Assembly (NCBI GenBank): GCA_044350415.1
Contig: JBILHQ010000001.1
Span: 22,257 to 86,256, forward strand
Direction of reading: 5' to 3'
Source: Saprospiraceae bacterium
GTDB taxonomy: Bacteria; Bacteroidota; Bacteroidia; Chitinophagales; Saprospiraceae
DNA length: 64,000 bases
Positions 1-64,000 of this stretch are shown piece by piece; the first letter of the stretch is position 1; the number at the start of each line of letters is the position of its first letter. The notes beneath the pieces were generated by a model. It was not told where the DNA came from and did no database searches. It saw only the letters and a list, made by a program, of their open reading frames with translations. Made by a program: the position numbers and the translations under genes.

Positions 1-360
1 GGTTGTACCACTGTTGCATCCCTTTCCAATCTGCCGGTCAGTACCGGTAGTGACTGGATATCTACAACAGGGATGAATGTCATTACTTCTCCAGTCCAGC
101 CAGTTACTGCGCTCACCGGAGTCAAGATATTATGGACCAATCCAGCGGGGGTAAAATTTTCATCGGCCACCAGCGAGCAACCAGTTTCTTCCTTTTTCAC
201 GATAACCAAAATTGATCCATATCAGTTCAATGAAAAAGGGCAGTCTACCGTTCAGATTCATATCCACTATCAATGTACGTTACTCGGAGATAGTGCTTCG
301 GGCTTAGAGCCAACCACGATGTCGGGTAGTGGTGTAATAGGAGTTGCAATTCCGGATTAA
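1..360 (+). CDS. hypothetical protein, C-terminal fragment (gene begins upstream of window)
   Basis: Frame 1 is open from base 1 to TAA at 358-360. The track ORF 73..360 is only the part after the first Met. No recognisable motif. Confidence 0.4.
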   Translation, partial: GCTTVASLSNLPVSTGSDWISTTGMNVITSPVQPVTALTGVKILWTNPAGVKFSSATSEQPVSSFFTITKIDPYQFNEKGQSTVQIHIHYQCTLLGDSASGLEPTTMSGSGVIGVAIPD

Positions 361-474
361 TGGTCTGTCAAGTCAAAATTGCCGGGTTGGGGGCAGATCA
401 TAAGTGAATATTATCTGTTCTTTTCCGAACTTTGCGACTCTGTTTACTGTTTGCTTTAAAAAAAAATATCAATT

Positions 475-2238
475 TTGTCAGACGTCGCAAAACCTAAGTT
501 CAATTTTTCGCTATTCCGGCAGGTAATGGCAATGGTAAAGCCCTATAAAAATATTTTCTGGCTGACCGTCATCCTTACCCTTATTTTGGCACCACTTGCG
601 GTGGTGCGACCGAAGCTTATTCAGGTAATGGTGGATAAGTATATTGCAGTTTCCGATTTGCATGGCATGGGCATGATTGCTTTGGCGATTCTTGGAGCCC
701 TGATTGTGGAAGTGGTATTACGGTATTTTTTCCTGTATTATGCCGATTGGTTGGGGCAAGCAGTTTTAAGGGATTTGCGAACCAAAGTATTTCGCCATAT
801 TACCAATCTGAACCTATCTTATTTTGACAAAACGCCCATAGGACAAAGCACGACTCGAACCATCAACGATATCGAAAGCATTAACACCGTCTTTTCGGAA
901 GGGAGTGTGACTATTTTATCTGATATGGCCACGATAGTTGCCGTATTAACCGTCATGTTACTGACCTCCTGGAAAATGACATTGGTGGTACTGTCCGTTT
1001 TTCCATTGTTGATATGGGGCAGTTACCAATTCAAGGAAAGCGTGCGAAAGAGTTATGAAAGAGTTCGTAACCACGTTGCAGCCATGAATGCTTTTTTACA
1101 GGAGCGTATTTCAGGGATGCGTATCGTCCAGATTTTTAACGCAGAAGCGCGGGAAGCGGAGAAATTCCGGAAAATAAATCACGAGTACACTGCTGCCAAC
1201 TTGCGCAGTATCCTTGCCTACGCTATTTTTTTTCCACTGGTAGATATCATTAGTGCCTTATCACTGGGCCTGATGGTATGGTATGGCACGCAAGGGGTGC
1301 TGGCGGGCGTCATTTCACGGGGCGCTATGGTGGTGTTCCCCATGTACATTACCATGCTATACCGGCCTATCAGAATGCTTGCTGATAAATTCAACAACCT
1401 GCAAATGGGTATGATTGCCGCTGAGCGTGTTTTTAAACTGCTTGAAAACGACAATTATGTAAAAAATACCGGCACTTTAAAGCCCGAACATTTGAAAGGG
1501 GAAATTTCTTTTAAAAATGTCACCTTCTCTTATACGCCGGATACCCCTGTTCTAAAAGGAGTAAGTTTTGATATTCATCCGGGAAATACACTGGCCATAG
1601 TAGGCAGTACAGGAAGTGGCAAATCGACGATCATTAATTTGTTGGGCCGATTTTATGAAATTGATGGAGGGCAGATATTGATCGACGGCCACCAATTGAA
1701 TGAATATGACATATTCCATCTTCGCCGTCGCGTTGCAGTAGTATTGCAGGATGTTTTTCTGTTTTCGGGCTCTGTATTGGAAAATATTACCCTGCGTGAC
1801 CTCAGCTTCTCAGAGGAAGAAGTGGTAGCCGCTGCAAAAATGATCGGAGCGCATGAGTTTATCATGAAACTGCCCGGTGGATATCATTATGAGGTGATGG
1901 AAAGGGGCGCTACGCTTTCGATGGGACAGCGGCAGTTGATCTCTTTTGTAAGAGCATTGGTGTTTAACCCTGATATCTTAATCCTGGATGAAGCTACCTC
2001 TTCAATCGACCCTGAGACAGAATCAGTTATACAGTATGCTATTGAACGATTGATTGCCCGCCGAACCAGCATTATTATTGCGCACCGGCTGTCCACTATC
2101 CGTCATGCCACCAATATTTTGGTACTTGAAAAAGGTGAAGTGGTCGAATTGGGAAATCATGAGGCACTGCTGGCAAAAGCAAGCGGCAAATACCGCGAAC
2201 TTTATGAAAAGCAATTTATTGCGGCAGAAGAAGTATAA
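475..2238 (+). CDS. ABC transporter permease/ATP-binding protein (type I exporter, MsbA/multidrug-like)
   Basis: The N-terminal half has about 6 hydrophobic segments. The C-terminal NBD has Walker A GSTGSGKST, signature LSMGQRQ, Walker B ILILDEATS and H-loop IIAHRLST. The start codon is TTG. Confidence 0.9.
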   Translation: MSDVAKPKFNFSLFRQVMAMVKPYKNIFWLTVILTLILAPLAVVRPKLIQVMVDKYIAVSDLHGMGMIALAILGALIVEVVLRYFFLYYADWLGQAVLRDLRTKVFRHITNLNLSYFDKTPIGQSTTRTINDIESINTVFSEGSVTILSDMATIVAVLTVMLLTSWKMTLVVLSVFPLLIWGSYQFKESVRKSYERVRNHVAAMNAFLQERISGMRIVQIFNAEAREAEKFRKINHEYTAANLRSILAYAIFFPLVDIISALSLGLMVWYGTQGVLAGVISRGAMVVFPMYITMLYRPIRMLADKFNNLQMGMIAAERVFKLLENDNYVKNTGTLKPEHLKGEISFKNVTFSYTPDTPVLKGVSFDIHPGNTLAIVGSTGSGKSTIINLLGRFYEIDGGQILIDGHQLNEYDIFHLRRRVAVVLQDVFLFSGSVLENITLRDLSFSEEEVVAAAKMIGAHEFIMKLPGGYHYEVMERGATLSMGQRQLISFVRALVFNPDILILDEATSSIDPETESVIQYAIERLIARRTSIIIAHRLSTIRHATNILVLEKGEVVELGNHEALLAKASGKYRELYEKQFIAAEEV

Positions 2239-2245
2239 TAATCAG

Positions 2246-2310
2246 GAGTGAGAGGTGAGGTGCGAAGATTACCCCAAAAATGGAATCATCTATGCACCTC
2301 CTGTCTCACT
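2246..2310. terminator. imperfect hairpin between convergent genes, possible bidirectional terminator
   Basis: GAGTGAGAGGTGAGGTGC (2246-2263) pairs with GCACCTCCTGTCTCACT (2294-2310) and is followed by TCTATTTTTT. The loop is large (about 30 nt), so this is tentative. Confidence 0.3.
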
Positions 2311-2311
2311 T

Positions 2312-2959
2312 CTATTTTTTGTAGCTATCCACCACCATGGCATCAATACCATTACGTGCGAGATCGCCTTCGTATTTCTCCGCTTCTGCACGGGATTTGC
2401 ACCGTTTGGCGACAACACGCCACAAGTCAGTTTTGTATTTAACTACTTCAGCATCGCGATATCCCATTTTCACAAAACGTTCCATTTCAATGCGTGCATT
2501 CTCCACTTGGCTGAATGCACCCACTACGAGATGATAGCGGCCACTATTAGTCGGTACTGCTTTTTGTTTAGGAACTGCACCTCCTTTAGCCACCAATTGA
2601 GTAGGTGGAGCAGGTTTAGCGGTTGGTGCAATTGGTTTTGTAGCAGAGGCCGTCGTTGATTTTGTGGCAGAGGCTGTTGGTTTCGAAGTTTTTGTAGTTG
2701 CACCGTCTTCGATTCCATTTTTGTCAGCAGTCGGTTTGGTTTTGTCCGACTCCCCCACATAGGTACTGGAATTAGTTTGCGTGTTGTCTACGTAACCGTT
2801 TTCTTTAATTGTTTGATTGAGTTGCTCGTAATCTTTCTTGAGTTCTTCGGCTATTTGCGCATCTTTTTTTGATTTATCAAGTGCGAGGTAACCGGCGGCT
2901 AATACGAGTAAGCCCAGCAGGGCATAAAGTAAATAAGTGAAAAAGTTGTTCGATCTCAT
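2312..2959 (-). CDS. SPOR domain-containing membrane-anchored protein
   Basis: It has an N-terminal TM helix (FFTYLLYALLGLLVLAAGYLAL) and a low-complexity T/K/P/A linker (KPTASATKSTTASATKPIAPTAKPAPP). The C-terminal SPOR-like module is GRYHLVVGAFSQVENARIEMERF...WRVVAKRCKSRAEAEKYEGDL. Confidence 0.8.
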   Translation of the reverse strand: MRSNNFFTYLLYALLGLLVLAAGYLALDKSKKDAQIAEELKKDYEQLNQTIKENGYVDNTQTNSSTYVGESDKTKPTADKNGIEDGATTKTSKPTASATKSTTASATKPIAPTAKPAPPTQLVAKGGAVPKQKAVPTNSGRYHLVVGAFSQVENARIEMERFVKMGYRDAEVVKYKTDLWRVVAKRCKSRAEAEKYEGDLARNGIDAMVVDSYKK

Positions 2960-3102
2960 ACTACTTGGAGTGAATGAAAAATGAGTTGGTAACCATGAAA
3001 AGAAATAAGTTCATGCCAGTTAGGACGGAGTAAATAATAACAAGTTTTTATTTACGGGCTCCCTGAGGGGCGAAAGTAAAGGAATTTTGTCTAACTATAT
3101 TG

Positions 3103-3110
3103 TACTTTTG
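3103..3110 (+). promoter_or_regulatory. Bacteroidota -7 promoter box TACTTTTG
   Basis: Exact match to TAnnTTTG, 34 nt upstream of the in-frame ATG at 3144. Confidence 0.4.
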
Positions 3111-3143
3111 TTGAGGAAGTTATTTTGTCACTGCTATTCATCT

Positions 3144-3899
3144 ATGTTTTTTAAAAAGAAAACCATTCAAAAATACGCTGCCGAAATCAATATTCATGGA
3201 AGTTCGCTGCCTGTGGAAGTCGTTATTGAACCCCGCAGAGGATCGCGCTTCAGTATTACCCGTAAGAAAATTATCATGCGCGTACCAATGGGCGTATCTG
3301 CTGATGTGGTAAAGCAGGAATTGGGGCGACTTCAGATTTGGGTAAGCGATTTAGTGGTAAAAAAGCCAAATGTGCTGGCACATTTTGTTGAAAAAGAATA
3401 CCAAACTGGCCACATTCTTACGGTTGGTCTCCGTCATTACCACCTTGATATCATTGATGAAGAACGAGCGTCGCATTCCGGCAAGTTAATAGGTAATACC
3501 ATCGCTTTGCGCCTCAGCAACAAGGCTGCCCCCAAACAAAGGCATAAAGCCATTCAAACCTTACTTTCGAGGGTGGTTGCGAGCGATTTTTACGCTGATA
3601 TCGCCAACCGGGTGCATGATATTAACCGGGCAACGGTCAACAAGCCTATCAAAAAAATTTTCCTCAAGCATAATTATTCCAATTGGGGCAGTTGCTCGCG
3701 CGACGGTAATGTCAACCTGTCCACCCGGTTGCTTTTTGCACCATTGGAGGTGCAGAATTATGTGATTGTGCATGAATTAGCCCATTTGGTGGAATTAAAT
3801 CACTCTGACCGGTTTTGGGCAATCGTGGAACAACACATGCCCGATTATCCGCAGAAAGAAAGATGGTTGAAGGAACACGGCGGGAAGTGTAATTTTTGA
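3144..3899 (+). CDS. YgjP-like (DUF45/M48-type) metal-dependent hydrolase
   Basis: C-terminal HELAHLVELNHSDRFW (HExxH zinc motif in the typical YgjP context). The track ORF starts at TTG 3087, but the -7 box at 3103-3110 argues for ATG 3144. Confidence 0.8.
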   Translation: MFFKKKTIQKYAAEINIHGSSLPVEVVIEPRRGSRFSITRKKIIMRVPMGVSADVVKQELGRLQIWVSDLVVKKPNVLAHFVEKEYQTGHILTVGLRHYHLDIIDEERASHSGKLIGNTIALRLSNKAAPKQRHKAIQTLLSRVVASDFYADIANRVHDINRATVNKPIKKIFLKHNYSNWGSCSRDGNVNLSTRLLFAPLEVQNYVIVHELAHLVELNHSDRFWAIVEQHMPDYPQKERWLKEHGGKCNF

Positions 3900-3914
3900 T
3901 TATTGAATCACCTC

Positions 3915-5060
3915 CTATGTGAATCCAGCGTCTGCATCGCCATCCTGAATACTTACCGGTGCTGTCACGGAAAATACCTTTGAAATAATGTAATGCCGTT
4001 TGACGGTACGACACAGAAAAAATGGCGATGACCGGTCAGCACGAATGCCAGCAACTAAATCAGGATGAAATACAGTCAGCGTATTCGCTCCTGCCGATAC
4101 CGCATGGTGATAAATAACTGCTAACACAGCAGCAGCAGTCCCCTGGGAAAAATAACAATAGGGTACTTTTAAATGGCTGTCTCTGATAGACAACAACAAA
4201 AAACCCGTCAATTCCCCTGCATTATTGCAGATTTTTATCGCAAAATACGCAAAATGCTTCGCGGTCGCTGTAAAATGGTATTTTGCAGCGATCTGGTCAG
4301 GTGCTGGTGCCGACAATACCCAGGGGTTTTTCAGCATCCAGTCCAATCCTGCTTTCCCGCGGCGCAAGAATGCGTGCTGTTGGTGAGTTTCAATGAATGC
4401 GGCAGTTTCCGCGTCAATTTCATTCGTATAAAGGAGAGGAGGCAAATGATACTGGTAAAAAAGCAGCCGTAGCCGGTTGACGGGCCTGAGTAACGCATCA
4501 GCAATGGAAAGCAGTGGTTTCAAACGTGCCCATTTTTCGCTTTTTGAAGATAACAAGCGGGAAAAATCAGGGCGCAAATACCCCCGGATACCTTCTGGTT
4601 GCAATAAATCGTTGAATTGTTGGGTTCGATCATACAGGCCCTTTGCTTCCGGGGTAAATTCAGTCACCAGAATTCGGTGGTTCCAATGCTCAAACACGGT
4701 ATTTATCAATTGTTTGGCAATGCCTTTACCCCGAAGTGCAGGGCTAACCCACATACAGGAAAGCCAACCTGCTCTTTCTGGTTTTCCTGCTGGGTAAATA
4801 AGATCGGGCAATACGCCAAGATATGCCTGAAGCGTTCCTGCTGCATAGATAAGTACAAGGGCCAGGTCGTCGGGTTGTGCATTTGGATTGCGCGTATGCG
4901 ACAAAGCACGATGCGGTGAGACAGGAACTACCTCGCTTTGGCGATATGCCTCCGACCCGATAAATGCCAAAAGGTCTTTTACCCGAATAAGTCTTGTTGT
5001 TAATTCCATTTTTGACTGCTCAGCGCCGCGCGTATTCCCGACCGGCCATTTTTTTGGCAA
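3915..5060 (-). CDS. GNAT family N-acetyltransferase with about 200-aa C-terminal extension
   Basis: The acetyl-CoA binding motif WVSPALRGKGIAKQLINTVFEHW lies in the N-terminal half. An alternative start (MELTTR, at 5009) would remove the 41-nt overlap with the upstream gene. Confidence 0.7.
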   Translation of the reverse strand: MPKKWPVGNTRGAEQSKMELTTRLIRVKDLLAFIGSEAYRQSEVVPVSPHRALSHTRNPNAQPDDLALVLIYAAGTLQAYLGVLPDLIYPAGKPERAGWLSCMWVSPALRGKGIAKQLINTVFEHWNHRILVTEFTPEAKGLYDRTQQFNDLLQPEGIRGYLRPDFSRLLSSKSEKWARLKPLLSIADALLRPVNRLRLLFYQYHLPPLLYTNEIDAETAAFIETHQQHAFLRRGKAGLDWMLKNPWVLSAPAPDQIAAKYHFTATAKHFAYFAIKICNNAGELTGFLLLSIRDSHLKVPYCYFSQGTAAAVLAVIYHHAVSAGANTLTVFHPDLVAGIRADRSSPFFLCRTVKRHYIISKVFSVTAPVSIQDGDADAGFT

Positions 5061-5940
5061 GATATGACAAATATGCAGCGCCGATCATCACAGGGGCGCT
5101 AAACTGGTATTTTTCCATAGCAAAGCGCTGAAAATGGGTATTGATATGCTCCTTTTTTACGCCGGCGCAACCAAAGGTGAAAGTATTGGGTGGCAGATTT
5201 TCAAAAAAAGCATCATTCACACCAGCATCTGTAAATGGAAAGGCAAAGGTTGGATGGGGAATGCCCCATTTCTGGCTGATAAATGCCAGGCTGTGTGAAG
5301 TCTGCAACAGTTGACCGGAAAGCGGCAGACTGCTGTACAAGGGATGATCCATACTATGACCACCCACACCAAACCCTTTTTTAATCAAATAACTAATTTG
5401 ATCGAATGTCATATAAGGTTGGTAATCATCTAAAAAATGCCGGAAATCCACTCCCCTGCTATCGGCTTCCTGATCCAACTGATCCTTTTGCTGATAAGTA
5501 ATTGGCAGAAAATCCTGGCGAAGCTCGGGGAACCTGCCAGCCAAAAGACTGGCTTTATACCGATACATCAAATCGTTATTATCGATAAAATCAGGGTTAA
5601 TAAAAAATGTAGCGGGAATGCCTTTTTCCAGTAATACCGGGGCAATAGTATCATAACACTGCCGGAGCCCGTCGTCAAAACTCAGGTGAAATACCGGCTT
5701 GTTCCATTGTTTACCTGCAATTACCTCGTCCAGAGAAACCGGCTGAAAGTACCGCAAAATCCAGTCCAGATCAGCCTTGAATCGGGCGGAATTGCGCACT
5801 GGATACAGTTGCTCAATATGTGGCGCAGGTTCGTCACTGACGAGATGGTAAAATGGCAGAAAAAGCCGCATCCCTGAAAGGTTCAGGAGCGATTGAAATG
5901 GAACTTTGTCGGCAATATTAAACAGAAAACGGTCTATCAA
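5020..5940 (-). CDS. polysaccharide deacetylase (NodB/CE4-like) family protein
   Basis: NodB motif 1 is HLSFDDG and the His motif is GGHSMDHP. It overlaps the upstream gene by 4 nt. Confidence 0.8.
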   Translation of the reverse strand: MIDRFLFNIADKVPFQSLLNLSGMRLFLPFYHLVSDEPAPHIEQLYPVRNSARFKADLDWILRYFQPVSLDEVIAGKQWNKPVFHLSFDDGLRQCYDTIAPVLLEKGIPATFFINPDFIDNNDLMYRYKASLLAGRFPELRQDFLPITYQQKDQLDQEADSRGVDFRHFLDDYQPYMTFDQISYLIKKGFGVGGHSMDHPLYSSLPLSGQLLQTSHSLAFISQKWGIPHPTFAFPFTDAGVNDAFFENLPPNTFTFGCAGVKKEHINTHFQRFAMEKYQFSAPVMIGAAYLSYLAKKMAGREYARR

Positions 5941-6848
5941 GGGACAATCACCTTATAAGTTTTCCGTTCTTTATTGGTGAGCTTATTATCGATAAGCCAG
6001 GGATTGAGCAACTTAAAGGCGCGGTAGTTGGTGCCGTGTTCGCGGGCGAAGTCACCCCAGTTGGCCACCGGTTCGCTTACTTCCACTGTTTTTCCTTTGC
6101 CCGGCACCGGATACAAGTGTGCCGCGTCAATGGTGTACTCATACCTTTCGGGGTGCGACATCACTTCTTTGATAGCCACAATTCTAAACGGGTAACGCAT
6201 TGTTTCCTCTGCTGCCAGGTTCATTTCAAAGAAATTATTGGCACGTTGGCTTTCTTTGTCCTGTTTGATCCGGCCTGGTCCGCCGTTGTAAGCCGCTGCG
6301 GCCAATACCCAGGAGCCCAGGCGATTCCTTTCACTTTTCAAGTATTTACAAGCTGCATGTGTCGCTTTTTCTAAGTGATAGCGCTCGTCAATATCGGCGT
6401 TCACTTCAAGTCCGAACTCAGTGGCTGTGCCTTTCATGAACTGCCACACTCCGCGTGCACCGACAGGGGAGTTGGCATTGGACAATACACTTTCTGCCAC
6501 GGCGAGGTATTTCAGGTCTTCCGGCACACCTTCCTCTTTCATAATAGGCTCAATAATGGGGAAAATTGCGTTTGCCCGTTTGATGGCCAACAATGTACCG
6601 GAATGGAGGTAAACATTGCGGAGCAGTTCGGCATCGAGGCGTTGGCGCACATCCTGATTGTCCATCGGGAATTTTTCGCCACAAAAATCAAAATCGCGGT
6701 CCAGGTCAATGGATTTAATAGCTTGTTCAGGGCTGCGCCACGTTGTAGCAGGCACTTTTTCATTGCCACCAAAGGATGAAAAAAGCAGAATGGCGATACC
6801 AGCCACCAAAAAAGCATTGACTACGAGTAAATTACGTATAGTAAGCAT
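5937..6848 (-). CDS. lytic transglycosylase (SLT domain) protein
   Basis: N-terminal TM/signal segment. SLT motifs are AVAESVLS (catalytic E-S), GVWQFM and AAAAYNGGPGRI. Confidence 0.85.
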   Translation of the reverse strand: MLTIRNLLVVNAFLVAGIAILLFSSFGGNEKVPATTWRSPEQAIKSIDLDRDFDFCGEKFPMDNQDVRQRLDAELLRNVYLHSGTLLAIKRANAIFPIIEPIMKEEGVPEDLKYLAVAESVLSNANSPVGARGVWQFMKGTATEFGLEVNADIDERYHLEKATHAACKYLKSERNRLGSWVLAAAAYNGGPGRIKQDKESQRANNFFEMNLAAEETMRYPFRIVAIKEVMSHPERYEYTIDAAHLYPVPGKGKTVEVSEPVANWGDFAREHGTNYRAFKLLNPWLIDNKLTNKERKTYKVIVP

Positions 6849-6883
6849 GGGAGAAGGTGCGTTAAAAATTGTCTATTAAAACG

Positions 6884-6891
6884 CAAAAGTA
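6884..6891 (-). promoter_or_regulatory. Bacteroidota -7 promoter box TACTTTTG (minus strand)
   Basis: The plus-strand CAAAAGTA is an exact TAnnTTTG on the minus strand, 36 nt upstream of ATG 6848. Confidence 0.4.
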
Positions 6892-6939
6892 CGACAAAAA
6901 GTATATTCAGTCATTTTTATAGCACTCGTGGTCGAGGCT

Positions 6940-7443
6940 CTAGGTAACCTTCGTCTCCACATCCAGCAATTTCAATAATGTTGGGATCCTGAATGGGCCG
7001 GCCATTGACTGAATACGCGCGGCGGCGGTATCCAATGGCATACCAACGCTGGTAACGAACAGTGGATTTTTGCTTTCGCCCCGCAATATTTCGGCCACAT
7101 ACTGTGTATTGGAGAAAAACCGGGTCTTTGCTACGCCAATCACAGGTACTTTCCGCACCAATGCTTCGTACAGGTAGGTGCCCAACCCGGGTTTACCAAA
7201 ATCGTCTAATACCACATAACCGTCGATGACAATAGCAGAAACCGACATTAAGTCAAATGCGTCCAATACCGCCATCAGGCAAGGTAATTCCCTTTTGTAA
7301 AAAGCACCAGGCTCATATTCCGCAACTTCGGGAATATGAATCACATGAACTTTGAAAGGTGCTTCATCGGGCCAATCATCGAATGCGATGCAAACGGCTT
7401 TGGTGGTGTCGGAGCGGTAATGAACGTCGAGTGCGAGCAGCAT
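6940..7443 (-). CDS. endonuclease V-like protein (short form)
   Basis: By eye it aligns to E. coli Nfi: ALDVHY vs GADVGF, YEPGAFYKRELPCL vs YIPGFLSFREYPAL, VIDGYV...VPVIGVAKTRF vs FVDGHG...VPTIGVAKKRL, and NPLFVTSVG vs NPLFIATGH. It lacks about 40 N-terminal residues of Nfi. Confidence 0.65.
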   Translation of the reverse strand: MLLALDVHYRSDTTKAVCIAFDDWPDEAPFKVHVIHIPEVAEYEPGAFYKRELPCLMAVLDAFDLMSVSAIVIDGYVVLDDFGKPGLGTYLYEALVRKVPVIGVAKTRFFSNTQYVAEILRGESKNPLFVTSVGMPLDTAAARIQSMAGPFRIPTLLKLLDVETKVT

Positions 7444-7696
7444 TTGAAAAAAGAATAAGAGTTTCAGGCAATATCCGATAACGCAGAGGAATTATTCCAG
7501 CAAGTGGTCACGAGATTGAAAATGATATGTTTTGTGGTGTTTTTTGATCTCAGATATGATTACTATAGAATCCGGAAGAGGCTTATTTTTCACGTCAGAC
7601 ACTGGCTGTATTATTACTCTTTATCAAAAATGGTAGTTTTTTTCTGAAAGGTAAAGCAAAACCTGCATTTTTGTAAAACCAAGAGGAATAACTAGG

Positions 7697-7975
7697 GCCA
7701 GATTTTATGCCAACGAAAACTTTTGCCGTCAAACTGTACAAGCATTGATAGATCTGGGGCATGATATATTAACCACTTTGGAGGCGGGTCTGGCGAATCA
7801 AGGAATACCTGATGAGGACGTTTCAAGTTACGCAAAATCTGAAAACAGAATTGTACTGACATTCAACAGGAAGCATTTCATCCGTCTACACAAGCACTTG
7901 CACAACGTATTCACGCAGAATTGGAATCTATGGAACCAACGATTTCCGGGCAATTAATCAGGGTAAACCGGCCGA
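7697..7975 (+). pseudogene. degraded DUF5615 (PIN-like/Mut7-C-like) toxin-type gene
   Basis: The frame reads ARFYANENFCRQTVQALIDLGHDILTTLEAGLANQGIPDED...IVLTFNRKHFIRLHK with no ATG. The family C-terminus ALAQRIHAELESMEPTISGQLIRVNRPN continues in a different frame from about 7894. The conserved HAGIIVC block between the two parts is missing. Confidence 0.6.
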
Positions 7976-7984
7976 ATACCCCCG

Positions 7985-9673
7985 TTATAGAGATCGGTCC
8001 CTCAGCGCCTTTACCGCAAAATCACAAGCCCGTGCGGTCAATGCCATAAAGGTAAGGCTGGGATTTTGACAGCCCTGTGAGGGCAGACTAGCTCCATCGG
8101 TGACAAATACATTGGGAACGGCATGGATCTGGTTCCAGGCATTCAGCATACTGGTTTGGGGATCGCGTCCCATCCTGGCGGTTCCAACTTCGTGAATACC
8201 CAGTCCGGGTTGTGCGCCACTATCCCACACATTAATATCCGTAAAACCACCTGTTTCAAGCATTTCCCGAAGCACTGCGGCGATATCGAGGTTCATTTTG
8301 GTTTCATTATCTCCGAAAGCGCAGTCGATATCGAGGGTAGGCATCCCCCATTGGTCCGTTTTCTGGCGATTAATCGTGACTTTATTCTGAAACATGGGCA
8401 ACATTTCTGCTTGTGATTGCAGGAAAACAGACCATGGGCCAGGTTTGGTAAGGGTCGTTTTAAAACCTGCGCCAAAACCAGGCATACCAGTTCCCCTTTC
8501 CCATCCTTCGCGGGAGGCACCGCCGCCGAAAGCAAATCCACGAACGTAATCGGTGCGTTTGTCATTGCCCACATTCCGGAAGCGGGGTATATAAAATCCG
8601 TTGGGCCGCCGTCCCTTGTAGTACATATCTTTAAAGCCTTCGTGCTGTGCGGATGCCAGTATCCTGTAATTGTGATCCATAAGGTGATGCCCCAGCACCC
8701 CGGCATCATTGCCCAACCCATTGGGGAAGCGATTGCTGGTAGAATTGAGCAGAATGAGGGTGGTGTTGAGTGTAGCAGCATTGACGAAGATAATTTTGGC
8801 AAAATATTCTACCACCTCCTTAGTCGTTGCATCGATGACCCGCACGCCAGTAGCGCGCCCTTTTCGTTCGTCGTAAATAATGCTGTGGACAATACTATCG
8901 GGGCGCAGCGTCATTTTTCCGGTAACCGCAGCAGCAGGTAAAGAAGCGGATTGGCTGCTGAAATAGGCGCTGAACGGGCAGCCACGGTGGCACAGGTTGC
9001 GGTATTGGCAAGGGCCACGGCCATTGTGGCGCACCGTAAGATTGGCACTCCGGCCAGTGAGTACGTAGCGGGCAGGAAATGCTTTTTCCACCCGTTTTTT
9101 AAAATCTTTTTCAAGGATATTCATGTCCATTGGCGGTAAAAACTCGCCATCCGGTAACATATCCACCCCGTCCCTGTTGCCGTTAATGCCCACAAAACGC
9201 TCTACATGTGCGTACCAGGGCGCGAGATCATTGTAGCGAATGGGCCAATCACAACCATATCCGTCGATGGCATTCTCCTCAAATTCCAATGCCGGCATCC
9301 GGTAACTCTGTCGGGCCCACATCAAACTTTTTCCGCCGACATGATAGCCTCTGATCCAACTAAAAGGCTTTACCTGGCCATAAGGATGTTGGTCGTCTCG
9401 GACGAACAGGTGGCGTGTTCCTTCGTTAAAGGCATAACACTGCGATTGAACCGGGTGCGTATTTCCCTGATCAGCGCGGGTTTCGCGGTTATGGTGCTCG
9501 AATTGCCAGATGGGGGTGAGGGCCGTATGATAATCGGTAATATGATCGAGTTTAGGGCCCCGTTCGAGTACAAGTGTGCGCAGTCCCCGTTCGCAGAGCT
9601 CTTTGGCTGCCATACCTCCGCTCATGCCGGAGCCAATGACGATGGCATCGTAAGTACGCTTTTTGCTGGGCAT
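7985..9673 (-). CDS. GMC family FAD-dependent oxidoreductase
   Basis: N-terminal Rossmann motif YDAIVIGSGMSGGMAAKEL. The C-terminal GMC-type HEVGTARMG...VFVTDGASLPSQGCQNPSLT is also present. Confidence 0.9.
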   Translation of the reverse strand: MPSKKRTYDAIVIGSGMSGGMAAKELCERGLRTLVLERGPKLDHITDYHTALTPIWQFEHHNRETRADQGNTHPVQSQCYAFNEGTRHLFVRDDQHPYGQVKPFSWIRGYHVGGKSLMWARQSYRMPALEFEENAIDGYGCDWPIRYNDLAPWYAHVERFVGINGNRDGVDMLPDGEFLPPMDMNILEKDFKKRVEKAFPARYVLTGRSANLTVRHNGRGPCQYRNLCHRGCPFSAYFSSQSASLPAAAVTGKMTLRPDSIVHSIIYDERKGRATGVRVIDATTKEVVEYFAKIIFVNAATLNTTLILLNSTSNRFPNGLGNDAGVLGHHLMDHNYRILASAQHEGFKDMYYKGRRPNGFYIPRFRNVGNDKRTDYVRGFAFGGGASREGWERGTGMPGFGAGFKTTLTKPGPWSVFLQSQAEMLPMFQNKVTINRQKTDQWGMPTLDIDCAFGDNETKMNLDIAAVLREMLETGGFTDINVWDSGAQPGLGIHEVGTARMGRDPQTSMLNAWNQIHAVPNVFVTDGASLPSQGCQNPSLTFMALTARACDFAVKALRDRSL

Positions 9674-9977
9674 GGATGATAAACCAGTGTTGTAGTAAAA
9701 AGAAATAAGGGTGCAATTTAGGCGGCAAGATAATGATTGTTGCGGTGACGCATCTTTGATTAATCAATATTGAGCCATTAACGTCCAAAATACCATACCG
9801 GAGAAGTAGTAGGTCATAAACGTTTAATGGTATTTTAATCCCGTATTTATGCTTATTTAAGGTATTAACCATTTGTGGCACAGCATTAGCAAGGGTGTTT
9901 AAGTTATTGAAAATGAATAGTGTTTTCCGATTGACATTATTCATTTCATTTTTTTAATTTTTTTTTACTCAACCGCT

Positions 9978-12900
9978 ATGCGTTTAATTTTTTTAGTCCT
10001 TTTCAGCATTTTGACGTTATCCCAGGTCATTGCTGATAACCACACTGATTACCTGAATCTGATTGTTAATTCCGAAAAACCGGCAGGTGTTGAAGATTTG
10101 CCGTTAACACTGGCCATCGATTCCATTCACCATGTGAATTGCCTGTATTCCACTGGTTATGTTCATGTTCAAGCCCAGGGAGGAACGTCTCCCTATATTT
10201 ATCACTGGAGTAACGGTATAGCAGGGCCTCTCGGCAACGCGCTTATCCCCGGGATTTATACGGTTACAGTCACCGATGCTGCCAGTTTAACCACAGCACT
10301 TCTGGTAGAGGTGGAAGAAAATTTCACTTACCCATTTGCCGATGCTGGCAATGATATTGAAATCCTGTGTGCCGGCGATCCCCTTACCATTAATGGTGCA
10401 GGGTCGATGGGAGCAGGATTTACCTATCTCTGGACTGCTTCCAATGGTGGGAGTATTGCATCCGCGGCAACTACATTAAATCCTTTGATCAATCATGCCG
10501 GTGACTTTATGCTGGTGGTGACCAATGGACAAAATGGGTGTACCGCATCTGCTCTTATGGTTGTAAAAGCCACTTTCGAGTCGCCAGTTGCTACCGTTAC
10601 CGGAGGTATTCTGACCTGTGTTCAGCCGCAGATAACCCTGCAATCCGCCTATAATGTAACGCATACCATGTTCAGTTGGCAAGGACCCGGCAATTTTATG
10701 TCGCCACTACCGAACCCCATCGTCACTACCCAGGGAAACTATATTTTCACATTGACTGACACCGTTACCACCTGTGTTACTACAGCAATGACAACGGTAA
10801 CCTCCAACAGTACGCCTCCGGCTATTACGGCAGCGTCCAGCGGAACCATTAGTTGTCTCAATACTTCTGCAACTATTTTTGCCAATGCTACACCAGCTGG
10901 TGCAACCATTCTTTGGAGCGGCCCTAACGGGTTTTCTTCCGCTGCGCCTTCCCCACTTATTTATATTGGTGGAGTATATAATGTGGTTGCAACTAATCCT
11001 GTAAATGGCTGTACAACGACCGCAACTACCACCGTCAACGCTAATATTATACAACCAGGAGTCGTTGCTACTGGAGGTACACTTACTTGTGCCATTACTT
11101 CAGCCACCCTGCACAGCAGTTCGGGTACACCGGGTGTGGTTTATGCCTGGAAAGGGCCATCGAACTTTACTTCCTATCAGGCCAATCCAGTGGTAGCCTT
11201 TCCCGGAACCTATACTGTCTCTGTTACCAATCCTTCCAATGGATGTATCAGCACAGCGGTTGCAGGCGTTTCCCAAAATGTAACATCACCCAGCCTTACG
11301 ACTACGGGCGCTACTATTACCTGCTTAACGCCATCACCCAAAATTTCAGCTAGTTCCACTACTTCAGGAGTAACCTACTCCTGGGGTGGACCGGGAGCAT
11401 TTAGTTCCACTGTTTTTAACCCCAATGTAACTTTAGGCGGTATTTATACTATTACTATCACAAATCCTGCCAATGGATGCATAAAATCAACTTCAGTATA
11501 CGTAACAGAAGATAAGCAGCCACCCTACGTTTTTGCAGGTACCGACAAGTCGCTCAATTGCAATGTATCTACGGTAATCATGAATCCATTGGGAACTGGT
11601 TGTGGTACCAGTTGTACCTATCTTTGGACTACTGATGATGGCAACATAGTCTTGGGAGCCAACACCTTGTATGCCCGGGCAGATACACCAGGTGCCTATA
11701 CGCTCACGGTAAAAAGCCTCCTTAACGGTTGTATGGCTTCTGATGTAATGGATATCACCCAATCGATGCCAGTGACGGCAACCGCGACCCAACTTGGTAT
11801 GGTAACCTGTAACGGAACTGCTACCGGCTCGGCGAAGGTCACTGGTAGTGGCGTAGGTGCACTGAATTATACCTGGTCGAATGGCGTCACCACGGCCACC
11901 GCCAGTAATTTATCAGCAGGAACTTATACAGTCAAAGTAGCGGATCAGGAAGGATGTAGTGCTGTTGCCAGTGTTACTATTACACAACCTTCTATTTTGG
12001 TTGCAGGTGTTCAAACCACGCCTCAAACAATGGCCGGCTCAAACAATGGAACGGCTTCGACTGTGGTCACAGGCGGAACTGCACCATACACTTATAAATG
12101 GAATACCGGCCCGGTGACAATGTCACTTAGTAATCTGGCTCCGGGAAATTACACCGTTACGGTTACTGACAGTAATGGATGTACAAAAGCGCAAACAGGT
12201 ACGGTAAATTCTGTCGCCTGCTCTATTACCGGATCGGTGACTGCCACCAATGTATCTTGTTTTGGCACGAGCAATGGTACGGCTACCGTGAATCTTACCG
12301 GCACCTCAGGAACAATCACTTATTTATGGTCAAATGGCGGCAATACCAAAACTGTTACCAATCTCGGACCTGGCAATTATTCAGTAACCACAACTGACAA
12401 TAATGGCTGTTCCGCAGTGTTTACCACTCCAATCACCACCCCGCAATTATTGGTATTATCGCTTGCTAATCAGAACAATATCAAATGTTTGGGCCAGCAA
12501 ACCGGCTCTGCTACAGTCTCGGCTTCCGGCGGAACATCCCCGTATAGTTTTGTATGGTCGACAGGCACCAGTGGATCAACCGCCTCCAACCTGAATCCAG
12601 GCACCTACTCCTGTACTGTTACTGATGCAAAAGCATGTACGGTAAAGCAAATGGCACAGATTCAACTCACTGACCATAATCCTCCCCAATTGGCCCTCAA
12701 AAATGCTACTGTTTTCCTGAACAGTTCGGGCATAGCAACAATTACACCAGTGTTATTTGATAATGGCAGTATCGATCTGGAATGCTCTATCAGTTCCTGG
12801 ACGGTGAGCCCAACAACTTTTGATTGTGAGCAAATCGGGACGTATACCGTGACGCTGACGGCCACCGATCAAAATGGCAATACATCTACAGGAAATGCTT

Positions 12901-14585
12901 CGGTAACGGTGCAAGACAATATCGTACCTACGATAACCTGCCCGGCTAGCCAAACTGTTGCGTCCTGTGTTACAACTGTAACCTTTTCGGCACCTGTTGT
13001 AACTGACAACTGTCAGGTTTTCAGCAGTGCAATATTGACCAGCGGTATGCCCTCGGGTTCTGTATTTCCATCTGGATTAACCACCCAGGTATTTTCCTTT
13101 ACCGATTATGGCGGTAACACTGCTACTTGTAATTTTACCATTGCAGTAATGGCCGCTTTTGAGACATCAGTCACCGCTACCCCACTTTCGTGTACGGCTG
13201 TTTGTAATGGGACAGCAAGTGCTGCCGTCAGCGAGATTAATGGATTCGCGAACTACTTATGGAGCAATGGACAAAATAACCCGGTTGCAACCGGACTTTG
13301 TCAGGGGTTTTATACCGTGACCGTTACTGACGCTGCTGGCTGTTCACAAGTTCATCAAGTTGACGTAATGGCAGAGAATGGACCTGCCTACAATTTGTCT
13401 CTGAATACCGTGACTGCAAGTTGTGATGCAGTGTGCGATGGCAGTGTACAGTTGTCTGTGTCTGGTGGTAATTCAACGCCATTCGTATCCTGGAGCACCG
13501 GACAATCCGGCACGTCACTTACTAATCTTTGCCCCGGCAGCTACCAGGCCACATTGACAGACGCTTCCGGGTGCAGTCAAATGCAGGAGATACAAATCGG
13601 TGTGCACGACAATCAGGCGCCCACAATGATTTGTCCGGACAATATTATGCGGGGATCCTGTTTGTCCAATATTGTATTTGATATGCCGCAGGTACTTGAC
13701 AACTGTATCGTGAACCAGCAACAACTCCAGCAAATTAGTGGGTTTGCCTCCGGCACTTCTTTTCCGGCAGGCACCACGATCCAATCCTTTCAATATACCG
13801 ATAACGGTGGCAATGTTGCACAATGCAGTTTTATAGTGACCGTTAGTCCAATATCTGTTTTACAATCATCTGCAACACCAGTCACTTGTGCCAATGCCTG
13901 CAACGGCACTGCAACAGTTAGTGTTAACAGTGGTCAGGGGCCCTTTAATGTATTGTGGAGTACAGGAACACCGGGTTCATCGGTTTTGAACCTTTGTGCA
14001 GGCACTTATACAGCAACCGTTACAGACGGGTCAGGATGCATCCAAACAGCAACAGTTTCTGTCACTCAACCTGGACCACTTGTACTTGGCGTTGATTTGG
14101 TACAAAATGATGCTACCGGAACCGGAACAGGCAGTATCTCCGTGGCAATCAGTGGCGGGGTGTTGCCGTATACATATTCCTGGAAGCGCGATGGCCAGTT
14201 TTTTGCTGCCACAGAAGACCTCAACGGATTATCTGCCGGCCAATACGCTCTTATTGTTACCGATGCCAATGGCTGCACCGTCGCAAGCAGTATACTGACG
14301 ATCAGCACTACTGTAGCAACTGGGGAAGTAACAGAAATCTTGAAAATGGCTGTTTACCCTAATCCAGCCCGTTCGGAGGTTTTCATCCAGTTGGCAGGAT
14401 CAACAGATAAAACCATGCAACTTCAGATTATGAATATGCAAGGCCGCATTTTACGGGAAGAAATGACCACCCGTGAAGGCAGCGATCCAATTATGATAAA
14501 CATAGAAGACTTACCCGAAGGCATGCTGCTGTTTCGTTTGACCAATGGGGAAAGCGCTGTTTCAAAAATGGTAGTAAAAATTTAG
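9978..14585 (+). CDS. T9SS-secreted giant surface protein with Ig-like, SprB and HYR repeats
   Basis: Signal peptide, then six Ig-like repeats of about 78 aa (..TC..P...L....GV.Y.W.GP..F.S...NP.V...G.YT.TVTNP.NGC). It has about 11 SprB-type repeats (C.G..TG.A.V...GG..PYTY.WS.G......NL..G.Y.V.VTD..GC) and two HYR-like modules (D...P.I.CP......C...V.F..P...DNC). The C-terminal sorting domain is VYPNPARSEVFIQL...LLFRLTNGESAVSKMVVKI. Confidence 0.85.
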   Translation: MRLIFLVLFSILTLSQVIADNHTDYLNLIVNSEKPAGVEDLPLTLAIDSIHHVNCLYSTGYVHVQAQGGTSPYIYHWSNGIAGPLGNALIPGIYTVTVTDAASLTTALLVEVEENFTYPFADAGNDIEILCAGDPLTINGAGSMGAGFTYLWTASNGGSIASAATTLNPLINHAGDFMLVVTNGQNGCTASALMVVKATFESPVATVTGGILTCVQPQITLQSAYNVTHTMFSWQGPGNFMSPLPNPIVTTQGNYIFTLTDTVTTCVTTAMTTVTSNSTPPAITAASSGTISCLNTSATIFANATPAGATILWSGPNGFSSAAPSPLIYIGGVYNVVATNPVNGCTTTATTTVNANIIQPGVVATGGTLTCAITSATLHSSSGTPGVVYAWKGPSNFTSYQANPVVAFPGTYTVSVTNPSNGCISTAVAGVSQNVTSPSLTTTGATITCLTPSPKISASSTTSGVTYSWGGPGAFSSTVFNPNVTLGGIYTITITNPANGCIKSTSVYVTEDKQPPYVFAGTDKSLNCNVSTVIMNPLGTGCGTSCTYLWTTDDGNIVLGANTLYARADTPGAYTLTVKSLLNGCMASDVMDITQSMPVTATATQLGMVTCNGTATGSAKVTGSGVGALNYTWSNGVTTATASNLSAGTYTVKVADQEGCSAVASVTITQPSILVAGVQTTPQTMAGSNNGTASTVVTGGTAPYTYKWNTGPVTMSLSNLAPGNYTVTVTDSNGCTKAQTGTVNSVACSITGSVTATNVSCFGTSNGTATVNLTGTSGTITYLWSNGGNTKTVTNLGPGNYSVTTTDNNGCSAVFTTPITTPQLLVLSLANQNNIKCLGQQTGSATVSASGGTSPYSFVWSTGTSGSTASNLNPGTYSCTVTDAKACTVKQMAQIQLTDHNPPQLALKNATVFLNSSGIATITPVLFDNGSIDLECSISSWTVSPTTFDCEQIGTYTVTLTATDQNGNTSTGNASVTVQDNIVPTITCPASQTVASCVTTVTFSAPVVTDNCQVFSSAILTSGMPSGSVFPSGLTTQVFSFTDYGGNTATCNFTIAVMAAFETSVTATPLSCTAVCNGTASAAVSEINGFANYLWSNGQNNPVATGLCQGFYTVTVTDAAGCSQVHQVDVMAENGPAYNLSLNTVTASCDAVCDGSVQLSVSGGNSTPFVSWSTGQSGTSLTNLCPGSYQATLTDASGCSQMQEIQIGVHDNQAPTMICPDNIMRGSCLSNIVFDMPQVLDNCIVNQQQLQQISGFASGTSFPAGTTIQSFQYTDNGGNVAQCSFIVTVSPISVLQSSATPVTCANACNGTATVSVNSGQGPFNVLWSTGTPGSSVLNLCAGTYTATVTDGSGCIQTATVSVTQPGPLVLGVDLVQNDATGTGTGSISVAISGGVLPYTYSWKRDGQFFAATEDLNGLSAGQYALIVTDANGCTVASSILTISTTVATGEVTEILKMAVYPNPARSEVFIQLAGSTDKTMQLQIMNMQGRILREEMTTREGSDPIMINIEDLPEGMLLFRLTNGESAVSKMVVKI

Positions 14586-14723
14586 TCCAAAGTCAGCTAG
14601 TCCCAGGTCTGTAGAGTGTACCCCAAGCATACCGACCACTTGTATCAACCGACATGCTTGAGGTTAACTCTACAGACCCGGGACTAGGGACTAATTGACC
14701 TGGGACTAACTGACTTTGGACTA
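14583..14723. repeat. family-1 palindromic intergenic element, copy A (dimer)
   Basis: The left arm is TAGTCCAAAGTCAGCTAGTCCCAGGTCTGTAGAGTGTACCCCAAGCAT. The right arm is its reverse complement with 4 substitutions and a 22-nt word duplication. It exactly fills the gap between two convergent stop codons. Confidence 0.9.
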
Positions 14724-17201
14724 ACTTTTAATAACCTTCTCCACCCACATCATTTTTCCAAACTTATCCTGTACTTGCAGTAAATAAACACCTGCAGGAA
14801 GGTCGTTAATCTTCCATGCCGCAAAACCATTGCCGCCTAAGGAAGAGATCGTTTCAAAACGCACCTGAGTTCCCCACAACGTATACAACGCCAGTGAACA
14901 GACCTGATCGGGTGTATTTTTTACCACCATTTGCAAATCGCCGGTGGTGGGGTTAGGGGACACATCCACCGCAATTCCTGTTGTTTCCGGCAAAGTAGTA
15001 TTCACCGGAAAATCCATATATCCAGTAGCCAGCGCATATTCGCCGCGGATCATGGTGTCTAAGCGAATAACACCTAAGCCATCGGTCATCGATCCAACGG
15101 CCAGTACCACTGCCCTTGGATAACGTATCCATTCATGCCCTGCTTCCTTGCGGTACAGCACGATAAGGCTGTCTTCTGGTATTGTGGCGAGCAAATCAGC
15201 GTCTAATTCCGCGTTGGTAGTGCCTCGGTCGTACCGGATAATACCGTTGCCAATAAACCCATCAGGCCAAATGCCGTTGATATTCCAGTAATGCCGGGAT
15301 GAAATTTTTACGGTGGATGGCAAATCAGGCGTCACTTCCGGAGCGCTCCAATGGTGCTGAATCAAGACAAAAGCGGAATCACCGGCCGGGACGTTTTTAA
15401 CATTGATTGAAAAAGAGGTGTTCGTGCCGCTCACAGAGCCCGTTGTTTTGACGACTTTATCATAATTCACATGGGCAAGATTCAGCTCCTGGTTCCGGTT
15501 GAGCATACAAAATTGCGGTTCGAAGGGCAATATGAAAGTCGCTGCTCCTTTTTCGCCTGCTGCTATCATTCGCCTGCTTTCAAAACTCCCGTCAGCTTTC
15601 CTGAAATTCACTTCCAATGGAACGTTGTGGTGAAAATGGGTGCTGGCCCGAAGTCCCTGCCGCACGGCAACTGCCGCTTCAAAATTGCCGTTGCCCAAAG
15701 GTTTAACCACACAGGAATCCAGTGCAAAATCTGACCATCCGGGATTAAAGATCCAATCGTCAAAAAAATTAGTGAGGTCCACTCCCGTATAGGCCGTGAG
15801 GCTGTCACGCATTTCATAAGCATCCATTGCTTCGTAGCGAAGTGCCGTTTGTAAATGGGTCATACCGGTCCGAAAAAGTGAATCGCCGAGGTAATAACGC
15901 ATGTTATGCATGGTCATAGCTCCTTTATTGTAGGTAGTAGTTCCGTAGGTGACTTCATGGGGCATTGGAGAAAGTGGTAAAAAAGCACCGTCATCATAAT
16001 GGGCACTAAATAACATGTCCACATTATTTTGTTTTTCGAGGGTAATAAAATCAGTTTTGCCAAAGTAATGTTCGATAAACAAATGCGCACCATATTCAGC
16101 ATTACCTTCTTTTACCCACATATCGGACTCACTACCAACGGTTACCACATTGCCCCACCACTGGTGTGCCAGTTCGTGCGTCAAGATAGAAATATTCGAC
16201 GCGTTATTGACCGGATCAATCAAAAAATCGGGGTAAATAGTATTTCCCGGATTTTCCATGGCTCCACGGGTAGCCAGTGCATACCCGACTTTATTGTAAG
16301 GATATGGACCAAACCAATATTCAAAACAATCCAGTGCTTTATTCAGGTAGTTAAAACAGGCGTTTTTGGCCCGGGTGGTGTCAGCATGGTGGGCCAGTAC
16401 TTCCATAGGGTACTCTTCTCCTGTTAGGCCTGTATGCTGGCGAACCAAATGGCCATAATCGGCAGCAGCAAAGCTCACATGATAAGTACAGGATGGCACA
16501 TCGAGGCGATAAGTGCGCCAGACCTTTTGGCTGTCGGGGCCGGGTATCTCGACCAGAAAATCGCCCGTCGCATAGGTGCGATACGGAAGTGTGGTTAAAA
16601 ATGACATTTCAAAACTCGATCGCTCCACAAAATTGTCGAAACACGGAAACCATGCATGACCGAAGTTGTGTGGATCGTCTGTCAATCCAATACTCAAATT
16701 GTAAATATAATTACCTTCAAAATACACCCCCCCAAAATCGGAAGGCGATTGAATCGGTGTACCCTGGTACCAAACAGTCAGAGAACCTGTTTCACCCACC
16801 GCCATGGGGGCAGGTAAGGTAATTACCAGCGAAATGCCCTGGTGCGAAAAAAGCAGGTTTTCACCTGTTGCATTTTTGATAGAATCTACGGCAAGCCCCA
16901 GAAGATCCAGCGTAATGGTACTCAAATCGGGTATCTTCGGACTAAACAGAACGGTACAAGTACCTTTGAGTTTTTTAGACGCAGGCGAACTGATATCAAT
17001 TTTGATATCATAATGAATAATATCAAAAGAGTCGCTGCGGCTGTTGGAAGCGAAAATAGCTGCCTTTTTTTGAGCAGTTAAGGGTTCGCAATGGGCATCC
17101 CGTTTCATGTAGTGGCAGCCATAGCGCTGTATACTGTCGGGCTGAGCCTGAAGGGTAATCGCCGCAATAAAGCAAAGAAGAAGGGTGTGAATTTTTTTCA
17201 T
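14721..17201 (-). CDS. M1 family metallopeptidase (aminopeptidase N-like), T9SS-secreted
   Basis: Signal peptide; GAMEN motif (TRGAMENPGN); HELAHQWWGN plus WVKEGNAEY. The C-terminal sorting domain is VSPNPTTGDLQMVV...GVYLLQVQD. Confidence 0.9.
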   Translation of the reverse strand: MKKIHTLLLCFIAAITLQAQPDSIQRYGCHYMKRDAHCEPLTAQKKAAIFASNSRSDSFDIIHYDIKIDISSPASKKLKGTCTVLFSPKIPDLSTITLDLLGLAVDSIKNATGENLLFSHQGISLVITLPAPMAVGETGSLTVWYQGTPIQSPSDFGGVYFEGNYIYNLSIGLTDDPHNFGHAWFPCFDNFVERSSFEMSFLTTLPYRTYATGDFLVEIPGPDSQKVWRTYRLDVPSCTYHVSFAAADYGHLVRQHTGLTGEEYPMEVLAHHADTTRAKNACFNYLNKALDCFEYWFGPYPYNKVGYALATRGAMENPGNTIYPDFLIDPVNNASNISILTHELAHQWWGNVVTVGSESDMWVKEGNAEYGAHLFIEHYFGKTDFITLEKQNNVDMLFSAHYDDGAFLPLSPMPHEVTYGTTTYNKGAMTMHNMRYYLGDSLFRTGMTHLQTALRYEAMDAYEMRDSLTAYTGVDLTNFFDDWIFNPGWSDFALDSCVVKPLGNGNFEAAVAVRQGLRASTHFHHNVPLEVNFRKADGSFESRRMIAAGEKGAATFILPFEPQFCMLNRNQELNLAHVNYDKVVKTTGSVSGTNTSFSINVKNVPAGDSAFVLIQHHWSAPEVTPDLPSTVKISSRHYWNINGIWPDGFIGNGIIRYDRGTTNAELDADLLATIPEDSLIVLYRKEAGHEWIRYPRAVVLAVGSMTDGLGVIRLDTMIRGEYALATGYMDFPVNTTLPETTGIAVDVSPNPTTGDLQMVVKNTPDQVCSLALYTLWGTQVRFETISSLGGNGFAAWKINDLPAGVYLLQVQDKFGKMMWVEKVIKS

Positions 17202-17226
17202 AATTTTTTTTTAAAAAAGGCCAAAG

Positions 17227-17318
17227 TTAGTCCCAGGTCCGTAGAGTATACAGCAAGCATCTCGATTTTTACGAATGGCCTGCGTGCGTGGGGATTACTC
17301 TACGGACCTGGGACTAAT
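17227..17318. repeat. family-1 palindromic intergenic element, copy B (dimer)
   Basis: Perfect 22-bp arms: TTAGTCCCAGGTCCGTAGAGTA (17227-17248) and TACTCTACGGACCTGGGACTAA (17297-17318). It abuts the TAG stop of the upstream minus-strand gene. Confidence 0.9.
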
Positions 17319-18407
17319 CTACGCTTTTTTATGCATTTGCTGGTTCGCTTTCCGTTGGTCGTTCATGCGGTTTTCGAGGGTATAAATGTACTCCCGGGCT
17401 TTTTTATTGCCGTGTTTTTCCCAGCTAATTTTGGCCCATTCCTGAGCGAGAATAGCATTGCCGCTCAGTTCTGCGGCGACGGCCATATTGTAAGCGGTAC
17501 GACCTGCCACTTTTTTATTGGTTAGATTGGACTCGTAAATCCGTTTCCATTGTTCGGCAGCTTTGTCCCAGGAACCCGCTTTCGCGAAGCGGTCGGCCTG
17601 TTTCATCTCGGTTTTATGACCTTTGGCTTTGGCGTAGTATGCTCTGGACACCTGTACATAGGTAGGCGCAATGCGCATTCCATAATGTTCGCCACCGATA
17701 TTAGCGACCTGGCGGGTGACCGAAGTTTGTGACGGAAGTCGGTTGACTGCTTCGCGTTCAGTACTCCCGGAGCCATCACTCACCGTAAAATCATCGGTGG
17801 TGTACTCGTCGATAATGATTTTGGATTGTGGGTCATACATACGCCAGCCCATACGTACGCTGCTGCGCATATCGGAGTGATAGGTCACCGTGATGGTTTC
17901 TTTACCCGTTTTGGCATTTTTGGATTTACTTTCCCGGCGGACCGTTGATACATTATTGTCGGTATCGAATGATTCGATGGCAACCACTGCATCGGCGTGA
18001 TTTTCGCGGCAAACGCGTTCGATTTCACTCCAGGGCAGCGGTTGCGGCATGTTACTACCAGCTTTGCTGCCAGTCATTTCAATACCTGTGCGAATGACCT
18101 GAAAACGGGGTGTATTCCGCAGACCTTCTGTGAGTCCGTCCACCGCTTCTTCCCGGCTGCGGCGGTCCTGACCGATTGCCTCACCAGTGAGTACGCCTTC
18201 CAGGACATTGAGCCAGCCATTGGAGGGTTTGCTGCGGTCGACTACCGCTAATTTAGCAATATGTTCGGGGACCGTAAATTTTGCAGGTTGCAGGACCGTC
18301 ATGGACGCAGAGCGCATACAACTGCTAAGGGACGCGATGGCGATTGCGCTGAAAAAGAGGTGGTGGAGCAGCTTCATAGTGAAGTTAGGTTGGCAATGAT
18401 AACCCAT
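17319..18407 (-). CDS. hypothetical lipoprotein with helical C-terminal region
   Basis: Lipobox-like signal (MKLLHHLFFSAIAIASLSSC), so the start is probably the second Met at 18377. The C-terminal third is helical/TPR-like (AEQWKRIYES...AYNMAVAAELSGN...). No enzymatic motif was seen. Confidence 0.6.
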   Translation of the reverse strand: MGYHCQPNFTMKLLHHLFFSAIAIASLSSCMRSASMTVLQPAKFTVPEHIAKLAVVDRSKPSNGWLNVLEGVLTGEAIGQDRRSREEAVDGLTEGLRNTPRFQVIRTGIEMTGSKAGSNMPQPLPWSEIERVCRENHADAVVAIESFDTDNNVSTVRRESKSKNAKTGKETITVTYHSDMRSSVRMGWRMYDPQSKIIIDEYTTDDFTVSDGSGSTEREAVNRLPSQTSVTRQVANIGGEHYGMRIAPTYVQVSRAYYAKAKGHKTEMKQADRFAKAGSWDKAAEQWKRIYESNLTNKKVAGRTAYNMAVAAELSGNAILAQEWAKISWEKHGNKKAREYIYTLENRMNDQRKANQQMHKKA

Positions 18408-18539
18408 GAATAATGCACAAAGATAAGAATTACATGAATATTTGCATCCCTTGTTCTAATAACGCCCCAGCTACCCGAAAAAGCGTAAACCGAATCATTC
18501 GCAAATCGTGCTTCGACCGCGCTCAGTAATAAAATCGAA

Positions 18540-20954
18540 TTATTCCGCCGCTTTCATCAACTGCTCCAGCGTACTTTTCACCTGCTTGATACTCCGTATT
18601 TCCTCCTGGACCAGGATAAAATCCTTATTCGTTTGTTTGAGCGAAATGCCCATTTTGCGACCGTAATTAGCTACAAAAGCGAGAATTTTGTGGAAATAAG
18701 GCGTTTCGAAAAAGATGGATTGTGGTTTCGAGAGGAAATAACAACGCAGTTTACCGCCTTTGAGAATGAGGCGTTCAAAACCGAGGCGTTTACACATCCA
18801 TTGCAGGCGAATGGCCTCAAACAGCGTGAATACCGGCACCGGAATTTTCCCAAACCGGTCAGTCAGCATTTCTGCGAATTTCGTGAGTCCTTCTTCATCG
18901 GCCACTTCGTTCAGTTGGGTATACAGCGACAGGCGCTCCTGAATATTAGTGATGTACAAATCGGGGATCAGCATCTCCAGGTCGGTTTCGATAGTGACGT
19001 CCCGTACAAAGTCGTGTTTTTTGGCCAATTCTTCGCGGAAAAGGTCCTTGAAATCGGTTTCTTTTAATTCATGGATGGCTTCGTCGAGAATTTTTTGGTA
19101 GGTTTCATACCCAATATCGGCGATAAACCCACTTTGTTCGCCGCCCAATAAGTTACCGGCACCGCGAATATCCATATCGCGCATGGCCACCTGAAAACCA
19201 TCGCCGAGGTCGCTGAATTCCTCGATTGTTTTGAGCCGTTTACGGGCTTCATTACTGAGCACCGAAAACGGTGGCGCAAACAAATAACAGTAAGCTTTGG
19301 TATTGGAGCGGCCTACCCGACCGCGCAACTGGTGGAGGTCTGATAAGCCAAACATATCCGCCCGGTTGATGATAATCGTGTTGGCATTAGGGATATCAAG
19401 CCCGGTTTCAATAATATTGGTGCAGGCCAATACCTCATGGCGGCGTTCGATAAAGTCCATCAGGGTTTGCTCGAGCGCTTCCGGGGGCATTTGTCCGTGG
19501 GCGTAAGCGATGTCTATATCAGGGCAAATTCGCTGCAACATTTCCACCACTTTGGGAAGTTCCGTCACCCTGTTGTGGACAAAAAACACCTGTCCGCCAC
19601 GGTTTATTTCGTGGTAAACAGCATCCCGGATCAGGTCTTCGTTGAACACCCGGATCTCTGTATGGATGGGTTGGCGGTTGGGTGGTGGCGTGCGCAAAAT
19701 ACTCATGTCCCTGGCTGCCATCAGAGAGAACTGGAGCGTGCGGGGAATGGGTGTGGCGGTGAGGGTAAGGGTATCGACATTAACCTGGAGCGCCCGCAAT
19801 TTTTCTTTGGCCGCCACCCCGAATTTTTGTTCTTCATCGACCACCAGCAAGCCCAGATCTTTGAATTGGGTATCCTTACTCAGTAGTGCATGGGTGCCGA
19901 TAATGATATCTATTTTCCCTGCGGCTAATTGCACTAAAATTTCTTTTTTCTCTTTGGCCGACCGGAACCGGTTGATAAAATCAACAGTGACCGGGAATTC
20001 ACTCAAGCGTTCGGAAATAGTTTTCCAGTGTTGCAGTGCGAGAATGGTAGTAGGGACCAGAATGGCCACTTGTTTGCCATCGGTTACTGCTTTGAAGGCG
20101 GCGCGAATGGCCACCTCCGTTTTGCCAAATCCGACATCGCCGCATACTAACCGATCCATTGGATAGTCTTTCTCCATATCTGCTTTTACATCGGCGGTAG
20201 ATTTGATCTGATCCGGCGTGTCTTCATAAATAAACGATGCTTCCAATTCATTTTGGAGGTAACCATCTGGCGGGAAAGCATGCCCTGGTGTGGAGCGGCG
20301 TTTGGCGTACAGTTTAATCAGCTCGGCAGCGATATCCTTGATTTTTTTCTTGGTACGCGCCTTGGTTTGCTGCCAGGCATCAGAGCCGAGGCGGTTCAAT
20401 TGGGGTTCTGTTCCTTCTTTTCCGACGTATTTGCTGATTTTATGCAGCGATTGAATGCTCACGTAGAGCATATCATTGTTTTTGTAGATCAACCGTGCAG
20501 CTTCCTGAATTTGTCCGCCGATTTCAATTTTTTGCAGTCCCGAGAACTTACCAACTCCATGATCAATATGCGTCACGTAGTCGCCTGTTTGCAACTCCCG
20601 TACGAGGCGGATATTCAAGGATTGGTCTTTGGAGAAACCCGTGCGAAGTTTGTACTGGTGATAGCGCTGGAATATCTGATGGTCAGTCAATGCCACGATA
20701 CGCAGGTCCTCATCGATAAATCCTTCTGAAAGGTCCGACTCTACCGGCAGCCATTGAATATTGGCTTTCAGGTCTTTAAATATAGCCCGCAACCGGTCCA
20801 GTTGCTTTGGATTGTCGGAACAAATAAATATATCGTACCCCGCAGCTTTCCAGTCGTGCAGAGAACGGATCAGCAGATCAAAATTTTTATTAAACGAGGG
20901 TTGCGGCTTAGCAGCAAAAGAAATGGTCTTTGCAGCCGCTGGTAAAAGAGACAT
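18540..20954 (-). CDS. mfd: transcription-repair coupling factor Mfd, lacking the N-terminal UvrB-homology module
   Basis: The RNAP-interacting domain is GDYVTHIDHGVGKFSGL...LYVSIQSLHKISKYVG. Helicase motifs are GDVGFGKTE and LLVVDEEQKFG, and a C-terminal D7-like region is present. Walker A Lys is at about residue 278, versus about 634 in the 1148-aa E. coli Mfd. The upstream frame closes at about 21036 inside a repeat. Confidence 0.85.
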   Translation of the reverse strand: MSLLPAAAKTISFAAKPQPSFNKNFDLLIRSLHDWKAAGYDIFICSDNPKQLDRLRAIFKDLKANIQWLPVESDLSEGFIDEDLRIVALTDHQIFQRYHQYKLRTGFSKDQSLNIRLVRELQTGDYVTHIDHGVGKFSGLQKIEIGGQIQEAARLIYKNNDMLYVSIQSLHKISKYVGKEGTEPQLNRLGSDAWQQTKARTKKKIKDIAAELIKLYAKRRSTPGHAFPPDGYLQNELEASFIYEDTPDQIKSTADVKADMEKDYPMDRLVCGDVGFGKTEVAIRAAFKAVTDGKQVAILVPTTILALQHWKTISERLSEFPVTVDFINRFRSAKEKKEILVQLAAGKIDIIIGTHALLSKDTQFKDLGLLVVDEEQKFGVAAKEKLRALQVNVDTLTLTATPIPRTLQFSLMAARDMSILRTPPPNRQPIHTEIRVFNEDLIRDAVYHEINRGGQVFFVHNRVTELPKVVEMLQRICPDIDIAYAHGQMPPEALEQTLMDFIERRHEVLACTNIIETGLDIPNANTIIINRADMFGLSDLHQLRGRVGRSNTKAYCYLFAPPFSVLSNEARKRLKTIEEFSDLGDGFQVAMRDMDIRGAGNLLGGEQSGFIADIGYETYQKILDEAIHELKETDFKDLFREELAKKHDFVRDVTIETDLEMLIPDLYITNIQERLSLYTQLNEVADEEGLTKFAEMLTDRFGKIPVPVFTLFEAIRLQWMCKRLGFERLILKGGKLRCYFLSKPQSIFFETPYFHKILAFVANYGRKMGISLKQTNKDFILVQEEIRSIKQVKSTLEQLMKAAE

Positions 20955-20958
20955 GGCG

Positions 20959-20966
20959 CAAAGGTA
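20959..20966 (-). promoter_or_regulatory. candidate -7 box TACCTTTG immediately upstream of the mfd ATG
   Basis: The plus-strand CAAAGGTA is TAnnTTTG on the minus strand, ending 4 nt before ATG 20954. This implies a leaderless or near-leaderless transcript if it is used. Confidence 0.3.
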
Positions 20967-20971
20967 GGGAA

Positions 20972-21104
20972 AAGAATATCGAACACCGAATATCGAATAT
21001 CTAAGTGTGTAAAGGGTGCCCCAAGCAGATCGTTTTCAGGTAGTTACTTTAACTACGGTCCGCTCTACACACTTCGATATTCGGTGTTCGAAATTCAATA
21101 TTCT
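20972..21104. repeat. family-2 palindromic intergenic element, copy F
   Basis: The left arm is AAGAATATCGAACACCGAATATCGAATATCTAAGTGTGTAAAGGGTGCCCCAAGCAG. The right arm is CTCTACACACTTCGATATTCGGTGTTCGAAATTCAATATTCTT. It shares the CCCCAAGCA / CTCTAC core with family 1. Confidence 0.85.
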
Positions 21105-21140
21105 TTTCATCTCCCTCTTGCGCATATCAAACAACTCCTG

Positions 21141-21148
21141 TACTTTTG
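21141..21148 (+). promoter_or_regulatory. Bacteroidota -7 promoter box TACTTTTG
   Basis: Exact TAnnTTTG, 51 nt upstream of ATG 21199. Confidence 0.45.
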
Positions 21149-21149
21149 C

Positions 21150-21173
21150 GGTGTATTAAATACATAGTACACT
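21150..21173 (+). promoter_or_regulatory. candidate YtrA-type GntR operator GGTGTA-N12-TACACT
   Basis: The inverted repeat GGTGTA (21150-55) / TACACT (21168-73) sits directly after the -7 box. It contains the nested perfect palindrome TGTATT-A-AATACA (21152-64). It resembles the B. subtilis YtrA box AGTGTA-N13-TACACT as I recall it. Confidence 0.4.
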
Positions 21174-21198
21174 AATTCACTAATAAAGATATGCACCT

Positions 21199-22035
21199 AT
21201 GATTGCTATTAACGGGATTTCATTTTGGTACAACCGCAGCAGACCAGTGCTGGAAGACCTCACTTTGCAGATGGATACGGGCGGAGTGTATGGCGTACTG
21301 GGCGCTAATGGAGTGGGCAAGACTACTTTACTACAACTGATTGGTGGCTTACTCAGCCCCAAAACTGGTGTGATTGCAGTAGATGGTCAATCACCCAGCC
21401 TGCGGCAGGCCAGCTGGCTTGAAAAAATTTTCTACGTTCCCGTAGAGTTTGATCTTCCCAACCTTAAGGTGGCCACTTTTGGCCGTCGGTTACAGCACTT
21501 TTATTCCAAATTTGATGAAAAAATGTGGGATAATGCCTTGCATACCTTTGGTATCCTGCAAGGTGAGGCGATTAGTGCATTGTCTTTTGGGCAGAAAAAG
21601 AAGGTATTGCTCAGTTTTGCTTTAGCGAGTGGATGCGATATTTTACTGTTCGACGAGCCGACTGATGGGCTGGACATACCTTCCAAAGACCATTTTCGGC
21701 GATTGTTGAGCAGCTATATTGGCGACAGCCGCATGGCAGTGATTACCACCCACCATGTGCATGATGTGGAGATGTTGCTCGATCATGTCATTGTATTGAA
21801 GGACAAACATTTGTTGCTCAATGCTTCGCTCACTGATATTGCTGCGCATGTACACACAGTGATCACCCCGCAGCTCCCACCAGAAGATTCCATTATTTAT
21901 TCCGAACGGGTGGCAGGAGGCTACCATTGTTTGGTGAAAAACACCCGGGATGGCGAAGGGGGACTCAACCTGGAACTCCTGTTCAAAGCCATTCAACGCT
22001 ATCCTGAACTCGCTAAAAGTTATTTACAACTATGA
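21199..22035 (+). CDS. ABC transporter ATP-binding protein (YtrB-like)
   Basis: Walker A GANGVGKTT, signature LSFGQKKK, Walker B ILLFDEPTDGLD. Confidence 0.9.
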   Translation: MIAINGISFWYNRSRPVLEDLTLQMDTGGVYGVLGANGVGKTTLLQLIGGLLSPKTGVIAVDGQSPSLRQASWLEKIFYVPVEFDLPNLKVATFGRRLQHFYSKFDEKMWDNALHTFGILQGEAISALSFGQKKKVLLSFALASGCDILLFDEPTDGLDIPSKDHFRRLLSSYIGDSRMAVITTHHVHDVEMLLDHVIVLKDKHLLLNASLTDIAAHVHTVITPQLPPEDSIIYSERVAGGYHCLVKNTRDGEGGLNLELLFKAIQRYPELAKSYLQL

Positions 22036-22802
22036 ATAACAGGTTTGATTTTCGCCGCTTTATCCAGGTGATGTGGTATACCTGGGTTACCCAGTCGCTG
22101 TTGCCATATATCGCTATGGCCGTATCCGCATTGCTGGTTTTTCTTTATTTGTCGTTGGGTGCCAGAAACGGGAATGCTTCTTTTTATAACAATGATTCCT
22201 TTTTGGCATTCACTTTTTACTTTTTAGGTTGTGGCTGGTTGTATGCCGGCTTGATGTTCGGTGAATTTAGCAAAAGATCCACCACGGGTTTTTATTTACA
22301 CCTGCCTGCTTCCATCACGGAAAAATGGTTAGCCAAAGTATTGCTGACGTTTATTGTTTTTCCTACGGTATTGTGTTTCTTTTTCAGACTTTCCTATTGG
22401 GGATTTAATGAATTGTCGGCCAGGCTATTAGCGTTCAGATACCTGCCATTCGAATGGGGTTCAAGGAATATGCAGGTAATTTTTTTTTTGTTTTTTCTAT
22501 CCTTGCCCGCAGCCTTTGCATCGGGGCTGATTTGGCGGCGTTTTGGTATTTTTAAAGGAATAGTTGTTGTTTTCGGGTTGTTTTTGGCATTAGCCCTCGT
22601 GGCAGATATTGGTTTTGGCCTGTATCCCTACCAATCAACGCACAGCGTACTGCTTCAGGAAGTTAATATCCCCTTTTTTGAACTGGATAGTCCGGATTCA
22701 ACCCGCACATTAGTGATGTGGTTTTGGGCATTAGCCATATACATTCCCTCGCTGTTGTTTTTTGTAGCCACCTGGTTTTTCATGAAAGAAAAGGAGATCT
22801 AA
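22032..22802 (+). CDS. multi-pass membrane protein (putative ABC-2-type permease partner)
   Basis: About 6 hydrophobic helices. Its ATGA start overlaps the stop of the ATPase gene. No catalytic motif was seen. Confidence 0.6.
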   Translation: MNNRFDFRRFIQVMWYTWVTQSLLPYIAMAVSALLVFLYLSLGARNGNASFYNNDSFLAFTFYFLGCGWLYAGLMFGEFSKRSTTGFYLHLPASITEKWLAKVLLTFIVFPTVLCFFFRLSYWGFNELSARLLAFRYLPFEWGSRNMQVIFFLFFLSLPAAFASGLIWRRFGIFKGIVVVFGLFLALALVADIGFGLYPYQSTHSVLLQEVNIPFFELDSPDSTRTLVMWFWALAIYIPSLLFFVATWFFMKEKEI

Positions 22803-22805
22803 ATT

Positions 22806-23177
22806 ATGGAATTTCAAACACAAGCTGCAATCTGGATGCAAATTGCGCAACAGATTGCCACCAGAATAATGGCAGGCGAATGGCCTCCCGGCGAGCGAAT
22901 TCCGTCGGTTCGTGAACTGGCTGCAGAAATACAGGTCAACCCCAATACAGTAGCCCGTTCTGTCACTTTTCTCCAGGACGAAGGTGTCATTGTCAACCAA
23001 CGCGGCATTGGTTATTTCGTGGCAGAAGACGGAGTCGCCAAAGCGCAGGCGATGCGTAAACGGGCATTTACCGAGGCATTGTTACCTGCTTTTTTCCAAA
23101 CCGCGGACCAGTTAGGCATTTCCTGGGAGGAACTCAAAACATTGTATCACCAATTTCAACAAAAAAATAAGCTATGA
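22806..23177 (+). CDS. GntR family transcriptional regulator, YtrA subfamily (wHTH only, 123 aa)
   Basis: The winged-helix motif is IPSVRELAAEIQVNPNTVARSVTFLQDEGVIVNQRGIGYFV. The C-terminal effector region is short. Confidence 0.9.
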   Translation: MEFQTQAAIWMQIAQQIATRIMAGEWPPGERIPSVRELAAEIQVNPNTVARSVTFLQDEGVIVNQRGIGYFVAEDGVAKAQAMRKRAFTEALLPAFFQTADQLGISWEELKTLYHQFQQKNKL

Positions 23178-24025
23178 AAATCGGGTTGTTAATGGTTATT
23201 ACAGCAGTATCGCTGTTCACGGGAACAATAGTATGGAGTACAGTGAAAACAGTAGGCCGAAAGCGGTATGATATTACAGAAAAAGTAAGGGCTAATTTGC
23301 AACCAGACCGCCAAACGGAACATGCTTTTTTTTACGCGGTAAAAAACACTGTCTCCTGTAAAGTGAATGCGCCGGTAAATGTGGAGTTGGATGAAAGTTT
23401 TACCGGTGTGGAATTACTGGGCGATACCAGTGTATTTAAATATTTATTGGTGCATACGAACCAAACACCAACAAAATCAGATTGGGTAGATATTGAAATG
23501 ATGCCTGCGGTACAGATTGCCGAAGCAGATGCGGCCACTGATAAAATTAAAAAGAATACCATAAAATATGACAGTACCCACCAGCAAATTGTTGCCGCAG
23601 CCAATATTACTGTTCGAATAGGCATTGGCTCCGGGGAAAAGATGGGTATTCCCGAGCGGCAGTTGGTTTTTCTGGGTTGTAAAAAAGTACAAACCGTTAC
23701 ACCCGTTACCGGAAGAAAATTATTAATTAATTTAGGGAGCTCTGACTCCACAATGATACAGTTGAATGTGCAATGCCTTGAATTGACCGCCACAGGAAGC
23801 ACTCGTAAATATGTAGCCCTCCGTGGAAAAGTGGACTGGGCCCACTACATGTTGTCTTTTACGGATTTGTACGCCCAGGATTTGATTTCGGAGGAGTCGT
23901 ACTTGTCGCGATGGAATAATAGTGCTGCAAATATCCAGGCAACAGAGATTGTAAATGCCAGGCGGGAGAACGATTGCCTGCTGAACATTACAGGAAATCC
24001 AAAGTATCAGCGGGTTACAGAATAA
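23174..24025 (+). CDS. membrane-anchored hypothetical protein (possibly DUF2807/GIN-like beta-rich domain)
   Basis: N-terminal TM helix and an ATGA overlap with the GntR stop. The repetitive beta-strand-like sequence gives only weak family resemblance. Confidence 0.45.
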   Translation: MKIGLLMVITAVSLFTGTIVWSTVKTVGRKRYDITEKVRANLQPDRQTEHAFFYAVKNTVSCKVNAPVNVELDESFTGVELLGDTSVFKYLLVHTNQTPTKSDWVDIEMMPAVQIAEADAATDKIKKNTIKYDSTHQQIVAAANITVRIGIGSGEKMGIPERQLVFLGCKKVQTVTPVTGRKLLINLGSSDSTMIQLNVQCLELTATGSTRKYVALRGKVDWAHYMLSFTDLYAQDLISEESYLSRWNNSAANIQATEIVNARRENDCLLNITGNPKYQRVTE

Positions 24026-24035
24026 AAAACAGTAA

Positions 24036-26309
24036 ATGCCGCAATTGGTGCGCTTAACAAGGTGTCAAAAATCAACGCCGCTCCATTTTCCACAGTTTCG
24101 CTATCTTCGCACCGTGTTCGGTGACAATTTTGTATTTTATAAACAGTTAGACGCTACCGATTGTGGCGTTACTTGTCTGCGCATGGTCGCAAGGCATTAT
24201 GGTAGGCATTTTTCTCTGGAGTACCTGCGTGATTTGGCACACCTTGATCGGGAAGGTGCCTCACTTATCGGAATTGCCGACGCTGCCGAACGGATTGGCT
24301 TCCGTACGCTGGCCGTAAAAGTGCCTTTCAGCCGGCTCAAAAAAGATATTCCGTTGCCGTGTATTGCCCATTGGGACAGCAAGCACTTCGTGGTAATCTA
24401 TGGTTTCAAGGACAATAAAGTATTGATTGCTGACCCTGCTATTGGCAAATTACGCTTGAGCATCAGCGATTTCCGGAAGAGCTGGCACAGCGATATTTCT
24501 GCCGCAGAACCACAAGGCGTTATTCTGGCTTTAGAGACCACGCCCGATTTTGAACGGCAGGAGGGCGATAAAAACCAGGAAACCAGCCTTACTTTTTTGT
24601 GGAAATACGTCACCCGGTACAATAGCCTGATTATTCAGCTGGTCGCCGGTTTATTTTTTGGCGGCATTATTCAACTCGCTTTCCCGTTCCTCATGCAGGC
24701 ACTGGTGGACAAAGGCGTCCAACTCCGCGATTACAATTTCGTTTGGCTGATATTGCTGGCGCAGGGCATGTTGTTTTTCGGCCAAATGGCCGTTGAATTC
24801 CTGCGTGGCTGGATCTTGCTGCATATAGGGACGCGGGTAAATATCAATTTGGTTTCAGATTTCCTGATCAAGTTAATGCGGTTGCCGATGGCATTTTTCG
24901 ATGCCAAAATGACGGGCGATTTACTGCAAAGAATTTATGATAATGAACGGGTGGAACGTTTTCTCACCGCCGCTTCGCTCAATACGCTGTTCAATTTGTT
25001 CAGCCTTTTCATTTTCCTGATTGTTTTATATTTTTACAGTCCGCTTATTTGCGGCATCTTTTTGTTTGCGTCACTGTTGTACTTTGGTTGGGTCTTGTTG
25101 TTTATGCGCCGTCGCCGGAATCTTGATTTTCGGCGGTTTGAGCGAATGGCCGAGAACCAAAGCGCCCTTATCCAGATGATCAACGGCATGCAGGAGTTGA
25201 AACTGCACAATGCCGAAAAACAAAAACGCTGGGACTGGGAGCGAATTCAGGCGCGTCTTTTCCGCATTAATGTGCAATACCTGGCCACTGATCAGGTGCA
25301 GCGGGCAGGTGCAGCATTCATCAATGAAGGCAAAAATATTATCATTTCTTTCGTGGCAGCACGGGCCGTCATGCGGGGCGACATGAGCCTCGGTATGATG
25401 TTGTCGACCCAATATATCATCGGCCACATGAATGCGCCGCTGGAATCACTCGTGCAGTTTATCATCGCCTGGCAGGAGGCAAAGATCAGTCTTGAACGCC
25501 TTAATGAGATCCACCGCAGGCCTGAGGAAGAACCTGTCGAGGTATCGAAAGTGACCCTTATGCCCGACAACCGCAATCTCGTCCTGGATAATGTGTCGTT
25601 CCGGTATGGTGGCCCGCACGATCCCCCTGTTTTGGTCAATGTGAACATGCGTTTTCCCTATGGAAAAACAACAGCCATTGTAGGATCAAGCGGGAGTGGA
25701 AAAACCACCCTGCTCAAATTGTTGTTGAACTATTACCCGCCCAATTCCGGCAATGTACGCCTCGGCGATATCAACCTTGGTAATATTAATACCCAGCTGT
25801 GGCGTGCCAGCTGCGGGGCAGTGATGCAGGACGGTTATATTTTCAGCGATACCATTGCCCGCAATATTGCACTGGGAGATGACAATATCGACCGCCGCCG
25901 GTTGCTGCATGCTGCAGAAGTAGCCAATATTCAATCGTTCATAGAAAGCCTTCCTTTGGGTTATAATACTAAAATCGGTCAGGAAGGCACTGGTATAAGT
26001 CAGGGACAGCGCCAGCGTATTCTAATTGCCCGCGCCGTTTATAAGCAACCCGAATTTTTCTTTTTTGACGAAGCAACCAATGCACTCGATGCCAATAACG
26101 AACTGGTGGTGATGGATAACCTGGAACGTTTGTTCAAAGGAAAAACAGTGGTTATCGTCGCCCACCGCCTTAGTACCGTCCGTAATGCCGATAATATTAT
26201 TGTGCTGGAAAAAGGGGAGGTCATCGAGCAGGGCACCCATGAGCAACTGACGATGCTGCGTGGGGCATATTACAATTTGGTACGGAATCAATTGGAATTA
26301 GGGAACTAA
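24036..26309 (+). CDS. peptidase C39 domain-containing ABC transporter (bacteriocin/GG-leader peptide exporter type)
   Basis: C39 motifs are QLDATDCGVTCLRMV (Cys) and IAHWDSKHFVVIY (His), followed by a 6-TM domain. The NBD has GSSGSGKTT, ISQGQRQR and FFFFDEAT. The true start is probably the in-frame GTG at 24114, because family N-termini begin near FYKQLD. Confidence 0.9.
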   Translation: MPQLVRLTRCQKSTPLHFPQFRYLRTVFGDNFVFYKQLDATDCGVTCLRMVARHYGRHFSLEYLRDLAHLDREGASLIGIADAAERIGFRTLAVKVPFSRLKKDIPLPCIAHWDSKHFVVIYGFKDNKVLIADPAIGKLRLSISDFRKSWHSDISAAEPQGVILALETTPDFERQEGDKNQETSLTFLWKYVTRYNSLIIQLVAGLFFGGIIQLAFPFLMQALVDKGVQLRDYNFVWLILLAQGMLFFGQMAVEFLRGWILLHIGTRVNINLVSDFLIKLMRLPMAFFDAKMTGDLLQRIYDNERVERFLTAASLNTLFNLFSLFIFLIVLYFYSPLICGIFLFASLLYFGWVLLFMRRRRNLDFRRFERMAENQSALIQMINGMQELKLHNAEKQKRWDWERIQARLFRINVQYLATDQVQRAGAAFINEGKNIIISFVAARAVMRGDMSLGMMLSTQYIIGHMNAPLESLVQFIIAWQEAKISLERLNEIHRRPEEEPVEVSKVTLMPDNRNLVLDNVSFRYGGPHDPPVLVNVNMRFPYGKTTAIVGSSGSGKTTLLKLLLNYYPPNSGNVRLGDINLGNINTQLWRASCGAVMQDGYIFSDTIARNIALGDDNIDRRRLLHAAEVANIQSFIESLPLGYNTKIGQEGTGISQGQRQRILIARAVYKQPEFFFFDEATNALDANNELVVMDNLERLFKGKTVVIVAHRLSTVRNADNIIVLEKGEVIEQGTHEQLTMLRGAYYNLVRNQLELGN

Positions 26310-26320
26310 AATCACATACC

Positions 26321-27394
26321 TTGTCTAATTACACACCCAGCACATACAGCACCATCCTCACAAAATGGGCCTCCCTTCATCCCCGGCCCATGCCCTGGAA
26401 AGGGATTCGCGACCCATACCGGATCTGGCTATCGGAAATCATTCTTCAACAGACGCGCGTTGAGCAGGGACTGCCTTATTATGAGCGTTTTGCAGCAACT
26501 TACCCGACCATAACCGATCTGGCGCAAGCCCGTGATGATGAGGTATTTAAACTGTGGGAAGGACTTGGATATTATTCCCGGGCGCGCAATATGCTGGGTG
26601 CTGCGCGGATGGTGGCCGACGAATTGGGCGGCCATTTCCCCGATACTTATGAGGGTATCAGGGCGCTGAAAGGCGTAGGCGATTATACAGCGGCGGCTAT
26701 TGGCTCCTTTGCTTATGATTTGCCTTATGCCGTTTTGGATGGCAATGTGTACCGGGTACTAGCGCGTTGGTTTGGTATTGAAACGCCGACCGATAGCACC
26801 GAAGGGAAACGGCAATTTGCCCGTTTGGCGCAGGGAATACTCGACTCAGACCGACCTGGTGCGCATAATCAGGCGATGATGGATTTCGGTGCCACCTGGT
26901 GTACGCCGAAGAACCCGAAATGCGGCAATTGCCCGTTCAGCGCGGTTTGTGAAGCGAACAACCTGGACAAAGTGTCACTTTTGCCTGTAAAATCAAAGAA
27001 AATACTTCAAAAAGAGCGTTTTTTCTTGTATTGTGTAGTAGATAAAGCGGGGAAAACTTTTCTCCAAAAACGGGAACAAAAAGATATCTGGCAAAATTTG
27101 TACGATTTTCCACATATAGAACCAGACACACTACCAGCCGACACCATCACCGCCTGTGGATTGCTTGGTCTTCCCGCAATGGATGGCACCCGACTCTCCA
27201 AAATTTATCGCCAAACCCTCACCCATCGCAAGGTCGCTGCGCTTTTTTTGGAAATACCCTGGACCACATCTGTCGAGGTTCTCCTCTCCGACTGTGTCAC
27301 CGTGAACAACAATACGGATTTGCCGGAGATAGCGGTACCCCGAATAATTGAGTGGTACTGGAAGGAGAAAGGGCATACATTGACATTGTTTTAA
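26321..27394 (+). CDS. mutY: A/G-specific adenine DNA glycosylase
   Basis: It has PWKGIRDPYRIWLSEIILQQTRV and an HhH-GPD region. The Fe-S loop is CTPKNPKCGNCPFSAVC (C-X6-C-X2-C-X5-C). A NUDIX-like C-terminal domain is present. The start codon is TTG. Confidence 0.9.
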   Translation: MSNYTPSTYSTILTKWASLHPRPMPWKGIRDPYRIWLSEIILQQTRVEQGLPYYERFAATYPTITDLAQARDDEVFKLWEGLGYYSRARNMLGAARMVADELGGHFPDTYEGIRALKGVGDYTAAAIGSFAYDLPYAVLDGNVYRVLARWFGIETPTDSTEGKRQFARLAQGILDSDRPGAHNQAMMDFGATWCTPKNPKCGNCPFSAVCEANNLDKVSLLPVKSKKILQKERFFLYCVVDKAGKTFLQKREQKDIWQNLYDFPHIEPDTLPADTITACGLLGLPAMDGTRLSKIYRQTLTHRKVAALFLEIPWTTSVEVLLSDCVTVNNNTDLPEIAVPRIIEWYWKEKGHTLTLF

Positions 27395-27432
27395 TTCTTT
27401 TTGTCGCCTAATCCAACAAAAAATCTCCATAT

Positions 27433-28299
27433 TTGCTCCCGAATATGAGCTTATTAGACATTTTGGGATTTGGTAAAAGCCGCCGTTTAGTCAGGGTGGA
27501 GCATGTTACCCACTGGCATTCGAACTCGCTGAAGCGAAATGTTGTTTTCGACATTTACCTGCCCAGAGAATATGGACAACCCAACGCAGGGCTGTTTCCG
27601 TTGTTGCTGATTAACGATGGACAGGATTTACCCCGCATGAACTTCACCCAGATATTGCGCACTTTATACAAACAGCGGGCTATGCCACCGATGATTGTAG
27701 TGGGTATCCATGCCGGCACCGCACGCACCAGCGAATATGGTACCGTTCGCCAGGTCGATTATAAAGGCCGTGGCAAAAAGGCACCTGCATATAAGGCCTT
27801 TATTATGGAGGAGTTAATGCCGTTTTTATACGAAAAATTCCCGCTGACGGAATTGTCCGCTGAAAGAGCGTTTGCCGGCTTTTCCTTAGGTGCTTTATCT
27901 GCCCTTGATATTGTTTGGAGCGAGCCATCGGTATTTGGCGGTGCGGGGGTATTCTCCGGCGCGCTGTGGTGGCGCTGGGCCGATGTGCGGCCCGAAGATC
28001 CCGATGCTGACCGGATCATGCACGACATTATCCGTACCAGTCGGGATGAAAGGCCGAACGACCAGTATTTTTGGTTTCAGGTCGGTACGATGGACGAAGA
28101 AGATGACCGCAACAACAATGGTATTATCGATGCTATCGACGACACGCTTGATTGTATCGGCGCGATACAAAGCAGGGGTTACCGCGATGAACAAATCTGG
28201 TATGAAGAAATCAATGAAGGCACCCACGATCCCGAAACCTGGGGCTATGTCATGCCCGATTTTTTAAGGTGGATGTTTACGAATGAGGGAGATTTGTGA
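27433..28299 (+). CDS. esterase family protein (alpha/beta hydrolase, putative-esterase type)
   Basis: It has a serine nucleophile elbow (FAGFSLGALSAL) and a C-terminal His context (EGTHD). The start is probably ATG 27445 (MSLLDILGF). Confidence 0.8.
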   Translation: MLPNMSLLDILGFGKSRRLVRVEHVTHWHSNSLKRNVVFDIYLPREYGQPNAGLFPLLLINDGQDLPRMNFTQILRTLYKQRAMPPMIVVGIHAGTARTSEYGTVRQVDYKGRGKKAPAYKAFIMEELMPFLYEKFPLTELSAERAFAGFSLGALSALDIVWSEPSVFGGAGVFSGALWWRWADVRPEDPDADRIMHDIIRTSRDERPNDQYFWFQVGTMDEEDDRNNNGIIDAIDDTLDCIGAIQSRGYRDEQIWYEEINEGTHDPETWGYVMPDFLRWMFTNEGDL

Positions 28300-28318
28300 G
28301 GTATGAAGTATGAAGTAT
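28299..28318. repeat. word repeat AGGTATGAAGTATGAAGTAT
   Basis: A 20-mer identical to 48186-48205. It begins in the stop codon of the esterase gene, between convergent genes. Confidence 0.8.
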
Positions 28319-28325
28319 TTTTTCC

Positions 28326-29597
28326 CTACTTCTTCCATGTTCTTGAATCCACACCGCCCACGGTCATCAGCCGGTCGTACCGCTCTCCGAAGGGTCGGTA
28401 ATAGACCATGATCGTATAGATATTCCCTGTTTCGTGCCAATCGCCTTCCATGTCGTCATCGGCTGAGGGTTCGTAGGTTTCTGCATCCACTACACTGAAG
28501 GCGTAGTTATAGTAGCCTTGTTTGAGCAGCGGATTGCAGAAATAACTGTGAGAGACTTCATCGTATTCCATTTTAAATTCATCGCGCAGCCGCCAATCGG
28601 TCATTTCACCAATCACGTATACTTCCTTATTTTCGAACGGCGCATTGCGTTGCAGAACAAACAGCACATTGGCGTAATCCGTTTGCATAAAAGTTTGGCC
28701 CGGAGTTCGATTTTCAATGGAAAAACGGCCGTTGATATCATCGGTCAAAGCATAGGTATGGCTTTCTGACTGGTCTGTTTCGGGTTTAAGGAACACCTGC
28801 CAGGTGACTGCGTTGCGCTCAATTTTTTGCACATTGTTACCCCTGAAATCAAAGGACCGCATGTCGAAGAAACGCCAGCTTTTTCCTGCCGGAAAAACGA
28901 TAGAGTCCTGGTAATCAAAGTTCATACTGTTGCGCAAAGTGACGAAAGGTCGCGGCGCTACAGGGCCCATCACGCGGTCCCAGCGCATATTTTGATAAAT
29001 GAACGCCTTCACTTCCCGGATAGGATTATTAATCACCGTTCCTTCATGAAGTACCTGAAAATCAATTTCCTGGTGGGTAAAAATTTTGCCGGCGTGAAAA
29101 ATTTGTGCCATTTGTGCCGACACGCTCCACTTGCTTTCCATGACCATAAAACGCCGCACCATGACCAATTCCCGGTCATTGTCTTCGTCGAATACTTTTA
29201 AAATATAATTGCCGGAAACGGCCCAGCGCATATTCTGGTTGGGGAGCGTGATCTGATAGCGGGTATACGGTTGAAGGGTGTTCACCGAGCTGTTGATCGA
29301 AGTAATACGGTCTTCTGTAAATCCATTGATATATTCATTGTCTTCCAATACAGAGGGTTGCCAATCGCTGTTGCAATGCACAATGGTGTACAGGTAGTTT
29401 TTGAGGTCGAAACCGATACGGTCGAAAGACAGATTGATCTGGCCGCTTTTCAGATCGACGACAGGATACGGACTGGCCGGATTGATTTGCACTGTTTTAA
29501 TATCCTTGTCAAGGACACGCGCAGCGGTATTGACTTGTGCCCGAAGCACTATTGGAAAAATAGAAAAGACAAGCAATGAAAGGTATGAATACCGCAT
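28326..29597 (-). CDS. DUF5103-like protein (type IX secretion system plug protein family), tentative
   Basis: Signal peptide and a size of about 420 aa. The blocks LYTIVHCNSDWQPSVLEDNEYINGF and YTRYQITLPNQNMRWAVSGNYILKV match my recollection of DUF5103. No search was run. Confidence 0.5.
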   Translation of the reverse strand: MRYSYLSLLVFSIFPIVLRAQVNTAARVLDKDIKTVQINPASPYPVVDLKSGQINLSFDRIGFDLKNYLYTIVHCNSDWQPSVLEDNEYINGFTEDRITSINSSVNTLQPYTRYQITLPNQNMRWAVSGNYILKVFDEDNDRELVMVRRFMVMESKWSVSAQMAQIFHAGKIFTHQEIDFQVLHEGTVINNPIREVKAFIYQNMRWDRVMGPVAPRPFVTLRNSMNFDYQDSIVFPAGKSWRFFDMRSFDFRGNNVQKIERNAVTWQVFLKPETDQSESHTYALTDDINGRFSIENRTPGQTFMQTDYANVLFVLQRNAPFENKEVYVIGEMTDWRLRDEFKMEYDEVSHSYFCNPLLKQGYYNYAFSVVDAETYEPSADDDMEGDWHETGNIYTIMVYYRPFGERYDRLMTVGGVDSRTWKK

Positions 29598-29673
29598 TTT
29601 GAAAGAGGGACCAACGTAAAAAGCGTGAGTGACAAACGTATTGACGCATTAAACGTCGGGAGGTTTCCTGAGA

Positions 29674-30750
29674 TTGTTATATTTTTGCCCAAAATTCCTT
29701 TCAAATTTGTTCCGGAGCCTCTTCAGAAATGCTTTTCAGGCGATTAGTACCTTAGTAATCGTGCTGACAGCCTTTTCCTTTTTCTCACCATACGTCAACC
29801 CGGCCACCTTTCGCTGGTTTTCGTTTTTTGGTACAGTATTTCCCTGGCTGCTGCTGGTGAATATCCTTTTAATGACATTCTGGATCTGGTATACCAACCG
29901 GTTTGCGCTTTATCACCTCGCGATCATCATCCTGGGATGGGGATATGTGGCCAAATTTATGGGGACCTATACCGGCAAAAGTCAAGCACCGCGCAACAGC
30001 GTCACTATAGTCACCCACAATCTTGGGTTGCTGTTCTATGGTAAAAAAGTAAATGAAGCACAAACCGACAGTATCGCTGGCGCATACGCTGCTTTTTTAA
30101 AAAAGAACGGCGTTCCAGATATTATTTGTACCCAGGAAACCCGCGGCACTTTTTATCCTTTGCTGGGCAAATATTTAGGCTACGACCAGCGGTTTAACCT
30201 CAAAAAAGGAACGGTCATTCTCAGTCGTTTTCCTATCAAAGCAGGTGGCGAAGTATCCTTTGGCAAAACCAGTAATTCCACCCTTTGGGCCAATATTGAA
30301 CTGCCGGGAGGAAAGATCGTGCGGGTATATAATGTTCATTTACAGTCGAATAAGGTCACCAAAGATGCAGAAAAAGTAATAGAAGATCCACAAAACCTGG
30401 ACGAAATCAGCAAGGTGATGAATAAAGTAGGGGGTGCCACCTCCATTCGCGCCGAACAAGCCGAACGCCTGCGGGAACATATTCTCGATTGCCCATACCC
30501 CGTCATTATTTGCGGCGATTTCAATGATACGCCCAATTCATTTGTCTACCACCATATCGGCGACGGACTGACTGATACTTTTGAAGAGCGGGGGTTCGGC
30601 GTGGGCAGCACCTTTGCGGGCTCCCTTCCGTTGCTCCGAATTGATTATATCCTTATCGATCCGGGTTTCCAAACCTACCAGTGCCGGGTGGTGCGCGATA
30701 ATACCTGGTCGGATCATTATCCGGTGTGGGCGACGATGGGGGGAGAATAG
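29674..30750 (+). CDS. endonuclease/exonuclease/phosphatase (EEP) family membrane protein
   Basis: N-terminal TM helices, then an EEP domain ending in the WSDHYPVWA motif. A TATTTTTG -7 box at 29680-29687 lies inside the called 5' end, so the true start is probably downstream (for example TTG 29707). Confidence 0.8.
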   Translation: MLYFCPKFLSNLFRSLFRNAFQAISTLVIVLTAFSFFSPYVNPATFRWFSFFGTVFPWLLLVNILLMTFWIWYTNRFALYHLAIIILGWGYVAKFMGTYTGKSQAPRNSVTIVTHNLGLLFYGKKVNEAQTDSIAGAYAAFLKKNGVPDIICTQETRGTFYPLLGKYLGYDQRFNLKKGTVILSRFPIKAGGEVSFGKTSNSTLWANIELPGGKIVRVYNVHLQSNKVTKDAEKVIEDPQNLDEISKVMNKVGGATSIRAEQAERLREHILDCPYPVIICGDFNDTPNSFVYHHIGDGLTDTFEERGFGVGSTFAGSLPLLRIDYILIDPGFQTYQCRVVRDNTWSDHYPVWATMGGE

Positions 30751-30759
30751 GAACGACCT

Positions 30760-31476
30760 TTATTGGACAAATTTTGTCAATTCAATCCGGCTTTCTTCAT
30801 TTCCTTTTTTATCATAACTGACTGACTTAAGCATGCCTACCGCCTGCGAGTACCAATACAGCGTATGAATCGAGCGGGTCCCCATGAGTTTATATTCAAA
30901 ATCATAACTTATTATTAAGCACTTGTAAGTGCCTACAACCGTTGTAATGACTTCTGCCACTTCAACTTTACGGTTCTTGATGGTGTATTTAGTCGTCATC
31001 AGTTGAATATCGCCCATTCGAATAGTTATTTCCATTTCAGCATCGGGAAGTATTTGGCCGGGCTTCATGTCGGGCGGAAATGTCTGGTCAGTACCACGCA
31101 CTTCAATTTTCATATCAGGAGCCCCCTCCTGATTCTGTTGGGGTGGTACTACTCCGCGCATATCCATATATACAGTACCTTCATGACATTTTATAGGAAA
31201 AGTATTGCGAAACACCTCTTTGCCTTGGTCGTCCACACTGGTCACCTCAAAAGTGGCGACAAGCGTATCCTTGCGGTTTTCTATTCCGATAACATGTTGG
31301 GTATTCACCGATTCGATTTTTCCTTTTTTATCATAATGCGTATATTCCAGTTGGACACCCTCCTTAAAGTAGTCATACATTTTGGCACATTCCTGGGCAA
31401 TGCCTGGCATTACCCCCAAGAATAGAAAAGCAATAAAAAACAAAGGTTTCATGTTGTGAAATTTAATATTGAACAA
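30760..31476 (-). CDS. hypothetical secreted protein
   Basis: Signal peptide (MKPLFFIAFLFLGVMPGIAQ). The sequence is beta-rich with no recognisable motif. Confidence 0.5.
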   Translation of the reverse strand: MFNIKFHNMKPLFFIAFLFLGVMPGIAQECAKMYDYFKEGVQLEYTHYDKKGKIESVNTQHVIGIENRKDTLVATFEVTSVDDQGKEVFRNTFPIKCHEGTVYMDMRGVVPPQQNQEGAPDMKIEVRGTDQTFPPDMKPGQILPDAEMEITIRMGDIQLMTTKYTIKNRKVEVAEVITTVVGTYKCLIISYDFEYKLMGTRSIHTLYWYSQAVGMLKSVSYDKKGNEESRIELTKFVQ

Positions 31477-31499
31477 AGAATACCCCTACAATACTTATT

Positions 31500-32156
31500 T
31501 TACATTGTCAGCGGTTTACCACCTTCCCATTTTTGGAGCCATGCTGTATGCAACAACCGGATCACTTCAGCATCTTCCACCTGATCGAAATGGCGGTAAT
31601 ATTGACCAACGGAATGGAAATCCATTGGCGTCAACAAACAAATCACCTCGTCCACCCCTTTTGCTTCTTCGATATGCCGCAGAGACTCTACAGGTGCTAC
31701 CGGAATGGCCACTACAATACGTTGTGGTTTTTGGTGCCGGATCAATTCTATAGATGAAAGCAATGTATGACCTGTGGCGATTCCGTCGTCCACAATGATA
31801 GCAGTTTTACCTTTCAGGCTAACAGGCTGGTGATTGCCATAATATTTTTTATAGCGCTCGCGCAACAGCCCCCTCAATCGATTGGTTTCCTGGTTAATAT
31901 ATTCCTCTGAAACCTCAGGATGATCTGCAACTACCCGACTTTCCAGACTCACTGCTCCAATAGCATACTCTGGCTGATTGGGATGGCCGATTTTTTTTGA
32001 TAATACAATTTCTAATGGGAAACTGAGCGCAGTGGCCAAAATGGAACCAATCTCCACTCCCCCCCGAGGCACTGCTAAAATAACACCGTCTTCATTTTTA
32101 TAGTGTTGCAGCGCCTTAGCTAATTGTTTTCCGGCATCAATTCGGTCATTAAACAT
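31500..32156 (-). CDS. phosphoribosyltransferase family protein
   Basis: PRPP-binding motif TAIIVDDGIATGHTL, plus an N-terminal LAVPRGGV. Confidence 0.85.
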   Translation of the reverse strand: MFNDRIDAGKQLAKALQHYKNEDGVILAVPRGGVEIGSILATALSFPLEIVLSKKIGHPNQPEYAIGAVSLESRVVADHPEVSEEYINQETNRLRGLLRERYKKYYGNHQPVSLKGKTAIIVDDGIATGHTLLSSIELIRHQKPQRIVVAIPVAPVESLRHIEEAKGVDEVICLLTPMDFHSVGQYYRHFDQVEDAEVIRLLHTAWLQKWEGGKPLTM

Positions 32157-32320
32157 GGTGTTTTAAGTTGATAGTAAACAACAATAAAAGTTTATACTGA
32201 TTTTTACAAAGTTCAGTCTTAATACGGGGGAAGGTATTGACGCCAGTCATCTGGCATATTGAGTGTTATCAATATGTCAAATCAGACGGATTTTTCTGTG
32301 CGGAGAGATCGTCACGATCC

Positions 32321-32381
32321 TTCGACATCCTGTTCAGAAAAATTCATGTAAATTCTAATCCGTGTCCCATCAACACCACGG
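32321..32381. repeat. diverged copy of the 32799-32979 repeat unit
   Basis: It shares TCGACATC, TCAGAAAAAT and AATCCGTGTCC blocks, in the same order and orientation as the tandem units downstream. Confidence 0.6.
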
Positions 32382-32439
32382 TTTTTAAAAAACATCCCTT
32401 CCCTTCAGTTAACAACCCTATTCTATAATAACGAATTCC

Positions 32440-32562
32440 ATGGCATATTCGGAATTGTTAGCCGACCGCATCCGGCAGGTCTTTAAAGAAAAGAAGGTCC
32501 GTTTTGAAGAAAAAAAGATGATGGGCGACCTGTATTTTTTGGTCGACAGCAAAATGTGCGCA
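32440..32562 (+). pseudogene. TfoX/Sxy N-terminal domain gene fragment (first ~41 codons only)
   Basis: MAYSELLADRIRQVFKEKKVRFEEKKMMGDLYFLVDSKMC matches the TfoX_N start (MAYNE.LA.RIR.....EEKKMFGGL.F.V.G.MC). After about 32562 the frame reads nonsense that is antisense to a transposase fragment. Confidence 0.6.
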
Positions 32563-32793
32563 GACAACTCCCCAGACAGAGCAGCTTCAACCACCCGTTT
32601 AAGCATCGGTGCCAACAACTGTGTCAAACTTTGGCCTTGGTACAGACCTTCAATCAAATCCGCCTCCGTTTGTTGGGTAATTATTGGAGGACTTTTTTGT
32701 TTCTTTTTTTCATTGCGAAAGAAAACCTTTTTTGAAAAATAATTTCTTACCAAAACGATTATTTTTGTCTGACACAGTTTTTTGAACACTCTC
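32556..32793 (-). mobile_element. IS256-family insertion sequence remnant (left end plus ~55 N-terminal transposase codons)
   Basis: The minus strand reads KKKQKSPPIITQQTEADLIEGLYQGQSLTQLLAPMLKRVVEAALSGELSAHI, which matches the conserved N-terminal block L.K.h.EaaLegEhd.HL of IS256 transposases. A candidate terminal repeat, GAGAGTGTTCAAAAAACTGTGTCAGAC, lies at 32793-32767. It is truncated at the TfoX junction. Confidence 0.5.
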
Positions 32794-32798
32794 ACGCA

Positions 32799-32979
32799 CA
32801 TCGACATCACACTCAGAAAAATCCTTTTAAATCCGTGTCCAATCCCTCAAATCTGTATTCCATCGACATCACACCCACCCACATCACGCCCGGAAAAATC
32901 CTTTTAAATCCATGTCCAATCCCTCAAATCCGTGTTCTATCGACATCACGCACCCACATCACGCTCAAAAAAATCCCGC
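32799..32979. repeat. tandem repeat, about 2.5 units of 62-78 nt
   Basis: Unit 1 is 32799-32860, unit 2 is 32861-32938 and the partial unit 3 is 32939-32979. The shared sequence is CATCGACATCAC...AGAAAAATCCTTTTAAATCCGTGTCCAATCCCTCAAATC. Confidence 0.8.
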
Positions 32980-34496
32980 TAATACCCCACATTCTGAACC
33001 ATACCACTCAAATCGATCTCCTTTTGCGGCACTGGCAGCAGTTCATGTTTATTTGCTACGAAATTTTTTCCTGCCGCAATCATGACCGCCGATTGCCGGC
33101 CCCAACGCTGCAAATCGAACCAGCGATGCTGTTCCATGGCCAGTTCTGACCGGCGTTCGCGGTATATTTTTTCGCGCAATTGCGGCTGATCGGTGATCGT
33201 AATATCAGCGAGAATGCCTGGCGGGAAGGCTGGCGCGGTAGCGCGGGCACGCTGGCGTACCTGATTTAAAAACACCAATGCCTGAGATGATTTCCCGTTC
33301 TCATTGAGGGCTTCTGCCGCTAAAAGTAAAATATCAGCATACCGGAGGATACGGATATTCCCGGGGCCATTGTCCTGAAGTCCGGTGTGCGCAGGCACCC
33401 AGGCTTTCCGGTTAAAACGCTCGCCTATGATTTCGGGATTGTCCTGGATCTGCGCGGAACCGTCGGGCAGGTCGTTGCCGGGCTCCAGATAAGTGGCTGA
33501 CTTTCGGGGATCAAACAATTCAAAAGAGGATACCAGATTGTCAGAAGGCCGGTTGAAGCCCCACCCGAGGTTGGGAATGCCGCGAACCCCTTGCACCATA
33601 TTGAAAGGCGTGGCACCCGGACCAGTAATGCCGTCAACCGGATCAAGAGCCGCCGCTTGTATTTCAAAAACAGACTCCGCACCATTTTCGCCTGTCGGTA
33701 AAAAGATATCGCGGTAAACAGGCAAAAGGCTGTATTCGTTGGAATTAATAATATCGAGACAAAGGGTTTCCGCTTTGAGAAAATCGTGTTTGACCAGGTA
33801 CAATTTTGCCAAAATACCCTGTGCGGCACCTTTCGTCAAACGGCCAAGATCGGCCGATGGATATTTAGATTTTAAAGGCAAAACCGCAATAGCGTCAGTC
33901 AGGTCGCGTTCGATCTGTGCATATACTTCTGCTACCGGTTTACGGGTTTGGGTATAGTATTGGTCGGCGCTCAAAGGCTCCGTGATAATCGGAATTTCAC
34001 CGAACCATTGCACCAGCAAAAAATAGGCATAAGCCCGGAGCGCTTTATTCTCCCCCAGCAAACGCTTGCGCAGAGTTTCATCCATCGCCGGCACATCGGG
34101 AATACGCTGAATAGCCAGATTGGCCCGGGCAATCACCCTGTAAAATCCACTCCAAACACCGCTGATACTGGAATTAGCTGGATCGAACGTGAAATTGTCC
34201 ATATCCAGCATATACAGGGCGTCAGTCGGCGTAGAGCCTTTATCGGCATCGTCGCTGAGGATATCCGTCGTGCCTAAATAAGGCAGTGCGGTACATTCCC
34301 AACTGCGCAACTGGTTGTACACGGCATTAGTGGCTTGTGTGGCCTGGTTGCCGTCTAAGAAAAAATTGGCGACGTCCGCATCACCCTGGGGTTTGCGTTC
34401 GAGAAAATCTTTGTTGCAGGCGGTGAAATGCAGTGCAACCAGCAGCAGCGCGAATACTGCTTTTTTATGGTTCTTATTGATATATTTCATTGTCAT
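32979..34496 (-). CDS. susD: RagB/SusD family nutrient-uptake outer membrane lipoprotein
   Basis: Lipoprotein signal (LVALHFTACNKD), TPR-like SusD architecture, and a position immediately downstream of SusC. Confidence 0.9.
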   Translation of the reverse strand: MTMKYINKNHKKAVFALLLVALHFTACNKDFLERKPQGDADVANFFLDGNQATQATNAVYNQLRSWECTALPYLGTTDILSDDADKGSTPTDALYMLDMDNFTFDPANSSISGVWSGFYRVIARANLAIQRIPDVPAMDETLRKRLLGENKALRAYAYFLLVQWFGEIPIITEPLSADQYYTQTRKPVAEVYAQIERDLTDAIAVLPLKSKYPSADLGRLTKGAAQGILAKLYLVKHDFLKAETLCLDIINSNEYSLLPVYRDIFLPTGENGAESVFEIQAAALDPVDGITGPGATPFNMVQGVRGIPNLGWGFNRPSDNLVSSFELFDPRKSATYLEPGNDLPDGSAQIQDNPEIIGERFNRKAWVPAHTGLQDNGPGNIRILRYADILLLAAEALNENGKSSQALVFLNQVRQRARATAPAFPPGILADITITDQPQLREKIYRERRSELAMEQHRWFDLQRWGRQSAVMIAAGKNFVANKHELLPVPQKEIDLSGMVQNVGY

Positions 34497-34501
34497 TTAA
34501 T

Positions 34502-37500
34502 TTAAAATGTCATATCCACCCCTACCTGCCACGACTTGGCAATCGGGAAAGACACATTGTCGAAACCGACCTGAAATGCATTTTCGTTATTAGAGAACTC
34601 TGGCGAATATCCGGAATATTTTTGGCTTGTCCAAAGGTTCATTCCACTGACATAGACCCTGAATTTGTTAATTTTAGCGTGTTGTAACCAGCTTGATGGG
34701 AGCGAATAACCGATCAGAACACTTCTGAGGCGCACAAAACGACCGTCTTCCAGGAAATAATCACTCACCCGGTAGTTGCTCCCGCCATTAGTAATACGAG
34801 GAGTAGTGGCATTTGGGTTTTCGGGAGTCCAGCGACCGGCATATTCCGATGCTTCCCAGTTGTATACCGAGAAACGGAAGGTCTTTTTGGCATTGAAAAC
34901 CTGATTACCCCTAACCCCTAACAAATCTGCGGCGATATCAAAACCTTTCCATTCTGCTCCTGCATTAAAGGAATACGTGAGGGTTGGAATAGGGCTGCCG
35001 AGATAAGTGCGGTCGTCGTTGGTGAGGGCACCGTCGGGCTGTCCGGTGAGGTTACCGCTGGCATCGCGGCCATTGATATCGGCAAAACGCAGGTCGCCTA
35101 ATCCTTCATTGCCAAACCTGGGAAAAGCAGTCAGGTCGGCTTCCGTCTGGAAAATACCAGCCACCTGATAACCGTAAAATGCACCGATCGGGAGTCCTAC
35201 TGCCGAACGGGTAGCCGGTTCACCCTGTACAAAAGAAGAGAAAATCTCTGGCCGTTGTTCGTTCAGTTTGACGATTTCATTCTGCACCGGCGAGAAAATA
35301 GCCCCCACATTCCAGGAAAACGGCGCACTGTGCCGCCAGTTGAGGGTAATATCCCAGCCGATATTGCGCACTTGCGCAGTATTGACCAACGGATTTGAAC
35401 CGGAACCTACATAATCAGGAATTGGCACCGCTGCGATGATATCGTAGGTAAAACGGTTGTACCAATCCACTTCACCGGTCAGCTGGCCTTTGAAAAAGCC
35501 AAATTCCAATCCGATATCTGTTTGTTGAGCAGTTTCCCATCTCAGGTCGGGATTGGCATAGTTCACGAGTGTTGCACCCTGATTCAGGGCTTCATCCGGA
35601 CCAAAAATAGCATACAAGCCCGATTGAACAGTACCCAATGTCGGATAACGCACGCTGGCCAGGCTATTTTGGTTACCCAAAATACCAAAACTGGCGCGCA
35701 ATTTCAGGCGGTCAAAGATCCGCAGGTTTTGCACAAATGGCTCCTGCCCGATATTCCAACCCACACTTCCGGAAGGGAATATCTTCCGGCGAAGGTCCTT
35801 CCGGAAACGCGATGATTGGTCGATACGGGTCGAAAAGGTAAAGAGATACCGGTCGAGGTAAGAATAGTTGACCCGGAACAATTGCGAAATAAGCGCTTCA
35901 TCGTAAGAGCGGCCACCGCCCGTTTGGGTGGGATCATCGCCCGATTCAATGAGAAAAAGCAGGTCGTCGCCCGTGCCGGGAAAATCGGTGCGCACTGCAT
36001 TGATTTTATCAAAGCGGTATTCTTCGGCAGTGTAACCAGCCAGCACATTCAGGTGGTGTTTTTCCCATTCCTTATCGAAAGTGAGCGTTTGTTCCCAAAT
36101 CCAGCGGCGGTCCTGGGTATTTTCTACATAAAGCCGATCGTCATTGAGGAGCTGTGAATTGGACACCCGGAAAACAGGGGTATAATCTTTTTTCTTGATG
36201 CCGTTAAGATCGAAGCCATAATTGGAGCGAAACGTCAAGTATTTCCCAAATTTAATATTCCCATATACTGAACCGAAAAAGCGGTCGCCGGTTTCGTGGT
36301 TATTGCTTTTGTAAAACAAATCGGCTACCGGATTGGCAATCGCTAACCCGTAAGGCGAAGTGGGGTCTGTGAATTTGCCCAAAGAATCGGTGGGTGTCAG
36401 CACCGGCGAAATGCGGTAAGCCGAGCCGATGACGCCTGTGGGTGCCAGTTGCTTTTTCGAATTGGAATAAGCGAGATTAGTACCGAGGGTAAACCAGCTG
36501 TTCAATTTATTTTCGGTATTCAAACGCGCTGTAATCCGTTCAAATTCCGCATTTTTTAATACCCCGGACTGGTTAAAATAATTGACGGACGCATTATAGG
36601 AAAAGCGCTCGCCGCCACCGTTGGCCGCCAATTGGAAATTGGCGATGGGGGCATTCCGGAATATTTCGCCCTGCCAGTCGGTTCCTTCTCCCAGCGATGC
36701 GGGGTTGGGGAAATAATTAGAATTGGTAAACTCATTGTATACCTGCCCAAACTCCGCCGCATTCATCAGGTCAATTTTTTTGGTGATTTGTTGTGTGCCG
36801 TAATAGGAATTAAAAGAGATCAGGGCGTCTTTGCGCTGCTTGCCGTTTTTGGTGGTGATGATGATCACGCCGTTGGAGCCACGCGCACCGTAAATAGCCG
36901 CCGAAGAAGCATCTTTTAATACTTCAATGGATGCCACATCCTGCGGATTAATAAAACTCGCATCGTAAGAGATCATGCCATCGATGACGTACAGCGGGTT
37001 GGCATTGTTGAGCGTTCCTGTCCCCCGGATACGAATGGTGGCACCAGCGCCGGGTTCGCCTGAAGTTGGCGTCACGTACACCCCTGCAATTTTGCCCTGC
37101 AAAGCCTGGTCAATGGACGGCGAAGCAATCCGTTCAATGTCTTTTGACTTAACGGTGCCTACCGCGCCGGTCAGGTCGCTTTTTTTCTGGGTACCATAGC
37201 CTACCACCACGACTTGCTCGAGGGTAAACGGGTCTTCACCCAAGGTCACATTAAGGATGGTACGACCTTCAACCGGCACTTCTTTGAGCGCATAACCGGT
37301 ATAGGTAAATTGTAAAGTGGCATCAGTGCCGGCAGCAATGGTAAAATTGCCGTCGACGTCGGTGCTGGTTCCGGCTGTTCCGCCTTTTTCCCGCACGGTT
37401 ACGCCAATAAGACCGCTGCCATCAGCGGCATCGGTGACGCGCCCGGTTACGCGTATTTGGGCAGACAGCATCTGTGCGCCCGCGAGCAAAAGCACCAGCG

Positions 37501-37549
37501 GTAGCAATTGCCTGCCATAGAAATGGATCAATGTAAATGACTTCTTCAT
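34502..37549 (-). CDS. susC: SusC/RagA family TonB-linked outer membrane protein
   Basis: Carboxypeptidase-regulatory-like N-domain (IRVTGRVTDAADGSGLIGVTVREKG). Plug region VVVGYGTQKKSDLTGAV, and a C-terminal barrel ending in F. Confidence 0.95.
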   Translation of the reverse strand: MKKSFTLIHFYGRQLLPLVLLLAGAQMLSAQIRVTGRVTDAADGSGLIGVTVREKGGTAGTSTDVDGNFTIAAGTDATLQFTYTGYALKEVPVEGRTILNVTLGEDPFTLEQVVVVGYGTQKKSDLTGAVGTVKSKDIERIASPSIDQALQGKIAGVYVTPTSGEPGAGATIRIRGTGTLNNANPLYVIDGMISYDASFINPQDVASIEVLKDASSAAIYGARGSNGVIIITTKNGKQRKDALISFNSYYGTQQITKKIDLMNAAEFGQVYNEFTNSNYFPNPASLGEGTDWQGEIFRNAPIANFQLAANGGGERFSYNASVNYFNQSGVLKNAEFERITARLNTENKLNSWFTLGTNLAYSNSKKQLAPTGVIGSAYRISPVLTPTDSLGKFTDPTSPYGLAIANPVADLFYKSNNHETGDRFFGSVYGNIKFGKYLTFRSNYGFDLNGIKKKDYTPVFRVSNSQLLNDDRLYVENTQDRRWIWEQTLTFDKEWEKHHLNVLAGYTAEEYRFDKINAVRTDFPGTGDDLLFLIESGDDPTQTGGGRSYDEALISQLFRVNYSYLDRYLFTFSTRIDQSSRFRKDLRRKIFPSGSVGWNIGQEPFVQNLRIFDRLKLRASFGILGNQNSLASVRYPTLGTVQSGLYAIFGPDEALNQGATLVNYANPDLRWETAQQTDIGLEFGFFKGQLTGEVDWYNRFTYDIIAAVPIPDYVGSGSNPLVNTAQVRNIGWDITLNWRHSAPFSWNVGAIFSPVQNEIVKLNEQRPEIFSSFVQGEPATRSAVGLPIGAFYGYQVAGIFQTEADLTAFPRFGNEGLGDLRFADINGRDASGNLTGQPDGALTNDDRTYLGSPIPTLTYSFNAGAEWKGFDIAADLLGVRGNQVFNAKKTFRFSVYNWEASEYAGRWTPENPNATTPRITNGGSNYRVSDYFLEDGRFVRLRSVLIGYSLPSSWLQHAKINKFRVYVSGMNLWTSQKYSGYSPEFSNNENAFQVGFDNVSFPIAKSWQVGVDMTF

Positions 37550-37560
37550 ACTTTAGAGCG

Positions 37561-37680
37561 TTACTGGGTTAAGAGGTTACGGGTTATTGGTTTAGGGGTT
37601 AGGGGGGTACTGGGTTTCGGGTAGATGTAGTAAAATACAATCGAGAAATATTGCAGCCACCAGAAATCCAATAACCCTTT
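37561..37680. repeat. word-rich intergenic element with partial inverted repeat (copy H)
   Basis: Tandem G/T-rich words (TTACTGGGTT, GGTTACGGGTT, GGTTTAGGGGTTAGGGG, GTACTGGGTTTCGGGTAGATGTAG). GGGTTATTGG (37581-90) pairs with CCAATAACCC (37668-77). Confidence 0.7.
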
Positions 37681-37682
37681 AC

Positions 37683-39893
37683 CTAATTCATAGTTACTTT
37701 TATTTTTTGTAATTCTTCTGAGTTGCCACCCACCATGATTTCAAAATCGCCGCGTTCGGAGCCTTTGGTCATGTTTTTGCGGAAAAAGCTGAATGATTCA
37801 TTGTTCAGAATAAATTTGACATCGCGGGTTTCACCTGGTTTCAGCATGATTTTTTCAAAACCGCGCAGTTCTTTCACCGGGCGGGTTACGGATCCTACCA
37901 GGTCGCGGATATAAAGTTGTACCACTTCTTCGCCTGCTATTTTGCCGGAATTGGTAACGGTTACAGTAATGGTGATTTTTTCTCCCGGTTTAAAGATGGG
38001 AATATTGCATTTGGGCGCGCTATACGTAAATGTGGTATAGCTCAAACCGAAACCAAATGGGTAAAGCGGCGTATTGACAATATCAATGTACCGGCTGTTC
38101 CATTTCGAATTCGGATCATAAGGACGTCCGGTGTTTTTATAATTGTAAAAAACAGGCACTTGCCCTACTGATCGCGGAAAAGTCATGGTCAGTTTTCCGG
38201 AAGGGTTGTAATCGCCCCACAAAACGTCGGCGATGGCATGGCCGGTCTCAGTACCGAGCCACCAGGTTTCGAGGATTGCCGATGCTTTTTCTGCCAGGTT
38301 GGGAATAGCCAACGGACGGCCATTCATCAAAATGACGATCACCGGTTTGCCGGTTTTGGCCAATTCGAGTACCAATTCTTCCTGCACGCCGGGGAGCATA
38401 ATATCGGAGCGGGATGCCGCTTCGCCACTCATCATGGCTTTCTCGCCGACCGCAATAATTACTACATCTGCCTGTTGGGCGGCGTTGAGGGCTGCTTCAA
38501 AACCGCTGCGATCGTCGCCTTCGATTTCACAACCCTTGACGTAAGTGACGTTGCCATCACGGAGTCCTTCGCGCAGGCTGACACAATCGTTAAAATTGCC
38601 CGCGCCATTCCAGTTGCCGATCAATTCCGTTTTGTTATCGGCTAACGCACCAATAAGCGCGATTTTTTGTCCTTTTTTCAAAGGCAAAATACCTTTCTCA
38701 TTTTTCAACAAAACAATAGATTTACGGGAAATATCGCGGGCTGCAGTGCGGTGTTCGGGGGTGAGCATGGTATTTTTTTCCCGTTCCGCATCGCAGAATT
38801 TGTAGGGATCGTCAAATAATCCCAAATCGTATTTTACTTGTAAAACCCGCAATACGGATTCATCGATCAGTTTGAGGGTCACTTTACCCTCTTTGAGCGA
38901 CTGTGCCAGAAAACGTTGGTAAATGCTGCCCTGCATATCCATATCAACGCCCGCATTCAGCGACAATTCTCCGGCGGCTTTATCATCAGCTACTACGCCG
39001 TGGTTGACCATTTCATTCATAGAAGTATAGTCGGTCACGACAAAACCTTTGAAGCCCCATTCTTTGCGCAGAATATTGGTAACGAGGTATTTATTGCCCG
39101 TAGCTGGTACACCGTCGTAGTCGTTAAAAGAGGTCATTACACTGGCTGCACCTGCTTTTACAGCTGCTTCATAAGGCGGCAGGTAGTACTCGCGAAAAAA
39201 CCGTTCGCTCATGTCCACAGTATTGTAGTCGCGACCGGCAGTAGCAGCGCCATAAGCGGCAAAGTGTTTTACACAGGCGACCATGGCATCGGTCTGGCCT
39301 AATTTTTTGCCCTGAATGCCATGTACCCGAGCTTCGGCGATACGGCAACCGAGCCAGGTATCTTCTCCTGCGCCTTCCATCACCCGGCCCCAACGCGGGT
39401 CGCGGCCAATATCCACCATGGGCGCATAAGTCCAGTGCAGACCGGCGGCAGCAGCTTCCTTGGCAGCGATATGCGCCGATTGTTCCAGGGCGGGAAGGTC
39501 CCAACTGCAAGACTCTGCCAGCGGAATCGGGAAAATAGTTTTATAGCCGTGAATCACGTCAAATCCGAACAAGAGTGGAATTTTCAGGCGGGTTTCTTCC
39601 ATCGACACCTTTTGGAGTTCGCGGGTAAAAGCCGTTCCGTGGCTGTTGAACAGGTTACCACAAGCGCCGCTACGAATATCATTTTTATACCCTTCGCGGA
39701 TAGTGGGTCCCGTGCTACCCCAGTCGGTGGTGTACAGGGTGAGTTGGCCTATTTTTTCCGCCAGCGTCATTTTGGCCAGCAATGCCTTGGCCTTTTGGGC
39801 TGTTGCCGCCGACGGTTGGTACAATTGTGCAGAGACCGGTCCCACCGATACGATACACAGCAAAAGGAGTATACTTAAGTTTTTCATCGTCAT
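37683..39893 (-). CDS. bglX: glycoside hydrolase family 3 beta-glucosidase (BglX-like)
   Basis: Signal peptide and GH3 N-domain with nucleophile context GFKGFVVTDY. A C-terminal sandwich and an Fn3-like domain (VVQLYIRD...RPVKELRGFEKI) are present. Confidence 0.9.
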   Translation of the reverse strand: MTMKNLSILLLLCIVSVGPVSAQLYQPSAATAQKAKALLAKMTLAEKIGQLTLYTTDWGSTGPTIREGYKNDIRSGACGNLFNSHGTAFTRELQKVSMEETRLKIPLLFGFDVIHGYKTIFPIPLAESCSWDLPALEQSAHIAAKEAAAAGLHWTYAPMVDIGRDPRWGRVMEGAGEDTWLGCRIAEARVHGIQGKKLGQTDAMVACVKHFAAYGAATAGRDYNTVDMSERFFREYYLPPYEAAVKAGAASVMTSFNDYDGVPATGNKYLVTNILRKEWGFKGFVVTDYTSMNEMVNHGVVADDKAAGELSLNAGVDMDMQGSIYQRFLAQSLKEGKVTLKLIDESVLRVLQVKYDLGLFDDPYKFCDAEREKNTMLTPEHRTAARDISRKSIVLLKNEKGILPLKKGQKIALIGALADNKTELIGNWNGAGNFNDCVSLREGLRDGNVTYVKGCEIEGDDRSGFEAALNAAQQADVVIIAVGEKAMMSGEAASRSDIMLPGVQEELVLELAKTGKPVIVILMNGRPLAIPNLAEKASAILETWWLGTETGHAIADVLWGDYNPSGKLTMTFPRSVGQVPVFYNYKNTGRPYDPNSKWNSRYIDIVNTPLYPFGFGLSYTTFTYSAPKCNIPIFKPGEKITITVTVTNSGKIAGEEVVQLYIRDLVGSVTRPVKELRGFEKIMLKPGETRDVKFILNNESFSFFRKNMTKGSERGDFEIMVGGNSEELQKIKVTMN

Positions 39894-39908
39894 TTTGTTA
39901 AAAAAACC

Positions 39909-39916
39909 TATTTTTG
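39909..39916 (+). promoter_or_regulatory. Bacteroidota -7 promoter box TATTTTTG
   Basis: Exact TAnnTTTG, 22 nt upstream of ATG 39938. Confidence 0.4.
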
Positions 39917-39937
39917 TAAATTAAAAATGAATTAACC

Positions 39938-40611
39938 ATGAGCGAAGTCACCGTAACAACACCCCTGAACGTCGAAGACTATATCGCTTTCGAAGAAAGC
40001 CCGACATCCGCCATGACTATATTAAAGGTGAATTTATTCCTGTACCAGGTACAACAGACGATCACAACGAAATATACTTCAATATAAAATCAATGTTGAA
40101 GCAGTTAATTCACGGCTTACGTATTTATACCGAAAGTGTAAAAGTGCAAATTACATCTGCGCAAGATTACACTTATCCGGATGTTTTAGTCGCACCTGAT
40201 CCACGCGATCTGGAGAGCACATACATTAAAAAATACCCGTCTGTCATATTCGAAGTCATATCCAAAACAACGCATATCGACGATGCTGCCGATAAATTTA
40301 TCCGGTACAAAAACATCGATTCGCTTCAAAACTACATTCTCGTAGACTCCGAAAACATCTTCATCGAAGTCCGGGCAAAACAAGACAATGGCGAATGGCT
40401 CTCAGAAATCTATCTTTCCGCTAACGCCCGATTCCCGATCCCAGCCCTCGGTGTGGAATTAGAGATTTCGGGGGTTTATGAAGGGATTTTTTTAGTCCCA
40501 AGTCAGTTAGTCCCAAGTCCCAAGTCTGTAGATTACACCCCAAGCGGGGCGGCAAGTACTTATGTACGACACACTCACGGAACACTCTACAGACCTGGGA
40601 CTTGGAACTAA
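39938..40611 (+). pseudogene. Uma2 (DUF820) family endonuclease gene, frameshifted
   Basis: ATG 39938 reads MSEVTVTTPLNVEDYIAFEES and then stops at about 40087. The family continuation DIRHDYIKGEFIPVPGTTDDHNEIYFNIKSMLKQLI...YPDVLV...FEVIS is in the -1 frame from about 40000 (track ORF 40093..40611). The last ~40 codons are a translation of repeat copy C. Confidence 0.7.
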
Positions 40612-40626
40612 CTGACCTAAGGCTAA
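40493..40626. repeat. family-1 palindromic intergenic element, copy C (dimer)
   Basis: The left arm is TAGTCCCAAGTCAGTTAGTCCCAAGTCCCAAGTCTGTAGATTACACCCCAAGCG. The right arm is CACTCTACAGACCTGGGACTTGGAACTAACTGACCTAAGGCTAA. It abuts the TAG stop of the minus-strand gene at 40628. Confidence 0.85.
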
Positions 40627-40627
40627 A

Positions 40628-42784
40628 CTACTTCCGCTGCGCAAACAACCACTCCAACACTGCCGGATTATACAAAGTCACATCCCACACATTGTGATAT
40701 AGTGTGGAATATTCCGTGTATTTGATATTTCCGTCCACTTCCTTCAAAGCATCCACCATCGAACGCGAACAACGCGGGAGCACCACATCGTCCAGCCCCC
40801 CGTGAAATGCCCAAATAGGGATATTGTTGATTTTATCAGCATATCTTGGGTCGCCACCGCCACAAATAGGTACTGCTGCTGCAAAAAGTTCAGGGCGGCG
40901 TATCAGCAAATCAAACGTTCCGAAACCACCCATACTCAGCCCCACAATATAAACCCGTTTGATATCAATATCCGGGTGTGCTTTTATGGTGTTGTCGATG
41001 AGCTCGAGCACCATGCGGCCAGGCACCTGAGGGGTTTCATTAAACAGATTGGGCCAGTCTTTACTTGCGGCAGCCCAGCGCTGATCGGGCGGACATTGCG
41101 GAGCGAGGAGGTAGCACGGATGATTTTCGCGGATATTTTTTTCACAAAAAACATGCACGCCGTTTTTCATCTGTTCCTGGTTGAGTTTTCCGCGTTCGCC
41201 GGAGCCGTGCAAAAAAATCACGAGCGGGTATTTTTCTCCTTTTTTGGCGGCCCAGGGTTCCATCATCTGATAAGGTAACTGATGGCCATCCTTATCGGCG
41301 TACATGGCCCGCCGGGTGAAGCTGTGCTGGTCGAGTGGGATTTCCGGATTGAATTTTTTGGGTGCAGGTTGGGTATAAGCTGGATCGATCGTTTGCCCAA
41401 TCCACCCACCGGTGAACCCGGCGCGTTTTAAGCCCCTGATGAAATAGGGATTTTTTTTCATCAAATTCCAGATCAGGCCGGAACGGTAATTTTCAATCAT
41501 CAGCACAATGGGCCCCTGGTCGATACCGAGATAATCTTTATCCACAAAATACGGAAAGCCCGGCTGCGCTTTGGGCGACTTGGCAATATCTGTAAAGGTT
41601 TCGTTGTAGCCGTCGAAAAAACCGTATTTCCCCACCGGCCACCGATTCCACATCGCTTCGAGGGTGGGCAAACAGATTTCCGGGGCAAATGGCGTGGAAC
41701 TAATCGCCGCTGTGGGCGCAATAGTGCCGTCGTCTTCGAGGTAATCTACTGCCAAACCGCGCGCGCCATAGCCTGAACAAAAAATCTTCTGGCCATTGTG
41801 CACCATATCGGCAGCGGGGCCATCGCCAGCGGTAAGCCCCCATATTTTATTACTGTATCCCTTAAATTGGGATGGATTTTCAATAAAATACTGGTGCTGG
41901 GCAAGGGTAGCGCGGCGACTGTTTTCAAAATAGTCAATCCCCATTTGGCGCATATAGTCGTCCTGAATGTCTTTAAAGTCGATCCAGCAATGGCTGTACT
42001 GGTGTCCGAAAAGCGGACCGAAATTGACCATGTCCTGCCCTTTGAAATTGGCGCGGTAATAAGGCTTGCACCACGATGTCCAAATCTCATCAGGAACTGG
42101 GTGTGTAGGCGAACCAAGCGCCATAATATTGAGCAGCATGGCTTCATTGTATCCCCGCCAGTCGGCGCAAAGAAAGCCGTCGCGCTCAGGGAACCAGCCC
42201 ATACTGAGGCGGTTGTGTTCGTTGAGGTACCAGTCCCATTCCACCCGGCGGTACAAAAAATCTGCATCTTCGCGGATGGCTTTTTCGCCGGGTTCATCTT
42301 GGTCAAAATAAGTCATGCATGACAGTATACCTGCCATCAGCAGGCCGGTATCGATGCTTGACAATTCTACTTTGTCATAACGGAGTGCTTTTTTAGCATC
42401 CAAAAAGTGATAAAACCAGCCTTTGTAGCCAGCCACACCTGTTTCTTGTTTTCCCTGAGGTAAATTTTTTAAAACTTCAAGGGTTTTACGCACCCGTTCG
42501 CGCGCTTGTGCACGAGTGATCCACCCGCGTTCCACTCCGATAATATAAGCAGATAAGCCGAATCCGGTTGCCGCGATACTGGAAAAACTCTCCGTAGGGT
42601 AACGGTCGGGAATTTGGAAGTTGCCGGGATACGCCAGGTCCCAGAAGTACATAAAATGGCGATGTTCTAATTCATCAAGGCTGTAAGGAGTATGGCTGGC
42701 TCCTGAGGATACGACCGTTTGCCGGGCACCAAAACAGCCCGAAAATAACAACGCAACAGTCAGAATGTATATGCGGATTAGCAT
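40628..42784 (-). CDS. GH144-like (putative glucoamylase/endo-beta-1,2-glucanase family) domain fused to a C-terminal alpha/beta-hydrolase esterase domain; lipoprotein
   Basis: Lipobox LLFSGC. The N-terminal ~470 aa contain YFWDLAYPGNFQIPDRYP...SSIAATGFGLSAYIIGVERGWITRAQARERV, paralogous to 46174..48057. The C-terminal ~230 aa contain YPLVIFLHGSGERG, nucleophile elbow GLSMGG, and FHGGLDDVV / YHNVWD. Confidence 0.7.
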   Translation of the reverse strand: MLIRIYILTVALLFSGCFGARQTVVSSGASHTPYSLDELEHRHFMYFWDLAYPGNFQIPDRYPTESFSSIAATGFGLSAYIIGVERGWITRAQARERVRKTLEVLKNLPQGKQETGVAGYKGWFYHFLDAKKALRYDKVELSSIDTGLLMAGILSCMTYFDQDEPGEKAIREDADFLYRRVEWDWYLNEHNRLSMGWFPERDGFLCADWRGYNEAMLLNIMALGSPTHPVPDEIWTSWCKPYYRANFKGQDMVNFGPLFGHQYSHCWIDFKDIQDDYMRQMGIDYFENSRRATLAQHQYFIENPSQFKGYSNKIWGLTAGDGPAADMVHNGQKIFCSGYGARGLAVDYLEDDGTIAPTAAISSTPFAPEICLPTLEAMWNRWPVGKYGFFDGYNETFTDIAKSPKAQPGFPYFVDKDYLGIDQGPIVLMIENYRSGLIWNLMKKNPYFIRGLKRAGFTGGWIGQTIDPAYTQPAPKKFNPEIPLDQHSFTRRAMYADKDGHQLPYQMMEPWAAKKGEKYPLVIFLHGSGERGKLNQEQMKNGVHVFCEKNIRENHPCYLLAPQCPPDQRWAAASKDWPNLFNETPQVPGRMVLELIDNTIKAHPDIDIKRVYIVGLSMGGFGTFDLLIRRPELFAAAVPICGGGDPRYADKINNIPIWAFHGGLDDVVLPRCSRSMVDALKEVDGNIKYTEYSTLYHNVWDVTLYNPAVLEWLFAQRK

Positions 42785-42806
42785 AAGTGGGAGGCTTTGA
42801 GAAAAC

Positions 42807-42885
42807 GGGGAGAAGGAAAGATGAGGGGCGAGGCAGTATATTTTATACTACCTCGTCCTTCGCCCCTCCCTCCTCACCGCTCTCC
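42807..42885. repeat. imperfect G/A-word palindrome in the intercistronic gap
   Basis: GGGGAGAAGGAAAGATGAGGGGCGAGGCAGTATA pairs with TATACTACCTCGTCCTTCGCCCCTCCCTCCTCACCGCTCTCC around a TTT centre. Confidence 0.75.
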
Positions 42886-42893
42886 TGTTTTAA

Positions 42894-45800
42894 TTACTGT
42901 TTTACAAATTTCGCGTTGCCCAACAGGTTGCCCTGCTGGTTGAAGCCCGACAGCATATAAAGGCCGGCAGGGAAATTGGTAACCATGATTTCTGAACGGA
43001 TTTCATTAGTAACATCCAAAGAAGCAACCCGCTGACCGTAGAGGTTGAACACATCGATACGGCTTACACCATGGAAATTTTCCACAAAGAGGATATCTGC
43101 AACCGGGTTAGGCGAAACCACCATCGGTTCTGCCGGAATTGGATTGAAAATGCCTACAGACCCGCAAGCACCATCGCCAATCACGATATCATCGAAATAA
43201 GAGATAACGTCTATGCCTGTAGCGTCAATTCCAAGGTCGAAGAATACAGTAATACGTTTGTATTCTGCATTATCAGCTACCGCTGCAAAATTGTAATTCA
43301 ACTCTTCCCATTTATTGACTTCCGTATTCACTACTGGGTTTTCAATGGCCGGTGCGCCAGTCTGAGAGCCTTCCAGTTTGATCGTGAAATTGCCGATATG
43401 GTCCATGTGAACCTTCGTTTTTGCTGTTTTAACACCCTTCCAGTCGATGACTGCGTCGAGATCGGCATACATACCTGCGAAAGGAGCACCGTCACCTGCT
43501 TTTACAAACTTGCCTACTTTGCTGCTGGTATTGATGCCGGAAGCATTGGGGTTGTCGATTACTTCAAATTGATACCCCTGTGATTCAAGGGCACCATTAG
43601 CAAAATATTTGAAGTTGGCAATCGTACTGTTGACCGTCTGGTGATCGTCAATACAACCGTTGTAACCTGCGCGTCCCCATTTGATATTGTCGATATAATA
43701 AATCGTTTCTGGGTTCTCGTTGCCTGCATTGAAGAAAATACAGAGGCGCTGGTGGTTAGCGATCATTTCCGAACTGAAGTCAATATCGAATTTCTGCCAG
43801 CCATTCACCGTTGTCAGGTTGGCAAATATTTCTTTGGCAGGCGACGTGCCACCTTCCAATTTGAACAAAATCGGCACTGCGGCCGGACCGTAGACCTGAA
43901 TAGATAAGTGGTTGTAAAGGCTGAGGTCGATACCATTCGGGTACAATAAGCAAAGTGCTGTCCATGGCTCGTTGGCGGGGTCTTTGTATTGTCCCGCTTT
44001 GAGTGAACCGTTCTCTGGTGTGAGGAACGGATTATTCACGACCGTGATTTTGTCGGCACCGGCACCGTATTCATTGTTGCGCTGGCATTCAAAATCATCC
44101 GCAATAGTTGGAATAGCGATAGTACCTGCACAGGGATCAATGGTAATCTCCGTTTGCCGAAGGTTGTCAAAATACCATTTTTGACCGGATGCCGCAGTGC
44201 CTGGATTGAACAGGATACGGATTTCCTGAAAATCAGTGATGCCGGAGAATGCAGAAAAGTCGAAGCCCAAGGTTTCCCACGCACCTGGCGTAGTGATTTC
44301 GGCTTCCACTTCTTTATTGCCCTGTGTCAAAGAAACCAACTGCATCAAAACAGTACCACCCACGCCTACTGGGCTGAGGATATCAATATTCATTTGTGGG
44401 CTAACTGAAAGATCAAATGGTGTCAACGTCAAACCCTGAAGGGTAGAGAATGTGCCTGCACCTTTGGTATAACAACCCACTTTTGTCGTCACATTTACGC
44501 CACCAGCAGCTGGATTGTCCACCGGACCAGCGAAGGTGCCGTGAATACCATTATTCTGGTCGAGCCCCTGCCATCCTAAATGGATACCATCCTGAAAATC
44601 TTCCAATGGTGGCGCAGCAGTCGGTGCCGACAATTTGATGTTGTCAATATAATACACATCGCCAGCAGTACCATTGACGCCTGCATTAAAGAACACCACC
44701 CATTTGAGGTGGCCTTTGCCTGCCTGCGAACTGAAATCACCGGTGTAGGTTACCCATTTATTCAGTTCTGTGATTTGAACAGGCACCTCACTGGGAGGAT
44801 TTGGTCCGCCTTCTAATTTCAACAAAAGTAATCCTGGTTTGGAGGACCACACCTGGATAGAAAATTGATTTTTTACAGATAAATCAACAGGAGCCTGGTT
44901 ATCGATGATTAACGGATAATATTCTGTACCCGGACCTGCTGCGTCGAATATTTTACCCACTTTTGAGGAGTTATTATCGCCGCTTATATTTGGGTTGCCT
45001 ACGACATAGAGGCTGTCCCAGCTTACGGAGTAGGTGGCGTTGCGATCGCACTCGAAGTTGTCGAGGATATCGCTGTTGGGGGTAGCGCCTGCGCATGGAT
45101 TCGGCACAGCACACACATTATCAAAATAATAGGTGTCGCCACTGGTTTCCACACCCGGATCGAAGAACATCACTACCTTCGACAGACCGGTATTGGCCGC
45201 CTGTGCACTGAAGTCAAAATAATACGTCTGCCAGGCACCAGTAACGGCGATATTTTTGATTTTTTCAAAACCGCCGCCGGAGCCTTCGAGTTTGAACAAA
45301 ATCTGTGTTGGTGCAGTCGCGTAAATATCGATTTTGAACAGGTTGTTGGTGGTCATATCAAATGACGCGCCGTTGTCGGCCAAAATAAGGCTGTAAGCGT
45401 GCGCATTTGATTTGACATACTGCGCGCAATTAGCGCTGCCATTCACCTGGTTGGCACCTGGATTGGCTACCGGAGCCGTCAGGACACCGTCAAGACCTTG
45501 AAATACGAGGCCTGGAGTTTCAAAGTCAGCATAACATACTTCATTTTTCACCGCAACAAGGTCATCGAAGAAATAGGTATTGTTGCCCGGATCATTGCCT
45601 GGATCAAAGAAAATGATAATTTTTGTTAAGCCAGTCATAGCCGCTCCCGCGCTCATATCGAAAGAAAGTTCCACCCACTGGTTAGCAGCAGGCATGGTCA
45701 CTAATTTTTCAACCGCTTGTCCGGGGCCTTCAAATTTCAATAAAATCGGGGTCGCACTGGTGCTCCACACTTTCATTTTGAACAGGTTGTTCTGCGACAA

Positions 45801-46067
45801 GTTGAGGGGTTGCGCCAAACTCGGCACCCAAAAAAGGCTGTACCCAAAACCCGCTGCTTTGGTGTAAGACCCGACGAATGCGCTGCTGTTAACGGCATCT
45901 GCGCCAGGATTGGCAATTACGCCATTGTAGGTTCCATCGGGAGCGGCCCATGCCAGATCGGAGACACCTCCTTCAAAATCTTCATACACCGTTTGAGCGT
46001 TAGTAGCCGCCCAACTCAGTAGAAGTAGTAATAGCGTAAAAATTTTCTGCTTCATAAATTTTCGCAT
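42894..46067 (-). CDS. T9SS-secreted protein with six ~155-aa carbohydrate-binding-like repeat modules
   Basis: Signal peptide, then six modules. Each module has the pattern F(E/Q)....W........NP.......S..VG.Y.K......L..P.DLS..N.F...V.......IL.KLEG.......N.W....FDFS........FFN(P)G....G..YYFDN. The C-terminal sorting domain is VVSPNPVADILFV...GLYMLSGF. Confidence 0.7.
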   Translation of the reverse strand: MRKFMKQKIFTLLLLLLSWAATNAQTVYEDFEGGVSDLAWAAPDGTYNGVIANPGADAVNSSAFVGSYTKAAGFGYSLFWVPSLAQPLNLSQNNLFKMKVWSTSATPILLKFEGPGQAVEKLVTMPAANQWVELSFDMSAGAAMTGLTKIIIFFDPGNDPGNNTYFFDDLVAVKNEVCYADFETPGLVFQGLDGVLTAPVANPGANQVNGSANCAQYVKSNAHAYSLILADNGASFDMTTNNLFKIDIYATAPTQILFKLEGSGGGFEKIKNIAVTGAWQTYYFDFSAQAANTGLSKVVMFFDPGVETSGDTYYFDNVCAVPNPCAGATPNSDILDNFECDRNATYSVSWDSLYVVGNPNISGDNNSSKVGKIFDAAGPGTEYYPLIIDNQAPVDLSVKNQFSIQVWSSKPGLLLLKLEGGPNPPSEVPVQITELNKWVTYTGDFSSQAGKGHLKWVVFFNAGVNGTAGDVYYIDNIKLSAPTAAPPLEDFQDGIHLGWQGLDQNNGIHGTFAGPVDNPAAGGVNVTTKVGCYTKGAGTFSTLQGLTLTPFDLSVSPQMNIDILSPVGVGGTVLMQLVSLTQGNKEVEAEITTPGAWETLGFDFSAFSGITDFQEIRILFNPGTAASGQKWYFDNLRQTEITIDPCAGTIAIPTIADDFECQRNNEYGAGADKITVVNNPFLTPENGSLKAGQYKDPANEPWTALCLLYPNGIDLSLYNHLSIQVYGPAAVPILFKLEGGTSPAKEIFANLTTVNGWQKFDIDFSSEMIANHQRLCIFFNAGNENPETIYYIDNIKWGRAGYNGCIDDHQTVNSTIANFKYFANGALESQGYQFEVIDNPNASGINTSSKVGKFVKAGDGAPFAGMYADLDAVIDWKGVKTAKTKVHMDHIGNFTIKLEGSQTGAPAIENPVVNTEVNKWEELNYNFAAVADNAEYKRITVFFDLGIDATGIDVISYFDDIVIGDGACGSVGIFNPIPAEPMVVSPNPVADILFVENFHGVSRIDVFNLYGQRVASLDVTNEIRSEIMVTNFPAGLYMLSGFNQQGNLLGNAKFVKQ

Positions 46068-46100
46068 AAAAAAGGTTAAGTAATGAATTGTAAATTAGTT

Positions 46101-46170
46101 TAATCCCAAGTCGGTTTTTAGTCCCAGGTCAGTTAGTCCCAGGTCCGTAGCGTGTTCCCGCTTTCGACTA
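46101..46170. repeat. family-1 element, copy D (single arm / monomer)
   Basis: TAATCCCAAGTCGGTTTTTAGTCCCAGGTCAGTTAGTCCCAGGTCCGTAGCGTGTTCCCGC has no matching reverse-complement arm before the stop codon at 46174. Confidence 0.8.
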
Positions 46171-46173
46171 TTC

Positions 46174-48057
46174 TCACTGGATTATTAATTCCCGGCTCAA
46201 ATTCCTTCCATTATTATCAGAAACTTGAAGCCAATAGGTGCCGGGGGGTATTGTTTTTGTATGCCACTGTTCGTATTGTACGCCAATGACATAAATTTTA
46301 TCTTGAAAGATATTTTGTACTATTTGGCCATTGACGTCGACCAGCGATACCGAAAGTACAGTGTTGTAAAGAGTTGAAATTTCAAGGTTAACTACGCCAT
46401 TTGCAGGAGCGGGATTGGGAAAAACCAAGATATCGAAGCCATTGATTTCCAGGTCGGCTACACCTGAGACGACGGTGCTGTCCACGATAAATCCGATGGC
46501 ATCCAGTGCAGGCTGTATTTCGCTGTTCTGCATAAATAAATGCCAGAACAGGCCCGACCGCTGGTTTTCCATCATCACCACAATGGGACCCTGGTCAATA
46601 GCGAGCCAGGAATTGGCAAACCAGTTTTGGTCCTGGTTGAATGCATCTGAAAATCCAAAATCACCCCACAGTTTTTCACCAATATTGCGGTAAAAATGCC
46701 GGAGTGCGGCCACACTATTGGCGGTAGTATAGGGCATACTGGCCAATGCCGCGGTGGGCGAAATGGTGCCATTGTCGTTCGATGGGTAAATATCGTGTGC
46801 CAGATAGCCGAAGGGATCGTCGCTCGCTGTAAGTCCCCAGCAATCACCCGAGTAGCCCAAATGGTTTTCCGGATTGGCCACACTGTATGCCTGTTGAATT
46901 AAAGCGTGGTTGCGGTTGCGAATAAAATAATTGCAAAATACATCCTTTTTATTGCGGGGATCAAAACCCAAATAAGAATAATGGGCAAAAAACATGGGCC
47001 CACCGCCAAATGGTCCGGTATAAACCGGATATCCAAAATGAATGGAGTTGTTTTTGTAAGTACTATTGGCCGTCCATCCAGTTTGGTAAAGAGAAGCTGG
47101 TACGGGGTGTGTGGGCGATGCAATGGCCAGGATGTACACAATTTGCGCTTCATTAAATCCCTTGAGCGGGAAATTCATTTGCCAGGCGTAATTGGGCGAC
47201 CAGTGCCAGTACAGCACACCGCTGCCATTGCGGCGGTACCAATCCCATTCCACATCTTCCCAAATATTGGTGATGCCGTCGCGCAGCGAAATTTCCAAAG
47301 CGGTATTTCCATCGAAATATTCCCGGGCTGCCAGCAATCCCTGCATCAGAAAAGCAGTTTCGACCAAATCCCCGCCATTATCGTACTGGCTGAAAGGTAT
47401 CACGTTGCCGTTATTGCCGTTCATCCAGTGTGGAAATGCGCCGTGAAAACGATCGGCGAATTGCAGGAAGGAAATAATCTGGATCATGCGATCTACCGCA
47501 GCGTCGCGGGTAATCCAGCCTCTTTCCACGCCCGTTACTATCGCCATAATGCCAAAACCGCTGCCACCCGTAGTAATGATATCTCCAGAAGTATTTCTTT
47601 CCCGGGCCATACCGCTCACAGGATGGGCCAAATCCCAGAAATACCGGAATGCGGCACGTTGTTCCATCTCGAACAACTGGGCATCATTCATATTAAAAGT
47701 CGTGGAAGAGGAAGGTTCGGATAGGTCACTTTCGATCAATGGTCCTGCCACGGCAGTGACTTTGTAGGAACGGGTGACACCGATACCTTCATCGCCCGTC
47801 CAGTCAAAAGTATAATTTTGTTTGCCGACCTGTTTGAGAAAAGTAAAGACCATGGCATCGTCGGAACGGTAGACCTTGTAGCCTGTGACATTCGCAGCAG
47901 TTACAGCATCCCAAGTGAGTTCAATATGGCGTTCGAAAGGAACAGCCGTTAATCCGGCAGGTGGCAAAACGGTTTGCGCCTGCACCCATAATGCTGCAAA
48001 GCAACCAGCCAACCATAAATTATGGCGTAATTCTAAAATCATAAATAAAGGCTTCAC
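46174..48057 (-). CDS. GH144-like (putative glucoamylase/endo-beta-1,2-glucanase family) protein with N-terminal Fn3-like domain, T9SS-secreted
   Basis: Signal peptide and Fn3-like TWDAVTAANVTGYKVYRSDD. The catalytic-domain block is FRYFWDLAHPVSGMARERN...GGSGFGIMAIVTGVERGWITRDAAVDRM. The C-terminal sorting domain is LVFPNPAPANGVVNLEI...GTYWLQVSD. Confidence 0.7.
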   Translation of the reverse strand: MKPLFMILELRHNLWLAGCFAALWVQAQTVLPPAGLTAVPFERHIELTWDAVTAANVTGYKVYRSDDAMVFTFLKQVGKQNYTFDWTGDEGIGVTRSYKVTAVAGPLIESDLSEPSSSTTFNMNDAQLFEMEQRAAFRYFWDLAHPVSGMARERNTSGDIITTGGSGFGIMAIVTGVERGWITRDAAVDRMIQIISFLQFADRFHGAFPHWMNGNNGNVIPFSQYDNGGDLVETAFLMQGLLAAREYFDGNTALEISLRDGITNIWEDVEWDWYRRNGSGVLYWHWSPNYAWQMNFPLKGFNEAQIVYILAIASPTHPVPASLYQTGWTANSTYKNNSIHFGYPVYTGPFGGGPMFFAHYSYLGFDPRNKKDVFCNYFIRNRNHALIQQAYSVANPENHLGYSGDCWGLTASDDPFGYLAHDIYPSNDNGTISPTAALASMPYTTANSVAALRHFYRNIGEKLWGDFGFSDAFNQDQNWFANSWLAIDQGPIVVMMENQRSGLFWHLFMQNSEIQPALDAIGFIVDSTVVSGVADLEINGFDILVFPNPAPANGVVNLEISTLYNTVLSVSLVDVNGQIVQNIFQDKIYVIGVQYEQWHTKTIPPGTYWLQVSDNNGRNLSRELIIQ

Positions 48058-48185
48058 ACAACAGCACCTTTTTCTGATTTGAAATATTATTTTGAATAAA
48101 GGCTGTTACGAAGTGTAAAACTATAAGCATTCTCCCGATTTTGTGCTGTTGTATACCTCACTACTACTACGCCAAAGGAAATATT

Positions 48186-48436
48186 AGGTATGAAGTATGA
48201 AGTATCAGGTATGAAGTATGCCCGAAATCCAGGAAAATACAGGTCAGTTGGAGGGAAAGAGGGACATTAAAGGCAATTGGACCATGTGCATGAGAATGAT
48301 GGTTTTTACAAAGAGAGTCACGGAGGTATAAAGTGAATTTTACGATCTATACCATTACATATATTCAGGATTTTCTTCATACGCACTCCACATCTCCGTA
48401 GCTCTCCGTGCCTTTTCGCTGTGGTTCTCCGTGAAA
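48186..48436. repeat. composite word-repeat region (GTATGAAGTAT and CTCCGTG words)
   Basis: AGGTATGAAGTATGAAGTATCAGGTATGAAGTATG is at 48186-48220 and its complement word CTTCATAC is at 48376-83. TCACGGAG (48318) is paired with three CTCCGT(G/A) words at 48394-48435. Confidence 0.7.
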
Positions 48437-48529
48437 AAAGTTCTCACAAAGGAGAAATGAAATAGTAATGACCCTCGAGATCAGGTTATATTTTGTAAAA
48501 ATGCCGTATTTTTCGCAAAAATTTTTAAA

Positions 48530-49738
48530 ATGCGCAACATTTTACTCCTTCTTTCATTCTTTTTTTGCACTCAAACTGCATTCACTCAAAATTTTAAAGT
48601 CGTCGGTTACCTGCCTTATTACCGTTTTTCGTGGCTCAATGATATTGAGTTTCAACGCCTCACCCATGTCAATATTTCATTTGCGAATCCTGTAGACAGT
48701 TCAGGAAACCTTTCCGTAGGCGGGGTAAGTATTACGAATGCTGTTCAAAAAGCACATCAGAGTGGATGCAAAGTATTTATTTGTATCGGGGGCGGTTATC
48801 TCACGCCCGAACAAGAGGCCAGTTGGGACTATCTGGCGCTCGAGGCCAACAGGCCAGCATTCATAGAAAAAATAGTAGCTTATGTTCAGAGCCACCAACT
48901 GGATGGTGTGGATATGGACCTGGAATGGCAATATGTAAAAGATTGGTACAGCCCATTTGTCGTCGACCTAAATGCTGCCCTGGAGCCGTTGGGTTATGAA
49001 CTGACCGCAGCATTTCCGGGAAATTACCGCTATCCTAAAGTAAACAACACGGCTTTACAACAGTTTGACTGGGTCAATATGATGATTTATGACCTGACGG
49101 GCCCCTGGGACCCCAGTCAGCCGGGCCAACACTCGCCCTATTGGTGGGCCGAAGATTGTGTAAATTATTGGCTAGGCCAGAATATGCCCCCTTCCAAACT
49201 CACCTTGGGAGTGCCATTTTATGGTTACGATTTTGGCCAAAGTCCGGTGACGGCATATACTTACCGGTATATTGTGAACCAGGACACTCTCAATGCACAA
49301 GCAGACCAAACCGCTCAAATTTATTACAACGGTATTCCCACTATTAAAGCCAAGACACAACTCGCTCAGGAAAAAGTATCCGGTGTGATGATATGGGAAC
49401 TTGGGGGCGATGTTTATGGGCTGAATAAAGATTACTCCCTTTTGAAAGCGATAGATGAAGCCATTACTCCGGTCTCAAATGTAGTCGATAAGCCTATCGC
49501 AAGGAATCAGTTGCGATTGTATCCCAATCCTGCAAACGATTGGATATCAATGGACATTCCGGGTGATAAAGTGACATTGGTTTGTATTTTTGATGCGCAG
49601 GGAAGAAGGGTATTTGAAAAAAATGTGGCGGCCGAAGAAATTCCCCGAATTTCCACCAGACAATTGTTGCCGGGCATGTACAGCGTTACAGTATTAACGG
49701 CAGATGGCGTGGTGAATGGGCATTTTGTGAAGATGTAA
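48530..49738 (+). CDS. glycoside hydrolase family 18 protein (chitinase-like), T9SS-secreted
   Basis: Signal peptide. The GH18 catalytic motif is DGVDMDLEW (DxxDxDxE). The C-terminal sorting domain is LRLYPNPANDWISMDI...GMYSVTVLT. Confidence 0.85.
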   Translation: MRNILLLLSFFFCTQTAFTQNFKVVGYLPYYRFSWLNDIEFQRLTHVNISFANPVDSSGNLSVGGVSITNAVQKAHQSGCKVFICIGGGYLTPEQEASWDYLALEANRPAFIEKIVAYVQSHQLDGVDMDLEWQYVKDWYSPFVVDLNAALEPLGYELTAAFPGNYRYPKVNNTALQQFDWVNMMIYDLTGPWDPSQPGQHSPYWWAEDCVNYWLGQNMPPSKLTLGVPFYGYDFGQSPVTAYTYRYIVNQDTLNAQADQTAQIYYNGIPTIKAKTQLAQEKVSGVMIWELGGDVYGLNKDYSLLKAIDEAITPVSNVVDKPIARNQLRLYPNPANDWISMDIPGDKVTLVCIFDAQGRRVFEKNVAAEEIPRISTRQLLPGMYSVTVLTADGVVNGHFVKM

Positions 49739-49754
49739 TAGGAAATTACTCTGT

Positions 49755-49836
49755 TAGTCCCAAGTCGATCAGTCCCAGGTCCGTAGCGTACACTTGTAAA
49801 AACTGCCCTGCTTAGGTTGTATGCTACGGACCTGGG
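49755..49836. repeat. family-1 palindromic intergenic element, copy E (dimer, short right arm)
   Basis: The left side is TAGTCCCAAGTCGATCAGTCCCAGGTCCGTAGCGTAC. The right arm GTATGCTACGGACCTGGG (49819-36) matches at 17/18 positions. Confidence 0.85.
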
Positions 49837-49935
49837 TATTTACATGGAGAAACACTCAAAGGAGAGGACTGAATAGTAATTAACGTGAGTTTGGAGATAT
49901 TTACTTATTATTGAACAAATACGGCTTCTCTTTTT

Positions 49936-50092
49936 CCGTAGAGGAATATCGAACGCCGAAGTAGCGTAGAGCAGGCCTAAAAGGAGACTATTTCAGGTTT
50001 TTACTTGATTTTTCTCAGTACCAGGTGTACGCTACGTTACTTCGGTGTTCGATATTCGGTGTTCGGTGTTCGATATTCGACATTCCTCTACG
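49936..50092. repeat. family-2 palindromic intergenic element, copy G
   Basis: CCGTAGAGGAATATCGAACGCCGAAGTAGCGTAGAG pairs with TACGCTACGTTACTTCGGTGTTCGATATTCGGTGTTCGGTGTTCGATATTCGACATTCCTCTACGG. The words are the same as in copy F. Confidence 0.85.
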
Positions 50093-50199
50093 GAAATGTA
50101 GAAAATAGTTATTTTTTCCATCTAACATGCTGAATATCAAGTATATTATCGCCGGGCTCACGTTAAGTAGTAATTTCTCCCACTTTTACTGCTTAAAAT

Positions 50200-50231
50200 A
50201 AAAAAAGCTGCGCACTTTGACAATGCGCAGC
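50200..50231 (-). terminator. rho-independent terminator of the metalloprotease gene
   Basis: On the minus strand the stem is GCTGCGCA, the loop is TTGTCAAAG, the second stem arm is TGCGCAGC, and TTTTTTT follows. It lies 33 nt after the stop at 50264. Confidence 0.75.
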
Positions 50232-50263
50232 CCAATATTTAATAGCATCTCTAATCGCAATAA

Positions 50264-53200
50264 TTACATCTTACTCAACCGCATTACACCTGTATCATTT
50301 CCGTGGGTCAACCGCAGGAAGTAAACCCCAGCAGGCACATCGGTCAGATCAATGGTGGTTTGAAAGGCATTGCCATTGCATTCCAATAACAGCGTACGCA
50401 ACAGGCGGCCGGTAGCATCGTGAATTTCAGCGTGCATTGTACCCGTCGGAGCAGCGCCTATTTCCAGTTGGAAAAGGCCATATCCCGGATTAGGCGACAA
50501 CCGAACTCCCCACTCGGAAGTTGGCTCCACAATACCTGACACAATTACCGGAATGGAGAAGGTACACCCTTTGCTGTCTTTTACCACCACAGTGTACGAT
50601 CCAAAAGTCACATTCGTAAAAATTTTGCCGTTCTGGTAGTTAGCACCGTTGTTGATACTGTATTGATAAGGAGGAGTTCCACCCACTGCATTAACAGTTA
50701 CCGTCTGAGGGAAACTCACTTCGACTGTTGCTGCTACAGCAGTTGGAGGTTCGGTAATTAAAGCCGTCGTGACTTTAGTGGTTCCAATTGCATCAGTTAC
50801 AGTAACATTATAGGTGCCGGCCGGGATATTCTGCCATGGTCCGGCAGGACTCTGTACGAAGGAATAAGGTGCAACCCCTCCGGAAACAGTAAAGGCTACA
50901 GATCCATCTGATCCCCCAAAGCAGGATACATTAGTTAACGTAGTGATGATGGTGGGTGGTGCATAATTTATAGTGAATGACACTGTCGTTGAACAACCAT
51001 TTACATCAGCTACCACTACGGTATATGCGCCATTGGCAAGGGCATTAAACACACCCGACATCTGTGCCGCGCCGCCGCCCAAAGCATAGGAATAAGGTGC
51101 CGTACCGCCTACTCCTGCCACAGTTACCCCATTTCCAAGCACATTGGCTGTTGCGGATACAGGTGTGGGTTGCGTTACTATGATAGATGTCATCACCGTC
51201 ATATTCATGGCATCCAGTACTTCAAAAGTATGGTTGCCCGGCAATACATTCAGAAAGGACATGCTGCTTTGTAATATACCACCATCTAAACGGTATTGAT
51301 AAGGCGGAACGCCTCCAACTACTACAACTGTCGCAGTACCAATCACTCCATTGCAGGGAGATACGTTTCCGCTAACAACATCGGTGATCGTAAGAGCCGG
51401 CACATCTACAGTAGCGATGACGGTGGTTGTACAGCCTTTTGCATCAGTAATATTAATAGTATAGTTGCCATTTGCCAGAACAGTGAAAACGTTAGTTCCC
51501 TGTACAGCACCATTGATGGCATAAGTGTAAGTACCCGTGCCTCCTGTGGCCGTCACTGTAATCACATTTAATACCACGGCTGCAGATCCTGCAACTGCTG
51601 CCGGCTGATTAATAGTGACACCACTAGTGGTAGTAGTCGTACCATTACCATCCCGGATAACAACAGTATAGGTGCCTGCTGTGAGGCCTCCAAATGTATT
51701 AGCCGATTGAAAATCAATACCATTGAGCGAATATTCATAAGGAGGAAACCCTCCCACACCTGATGCTGTAACAGCGCCTGTTTGTTGACCAAAACAGTCA
51801 ATACCTGCAGTTTGAACAGCAGTCGCCAAAAGTGTACTTACAGAAACCGCTACTTGAGTAGTGGAAGTACAACCATTGGCATCACGGACAGTTACCGTAT
51901 AAATACCATCATTAAGATCAGCAAAAGTGCCGGTGGACTGGAAGTTACTGCCATCAATACTGTATTCGAATACTCCAGTGCCGCCAGAAGCAGCTACCTC
52001 CAGATCATCGAAGGTCACAGCAGTGGATACAGCAATAGCAGCGGGAGCCGTAAGCGTTAAGGAACCGGCGTTTTGAGTAAAGCCCAAAGCATCGGTTACG
52101 ACGATGGTGTAAGTGCCTCCGCTGAGGTTTTCAAACACATTGGATAACTGTGATACCCCTCCAGTAATGCTGTAATTTAATGGAGCAGTTCCACCTGCGG
52201 TTGTTACCGTAATTGTCCCATTATTCCCACTGTTACAGGAAATAGTAGAGGTAACAGCTACAGTGGCGTTGAGTGTATTTTGAAGAATAATGATCTGAAA
52301 TATTTGACTGTTCAGCCATCCGTTATTATTCTGGTCTAACACATCAAAATTGAATTGGTCGGCCACAGCAGTATTGCCATTGTGGGTATAGGTTACCAGT
52401 CCGGTATTGATATTGTCTTGTGTGAAAGTTGAACCTACCCCCATTGTAATACCATTCAACTGGAGTATTCCGTTTGCAGGCAAAGCGGTAAGTGTAAAGA
52501 CGCCTTGGCCCGGAGTTCCGGAAACAGCCGCTGCAAGTAACGTGCTGGTCACTGTACCTGTCGCATTGCTGGCTACAGTGAGCGGACTATTGGTCACCAT
52601 TTGCGCAACAGGAATATTGCCGGAGAAACAAAAATTCAGGCTCCACGACGTGATTTGCCCTTCATCTTCCCCTGGATAATTGTCATTTACCAAAAGTGTC
52701 CAGACTCCCTGTGCATTCTTGCCATTAAAGGACGACAGCAATCCAAGCGATTTGAAAATACCACTAATGGCTGGTGGAGTACTGTTGCAAATGTTCTCAA
52801 ATCCATCTGCCGTGGCAACAGCAGCATCATTAAAAGTGGCAACAATATTATCATTGGAGCACCCAAATTCTGCAGCGGGCGCGCCCGGGCGGTCAAACAA
52901 TCGCATAGTATCATTATCAGGCCCTATCAAAGAAGCATCAAGATCACCGATATAAGTATGCAGAATATTGATGCTGATATCTACATCCTGGATGAATTTA
53001 CTCACTGGCACATTCAATACCGATGAAACATTGGCTGATCCGCCAACTGCATCAATCAATACGGGAATATTCGTGCTTGCGTACATTTGATTGCACTGTT
53101 CAGCACCAGTCTGGAATGCATTGAAATTATTAAAACCACCTGCACCGCATTGGTTCGCACCTTTTACCCGCCAGTAATAAGGTGTTGCTAATGCCAACAG

Positions 53201-55657
53201 CGGGGTTTGAACACTGTTGGTAGCAGTATTCAGCGTAATGACCGATTGCGCAAAGGAAGGGCTGGTGGAAATTTCCACCATATAGTTATCTGCGTATTGC
53301 ACCTGATGCCAGCTTAAGGTGGCATTAACAGCAACACCTGTACTGGCATTTGCCGGGCTCACACCGCTAGCAAATGCCGTTGGGATACCTGGAAGGACAG
53401 ACAATAATAAGGTTTGCGTACGGGTGATGGTACCGGAGACACCTGTTACGGTGAGGGTGTAACTGCCCGCCATCGCTGGAGTCAGTCCACTTACAGTTAC
53501 CTCAACCGGACCGGTTGGTGTGATTTGATTCGGCGTAACCGTTACTTGTGCTCCTGCAGGTGCACCAGCAACAGAAAGATCCACTGGTAATGCAAAGCCT
53601 GTTAATGCGATAGTTTTTAAATTAAAAACGGCATTATTACCTGCACAAACTTCCGCGGTATTGGTGGTGGCCGAAAGTAAAAACGTGGGTACCAATGACC
53701 CCTGAATAGTAAAATTGATATTGGATATATCAAAAAACACATTGCCTACACCCTCCACTTTTACCCGACAGGTAGTGGAGGTCACATCATAAGGCACCGT
53801 GATTAACGCGGAACCGTTATTCGGGACACTTTCCGCCAAAACGGTTGGGTAAGTATATCCACCATCGGAGGATAATGTAATTTTGACATTGGAACAGTTC
53901 ACTGGTGGCAGGTCCGTACCAGTCACATTCCAGGTGACCAATTTTTCTTCCAGCGCATACCAGGTAACGTTAGTATTCGGCACAGTCACTACAAATGGTC
54001 CGGCAGTGCCAGCAACGGTAAGCGTTACATTGTCTTCTTTGGTACAGCCCGCACCAGCGTGATTATCGCGCACCACCACCCGAAAGTTCATGGAACGTGC
54101 CACACCGGGGAGTTCTTCCCATTGACTATTGGTATTAGATATCAAATCGGGAAGGCGCGGAAAATAGCGTGTTGGAGAGGTTGCGGGGTCATAAGACCGG
54201 AAAAGAGGGCCGCCGATACTCGTCGAAACGGGTGGCATAGTAGCCGACTGGTTGTCCATTTGCTCCCAGCAATAAGTCAATACATCACCATCAATATCAC
54301 TACCAGAAGCCGTGAGGGCGAAAGGCGTGGATTTAGGTATGGTATAATTGGGCACATTCCCAACAGTCGGCGCGGTATTTCCAGTTACGGTTTTCACCGG
54401 GCACCCATTGCCTGTACCAGTATTGGTAAAGGCTGAAATTTCCTGGATATTAATCGCATGAAAATAATCATCGCTGTTGCTTTGCACATCGGGCGGACAA
54501 ATACCTGCATATCCCATAATAGTCGAACCTGAACCGGGCTCCATGGCGGTAGAACTATTGATATTGCCGCCACAGGAATTATTAAAACAGTGATTTCCAC
54601 CAAATTGGTGGCCCATTTCGTGTGCAACGTAATCAATATCAAAAGCATCGCCAATTGGAGCACCGCTGCCCGTAACGCCATTAGCTTTGCTGGTATTATT
54701 ACATACCACACCTAAGCCCGCAATACCACCTCCACCAGTACTGAATACGTGGCCGATATCATAATTGGCCGCACCAATTCGCTGCGTTACTGTAGTCTGA
54801 TTTTGACCGAGCATCGTACCCCCATTATTGTTGGTATATGGATCGGTAGTCGCATTCAGAAAAATCAGGGTGTCGGTATTAGCAATTAATTGCATGGTAA
54901 CAGCGAGGTCTTTTTCATAAACGCCATTTACACGATTCATAGATGAATTGTAAGCAGCCAATACCAACGGTTTGGTATTGCCGTGGAAGGCTGCATATTC
55001 ACCCGTACAAGCCAGGGCAAGCCGGTATTTTCGCAGTTTACAATCGCCCGCTTCAGGCTCATCCTTGTACAAAGAAGGTGTTTCCTGCGTTATTTCTTCC
55101 CAATTATCTGACGCTTCTGAAGTGGTCAGACACGCATAATTTTCATTTTTCCTGCGTTGATAGTCTTTTTTGAAGTAGACGATGCCGATACCTGCATCAC
55201 CATGAAAATAGGGGTCAATAAAGAAAGAACCTGCACTTGGGGAAAACGTCATGGCATGAAATCCCCAGGGTGTAAGATCGCATTTGATAATGGCCTGTGG
55301 ATCGTCGATTCCCCGGCCGGTATAACACCGGATTTCGGGGTAACGCGCCTGAAGGTCGGGGTGCATGACGGAGGATTCCCATATTTCAAAACGAGCCGTC
55401 TTTCCGTCAGGTAATGGTAGGGTAATTTGTGTAGTGCTGTTTTCCTGCTCAGCCGTGGCCAGTAAAGTGCGGAGAACAGGTAAATTAAGACTTACCGTAC
55501 GGTACTTTGTTGGTTTAATATATCGCTCAAATCCGGAAGCAGCGTTCAGCGATCGTTCAGAAATATCTGACCAAAAAGCAGGCGAGTGTTGTTGCCCTTG
55601 GAGCAGGTGGATAGTGCTAAGTAGCAATATCAGTTGAAAAAGGAAACTTTTTACCAT
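50264..55657 (-). CDS. T9SS-secreted metzincin (reprolysin/M12B-like) zinc metalloprotease with proprotein-convertase P-domain and SprB repeats
   Basis: Signal peptide and the zinc motif HEMGHQFGGNH (HExxHxxGxxH). The P-domain-like block is DVDISINILHTYIGDLDASLIGPDNDTMRLF...GVWTLLVNDNY...SWSLNFC. It has about 10 SprB-type repeats and the sorting domain LSPNPGYGLFQLEI...GVYFLRLTH. Confidence 0.85.
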   Translation of the reverse strand: MVKSFLFQLILLLSTIHLLQGQQHSPAFWSDISERSLNAASGFERYIKPTKYRTVSLNLPVLRTLLATAEQENSTTQITLPLPDGKTARFEIWESSVMHPDLQARYPEIRCYTGRGIDDPQAIIKCDLTPWGFHAMTFSPSAGSFFIDPYFHGDAGIGIVYFKKDYQRRKNENYACLTTSEASDNWEEITQETPSLYKDEPEAGDCKLRKYRLALACTGEYAAFHGNTKPLVLAAYNSSMNRVNGVYEKDLAVTMQLIANTDTLIFLNATTDPYTNNNGGTMLGQNQTTVTQRIGAANYDIGHVFSTGGGGIAGLGVVCNNTSKANGVTGSGAPIGDAFDIDYVAHEMGHQFGGNHCFNNSCGGNINSSTAMEPGSGSTIMGYAGICPPDVQSNSDDYFHAINIQEISAFTNTGTGNGCPVKTVTGNTAPTVGNVPNYTIPKSTPFALTASGSDIDGDVLTYCWEQMDNQSATMPPVSTSIGGPLFRSYDPATSPTRYFPRLPDLISNTNSQWEELPGVARSMNFRVVVRDNHAGAGCTKEDNVTLTVAGTAGPFVVTVPNTNVTWYALEEKLVTWNVTGTDLPPVNCSNVKITLSSDGGYTYPTVLAESVPNNGSALITVPYDVTSTTCRVKVEGVGNVFFDISNINFTIQGSLVPTFLLSATTNTAEVCAGNNAVFNLKTIALTGFALPVDLSVAGAPAGAQVTVTPNQITPTGPVEVTVSGLTPAMAGSYTLTVTGVSGTITRTQTLLLSVLPGIPTAFASGVSPANASTGVAVNATLSWHQVQYADNYMVEISTSPSFAQSVITLNTATNSVQTPLLALATPYYWRVKGANQCGAGGFNNFNAFQTGAEQCNQMYASTNIPVLIDAVGGSANVSSVLNVPVSKFIQDVDISINILHTYIGDLDASLIGPDNDTMRLFDRPGAPAAEFGCSNDNIVATFNDAAVATADGFENICNSTPPAISGIFKSLGLLSSFNGKNAQGVWTLLVNDNYPGEDEGQITSWSLNFCFSGNIPVAQMVTNSPLTVASNATGTVTSTLLAAAVSGTPGQGVFTLTALPANGILQLNGITMGVGSTFTQDNINTGLVTYTHNGNTAVADQFNFDVLDQNNNGWLNSQIFQIIILQNTLNATVAVTSTISCNSGNNGTITVTTAGGTAPLNYSITGGVSQLSNVFENLSGGTYTIVVTDALGFTQNAGSLTLTAPAAIAVSTAVTFDDLEVAASGGTGVFEYSIDGSNFQSTGTFADLNDGIYTVTVRDANGCTSTTQVAVSVSTLLATAVQTAGIDCFGQQTGAVTASGVGGFPPYEYSLNGIDFQSANTFGGLTAGTYTVVIRDGNGTTTTTSGVTINQPAAVAGSAAVVLNVITVTATGGTGTYTYAINGAVQGTNVFTVLANGNYTINITDAKGCTTTVIATVDVPALTITDVVSGNVSPCNGVIGTATVVVVGGVPPYQYRLDGGILQSSMSFLNVLPGNHTFEVLDAMNMTVMTSIIVTQPTPVSATANVLGNGVTVAGVGGTAPYSYALGGGAAQMSGVFNALANGAYTVVVADVNGCSTTVSFTINYAPPTIITTLTNVSCFGGSDGSVAFTVSGGVAPYSFVQSPAGPWQNIPAGTYNVTVTDAIGTTKVTTALITEPPTAVAATVEVSFPQTVTVNAVGGTPPYQYSINNGANYQNGKIFTNVTFGSYTVVVKDSKGCTFSIPVIVSGIVEPTSEWGVRLSPNPGYGLFQLEIGAAPTGTMHAEIHDATGRLLRTLLLECNGNAFQTTIDLTDVPAGVYFLRLTHGNDTGVMRLSKM

Positions 55658-55935
55658 AATTAAATATGCCGTAAGAGGTGTGGATTACAAAAAATAATGG
55701 AATGAAGGCATTAATACGCTGCTAAGGTAGTTGGTGTTTTAGAATCCTCAATTATCCTGCAGCAAATTAGATAAAAATGATCATTTCTTCTTTCAATGAC
55801 CATTTGATGATATTTTTTAAAAATTTTTTTAAAAATTTTGCAAAATCTTCCAAAAATACAATATATTTACACTAATAATCCTTATTTACAAAATACAAAT
55901 AATTAAATTCACTGCAAACACCAATAATTATCGCT

Positions 55936-56370
55936 ATGCTAACAGTTAAAAAAATGCTCGCCAACAAGCCCATGAATAAAGTCTGGGCAATGCGCCCCGA
56001 CCAGACAGTAATTGAAGCACTTGAATTAATGGCCGAAAAAAATATAGGTGCCATAATGATTCTGGAACACGAACGATTGGTTGGCATCTTTTCTGAACGC
56101 GACTATGCACGCCGGGGTATTCTCAAAGGCCGAAAAGCAAAAAGTACACCACTGATTGAAGTAATGACACCAGGGGTGTTTACGGTGACACCCGATCAGA
56201 CTATTACCGACTGTATGGAACTCATGTCGGAAAAACATATTCGCCACTTGCCAGTGCTCCAGAACGGAACTGTTCTGGGGCTTTTGAGTATCGGCGACAT
56301 CGTTACTGCGATCATTCAGGAACAGGAAGGCAGGATTCAAAGCCTGGAGCAATATATTACGGGGTATTGA
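55936..56370 (+). CDS. CBS domain pair protein
   Basis: Two CBS motifs (..IGAIMILEHERLVGIFSERD.. and ..IRHLPVLQNGTVLGLLSIGD..) in 144 aa. Confidence 0.85.
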   Translation: MLTVKKMLANKPMNKVWAMRPDQTVIEALELMAEKNIGAIMILEHERLVGIFSERDYARRGILKGRKAKSTPLIEVMTPGVFTVTPDQTITDCMELMSEKHIRHLPVLQNGTVLGLLSIGDIVTAIIQEQEGRIQSLEQYITGY

Positions 56371-56476
56371 CAGGTGTAAGAAGTGAGGGTACTCGGCTAT
56401 GAAAAGTTTTTTTTACATTTGCATTTTATGTACCTGTACTTATAACCACCCCCCACTTCTCACTGCAATTAATACT

Positions 56477-57358
56477 ATGACGCTTGACCCACAAACAATC
56501 AGCACGCCTCAATTACAGGGATATTTACAATCGGCAGTAGCACCTCGTCCTATTGCTTTTGCTAGTACTGTTGACCAAAACGGCAATATTAACCTGAGTC
56601 CTTTTAGCTTTTTTAATGTATTTAGTGCCAATCCACCGATACTGATTTTTTCACCGGCACGGCGCGTAACGAATAATACCACCAAACACACCCTGGAAAA
56701 TATACTTGCGGTGCCCGAAGTGGTCATTAATATTGTCAACTACCCGATGGTGGAGCAAACTTCATTGGCCAGCACAGAATATGAAAAAGGCATTGATGAA
56801 TTTGTAAAAGCGGGATTTACGGCACTTCCTTCTGAAAGAATAAAACCGCCACGGGTGGCGGAGTCACCCGTGGCTTTTGAATGTGTTGTAGAACAGGTCA
56901 TTCCGCTGGGCACAGCAGGCGGCGCGGGTAATTTGGTGATGGCCAGAGTAGTACTTATCCATATTCGCGAAGAATACCTTAATCCTGCCGGCCAATTAGA
57001 TACCACTAAACTTGATCTGGTGGCCCGTATGGGTGCTAATTGGTACTGTCGTGCCAGTGGAGATGCCCTTTTTGAAATCCCCAAACCGTTGACGACCAGA
57101 GGCATCGGTGTTGACCAACTACCGCTTCACGTTCGAAACAGTACTCTTCTAACAGGCAATAACCTTGGCCGTTTGGGCAACATGGAAGACCTGCCCGACG
57201 AAACAGGCCTGGCAGCAACGCGAGACATGATGGAAGTAACCGCTGCCTTACAATTACCTGAAAAGGAAAAGATTATTGCGCTTCACCGGATTGCCCAACA
57301 ATTGTTGGAAAAAGGGGAAACAGCAATGGCACTGGCCGTTTTGTGGTTAGTCCATTAG
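56477..57358 (+). CDS. flavin reductase family protein
   Basis: It has PRPIAFASTVDQNGNINLSPFSFFNVFSANPPILIFSPARR and PPRVAESPVAFEC. The track ORF starts at 56399, but the family N-terminus fits MTLDPQTIS at 56477. Confidence 0.8.
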   Translation: MTLDPQTISTPQLQGYLQSAVAPRPIAFASTVDQNGNINLSPFSFFNVFSANPPILIFSPARRVTNNTTKHTLENILAVPEVVINIVNYPMVEQTSLASTEYEKGIDEFVKAGFTALPSERIKPPRVAESPVAFECVVEQVIPLGTAGGAGNLVMARVVLIHIREEYLNPAGQLDTTKLDLVARMGANWYCRASGDALFEIPKPLTTRGIGVDQLPLHVRNSTLLTGNNLGRLGNMEDLPDETGLAATRDMMEVTAALQLPEKEKIIALHRIAQQLLEKGETAMALAVLWLVH

Positions 57359-57888
57359 TCCTTAGAACTATCGCCAACAAAAAAATCTTCTTTATTTTTG
57401 AACAGCACATTAAAGGTGGTCATGCTGCCGTAACAACGGGTAATGTACTGTTGAAGATTTACCTTTTCCTCGTCGGTGAGTACTTTATGGGCATTAATCT
57501 GTTGTTCGAGCACCCGCATGCGGTCGCGCATCATCACAATTTTGTGGAAAAAAATTTCGATAGGGACCTCTTTAGGCTGCAACCCGGCATCATTGGCGTG
57601 CATGACTAACTTCCCTTTATTCCACCGATCGCCCAGTGGGGTGAGCTCGGGATTGAAACCCGACCAGGCCCGGAGAATGCGTGTCAGGCCTTTTTCAGCT
57701 TCCGTAAAAGTCACTGCTTCTTCGGCAGGAAGCGCTTCCACTACCTGCCAATTGTTATAGTCTTTAGGCACCATTTTTATCCCAAATTGCATAAAACAAA
57801 CTTCATAAGCCGCAACATGCAGACGAATAACTGCACCATCGCCATACGCGGGGTGCTTCACACGGGATCCGATTCCGAGTAGTTCCAT
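57355..57888 (-). CDS. hypothetical protein
   Basis: A 177-aa ORF with a plausible ATG and compact spacing after the upstream gene. No motif was recognised. Its 3' end overlaps the convergent flavin reductase gene by 4 nt. Confidence 0.5.
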   Translation of the reverse strand: MELLGIGSRVKHPAYGDGAVIRLHVAAYEVCFMQFGIKMVPKDYNNWQVVEALPAEEAVTFTEAEKGLTRILRAWSGFNPELTPLGDRWNKGKLVMHANDAGLQPKEVPIEIFFHKIVMMRDRMRVLEQQINAHKVLTDEEKVNLQQYITRCYGSMTTFNVLFKNKEDFFVGDSSKD

Positions 57889-57902
57889 ATTTTATAATTT
57901 GC

Positions 57903-57937
57903 TAGTGGTCTGGCAACTTAGACTTGACAGACCACTA
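57903..57937 (-). other. perfect 10-bp hairpin spanning the stop codon of the TPR membrane protein gene
   Basis: TAGTGGTCTG (57903-12) pairs with CAGACCACTA (57928-37) across a 15-nt loop. There is no U-tract, so it is not a canonical terminator. Confidence 0.4.
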
Positions 57938-59977
57938 ATTTTGAACAGGCGCTGGGGTAAGTGGCGGTGCCGACAGTTTTTGATTGATCATTGGCTCCAT
58001 TTTGGGATCGGCTGCTTTGGCTTTATCAAACCAGGGGCGCGCCGAATTGGGATCGCCCATATCACAATAAGCCGAACCTATATAAAAATTCAGGGTAGCA
58101 TTATTGGGTTCAATTTTCAAACCTTCTTTCCACTGCTCTATCGCAGGCGGAAACTGTCTTTTCATAGCTAATACTGCGCCCAGATTACGCCTTGCGTCCA
58201 CAAAACGGGGGTCGAATTTGATAGACCGGCGGTATACATTCTCCGCAGAATCCAATTCGGCAATGGCCAATTGATTGCCTGGTCGTTGCGCGCGCAGGAA
58301 ATAAATAAAGCCCATATTCGACAATACTTTGGCATCATTGGGCCGGTGCTTGAGGGCTATTTGGTAATCTGAATAGGCCTTATCGTATTGTTGGAGGCGA
58401 AAATAAGCCAATCCACGGCTGCCATACGCATCGTGGTACTCCGGATAGAGTTCGATGGTGCGATTATATGCCAGAATAGCATCTTCCACCATTTTCCTGT
58501 CGGTGATATTGCCTGTTTTTTCATCAATACCATGGTTATTGATTTCCAGGGACCGGTGGTAATTGAGTTTCGCACAATTGGGCGAAGTGATGATATCGGC
58601 CTGGTACAGCGAATAACTATCTTTCCAGGCAGTATTACGGGTGACGGTTTTAAAAGCAAATGACACCAAAATGACACCTGCGACACCCCAAAGGGTGGAG
58701 TTATTAAAGGTCATCTCCCGGGATTTATCCAAATTACCGAAAAAGCGGTGTAAAATCCAGGACAAAGCAAATGCAAACCCGAGAGAAGGGCCGTACAACA
58801 AACGCTCGCCATAAGAGGTACCAATGAGCAACAGCACATTACTAAACAAGGAAAAAGTGATGAGGTAAAACAAAATAGCAAATGACAAAAAGTGCTTTTT
58901 GCCCAAATTCATCAAGGCCCAAATGCCCATTCCTAAATAAACCAAAAGGCCGACTCCCGCCCTCCAATCACTAAAAGTTACCGGTTTCATTTGTGGATAC
59001 CCCATATCACTCACCAATGGATGTGGGAAAATCAATACCTTGAGGTACTGCAAACACATCGTCATGGCAGAGGCAAAACGGCCGGCACTGTCACTGGCAC
59101 CAACTATAAAATTGTCGAGAATAGAATACGTTTCTTTGTAGTTTTGAGAACTCAGCACTTTGTACCTGATTCCCAAAAATACAAGAAACGGAATAAGAAA
59201 AATGGCTGCAATACGCAACGTTTCTTCACCAGATCGTTTGCCAAAAAACCAAATCGTCAATGGAAAGAGTGCCAGAGAAGTAATACCCGTTTCTTTGGCA
59301 AACATGGAGATACCATATACGACGGCCGCCCATACCAGCCACTTATTTTGGTTCGTATCGAAATACCGCCAGATAAGATTCAATGCCCCGATAGTACCCA
59401 GTAAGGAAACCATTTCGTCCCGACTTTTTATATTAGCCACTACCTCGCAATGCACGGGATGGGACATAAAAATTAATACCGCTAAGGCCGTCAGCGTCCA
59501 GGGATAATCAGCCAGAATACGGCGCCAGGTAATCCAAAGCAAACAACCAGTAAATCCATAAAACAGGATATTCATCAGGTGGCCCACCCAGGGTGCGCCA
59601 TTGCCGATCATCCACTCAATGGAAAACATCGCCAGGGTAAGCGGGCGGTACAGCGAACCCGGACTGGCCCATGAACCGTAGCGGTACTCGGTAGTCCAAA
59701 GCGTGCCCCAATGCTGAAAACCCGCTTTCACAATCCAGTTTTCTTTCATGGCGCCGAAATCGTCCAGGGTATAATCATGCCCTATCGTATTGGCAAATAA
59801 TACACAGCCGACAGCCGCTGCGAGCAGCCCAAACCATTGTGGTCCAGAAAGTACCGCCGACCCGGTATTTGAAACGGTTTTACCAGATTGATTATCAGGC
59901 CGTATTGTGGGCCTGGGGGTATTTTTAGGGGACTTATCGGGTCGTTGTTGCTTTTTTGCCATAAATACTATTTTCAA
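57935..59977 (-). CDS. polytopic membrane protein with C-terminal TPR repeats (TMTC/PMT-type glycosyltransferase-like)
   Basis: About 10-11 TM helices are followed by several TPR units (AILAYNRTIELYPEYHDAYGSRGLAYFRLQQYDKAYSDYQIALKHRPNDA...). Confidence 0.7.
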   Translation of the reverse strand: MKIVFMAKKQQRPDKSPKNTPRPTIRPDNQSGKTVSNTGSAVLSGPQWFGLLAAAVGCVLFANTIGHDYTLDDFGAMKENWIVKAGFQHWGTLWTTEYRYGSWASPGSLYRPLTLAMFSIEWMIGNGAPWVGHLMNILFYGFTGCLLWITWRRILADYPWTLTALAVLIFMSHPVHCEVVANIKSRDEMVSLLGTIGALNLIWRYFDTNQNKWLVWAAVVYGISMFAKETGITSLALFPLTIWFFGKRSGEETLRIAAIFLIPFLVFLGIRYKVLSSQNYKETYSILDNFIVGASDSAGRFASAMTMCLQYLKVLIFPHPLVSDMGYPQMKPVTFSDWRAGVGLLVYLGMGIWALMNLGKKHFLSFAILFYLITFSLFSNVLLLIGTSYGERLLYGPSLGFAFALSWILHRFFGNLDKSREMTFNNSTLWGVAGVILVSFAFKTVTRNTAWKDSYSLYQADIITSPNCAKLNYHRSLEINNHGIDEKTGNITDRKMVEDAILAYNRTIELYPEYHDAYGSRGLAYFRLQQYDKAYSDYQIALKHRPNDAKVLSNMGFIYFLRAQRPGNQLAIAELDSAENVYRRSIKFDPRFVDARRNLGAVLAMKRQFPPAIEQWKEGLKIEPNNATLNFYIGSAYCDMGDPNSARPWFDKAKAADPKMEPMINQKLSAPPLTPAPVQN

Positions 59978-60045
59978 AACAAGTTTGAGAAGGGGCGAAA
60001 GTACTAAAAAAAGATATTTTCATGGTCAAATCCTTCCGCTATCCA

Positions 60046-61056
60046 CTATTTTCTCTTTCCAGCTGCCTTTACTTTCCATCCCAGCCATCGTTCCACAAAA
60101 AGCGCCAAAATGGCGGGCAACAAAAACCATTGATAGGCCGAACTTTTTTCTTCGAATGATCGAACGGCGATATCCCGTTTTTCCAGGGCATTAATCTGGT
60201 CTGCCAATCGTTGGGCCAGATCGCCCGTTTCTGTGAGTAAAAAAGGAGGAGCGCCGTGGCCCGCTTCGGCTATTTCGGTCAACATTTCCATACCCATTTT
60301 GGAAGTCACCGGTTGATCATCCCTATCTTTGAGTACTCCGCCGCCCGACAATGGAATTTGCCCTCCCGCTTCCGTTCCGGCGCCTACAATAAAAGTGACA
60401 ATTCCCTCTTCATCATAAGCATTTTCAACTGCGGCACGGGGGCTTTCTTCATGGTCTTCTCCATCGGTGATAATGACGAGCGCACGGCCTGCCCCCGGCG
60501 TGGGATCAAATGACTTTCGGGCCAGTTCCACTACCGAGTTAATAGCCGTACCCTGGGCTGAATATGATTCCGGATCCGCTTCTGCCAGCAGACTGTTGAC
60601 GGTTTGGTAGTCGGTGGAAAGCGGCATTGACAGATAGGCTTCACCAGCAAAAAACAGCAGCCCAACCCTGTTGCCACTAATTTTTCGAATCAATTCCTGC
60701 GCAAACAACCGTGCCCGCAGCAACCTGCCTGGCCTGATATCAGTGGCCAACATACTTTTGGAAATATCCAGGGCAATCATAACATCGGCGGCTTTTTGCG
60801 TCTGACTGCGGGTTCTGGCTCCCCAACGCGGATTAGCCATCGCTATACTCAGGAGGATTAAGGCCGTTGCTAATAATCCGTTTTTTATCCAAAACCTCCG
60901 GGTCGTGAAGCCTGCTATTAATTGGTCTGATTTAGGGCCGAGCGCAGCAAGTGCTTTGCTACGCCAGCGCAGGTAAGTGCGCAGCAGCAGGAAAAACACG
61001 GGAACCACCCATAAAATGTGGAGCCATTCGGGCCGGGCAAAAAGAGAACGTAACAT
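60046..61056 (-). CDS. VWA domain-containing membrane protein (BatA/BatB-like)
   Basis: Two N-terminal TM helices, the MIDAS motif ALDISKSM (DxSxS), and a C-terminal TM helix. Confidence 0.85.
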   Translation of the reverse strand: MLRSLFARPEWLHILWVVPVFFLLLRTYLRWRSKALAALGPKSDQLIAGFTTRRFWIKNGLLATALILLSIAMANPRWGARTRSQTQKAADVMIALDISKSMLATDIRPGRLLRARLFAQELIRKISGNRVGLLFFAGEAYLSMPLSTDYQTVNSLLAEADPESYSAQGTAINSVVELARKSFDPTPGAGRALVIITDGEDHEESPRAAVENAYDEEGIVTFIVGAGTEAGGQIPLSGGGVLKDRDDQPVTSKMGMEMLTEIAEAGHGAPPFLLTETGDLAQRLADQINALEKRDIAVRSFEEKSSAYQWFLLPAILALFVERWLGWKVKAAGKRK

Positions 61057-61086
61057 AGTGCAAAGATAGGAAAATCTGCTCCATTC

Positions 61087-64000
61087 TCAATCTACATCAA
61101 ACCGCACCCAATCTATCCCAAATACCCCCTGCCCCTGGTTTTGCTCATTTTTAAACACGAAATAAAGATCGTGGTAGTTGGCATCTATGGAAGGCGGCAA
61201 AGGGATCGTTGTTTCATGGAATACCATTCGTTTTTCATTGGATTTTGGCTCTTCTATTCCTGCTAAAAGCGGCCCATTGGGCTTGTCCAAATGGATTTCC
61301 ATCCGGCCACCACAATAGGTTACCCGTGTATCGCCCGATCCAATTCGAAGTGTGAGTGACTTCAGGTGTTGCAAGTCGACCCGCTTAATCACAAACCAAT
61401 AATTCTGTTTTAATTCATTGAGGATAATCGTATCATTGTCAAAAGGTTTGTAGTTGCCCACGCCCCTGCGGCGGTCGTCGCATTGCTCCACCTCAAAAGT
61501 GGCTGGCCGGAGTACCAACACGTCATTTTCCGAGAGTGCCGGAAGTCCGCCCCAGCCCAGATCTGTATAAGAGGCTTGTAACAGATAAGTACCCTGGGCA
61601 GCAGGAAACGGATACGAACCATTGAAGGGCAGGGATTGAACGGGTTTCACAGGATCGCCCAATGCCATAATCCAATGGGCCATTTCAATCGCCTCTTCTT
61701 CCCGAATATTGGGATGCGCAATCATGGCGCGTTGCCCCCACTTCCCGGAGCCGCCGTAAATGATTTTACGGTAAATGGTCGGAATACTAAAATCTGTACC
61801 CCGGTAACGCGCGGCCACATCTTTAAATGAAGGGCCATTTACCATTTTGTCCACCGCATGGCAGGAATAGCAATCGGAACCAGCAATCAGGGCTTTCCCT
61901 CTGGCATAAGTCTCCGTTTGGTCTTCTGCTTTTTGGGGTAATACAGCGGGATTCAGCAATTTTTCAAAATAGTCAGCCGACGTCGTGACGGATGCCTGGC
62001 GGCAAAAAACAACTGCTTCAGGGCAATCTTCGCGGTCGCGCACTTGTATCGCATAGGGCAGGGCCGTACCCGGACGGTAAAAACTTCTGTTCCGGCTGGT
62101 CACGAACTTTACCACAGGGGGCGTATTGCCCGCATAAACAATAGCAGTGTCGGTGTCAAAAGCGCCCTGTGAATCCGAAACTTTTAAGACAACTTTATAC
62201 CTGCCTGGGGCCGGAAACTGCCACGTTACAGTATCCGGATGGTGCATTTTTGCCAATGTTTCACCTGCACAGGTAAGTGCATATTCCAACGGTTCATGGT
62301 CGTAATCTTCGGTTTTTCCTAAGGAAAAACGAACCTTAAGGGGCGCGGCACCATTGGCCACATCCACTTCCAGCCGCGCGATGGGTTTCCGGTTGCCCCG
62401 CACAAAATCAATCCTGCTCAGGCAGGCTTCTACATTGGAAGAATACCACATTTTCCCGTATTCCAACAGCCAGATTGACCCCGTTTTTCGGTCGACCAGC
62501 ATATCGATTGGCCGCATTACTTTCACGGAGTCAGCGATCGGTTCCAGGTGGTAAAAATGACCTTCCGCATCAACAGTGACCGCCATTATCCAATTGCGCA
62601 TCCAGTCATAAATAAGTGTTTTCCCATTGTAATAATCGGGCAACCGGGTTCGGGCATCATAATTATCACAATAGTACACCGGTCCTGCCATCGCATTCCG
62701 GCCACCTTCCCCCAGCATCGGAAAATCGCGGTTGCGACCATAAGGATACCAGATAAAAGCAGGTTGAGCAGGTGGGAGTTCACGGGCACCCGTATTATTG
62801 GGGGAAAGATTGACCGGGTGTTGTGGATCAAACCAGGTACCCGCTTTTCTTTGGTCAAAATCATAAGCGCGGTAGGCTTGGTTATCACCGACAAATAACG
62901 GCCATCCAAAATTCCCCGCCCGACGCGCCTGATTAATTTCGTCGTGGCCCATTGGTCCGCGAAGGGTATCATTTTTGCCTGAATCAGGCCCAATTTCGCC
63001 CCAATACAGGTAATTTCGACGCTGGTCAATACTGATCCTGAACGGATTCCGGCAACCCATGACATAGATTTCGGGCCGGCCATTTTGTGATTGCACAAAA
63101 AGATTATCGGATGGACAGGTATAAGTCCCATCCTCTGCCACTTTAATACGCAGTATTTTGCCCCTTAAATCCATGGTATTACCCGCAGAACGCAGCGCAT
63201 CAAAGGATTGCCGGCCCAAAGTAAAATCAATGGGCGCAAAACCATCCGAAGCAAACGGGCTGGTATTATCGCCGGTAGACATATACAAATAACCATCAGG
63301 GCCAAATGCAAGACTTCCTCCAGCATGAAAACAATTCGTGTGACCGGTCGGTACGGTCAAAATTACTTTTTCTGAAGCACGGTCAAGTGTATCATTCTGG
63401 AAAACAAATCGGGATAGCTGGTTCATTGAATCCCGCAAGGAGGAATAATTGATGAATATACGGTGATTTTGCTCCCATTGGGGATCAATCGCCAGACCGA
63501 GCATCCCATCGCCCATTTCAGAATATACCGGGAGTTTAGCCACCACATTGATCAGGCCGGTAGCGGGGTCAAAAAGGCGAATATAGCCGTGCCGCTCAAG
63601 AATCAGGATTTTGCCGTCGGGCAATTGGTCCATTTCCATCGGTTCATTCAGGTGATCAGCAACCACTGTTTTTACAAAACGGGTCTGATCGGGCCGGCGC
63701 GGTGTGCGGCAACGGGAATAATTCAATGGATCCTGTTTACCAATAGCATACAGAATACCACCAAGCAGGTGTTTCCGGAATTGCGGATCGCTGTAACCCT
63801 CTGGAATATGGCCGAGTGCCGTGTAAAACGAACGACCGCCGTCGTAGGGATGCTGCCACGCAATAGGATGATGGTGTTTATTGAACAGCCAGGTATCAGC
63901 AGGTACCGATCCTCCCTTATATTTATCTTCGTCGATACTCAGCAATACTTCAATATCGGGTGCATAATTGCGGAAATTATACCACTCTTCCTTCCAGGGC
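61087..64000 (-). CDS. multidomain ThuA / PQQ-dependent sugar dehydrogenase / PKD / cytochrome c protein (5' end outside window)
   Basis: The frame is open to the window edge (…PWKEEWYNFRNYAPDIEVLLSIDE = ThuA-like). It also has a beta-propeller sugar dehydrogenase region, a PKD-like segment, the haem motif CYSCH, and a C-terminal binding-like module. Confidence 0.8.
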   Translation of the reverse strand, partial: PWKEEWYNFRNYAPDIEVLLSIDEDKYKGGSVPADTWLFNKHHHPIAWQHPYDGGRSFYTALGHIPEGYSDPQFRKHLLGGILYAIGKQDPLNYSRCRTPRRPDQTRFVKTVVADHLNEPMEMDQLPDGKILILERHGYIRLFDPATGLINVVAKLPVYSEMGDGMLGLAIDPQWEQNHRIFINYSSLRDSMNQLSRFVFQNDTLDRASEKVILTVPTGHTNCFHAGGSLAFGPDGYLYMSTGDNTSPFASDGFAPIDFTLGRQSFDALRSAGNTMDLRGKILRIKVAEDGTYTCPSDNLFVQSQNGRPEIYVMGCRNPFRISIDQRRNYLYWGEIGPDSGKNDTLRGPMGHDEINQARRAGNFGWPLFVGDNQAYRAYDFDQRKAGTWFDPQHPVNLSPNNTGARELPPAQPAFIWYPYGRNRDFPMLGEGGRNAMAGPVYYCDNYDARTRLPDYYNGKTLIYDWMRNWIMAVTVDAEGHFYHLEPIADSVKVMRPIDMLVDRKTGSIWLLEYGKMWYSSNVEACLSRIDFVRGNRKPIARLEVDVANGAAPLKVRFSLGKTEDYDHEPLEYALTCAGETLAKMHHPDTVTWQFPAPGRYKVVLKVSDSQGAFDTDTAIVYAGNTPPVVKFVTSRNRSFYRPGTALPYAIQVRDREDCPEAVVFCRQASVTTSADYFEKLLNPAVLPQKAEDQTETYARGKALIAGSDCYSCHAVDKMVNGPSFKDVAARYRGTDFSIPTIYRKIIYGGSGKWGQRAMIAHPNIREEEAIEMAHWIMALGDPVKPVQSLPFNGSYPFPAAQGTYLLQASYTDLGWGGLPALSENDVLVLRPATFEVEQCDDRRRGVGNYKPFDNDTIILNELKQNYWFVIKRVDLQHLKSLTLRIGSGDTRVTYCGGRMEIHLDKPNGPLLAGIEEPKSNEKRMVFHETTIPLPPSIDANYHDLYFVFKNEQNQGQGVFGIDWVRFDVD

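Follow-up and report, generated by a model that had tools for sequence, protein, structure and literature searches.

Results

Five copies of a hairpin repeat lie at gene 3' ends

The window analyzed here is a 64-kb stretch of DNA from a Saprospiraceae bacterium, in which five copies (A to E) of a dispersed repeat, family 1, lie between genes, each where a first-pass annotation had placed it (Table 1). Copy A joins two convergent genes: its terminal TAG (14583-85) is the stop codon of an SprB-like gene (9978..14585, +) and its terminal CTA (14721-23) that of an M1 peptidase gene (14721..17201, -). Copy B fills the spacer between the M1 peptidase gene (start 17201) and the tandem minus-strand gene for a DUF6340 protein (stop 17319-21). 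Copy C lies next to the stop codon of a minus-strand gene (40628..42784), and a Uma2-like ORF (40093..40611, +) enters it and runs on for 39 codons, crossing the left arm and the centre before it ends in the right arm. Copy D sits between tandem minus-strand genes (stop 46174-76; start 46067), and copy E, downstream of a GH18 gene (48530..49738, +), shares a 525-nt convergent spacer with F2b, an element of another family. Every copy had been described as lying within a few nucleotides of a stop codon; this holds for A (0 nt on both sides), B and C (2 nt each) and D (about 3 nt), while E lies 16 nt away.

Table 1. Elements of the window and their parts; z scores of the folds (two strands) are relative to dinucleotide shuffles
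Element	Position	Strand	Parts	Context	Fold z
A, full palindrome	14583..14723	.	left words 14583-14594 and 14598-14609, then T at 14610; core GTAGAG 14611-14616; centre 14617-14667 (51 nt, box TGTACCCCAAGCAT at left end); CTCTAC 14668-14673, then four inverted words up to 14723	between convergent genes	-12.3 and -10.9
B, one word per arm	17227..17318	.	perfect 22-bp arms 17227-17248 and 17296-17317; core GTAGAG 17241-17246; centre 17247-17297 (51 nt); CTCTAC 17298-17303	between tandem genes	-8.0 and -8.6
C, full palindrome	40493..40626	.	words 40493-40526; core GTAGAT 40528-40533; centre 40534-40584 (51 nt); CTCTAC 40585-40590, inverted words to 40625		-8.9 and -10.8
D, half copy	46101..46170	+	words 46101-46112, 46119-46130 and 46134-46145; core GTAGCG 46147-46152, then a remnant of about 18-20 nt; no inverted arm	between tandem genes	-0.4 and -1.4
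E, shortened	49755..49836	.	two left words; core GTAGCG 49783-49788; 33-nt centre; TGCTAC 49822-49827; right arm reduced to GGACCTGGG	convergent spacer	-6.5 and -5.6
F2a	20969..21108	.	heptamer words GAATATC/GAACACC; core GTAAAG 21009-14; box GGTGCCCCAAGCAG; 48-nt centre; CTCTAC 21063-68, then inverted words	divergent (5'-5') spacer	-11.0 and -8.3
F2b	49926..50103	.	words as in F2a; inner core GTAGCGTAGAG / CGCTACGTTAC; outer pair CCGTAGAGG...CCTCTACGG, giving a nested look	convergent spacer, past the canonical terminator of minus-strand gene 50264..55657	-10.2 and -9.4
F3, degenerate, decayed	37555..37690	.	words GGGTTAN/GGTTAC; GTAGAT at 37621; partial inverted arm AATCCAATAACCCTTTACCT	spacer between tandem minus-strand genes	about -1.3
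F4, short superfamily-like palindrome	2243..2311	.	words GTGAGAG/GTGAGGT; GAAGAT and TACCCCAAAAAT box	convergent spacer	
Solo word array	28300..28325	+	(GGTATGAAGTAT)x2, no core	fills a 26-nt convergent spacer	

Word arrays flank a module of fixed length

The word TAGTCCCARGTC, with up to two mismatches, occurs 23 times in the window against 5.5 expected, a count reached in none of 100 shuffles, and 18 of the 23 matches fall inside the five copies. The junction CCARGTCYGTAGMG is likewise enriched (10 matches against 1.3 expected), with nine of the ten in family-1 copies. The words, first taken to be about 11 nt long, are 12-mers with a 15-nt period (TAGTCCCARGTC plus AGT) and a 7-nt sub-period (AGTCCCA); an extra AGTCCCA among the left words of copy C has a mirror counterpart in the right arm. 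An 18-mer across word and core is found in all five copies, in L045, another locus of this species, and also in L009.

The centre was annotated as non-conserved and 20 to 45 nt long. By our measurement, GTAGMG and CKCTAC are separated by exactly 51 nt in A, B and C, and likewise in L009/L045, in an element of L045 with CAGTTAT words (L045:2479-2541) and in L051, from a 65% relative; in the shortened copy E, the separation is 33 nt. The arms are nearly identical between copies, and the centres, at 45-67% identity, are diverged but homologous. The conserved unit is a 63-nt module made up of GTAG(A/C)G, 51 nt starting with a TRTACCCCAAGCA box, and C(T/G)CTAC. On either side of it stand arrays of 7-nt or 15-nt words, specific to each family and mirror images of one another, and the whole element forms one long hairpin. 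The family-1 word as the unit of conservation was rejected, since at least five other word families have the 63-nt GTAG module in common.

Folding of both strands gave very stable hairpins for the full palindromes A, B, C and E (MFE -39 to -87 kcal/mol, z -5.6 to -12.3; copy A, -77.4 kcal/mol on the plus and -87.2 kcal/mol on the minus strand). The inverted arms of the elements are 19-46 nt long and 78-95% complementary, those of copy B being perfect over 22 bp as annotated, and the stems of 30-60 bp, closed by loops of 15-20 nt, are not GC-rich. Copy D, which lacks the inverted arm, has no significant fold on either strand and falls outside the architecture that had been ascribed to all five. 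Nearly every mismatch in copies A and C is C·A when read on the plus strand, hence G·U on the minus strand, and the minus-strand RNA folds 10-15 kcal/mol better; the favored strand varies by copy, however, and is the plus strand for E, L009 and F2b. The outer ends of the elements are ragged, and conservation is strongest internally.

Family 1 is one branch of a larger superfamily

The module was also found with other words in the window (Table 1), at other loci of the species and in relatives, and family 1 is one branch of a superfamily in which at least five other word types carry the GTAG module. The words of the solo array, GGTATGAAGTAT, recur in a divergent spacer at 48178-48220. In a cross-family alignment, GTAG/CTAC was invariant, and 16 of 32 mirrored pairs were altered on both sides. 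Covariation was 0.335 compared to 0.179±0.03, with none of 500 shuffles reaching the observed value, and 75% of cells were paired compared to 27-37% when partners were slid. The hairpin is, in other words, kept across unrelated arm sequences.

Exact-pattern scans (16- to 19-nt patterns) of 185,579 species genomes, JGI metagenomes and IMG/VR yielded one further true family-1 locus, in the JGI metagenomes; the species genomes gave chance matches in coding sequence only, and IMG/VR gave no match. With the same patterns, no longer element with family-1 ends was detected in the genome, metagenome or viral collections. The superfamily therefore seems to be restricted to a lineage of Saprospiraceae-like Bacteroidota. 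No transposase or RAYT gene was found among the window genes or the fetched flanks. Across the window, Rfam gave no match at gathering thresholds and, at E <= 10, only generic matches of long hairpins to models of eukaryotic miRNAs, which scored far below threshold. We found no literature match for hairpin repeats flanked by word arrays either, in line with the first-pass annotation, which could assign these flanks to no described family. We conclude that family 1 belongs to a previously undescribed superfamily of long hairpin-forming repeats.

Elements favor convergent junctions and supply stop codons

All nine elements of the window are intergenic and make up 23% of its intergenic bases, so that about a quarter of this DNA belongs to one superfamily with an invariant GTAG...CTAC module and interchangeable arms of heptamer words. 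They occupy 4 of 8 convergent junctions, 2 of 23 tandem ones (3 of 23 counting the decayed F3) and 1 of 7 divergent ones (hypergeometric P = 0.025). Copy E excepted, the elements of the window and of relatives start at a distance of 0-4 nt from a stop codon, and at A (on both sides), L009/L045 and L050 the TAG of the element itself serves as the stop.

A stable stem directly past stop codons, often between convergent genes, resembles an intrinsic terminator, a role that had been proposed for family 1. However, a consensus scan of both strands for a hairpin plus T-run (GC-rich stem, 3-8 nt loop) called no copy, and the family-1 copies have no consistent T-run. The same scan called a canonical site at 50205-50233(-) that follows a 1797-aa gene, between its stop codon and the neighboring F2b and E. 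Integron attC sites were rejected as well: they are imperfect palindromes with R''/L''...L'/R' boxes and a GTTRRRY core, placed at the 3' end of co-oriented cassettes near an integrase, whereas the core here is GTAGMG and the flanking genes, which are large and encode housekeeping proteins or T9SS cargo, have mixed orientation and include no integrase.

The core is conserved at an orthologous junction while words change

Strains at 99.9% identity showed identical occupancy, and comparison of near-identical strains revealed no presence/absence polymorphism. The junction after an outer membrane protein (OMP) gene is occupied in all relatives examined, from 97% down to 65% identity; it carries family 1 in relatives at 97% and down to 83% protein identity, and different word families in those at 65-79%. 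Where the family-1 element of L009/L045/L050 adjoins it, the OMP gene encodes 223 aa and ends in the element's TAG, whereas it is two to three codons longer (225 and 226 aa) in relatives without family 1. The M1 and DUF6340 proteins have the same final residue in the window and in relatives, with the element starting at the stop codon or 2 nt past it. The search for empty sites in relatives gave a mixed picture. In L024, the 4-nt convergent junction that follows M1 is empty, but the neighboring gene differs there. Other relatives have, at the same junction, either the same element or one with other words.

At the OMP junction, the inner arm and core have changed far less than synonymous sites. 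Over inner arm, core and box, L045 and L050 differ at 1 of 34 nt, compared to 29% of third codon positions (P about 1e-4 to 6e-4). L009 and L045 show no substitution in about 100 paired nt, compared to 4.5% of third positions (P = 0.011), and L045 has one extra AGTCCCA relative to L009, in its left arm only, which points to slippage. Such conservation of a resident copy points to a host-level function or gene conversion and is not explained by selection for transposability. The different word families at one junction require that elements re-inserted repeatedly at hot spots or that the arms were rewritten.

Discussion

Likeness to REP, MITE and heptameric repeats

The superfamily is closest in kind to the REP/REPIN and MITE repeats known from other bacteria. 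REP/BIME elements and REPINs, the latter being REP doublets that form hairpins, are mobilized by RAYT Y1 transposases (PMC3733652, PMC3116915). The elements described here are, like GTAG REPs and REPINs, short, extragenic and multi-copy with an invariant GTAG, and they come as several sequence families in one genome, including clusters and nested forms (F2b). As in REPINs, conserved inverted halves stand at a strictly fixed distance around a less conserved spacer and form one long hairpin, and the placement is that of GTAG REPs, i.e., extragenic, downstream of ORFs with a tandem/convergent preference, with termini that supply TAG and with vertical persistence at orthologous sites. The parallels reported for REPINs are the fixed distance between inverted halves, the less conserved spacer, vertical persistence and TAG stops (PMC3116915, PMC3733652), and the termini of GTAG REPs have been reported to supply TAG stop codons (PMC3733652).

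The likeness to REP/BIME organization that the first-pass annotation had noted thus extends to inverted halves, fixed spacing, GTAG and gene 3' ends, but its reading of the arms as two inverted copies of one REP-like unit has to be given up. A GTAG REP is a unit of about 20-40 bp that has its own stem-loop, with a stem of 6-13 bp and a small loop, and an unpaired GTAG tag (or close variant) at one terminus (Di Nocera 2013; Nunvar 2010). Here, the arms pair only with the opposite arm, and neither half has a stem-loop of its own in MFE structures or mirrored-pair maps, so the halves are not palindromic REPs as in REPINs; GTAG lies between word array and box and is paired to CTAC in every full copy. 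The halves also differ from REPs and REPINs in carrying 7/15-nt word arrays of variable number and family-specific sequence. GTAG-tagged REPs are known mainly from Proteobacteria, with some in Cyanobacteria, Chloroflexi and the PVC group, and their survey found none in Bacteroidetes, only CGTC repeats (PMC3733652), whereas the host here belongs to Bacteroidota. A cognate RAYT, taken as a Y1 HUH transposase (PF01797) that is typically flanked by repeats, was not found among the window genes or fetched flanks.

BrickBuilt of Porphyromonas gingivalis, a MITE from the Bacteroidota, includes a minisatellite in the form of a direct 23-nt array enclosed by small inverted ends (PMC4596501). The present elements resemble it and other bacterial MITEs in being non-coding, 70-180 nt long, intergenic and lineage-restricted, with inverted ends, variable numbers of internal tandem repeats, truncated derivatives and no transposase of their own; in length and complementarity, their arms qualify as terminal inverted repeats. 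They differ from BrickBuilt in that the arrays themselves are the inverted arms around a conserved central module, and from bacterial MITEs in a conservation that peaks internally and not at the tips; no clear target-site duplication or partner IS came to light in the sequences analyzed.

The 7-nt period, intergenic position, rapid change in length and sequence among close relatives and occasional inverted stem-loop arrangement are shared with the heptameric repeats of Nostoc/Calothrix and Xanthomonas, although mirror arms around a fixed-length GTAG module set the present elements apart. Cyanobacterial STRR repeats are a related comparison, and small dispersed cyanobacterial repeats were reportedly treated by Elhai et al. 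in 2008. Nostoc/Calothrix and Xanthomonas carry their heptameric tandem repeats in intergenic regions, where those studied are G-rich and quadruplex-forming (PMC4692102).

Origin and role of the elements

We favor, with a probability of roughly 0.55, the view that family 1 is a word-family of a lineage-specific, non-autonomous foldback superfamily, REPIN/MITE-like, which spread rarely and has persisted vertically under constraint. The composite of words and module would be, or formerly have been, copied to new sites by an enzyme acting in trans that recognizes the GTAG module by its symmetry and fixed spacing. If REPINs and RAYTs are a guide, this may be an HUH Y1 enzyme (RAYT/TIRYT-like) acting on a single-stranded DNA hairpin. 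Transposition would be rare, and insertions would survive only in very short spacers at gene 3' ends, often hitting the TA of a stop codon, upon which the element's TAG would become the stop. After insertion, copies are inherited vertically and their arms gain or lose heptamers by slippage; inner arm, core and box stay constrained, while outer words and loop drift or are truncated, D and E being decay forms.

The shared 18-mer, module and 51-nt centre at unlinked loci count for a multi-copy family of mobile type. We infer mobility from several signs of insertion: the protein ends at the same residue, the restoration of TAA on excision, the shortened OMP, the read-through of the Uma2-like ORF and the empty junction in L024. 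Against the foldback reading stand the lack of a transposase or RAYT in the window and flanks and of polymorphism among near-identical strains, the conservation at orthologous sites and the differing word families at one junction. The paired, internal GTAG and the halves without stem-loop are unlike RAYT-bound REPs, ragged outer ends with internal conservation are unusual for DDE-type MITEs, and the T|TAG...CTA|A flanks may be part of the 15-mer word (AGT-TAG). If the elements are REPIN-like, REP/REPIN biology extends to a new phylum, and a cognate enzyme awaiting discovery is predicted.

The hairpins could instead serve the host, with dispersal secondary. Acting in RNA or DNA, the long stem that starts at the stop codon might insulate convergent genes or block transcription in both directions between them, hold off 3' exonucleases, or modulate how translation terminates, as has been reported for E. 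coli REPs located no more than 15 nt from a stop codon. We regard this alternative as unlikely overall, though much of the evidence suits it: the constraint in both pairwise comparisons at the OMP junction and the occupancy of that junction in every relative, the hairpin retained with unrelated arms, the starts close to stop codons, the enrichment at convergent junctions and, in A and C, the G·U pairing that favors minus-strand RNA. Yet no copy fits the hairpin-plus-T-run rule, the 1797-aa gene is already served by its canonical terminator upstream of F2b and E, and F2a lies in a divergent promoter region. The truncation of D and E marks those copies as dispensable, L024 does without an element after M1, the better-folding strand is inconsistent, and the extended Uma2-like ORF resembles collateral damage.

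A classical DDE-type MITE with multi-site inverted ends, which we consider improbable, would explain the words as repeated transposase-binding sites like those in the IR-DR ends of Tc1/mariner elements. Insertion would be at TA (TTAA) with duplication, driven by an IS630-like mobilizer elsewhere in the genome, and the partner IS would carry TAGTCCCAGGTC-type ends. Each arm does hold one to four direct words, inverted between arms, decayed and half copies exist, and the sequence bordering A, B, C and L009/L045 is T|TA-GTC...GAC-TA|A, compatible with a target-site duplication of TA within TTAA. Taking out the element along with one TA restores TTAA, with in-frame TAA stops for A and L045; at A, this gives ...ATT TAA CTT..., with both convergent genes ending in TAA like the M1 orthologues. 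The flanking T and A can, however, equally be read as parts of the 15-mer word, i.e., as the element's palindromic terminus, and the family 2 copies, F2a among them, lack TA flanks. The terminal bases are the least conserved and the internal module the most, the opposite of DDE MITEs; word number is unequal between arms and between strains, and no scan returned a longer element with these ends.

It is just as doubtful that the 63-nt module is a long-lived "seat" at Saprospiraceae gene 3' junctions whose arms are actively rewritten genome-wide by a dedicated, putative enzyme system; a RAYT-like or template-copying activity, for example, may lay lineage-specific heptamers symmetrically around the module. 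Such rewriting would jointly explain why words differ by lineage at one junction, why the 51 nt are constant and why words are common to unlinked loci, and it would mean that a new phylum harbors a host-element symbiosis like that of REPINs, in which repeats are generated in a new way.

That the loci are not mobile and grew in place from heptamer microsatellites, by slippage and by quasi-palindrome template switching that mirrored the arms, would suit the frequent heptamer arrays in spacers (solo, core-less ones included), the one-arm heptamer gain between strains, the copy-specific variants mirrored across both arms of A and C, the different words at the same junction in relatives and the over-represented, hypervariable intergenic heptamers of Xanthomonas and Nostoc (PMC4692102), but it is highly implausible, as it cannot yield the same 18-19-mer arm, core, box and 51-nt centre at six or more unlinked loci, or the same 63-nt module in different species.

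With a constrained core, heptamer slippage at the strain level and replacement of word families between species, the elements offer a tractable system for the origin and maintenance of palindromic repeats. They also have practical consequences: the stop codons that they supply or displace affect gene calling in these MAGs, and they break short-read assemblies. Several contigs of the host organism and its relatives end inside elements.

Family 1 copies and their layout

The first-pass annotation described family 1 as five copies, each with tandem words, a core and a box, a centre, and then the reverse complement of core and words. Five copies with this layout were seen when all five intervals were read (A to E in the table), as were the perfect 22-bp arms of B. 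Copy D, which had been listed with the same architecture, consists of a left arm, a core, and a remnant only, without a fold. With ≤2 mismatches allowed, the 12-mer TAGTCCCARGTC had 23 matches, a number reached in 0 of 100 shuffles (5.5 ± 2.4 expected), and 18 of the 23 lie inside the five copies. The word-core junction CCARGTCYGTAGMG had 10 matches (9 inside copies) against 1.3 expected. The four copies A, B, C, and E form long inverted repeats; folding of either strand gave z-scores between -5.6 and -12.3.

Two details of the description were revised. The words, put at ~11 nt, are 12-mers that recur every 15 nt, separated by a 3-nt linker, and show a sub-period of 7 nt. The supposedly non-conserved 20 to 45-nt centre has one length in A, B, and C, exactly 51 nt from GTAGMG to CKCTAC, and is 33 nt long in E. 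Since the centres are 45 to 67% identical between copies, we regard them as diverged homologues.

Elements and other features in spacers and at gene ends (window coordinates unless another contig is named)
Feature	Position	Description
A	14583-14723	family 1
B	17227-17318	family 1
C	40493-40626	family 1
D	46101-46170	family 1, half copy
E	49755-49836	family 1, shortened
F2a	20969-21108	words GAATATC/GAACACC
F2b	49926-50103	words GAATATC/GAACACC
F3	37555-37690	GGGTTAN words; decayed
F4	2243-2311	words GTGAGAG/GTGAGGT
Another locus, same species	L045:2447-2580	CAGTTAT heptamers, GTAGAT, exactly 51 nt, CTCTAC
Relative, 70% M1 identity	L024	GTTTTGG words
Relative, 65% OMP identity	L051	TATCAGN words, 51-nt centre
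Solo GGTATGAAGTAT array	28300-28325	no GTAG core; fills 26-nt convergent spacer
Solo GGTATGAAGTAT array	48178-48220	no GTAG core; divergent promoter region
Uma2-family gene	39939-40611	putative restriction endonuclease
Strain-variable tract	7497-7888	392 nt, between Endonuclease V-like and GMC oxidoreductase genes
Textbook terminator	50233-50205(-)	12-bp GC-rich stem, then TTTTTATTTT
Tandem repeat	32804-32976	77-nt unit, 2.3 copies, 86% matches; downstream of SusD-like gene 32979..34496(-)
Purine-rich/pyrimidine-rich palindrome	42805-42885	GGGGCGAGGCAGTATA TTTT ATACTACCTCGTCCTTCGCCCC; downstream of gene 42894..46067(-)

A shared GTAG module with interchangeable words

Other spacers in the window contain palindromes with the core of family 1 and different words (F2a, F2b, F3, and F4), and further word types were found elsewhere in the species and in relatives (see table). 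With all arms aligned on GTAG, the arm consensus was [words]-Y-GTAG(A/C)G-TRTACCCCAAGCA. In an ungapped cross-family alignment, GTAG and CTAC were invariant and 16 of the 32 mirrored pairs had changed on both sides; the covariation score was 0.335 compared to 0.179 ± 0.03 (0 of 500 shuffles), and 75% of cells were paired, against 27 to 37% with the partners slid. We therefore define the unit as a fixed-length 63-nt GTAG...CTAC module flanked by interchangeable mirror-image word arms. Within the alignment, this shows that the symmetry of the module is maintained, and RNA, single-stranded DNA, or a duplex dimer-binding site would all fit the covariation test.

In F2b, an inner core (GTAGCGTAGAG / CGCTACGTTAC) is accompanied by a pair, CCGTAGAGG...CCTCTACGG, outside the word arrays, which suggests an element nested inside another or a duplicated core. 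The solo GGTATGAAGTAT arrays may be arm remnants or an independent microsatellite family.

Placement at gene ends

Each of the nine superfamily elements found in the window lies between genes, and together they account for 23% of intergenic bases. Elements are present at 4 of 8 convergent junctions, compared to 2 of 23 that are tandem and 1 of 7 that are divergent (hypergeometric P = 0.025), a count that leaves out the decayed F3, with which the tandem figure is 3. Family 1 had been said to lie within a few nucleotides of a stop codon at every copy; this holds for A (0 nt), B and C (2 nt each), and D (~3 nt), but E is 16 nt away. In A, the terminal TAG and CTA triplets are themselves the stop codons on both sides. 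Outside the window, the first TAG of the element is the stop codon in L009/L045 and L050 (the contigs with family 1), the words directly follow a TAG stop in L051, and the element lies 3 nt from the stop in L024. The elements begin exactly at the gene end, because M1 (the peptidase gene between A and B) and the DUF6340 gene beyond B have the same last residue in the window and in relatives. Beside the L009-type element, the OMP gene encodes 223 aa; where relatives lack family 1, it is two to three codons longer (225 and 226 aa).

Removal of the element and one TA from A leaves ATT-TAA-CTT, where both convergent genes would end in TAA and share TTAA; the M1 stop codon is TAA in both relatives compared. 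Read from the sequence, junction A is compatible with TA insertion, or the flanking T and A could instead belong to the 15-mer word.

A Uma2-like open reading frame (ORF) extends 39 codons into C. This gene appears to carry a frameshift. Translation from an ATG farther upstream, at 39939, gives the Uma2 N-terminus, but ORF 40093..40611, which at its C-terminus runs 39 codons into C, is in another frame; the gene is probably a pseudogene. A protein search with translated element arms gave no candidate for ORFs running into other copies. Three-frame stop codons were rejected as a designed property, as most incoming frames, not all, stop inside an element. Many of the genes that flank elements encode type 9 secretion system (T9SS) cargo with a C-terminal sorting domain (9978..14585, 14721..17201, 42894..46067, 46174..48057, 48530..49738, and 50264..55657), and the window is rich in such genes generally.

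Evolution at orthologous junctions

The OMPs of L009 and L045 are 97% identical. What separates the elements of these two contigs is an additional AGTCCCA heptamer, confined to the left arm, a single SNP in the loop, and two homopolymer indels, with no substitutions in ~100 paired nucleotides compared to 4.5% at third codon positions (P = 0.011). The same family 1 element is present in L050 (83% identical), where 1 of 34 nt of inner arm, core, and box differs, compared to 29% at third positions (P ~1e-4 to 6e-4). At the OMP junction, the words in a 73% relative are 15-mers of a different type, and the 65% relative (L051) has its TATCAGN-word element with a 51-nt module. In L023, a 79% relative, junction B holds a direct CACTTACAACTTAAC array without a core, and at junction A the contig ends in GGGTATTAGGG words. 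Among the relatives, one empty junction was seen, of 4 nt after M1 in L024, where the neighboring gene differs; the other junctions examined were occupied by the same or other words. No strain-level empty sites were found, same-species assemblies being identical at A, B, E, and F2b. From these comparisons, we therefore conclude that the copies are old residents with an inner part under constraint. As judged from the sequences compared, the arms slip by heptamers and word families at the same junction differ between species.

Host and distribution

The genes flanking the elements are ordinary Bacteroidota chromosomal genes (T9SS cargo with Por_Secre_tail, SprB repeats, SusC/SusD, and Mfd), with nearest named homologues in Saprospiraceae/Lewinellaceae MAGs. 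The host was found in several metagenome assemblies, including JGI sample 3300059473 and ENA ERZ27272104 (contig k141_819058). A contig from ENA, 144.9 kb long, matches window 7889-27201 at 99.9% identity, with A and B unchanged. In this strain (L003), the 392-nt tract in the table is replaced by ~22 unrelated nucleotides; SNPs cluster in its flanks (7108-8200), and the 19 kb that follow hardly differ. The tract resembles a small cassette that varies between strains, or a recombination tract.

An exact scan of genome contigs (one genome per species, 185,579 species) for the 19-mer TAGTCCCAGGTCYGTAGMG returned no true element, only two chance matches in coding sequence of unrelated MAGs. The 18-mer AGTCCCAGGTCYGTAGMG, scanned exactly against 241 million JGI metagenome records, gave 19 loci, 18 by chance and L009 alone real, and two viral scans of IMG/VR gave no relevant match. 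A phage origin is therefore unlikely, and family 1 is restricted to a single narrow lineage. The module itself is common at least to relatives with flanking proteins 65 to 70% identical. No further copies were found in 7 kb more downstream and 1.3 kb upstream of the window. Several contigs assembled from short reads of this organism or of relatives (L046-L049, L050, L052, and L023) break off after 15 to 70 nt of a word array or GTAG module, indicating that the repeats break assemblies; such elements are therefore probably numerous across the genome.

Five IMG/VR contigs (L029, L032, L033, L034, and L043) share a short hairpin, GAGTCCCAAGTCC-GTA-GGACTTG, that follows a conserved coding end; it was rejected as a chance pattern match, having neither word arrays nor the 63-nt module. 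No Rfam family matched the elements at gathering thresholds, and the sole E-value-mode matches, eukaryotic miRNA-precursor models, were rejected as artefacts that any long hairpin matches. In the literature search, the words were found in no paper except as unrelated primers.

Mobility and alternative readings

Arm, core, and centre length are common to unlinked loci, which rules out independent local origin and therefore points to a composite copied between sites. We favor, at a probability of roughly 0.55, a non-autonomous foldback element of the REPIN/MITE kind that is rarely mobilised in trans and persists vertically. Words and module would be copied as one composite, rarely, by an enzyme supplied in trans, for which a RAYT-like HUH enzyme is the favored candidate, and inserted copies would then persist by vertical inheritance. 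Pfam scans of 29 ORFs and precomputed annotations for the rest gave no transposase, integrase, or RAYT in the window or fetched flanks.

What is new here is a GTAG module of fixed 63-nt length, seen in Bacteroidota and flanked by mirror-image arms of heptamer words, which is not in Rfam or the searchable literature. It compares most closely with GTAG REPs and REPINs, with MITEs such as BrickBuilt (PMC4596501), and with intergenic heptamer repeats (PMC4692102). REPINs and REP-BIMEs have conserved halves at fixed distance, a variable middle, GTAG, coexisting families, TAG stops, and vertical persistence (PMC3116915, PMC3733652), and the elements described here match them in these features. However, neither half has its own stem-loop and the GTAG is internal and paired, so REP membership fails.

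The main rival, or a complement, is a barrier or insulator at gene ends; given the strong orthologous conservation, a host-level role or concerted evolution must be involved. A MITE of the DDE type that targets TA is possible but fits less well: the elements have ragged tips, their conserved part is internal, and F2a lacks TA flanks; an insertion sequence with TAGTCCCAGGTC ends and TA duplications, if found, would support it. A strand-specific RNA function from G·U asymmetry was rejected, as the better-folding strand is inconsistent among copies (minus for A and C; plus for E, L009, and F2b). The proposed terminator role was not supported, as a consensus scan called no element. Integron attC, CRISPR, and tRNA-derived origins were rejected from sequences and context.

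Other spacer structures

The textbook terminator lies between the gene for a 1797-aa T9SS protein and F2b/E, and standard terminators are therefore in use in this organism. F2a sits between divergent gene starts. The tandem repeat takes up the spacer downstream of the SusD-like gene and bears no relation to the GTAG superfamily. The purine-rich/pyrimidine-rich palindrome, which lacks a clear GTAG module, may simply be an ordinary terminator.
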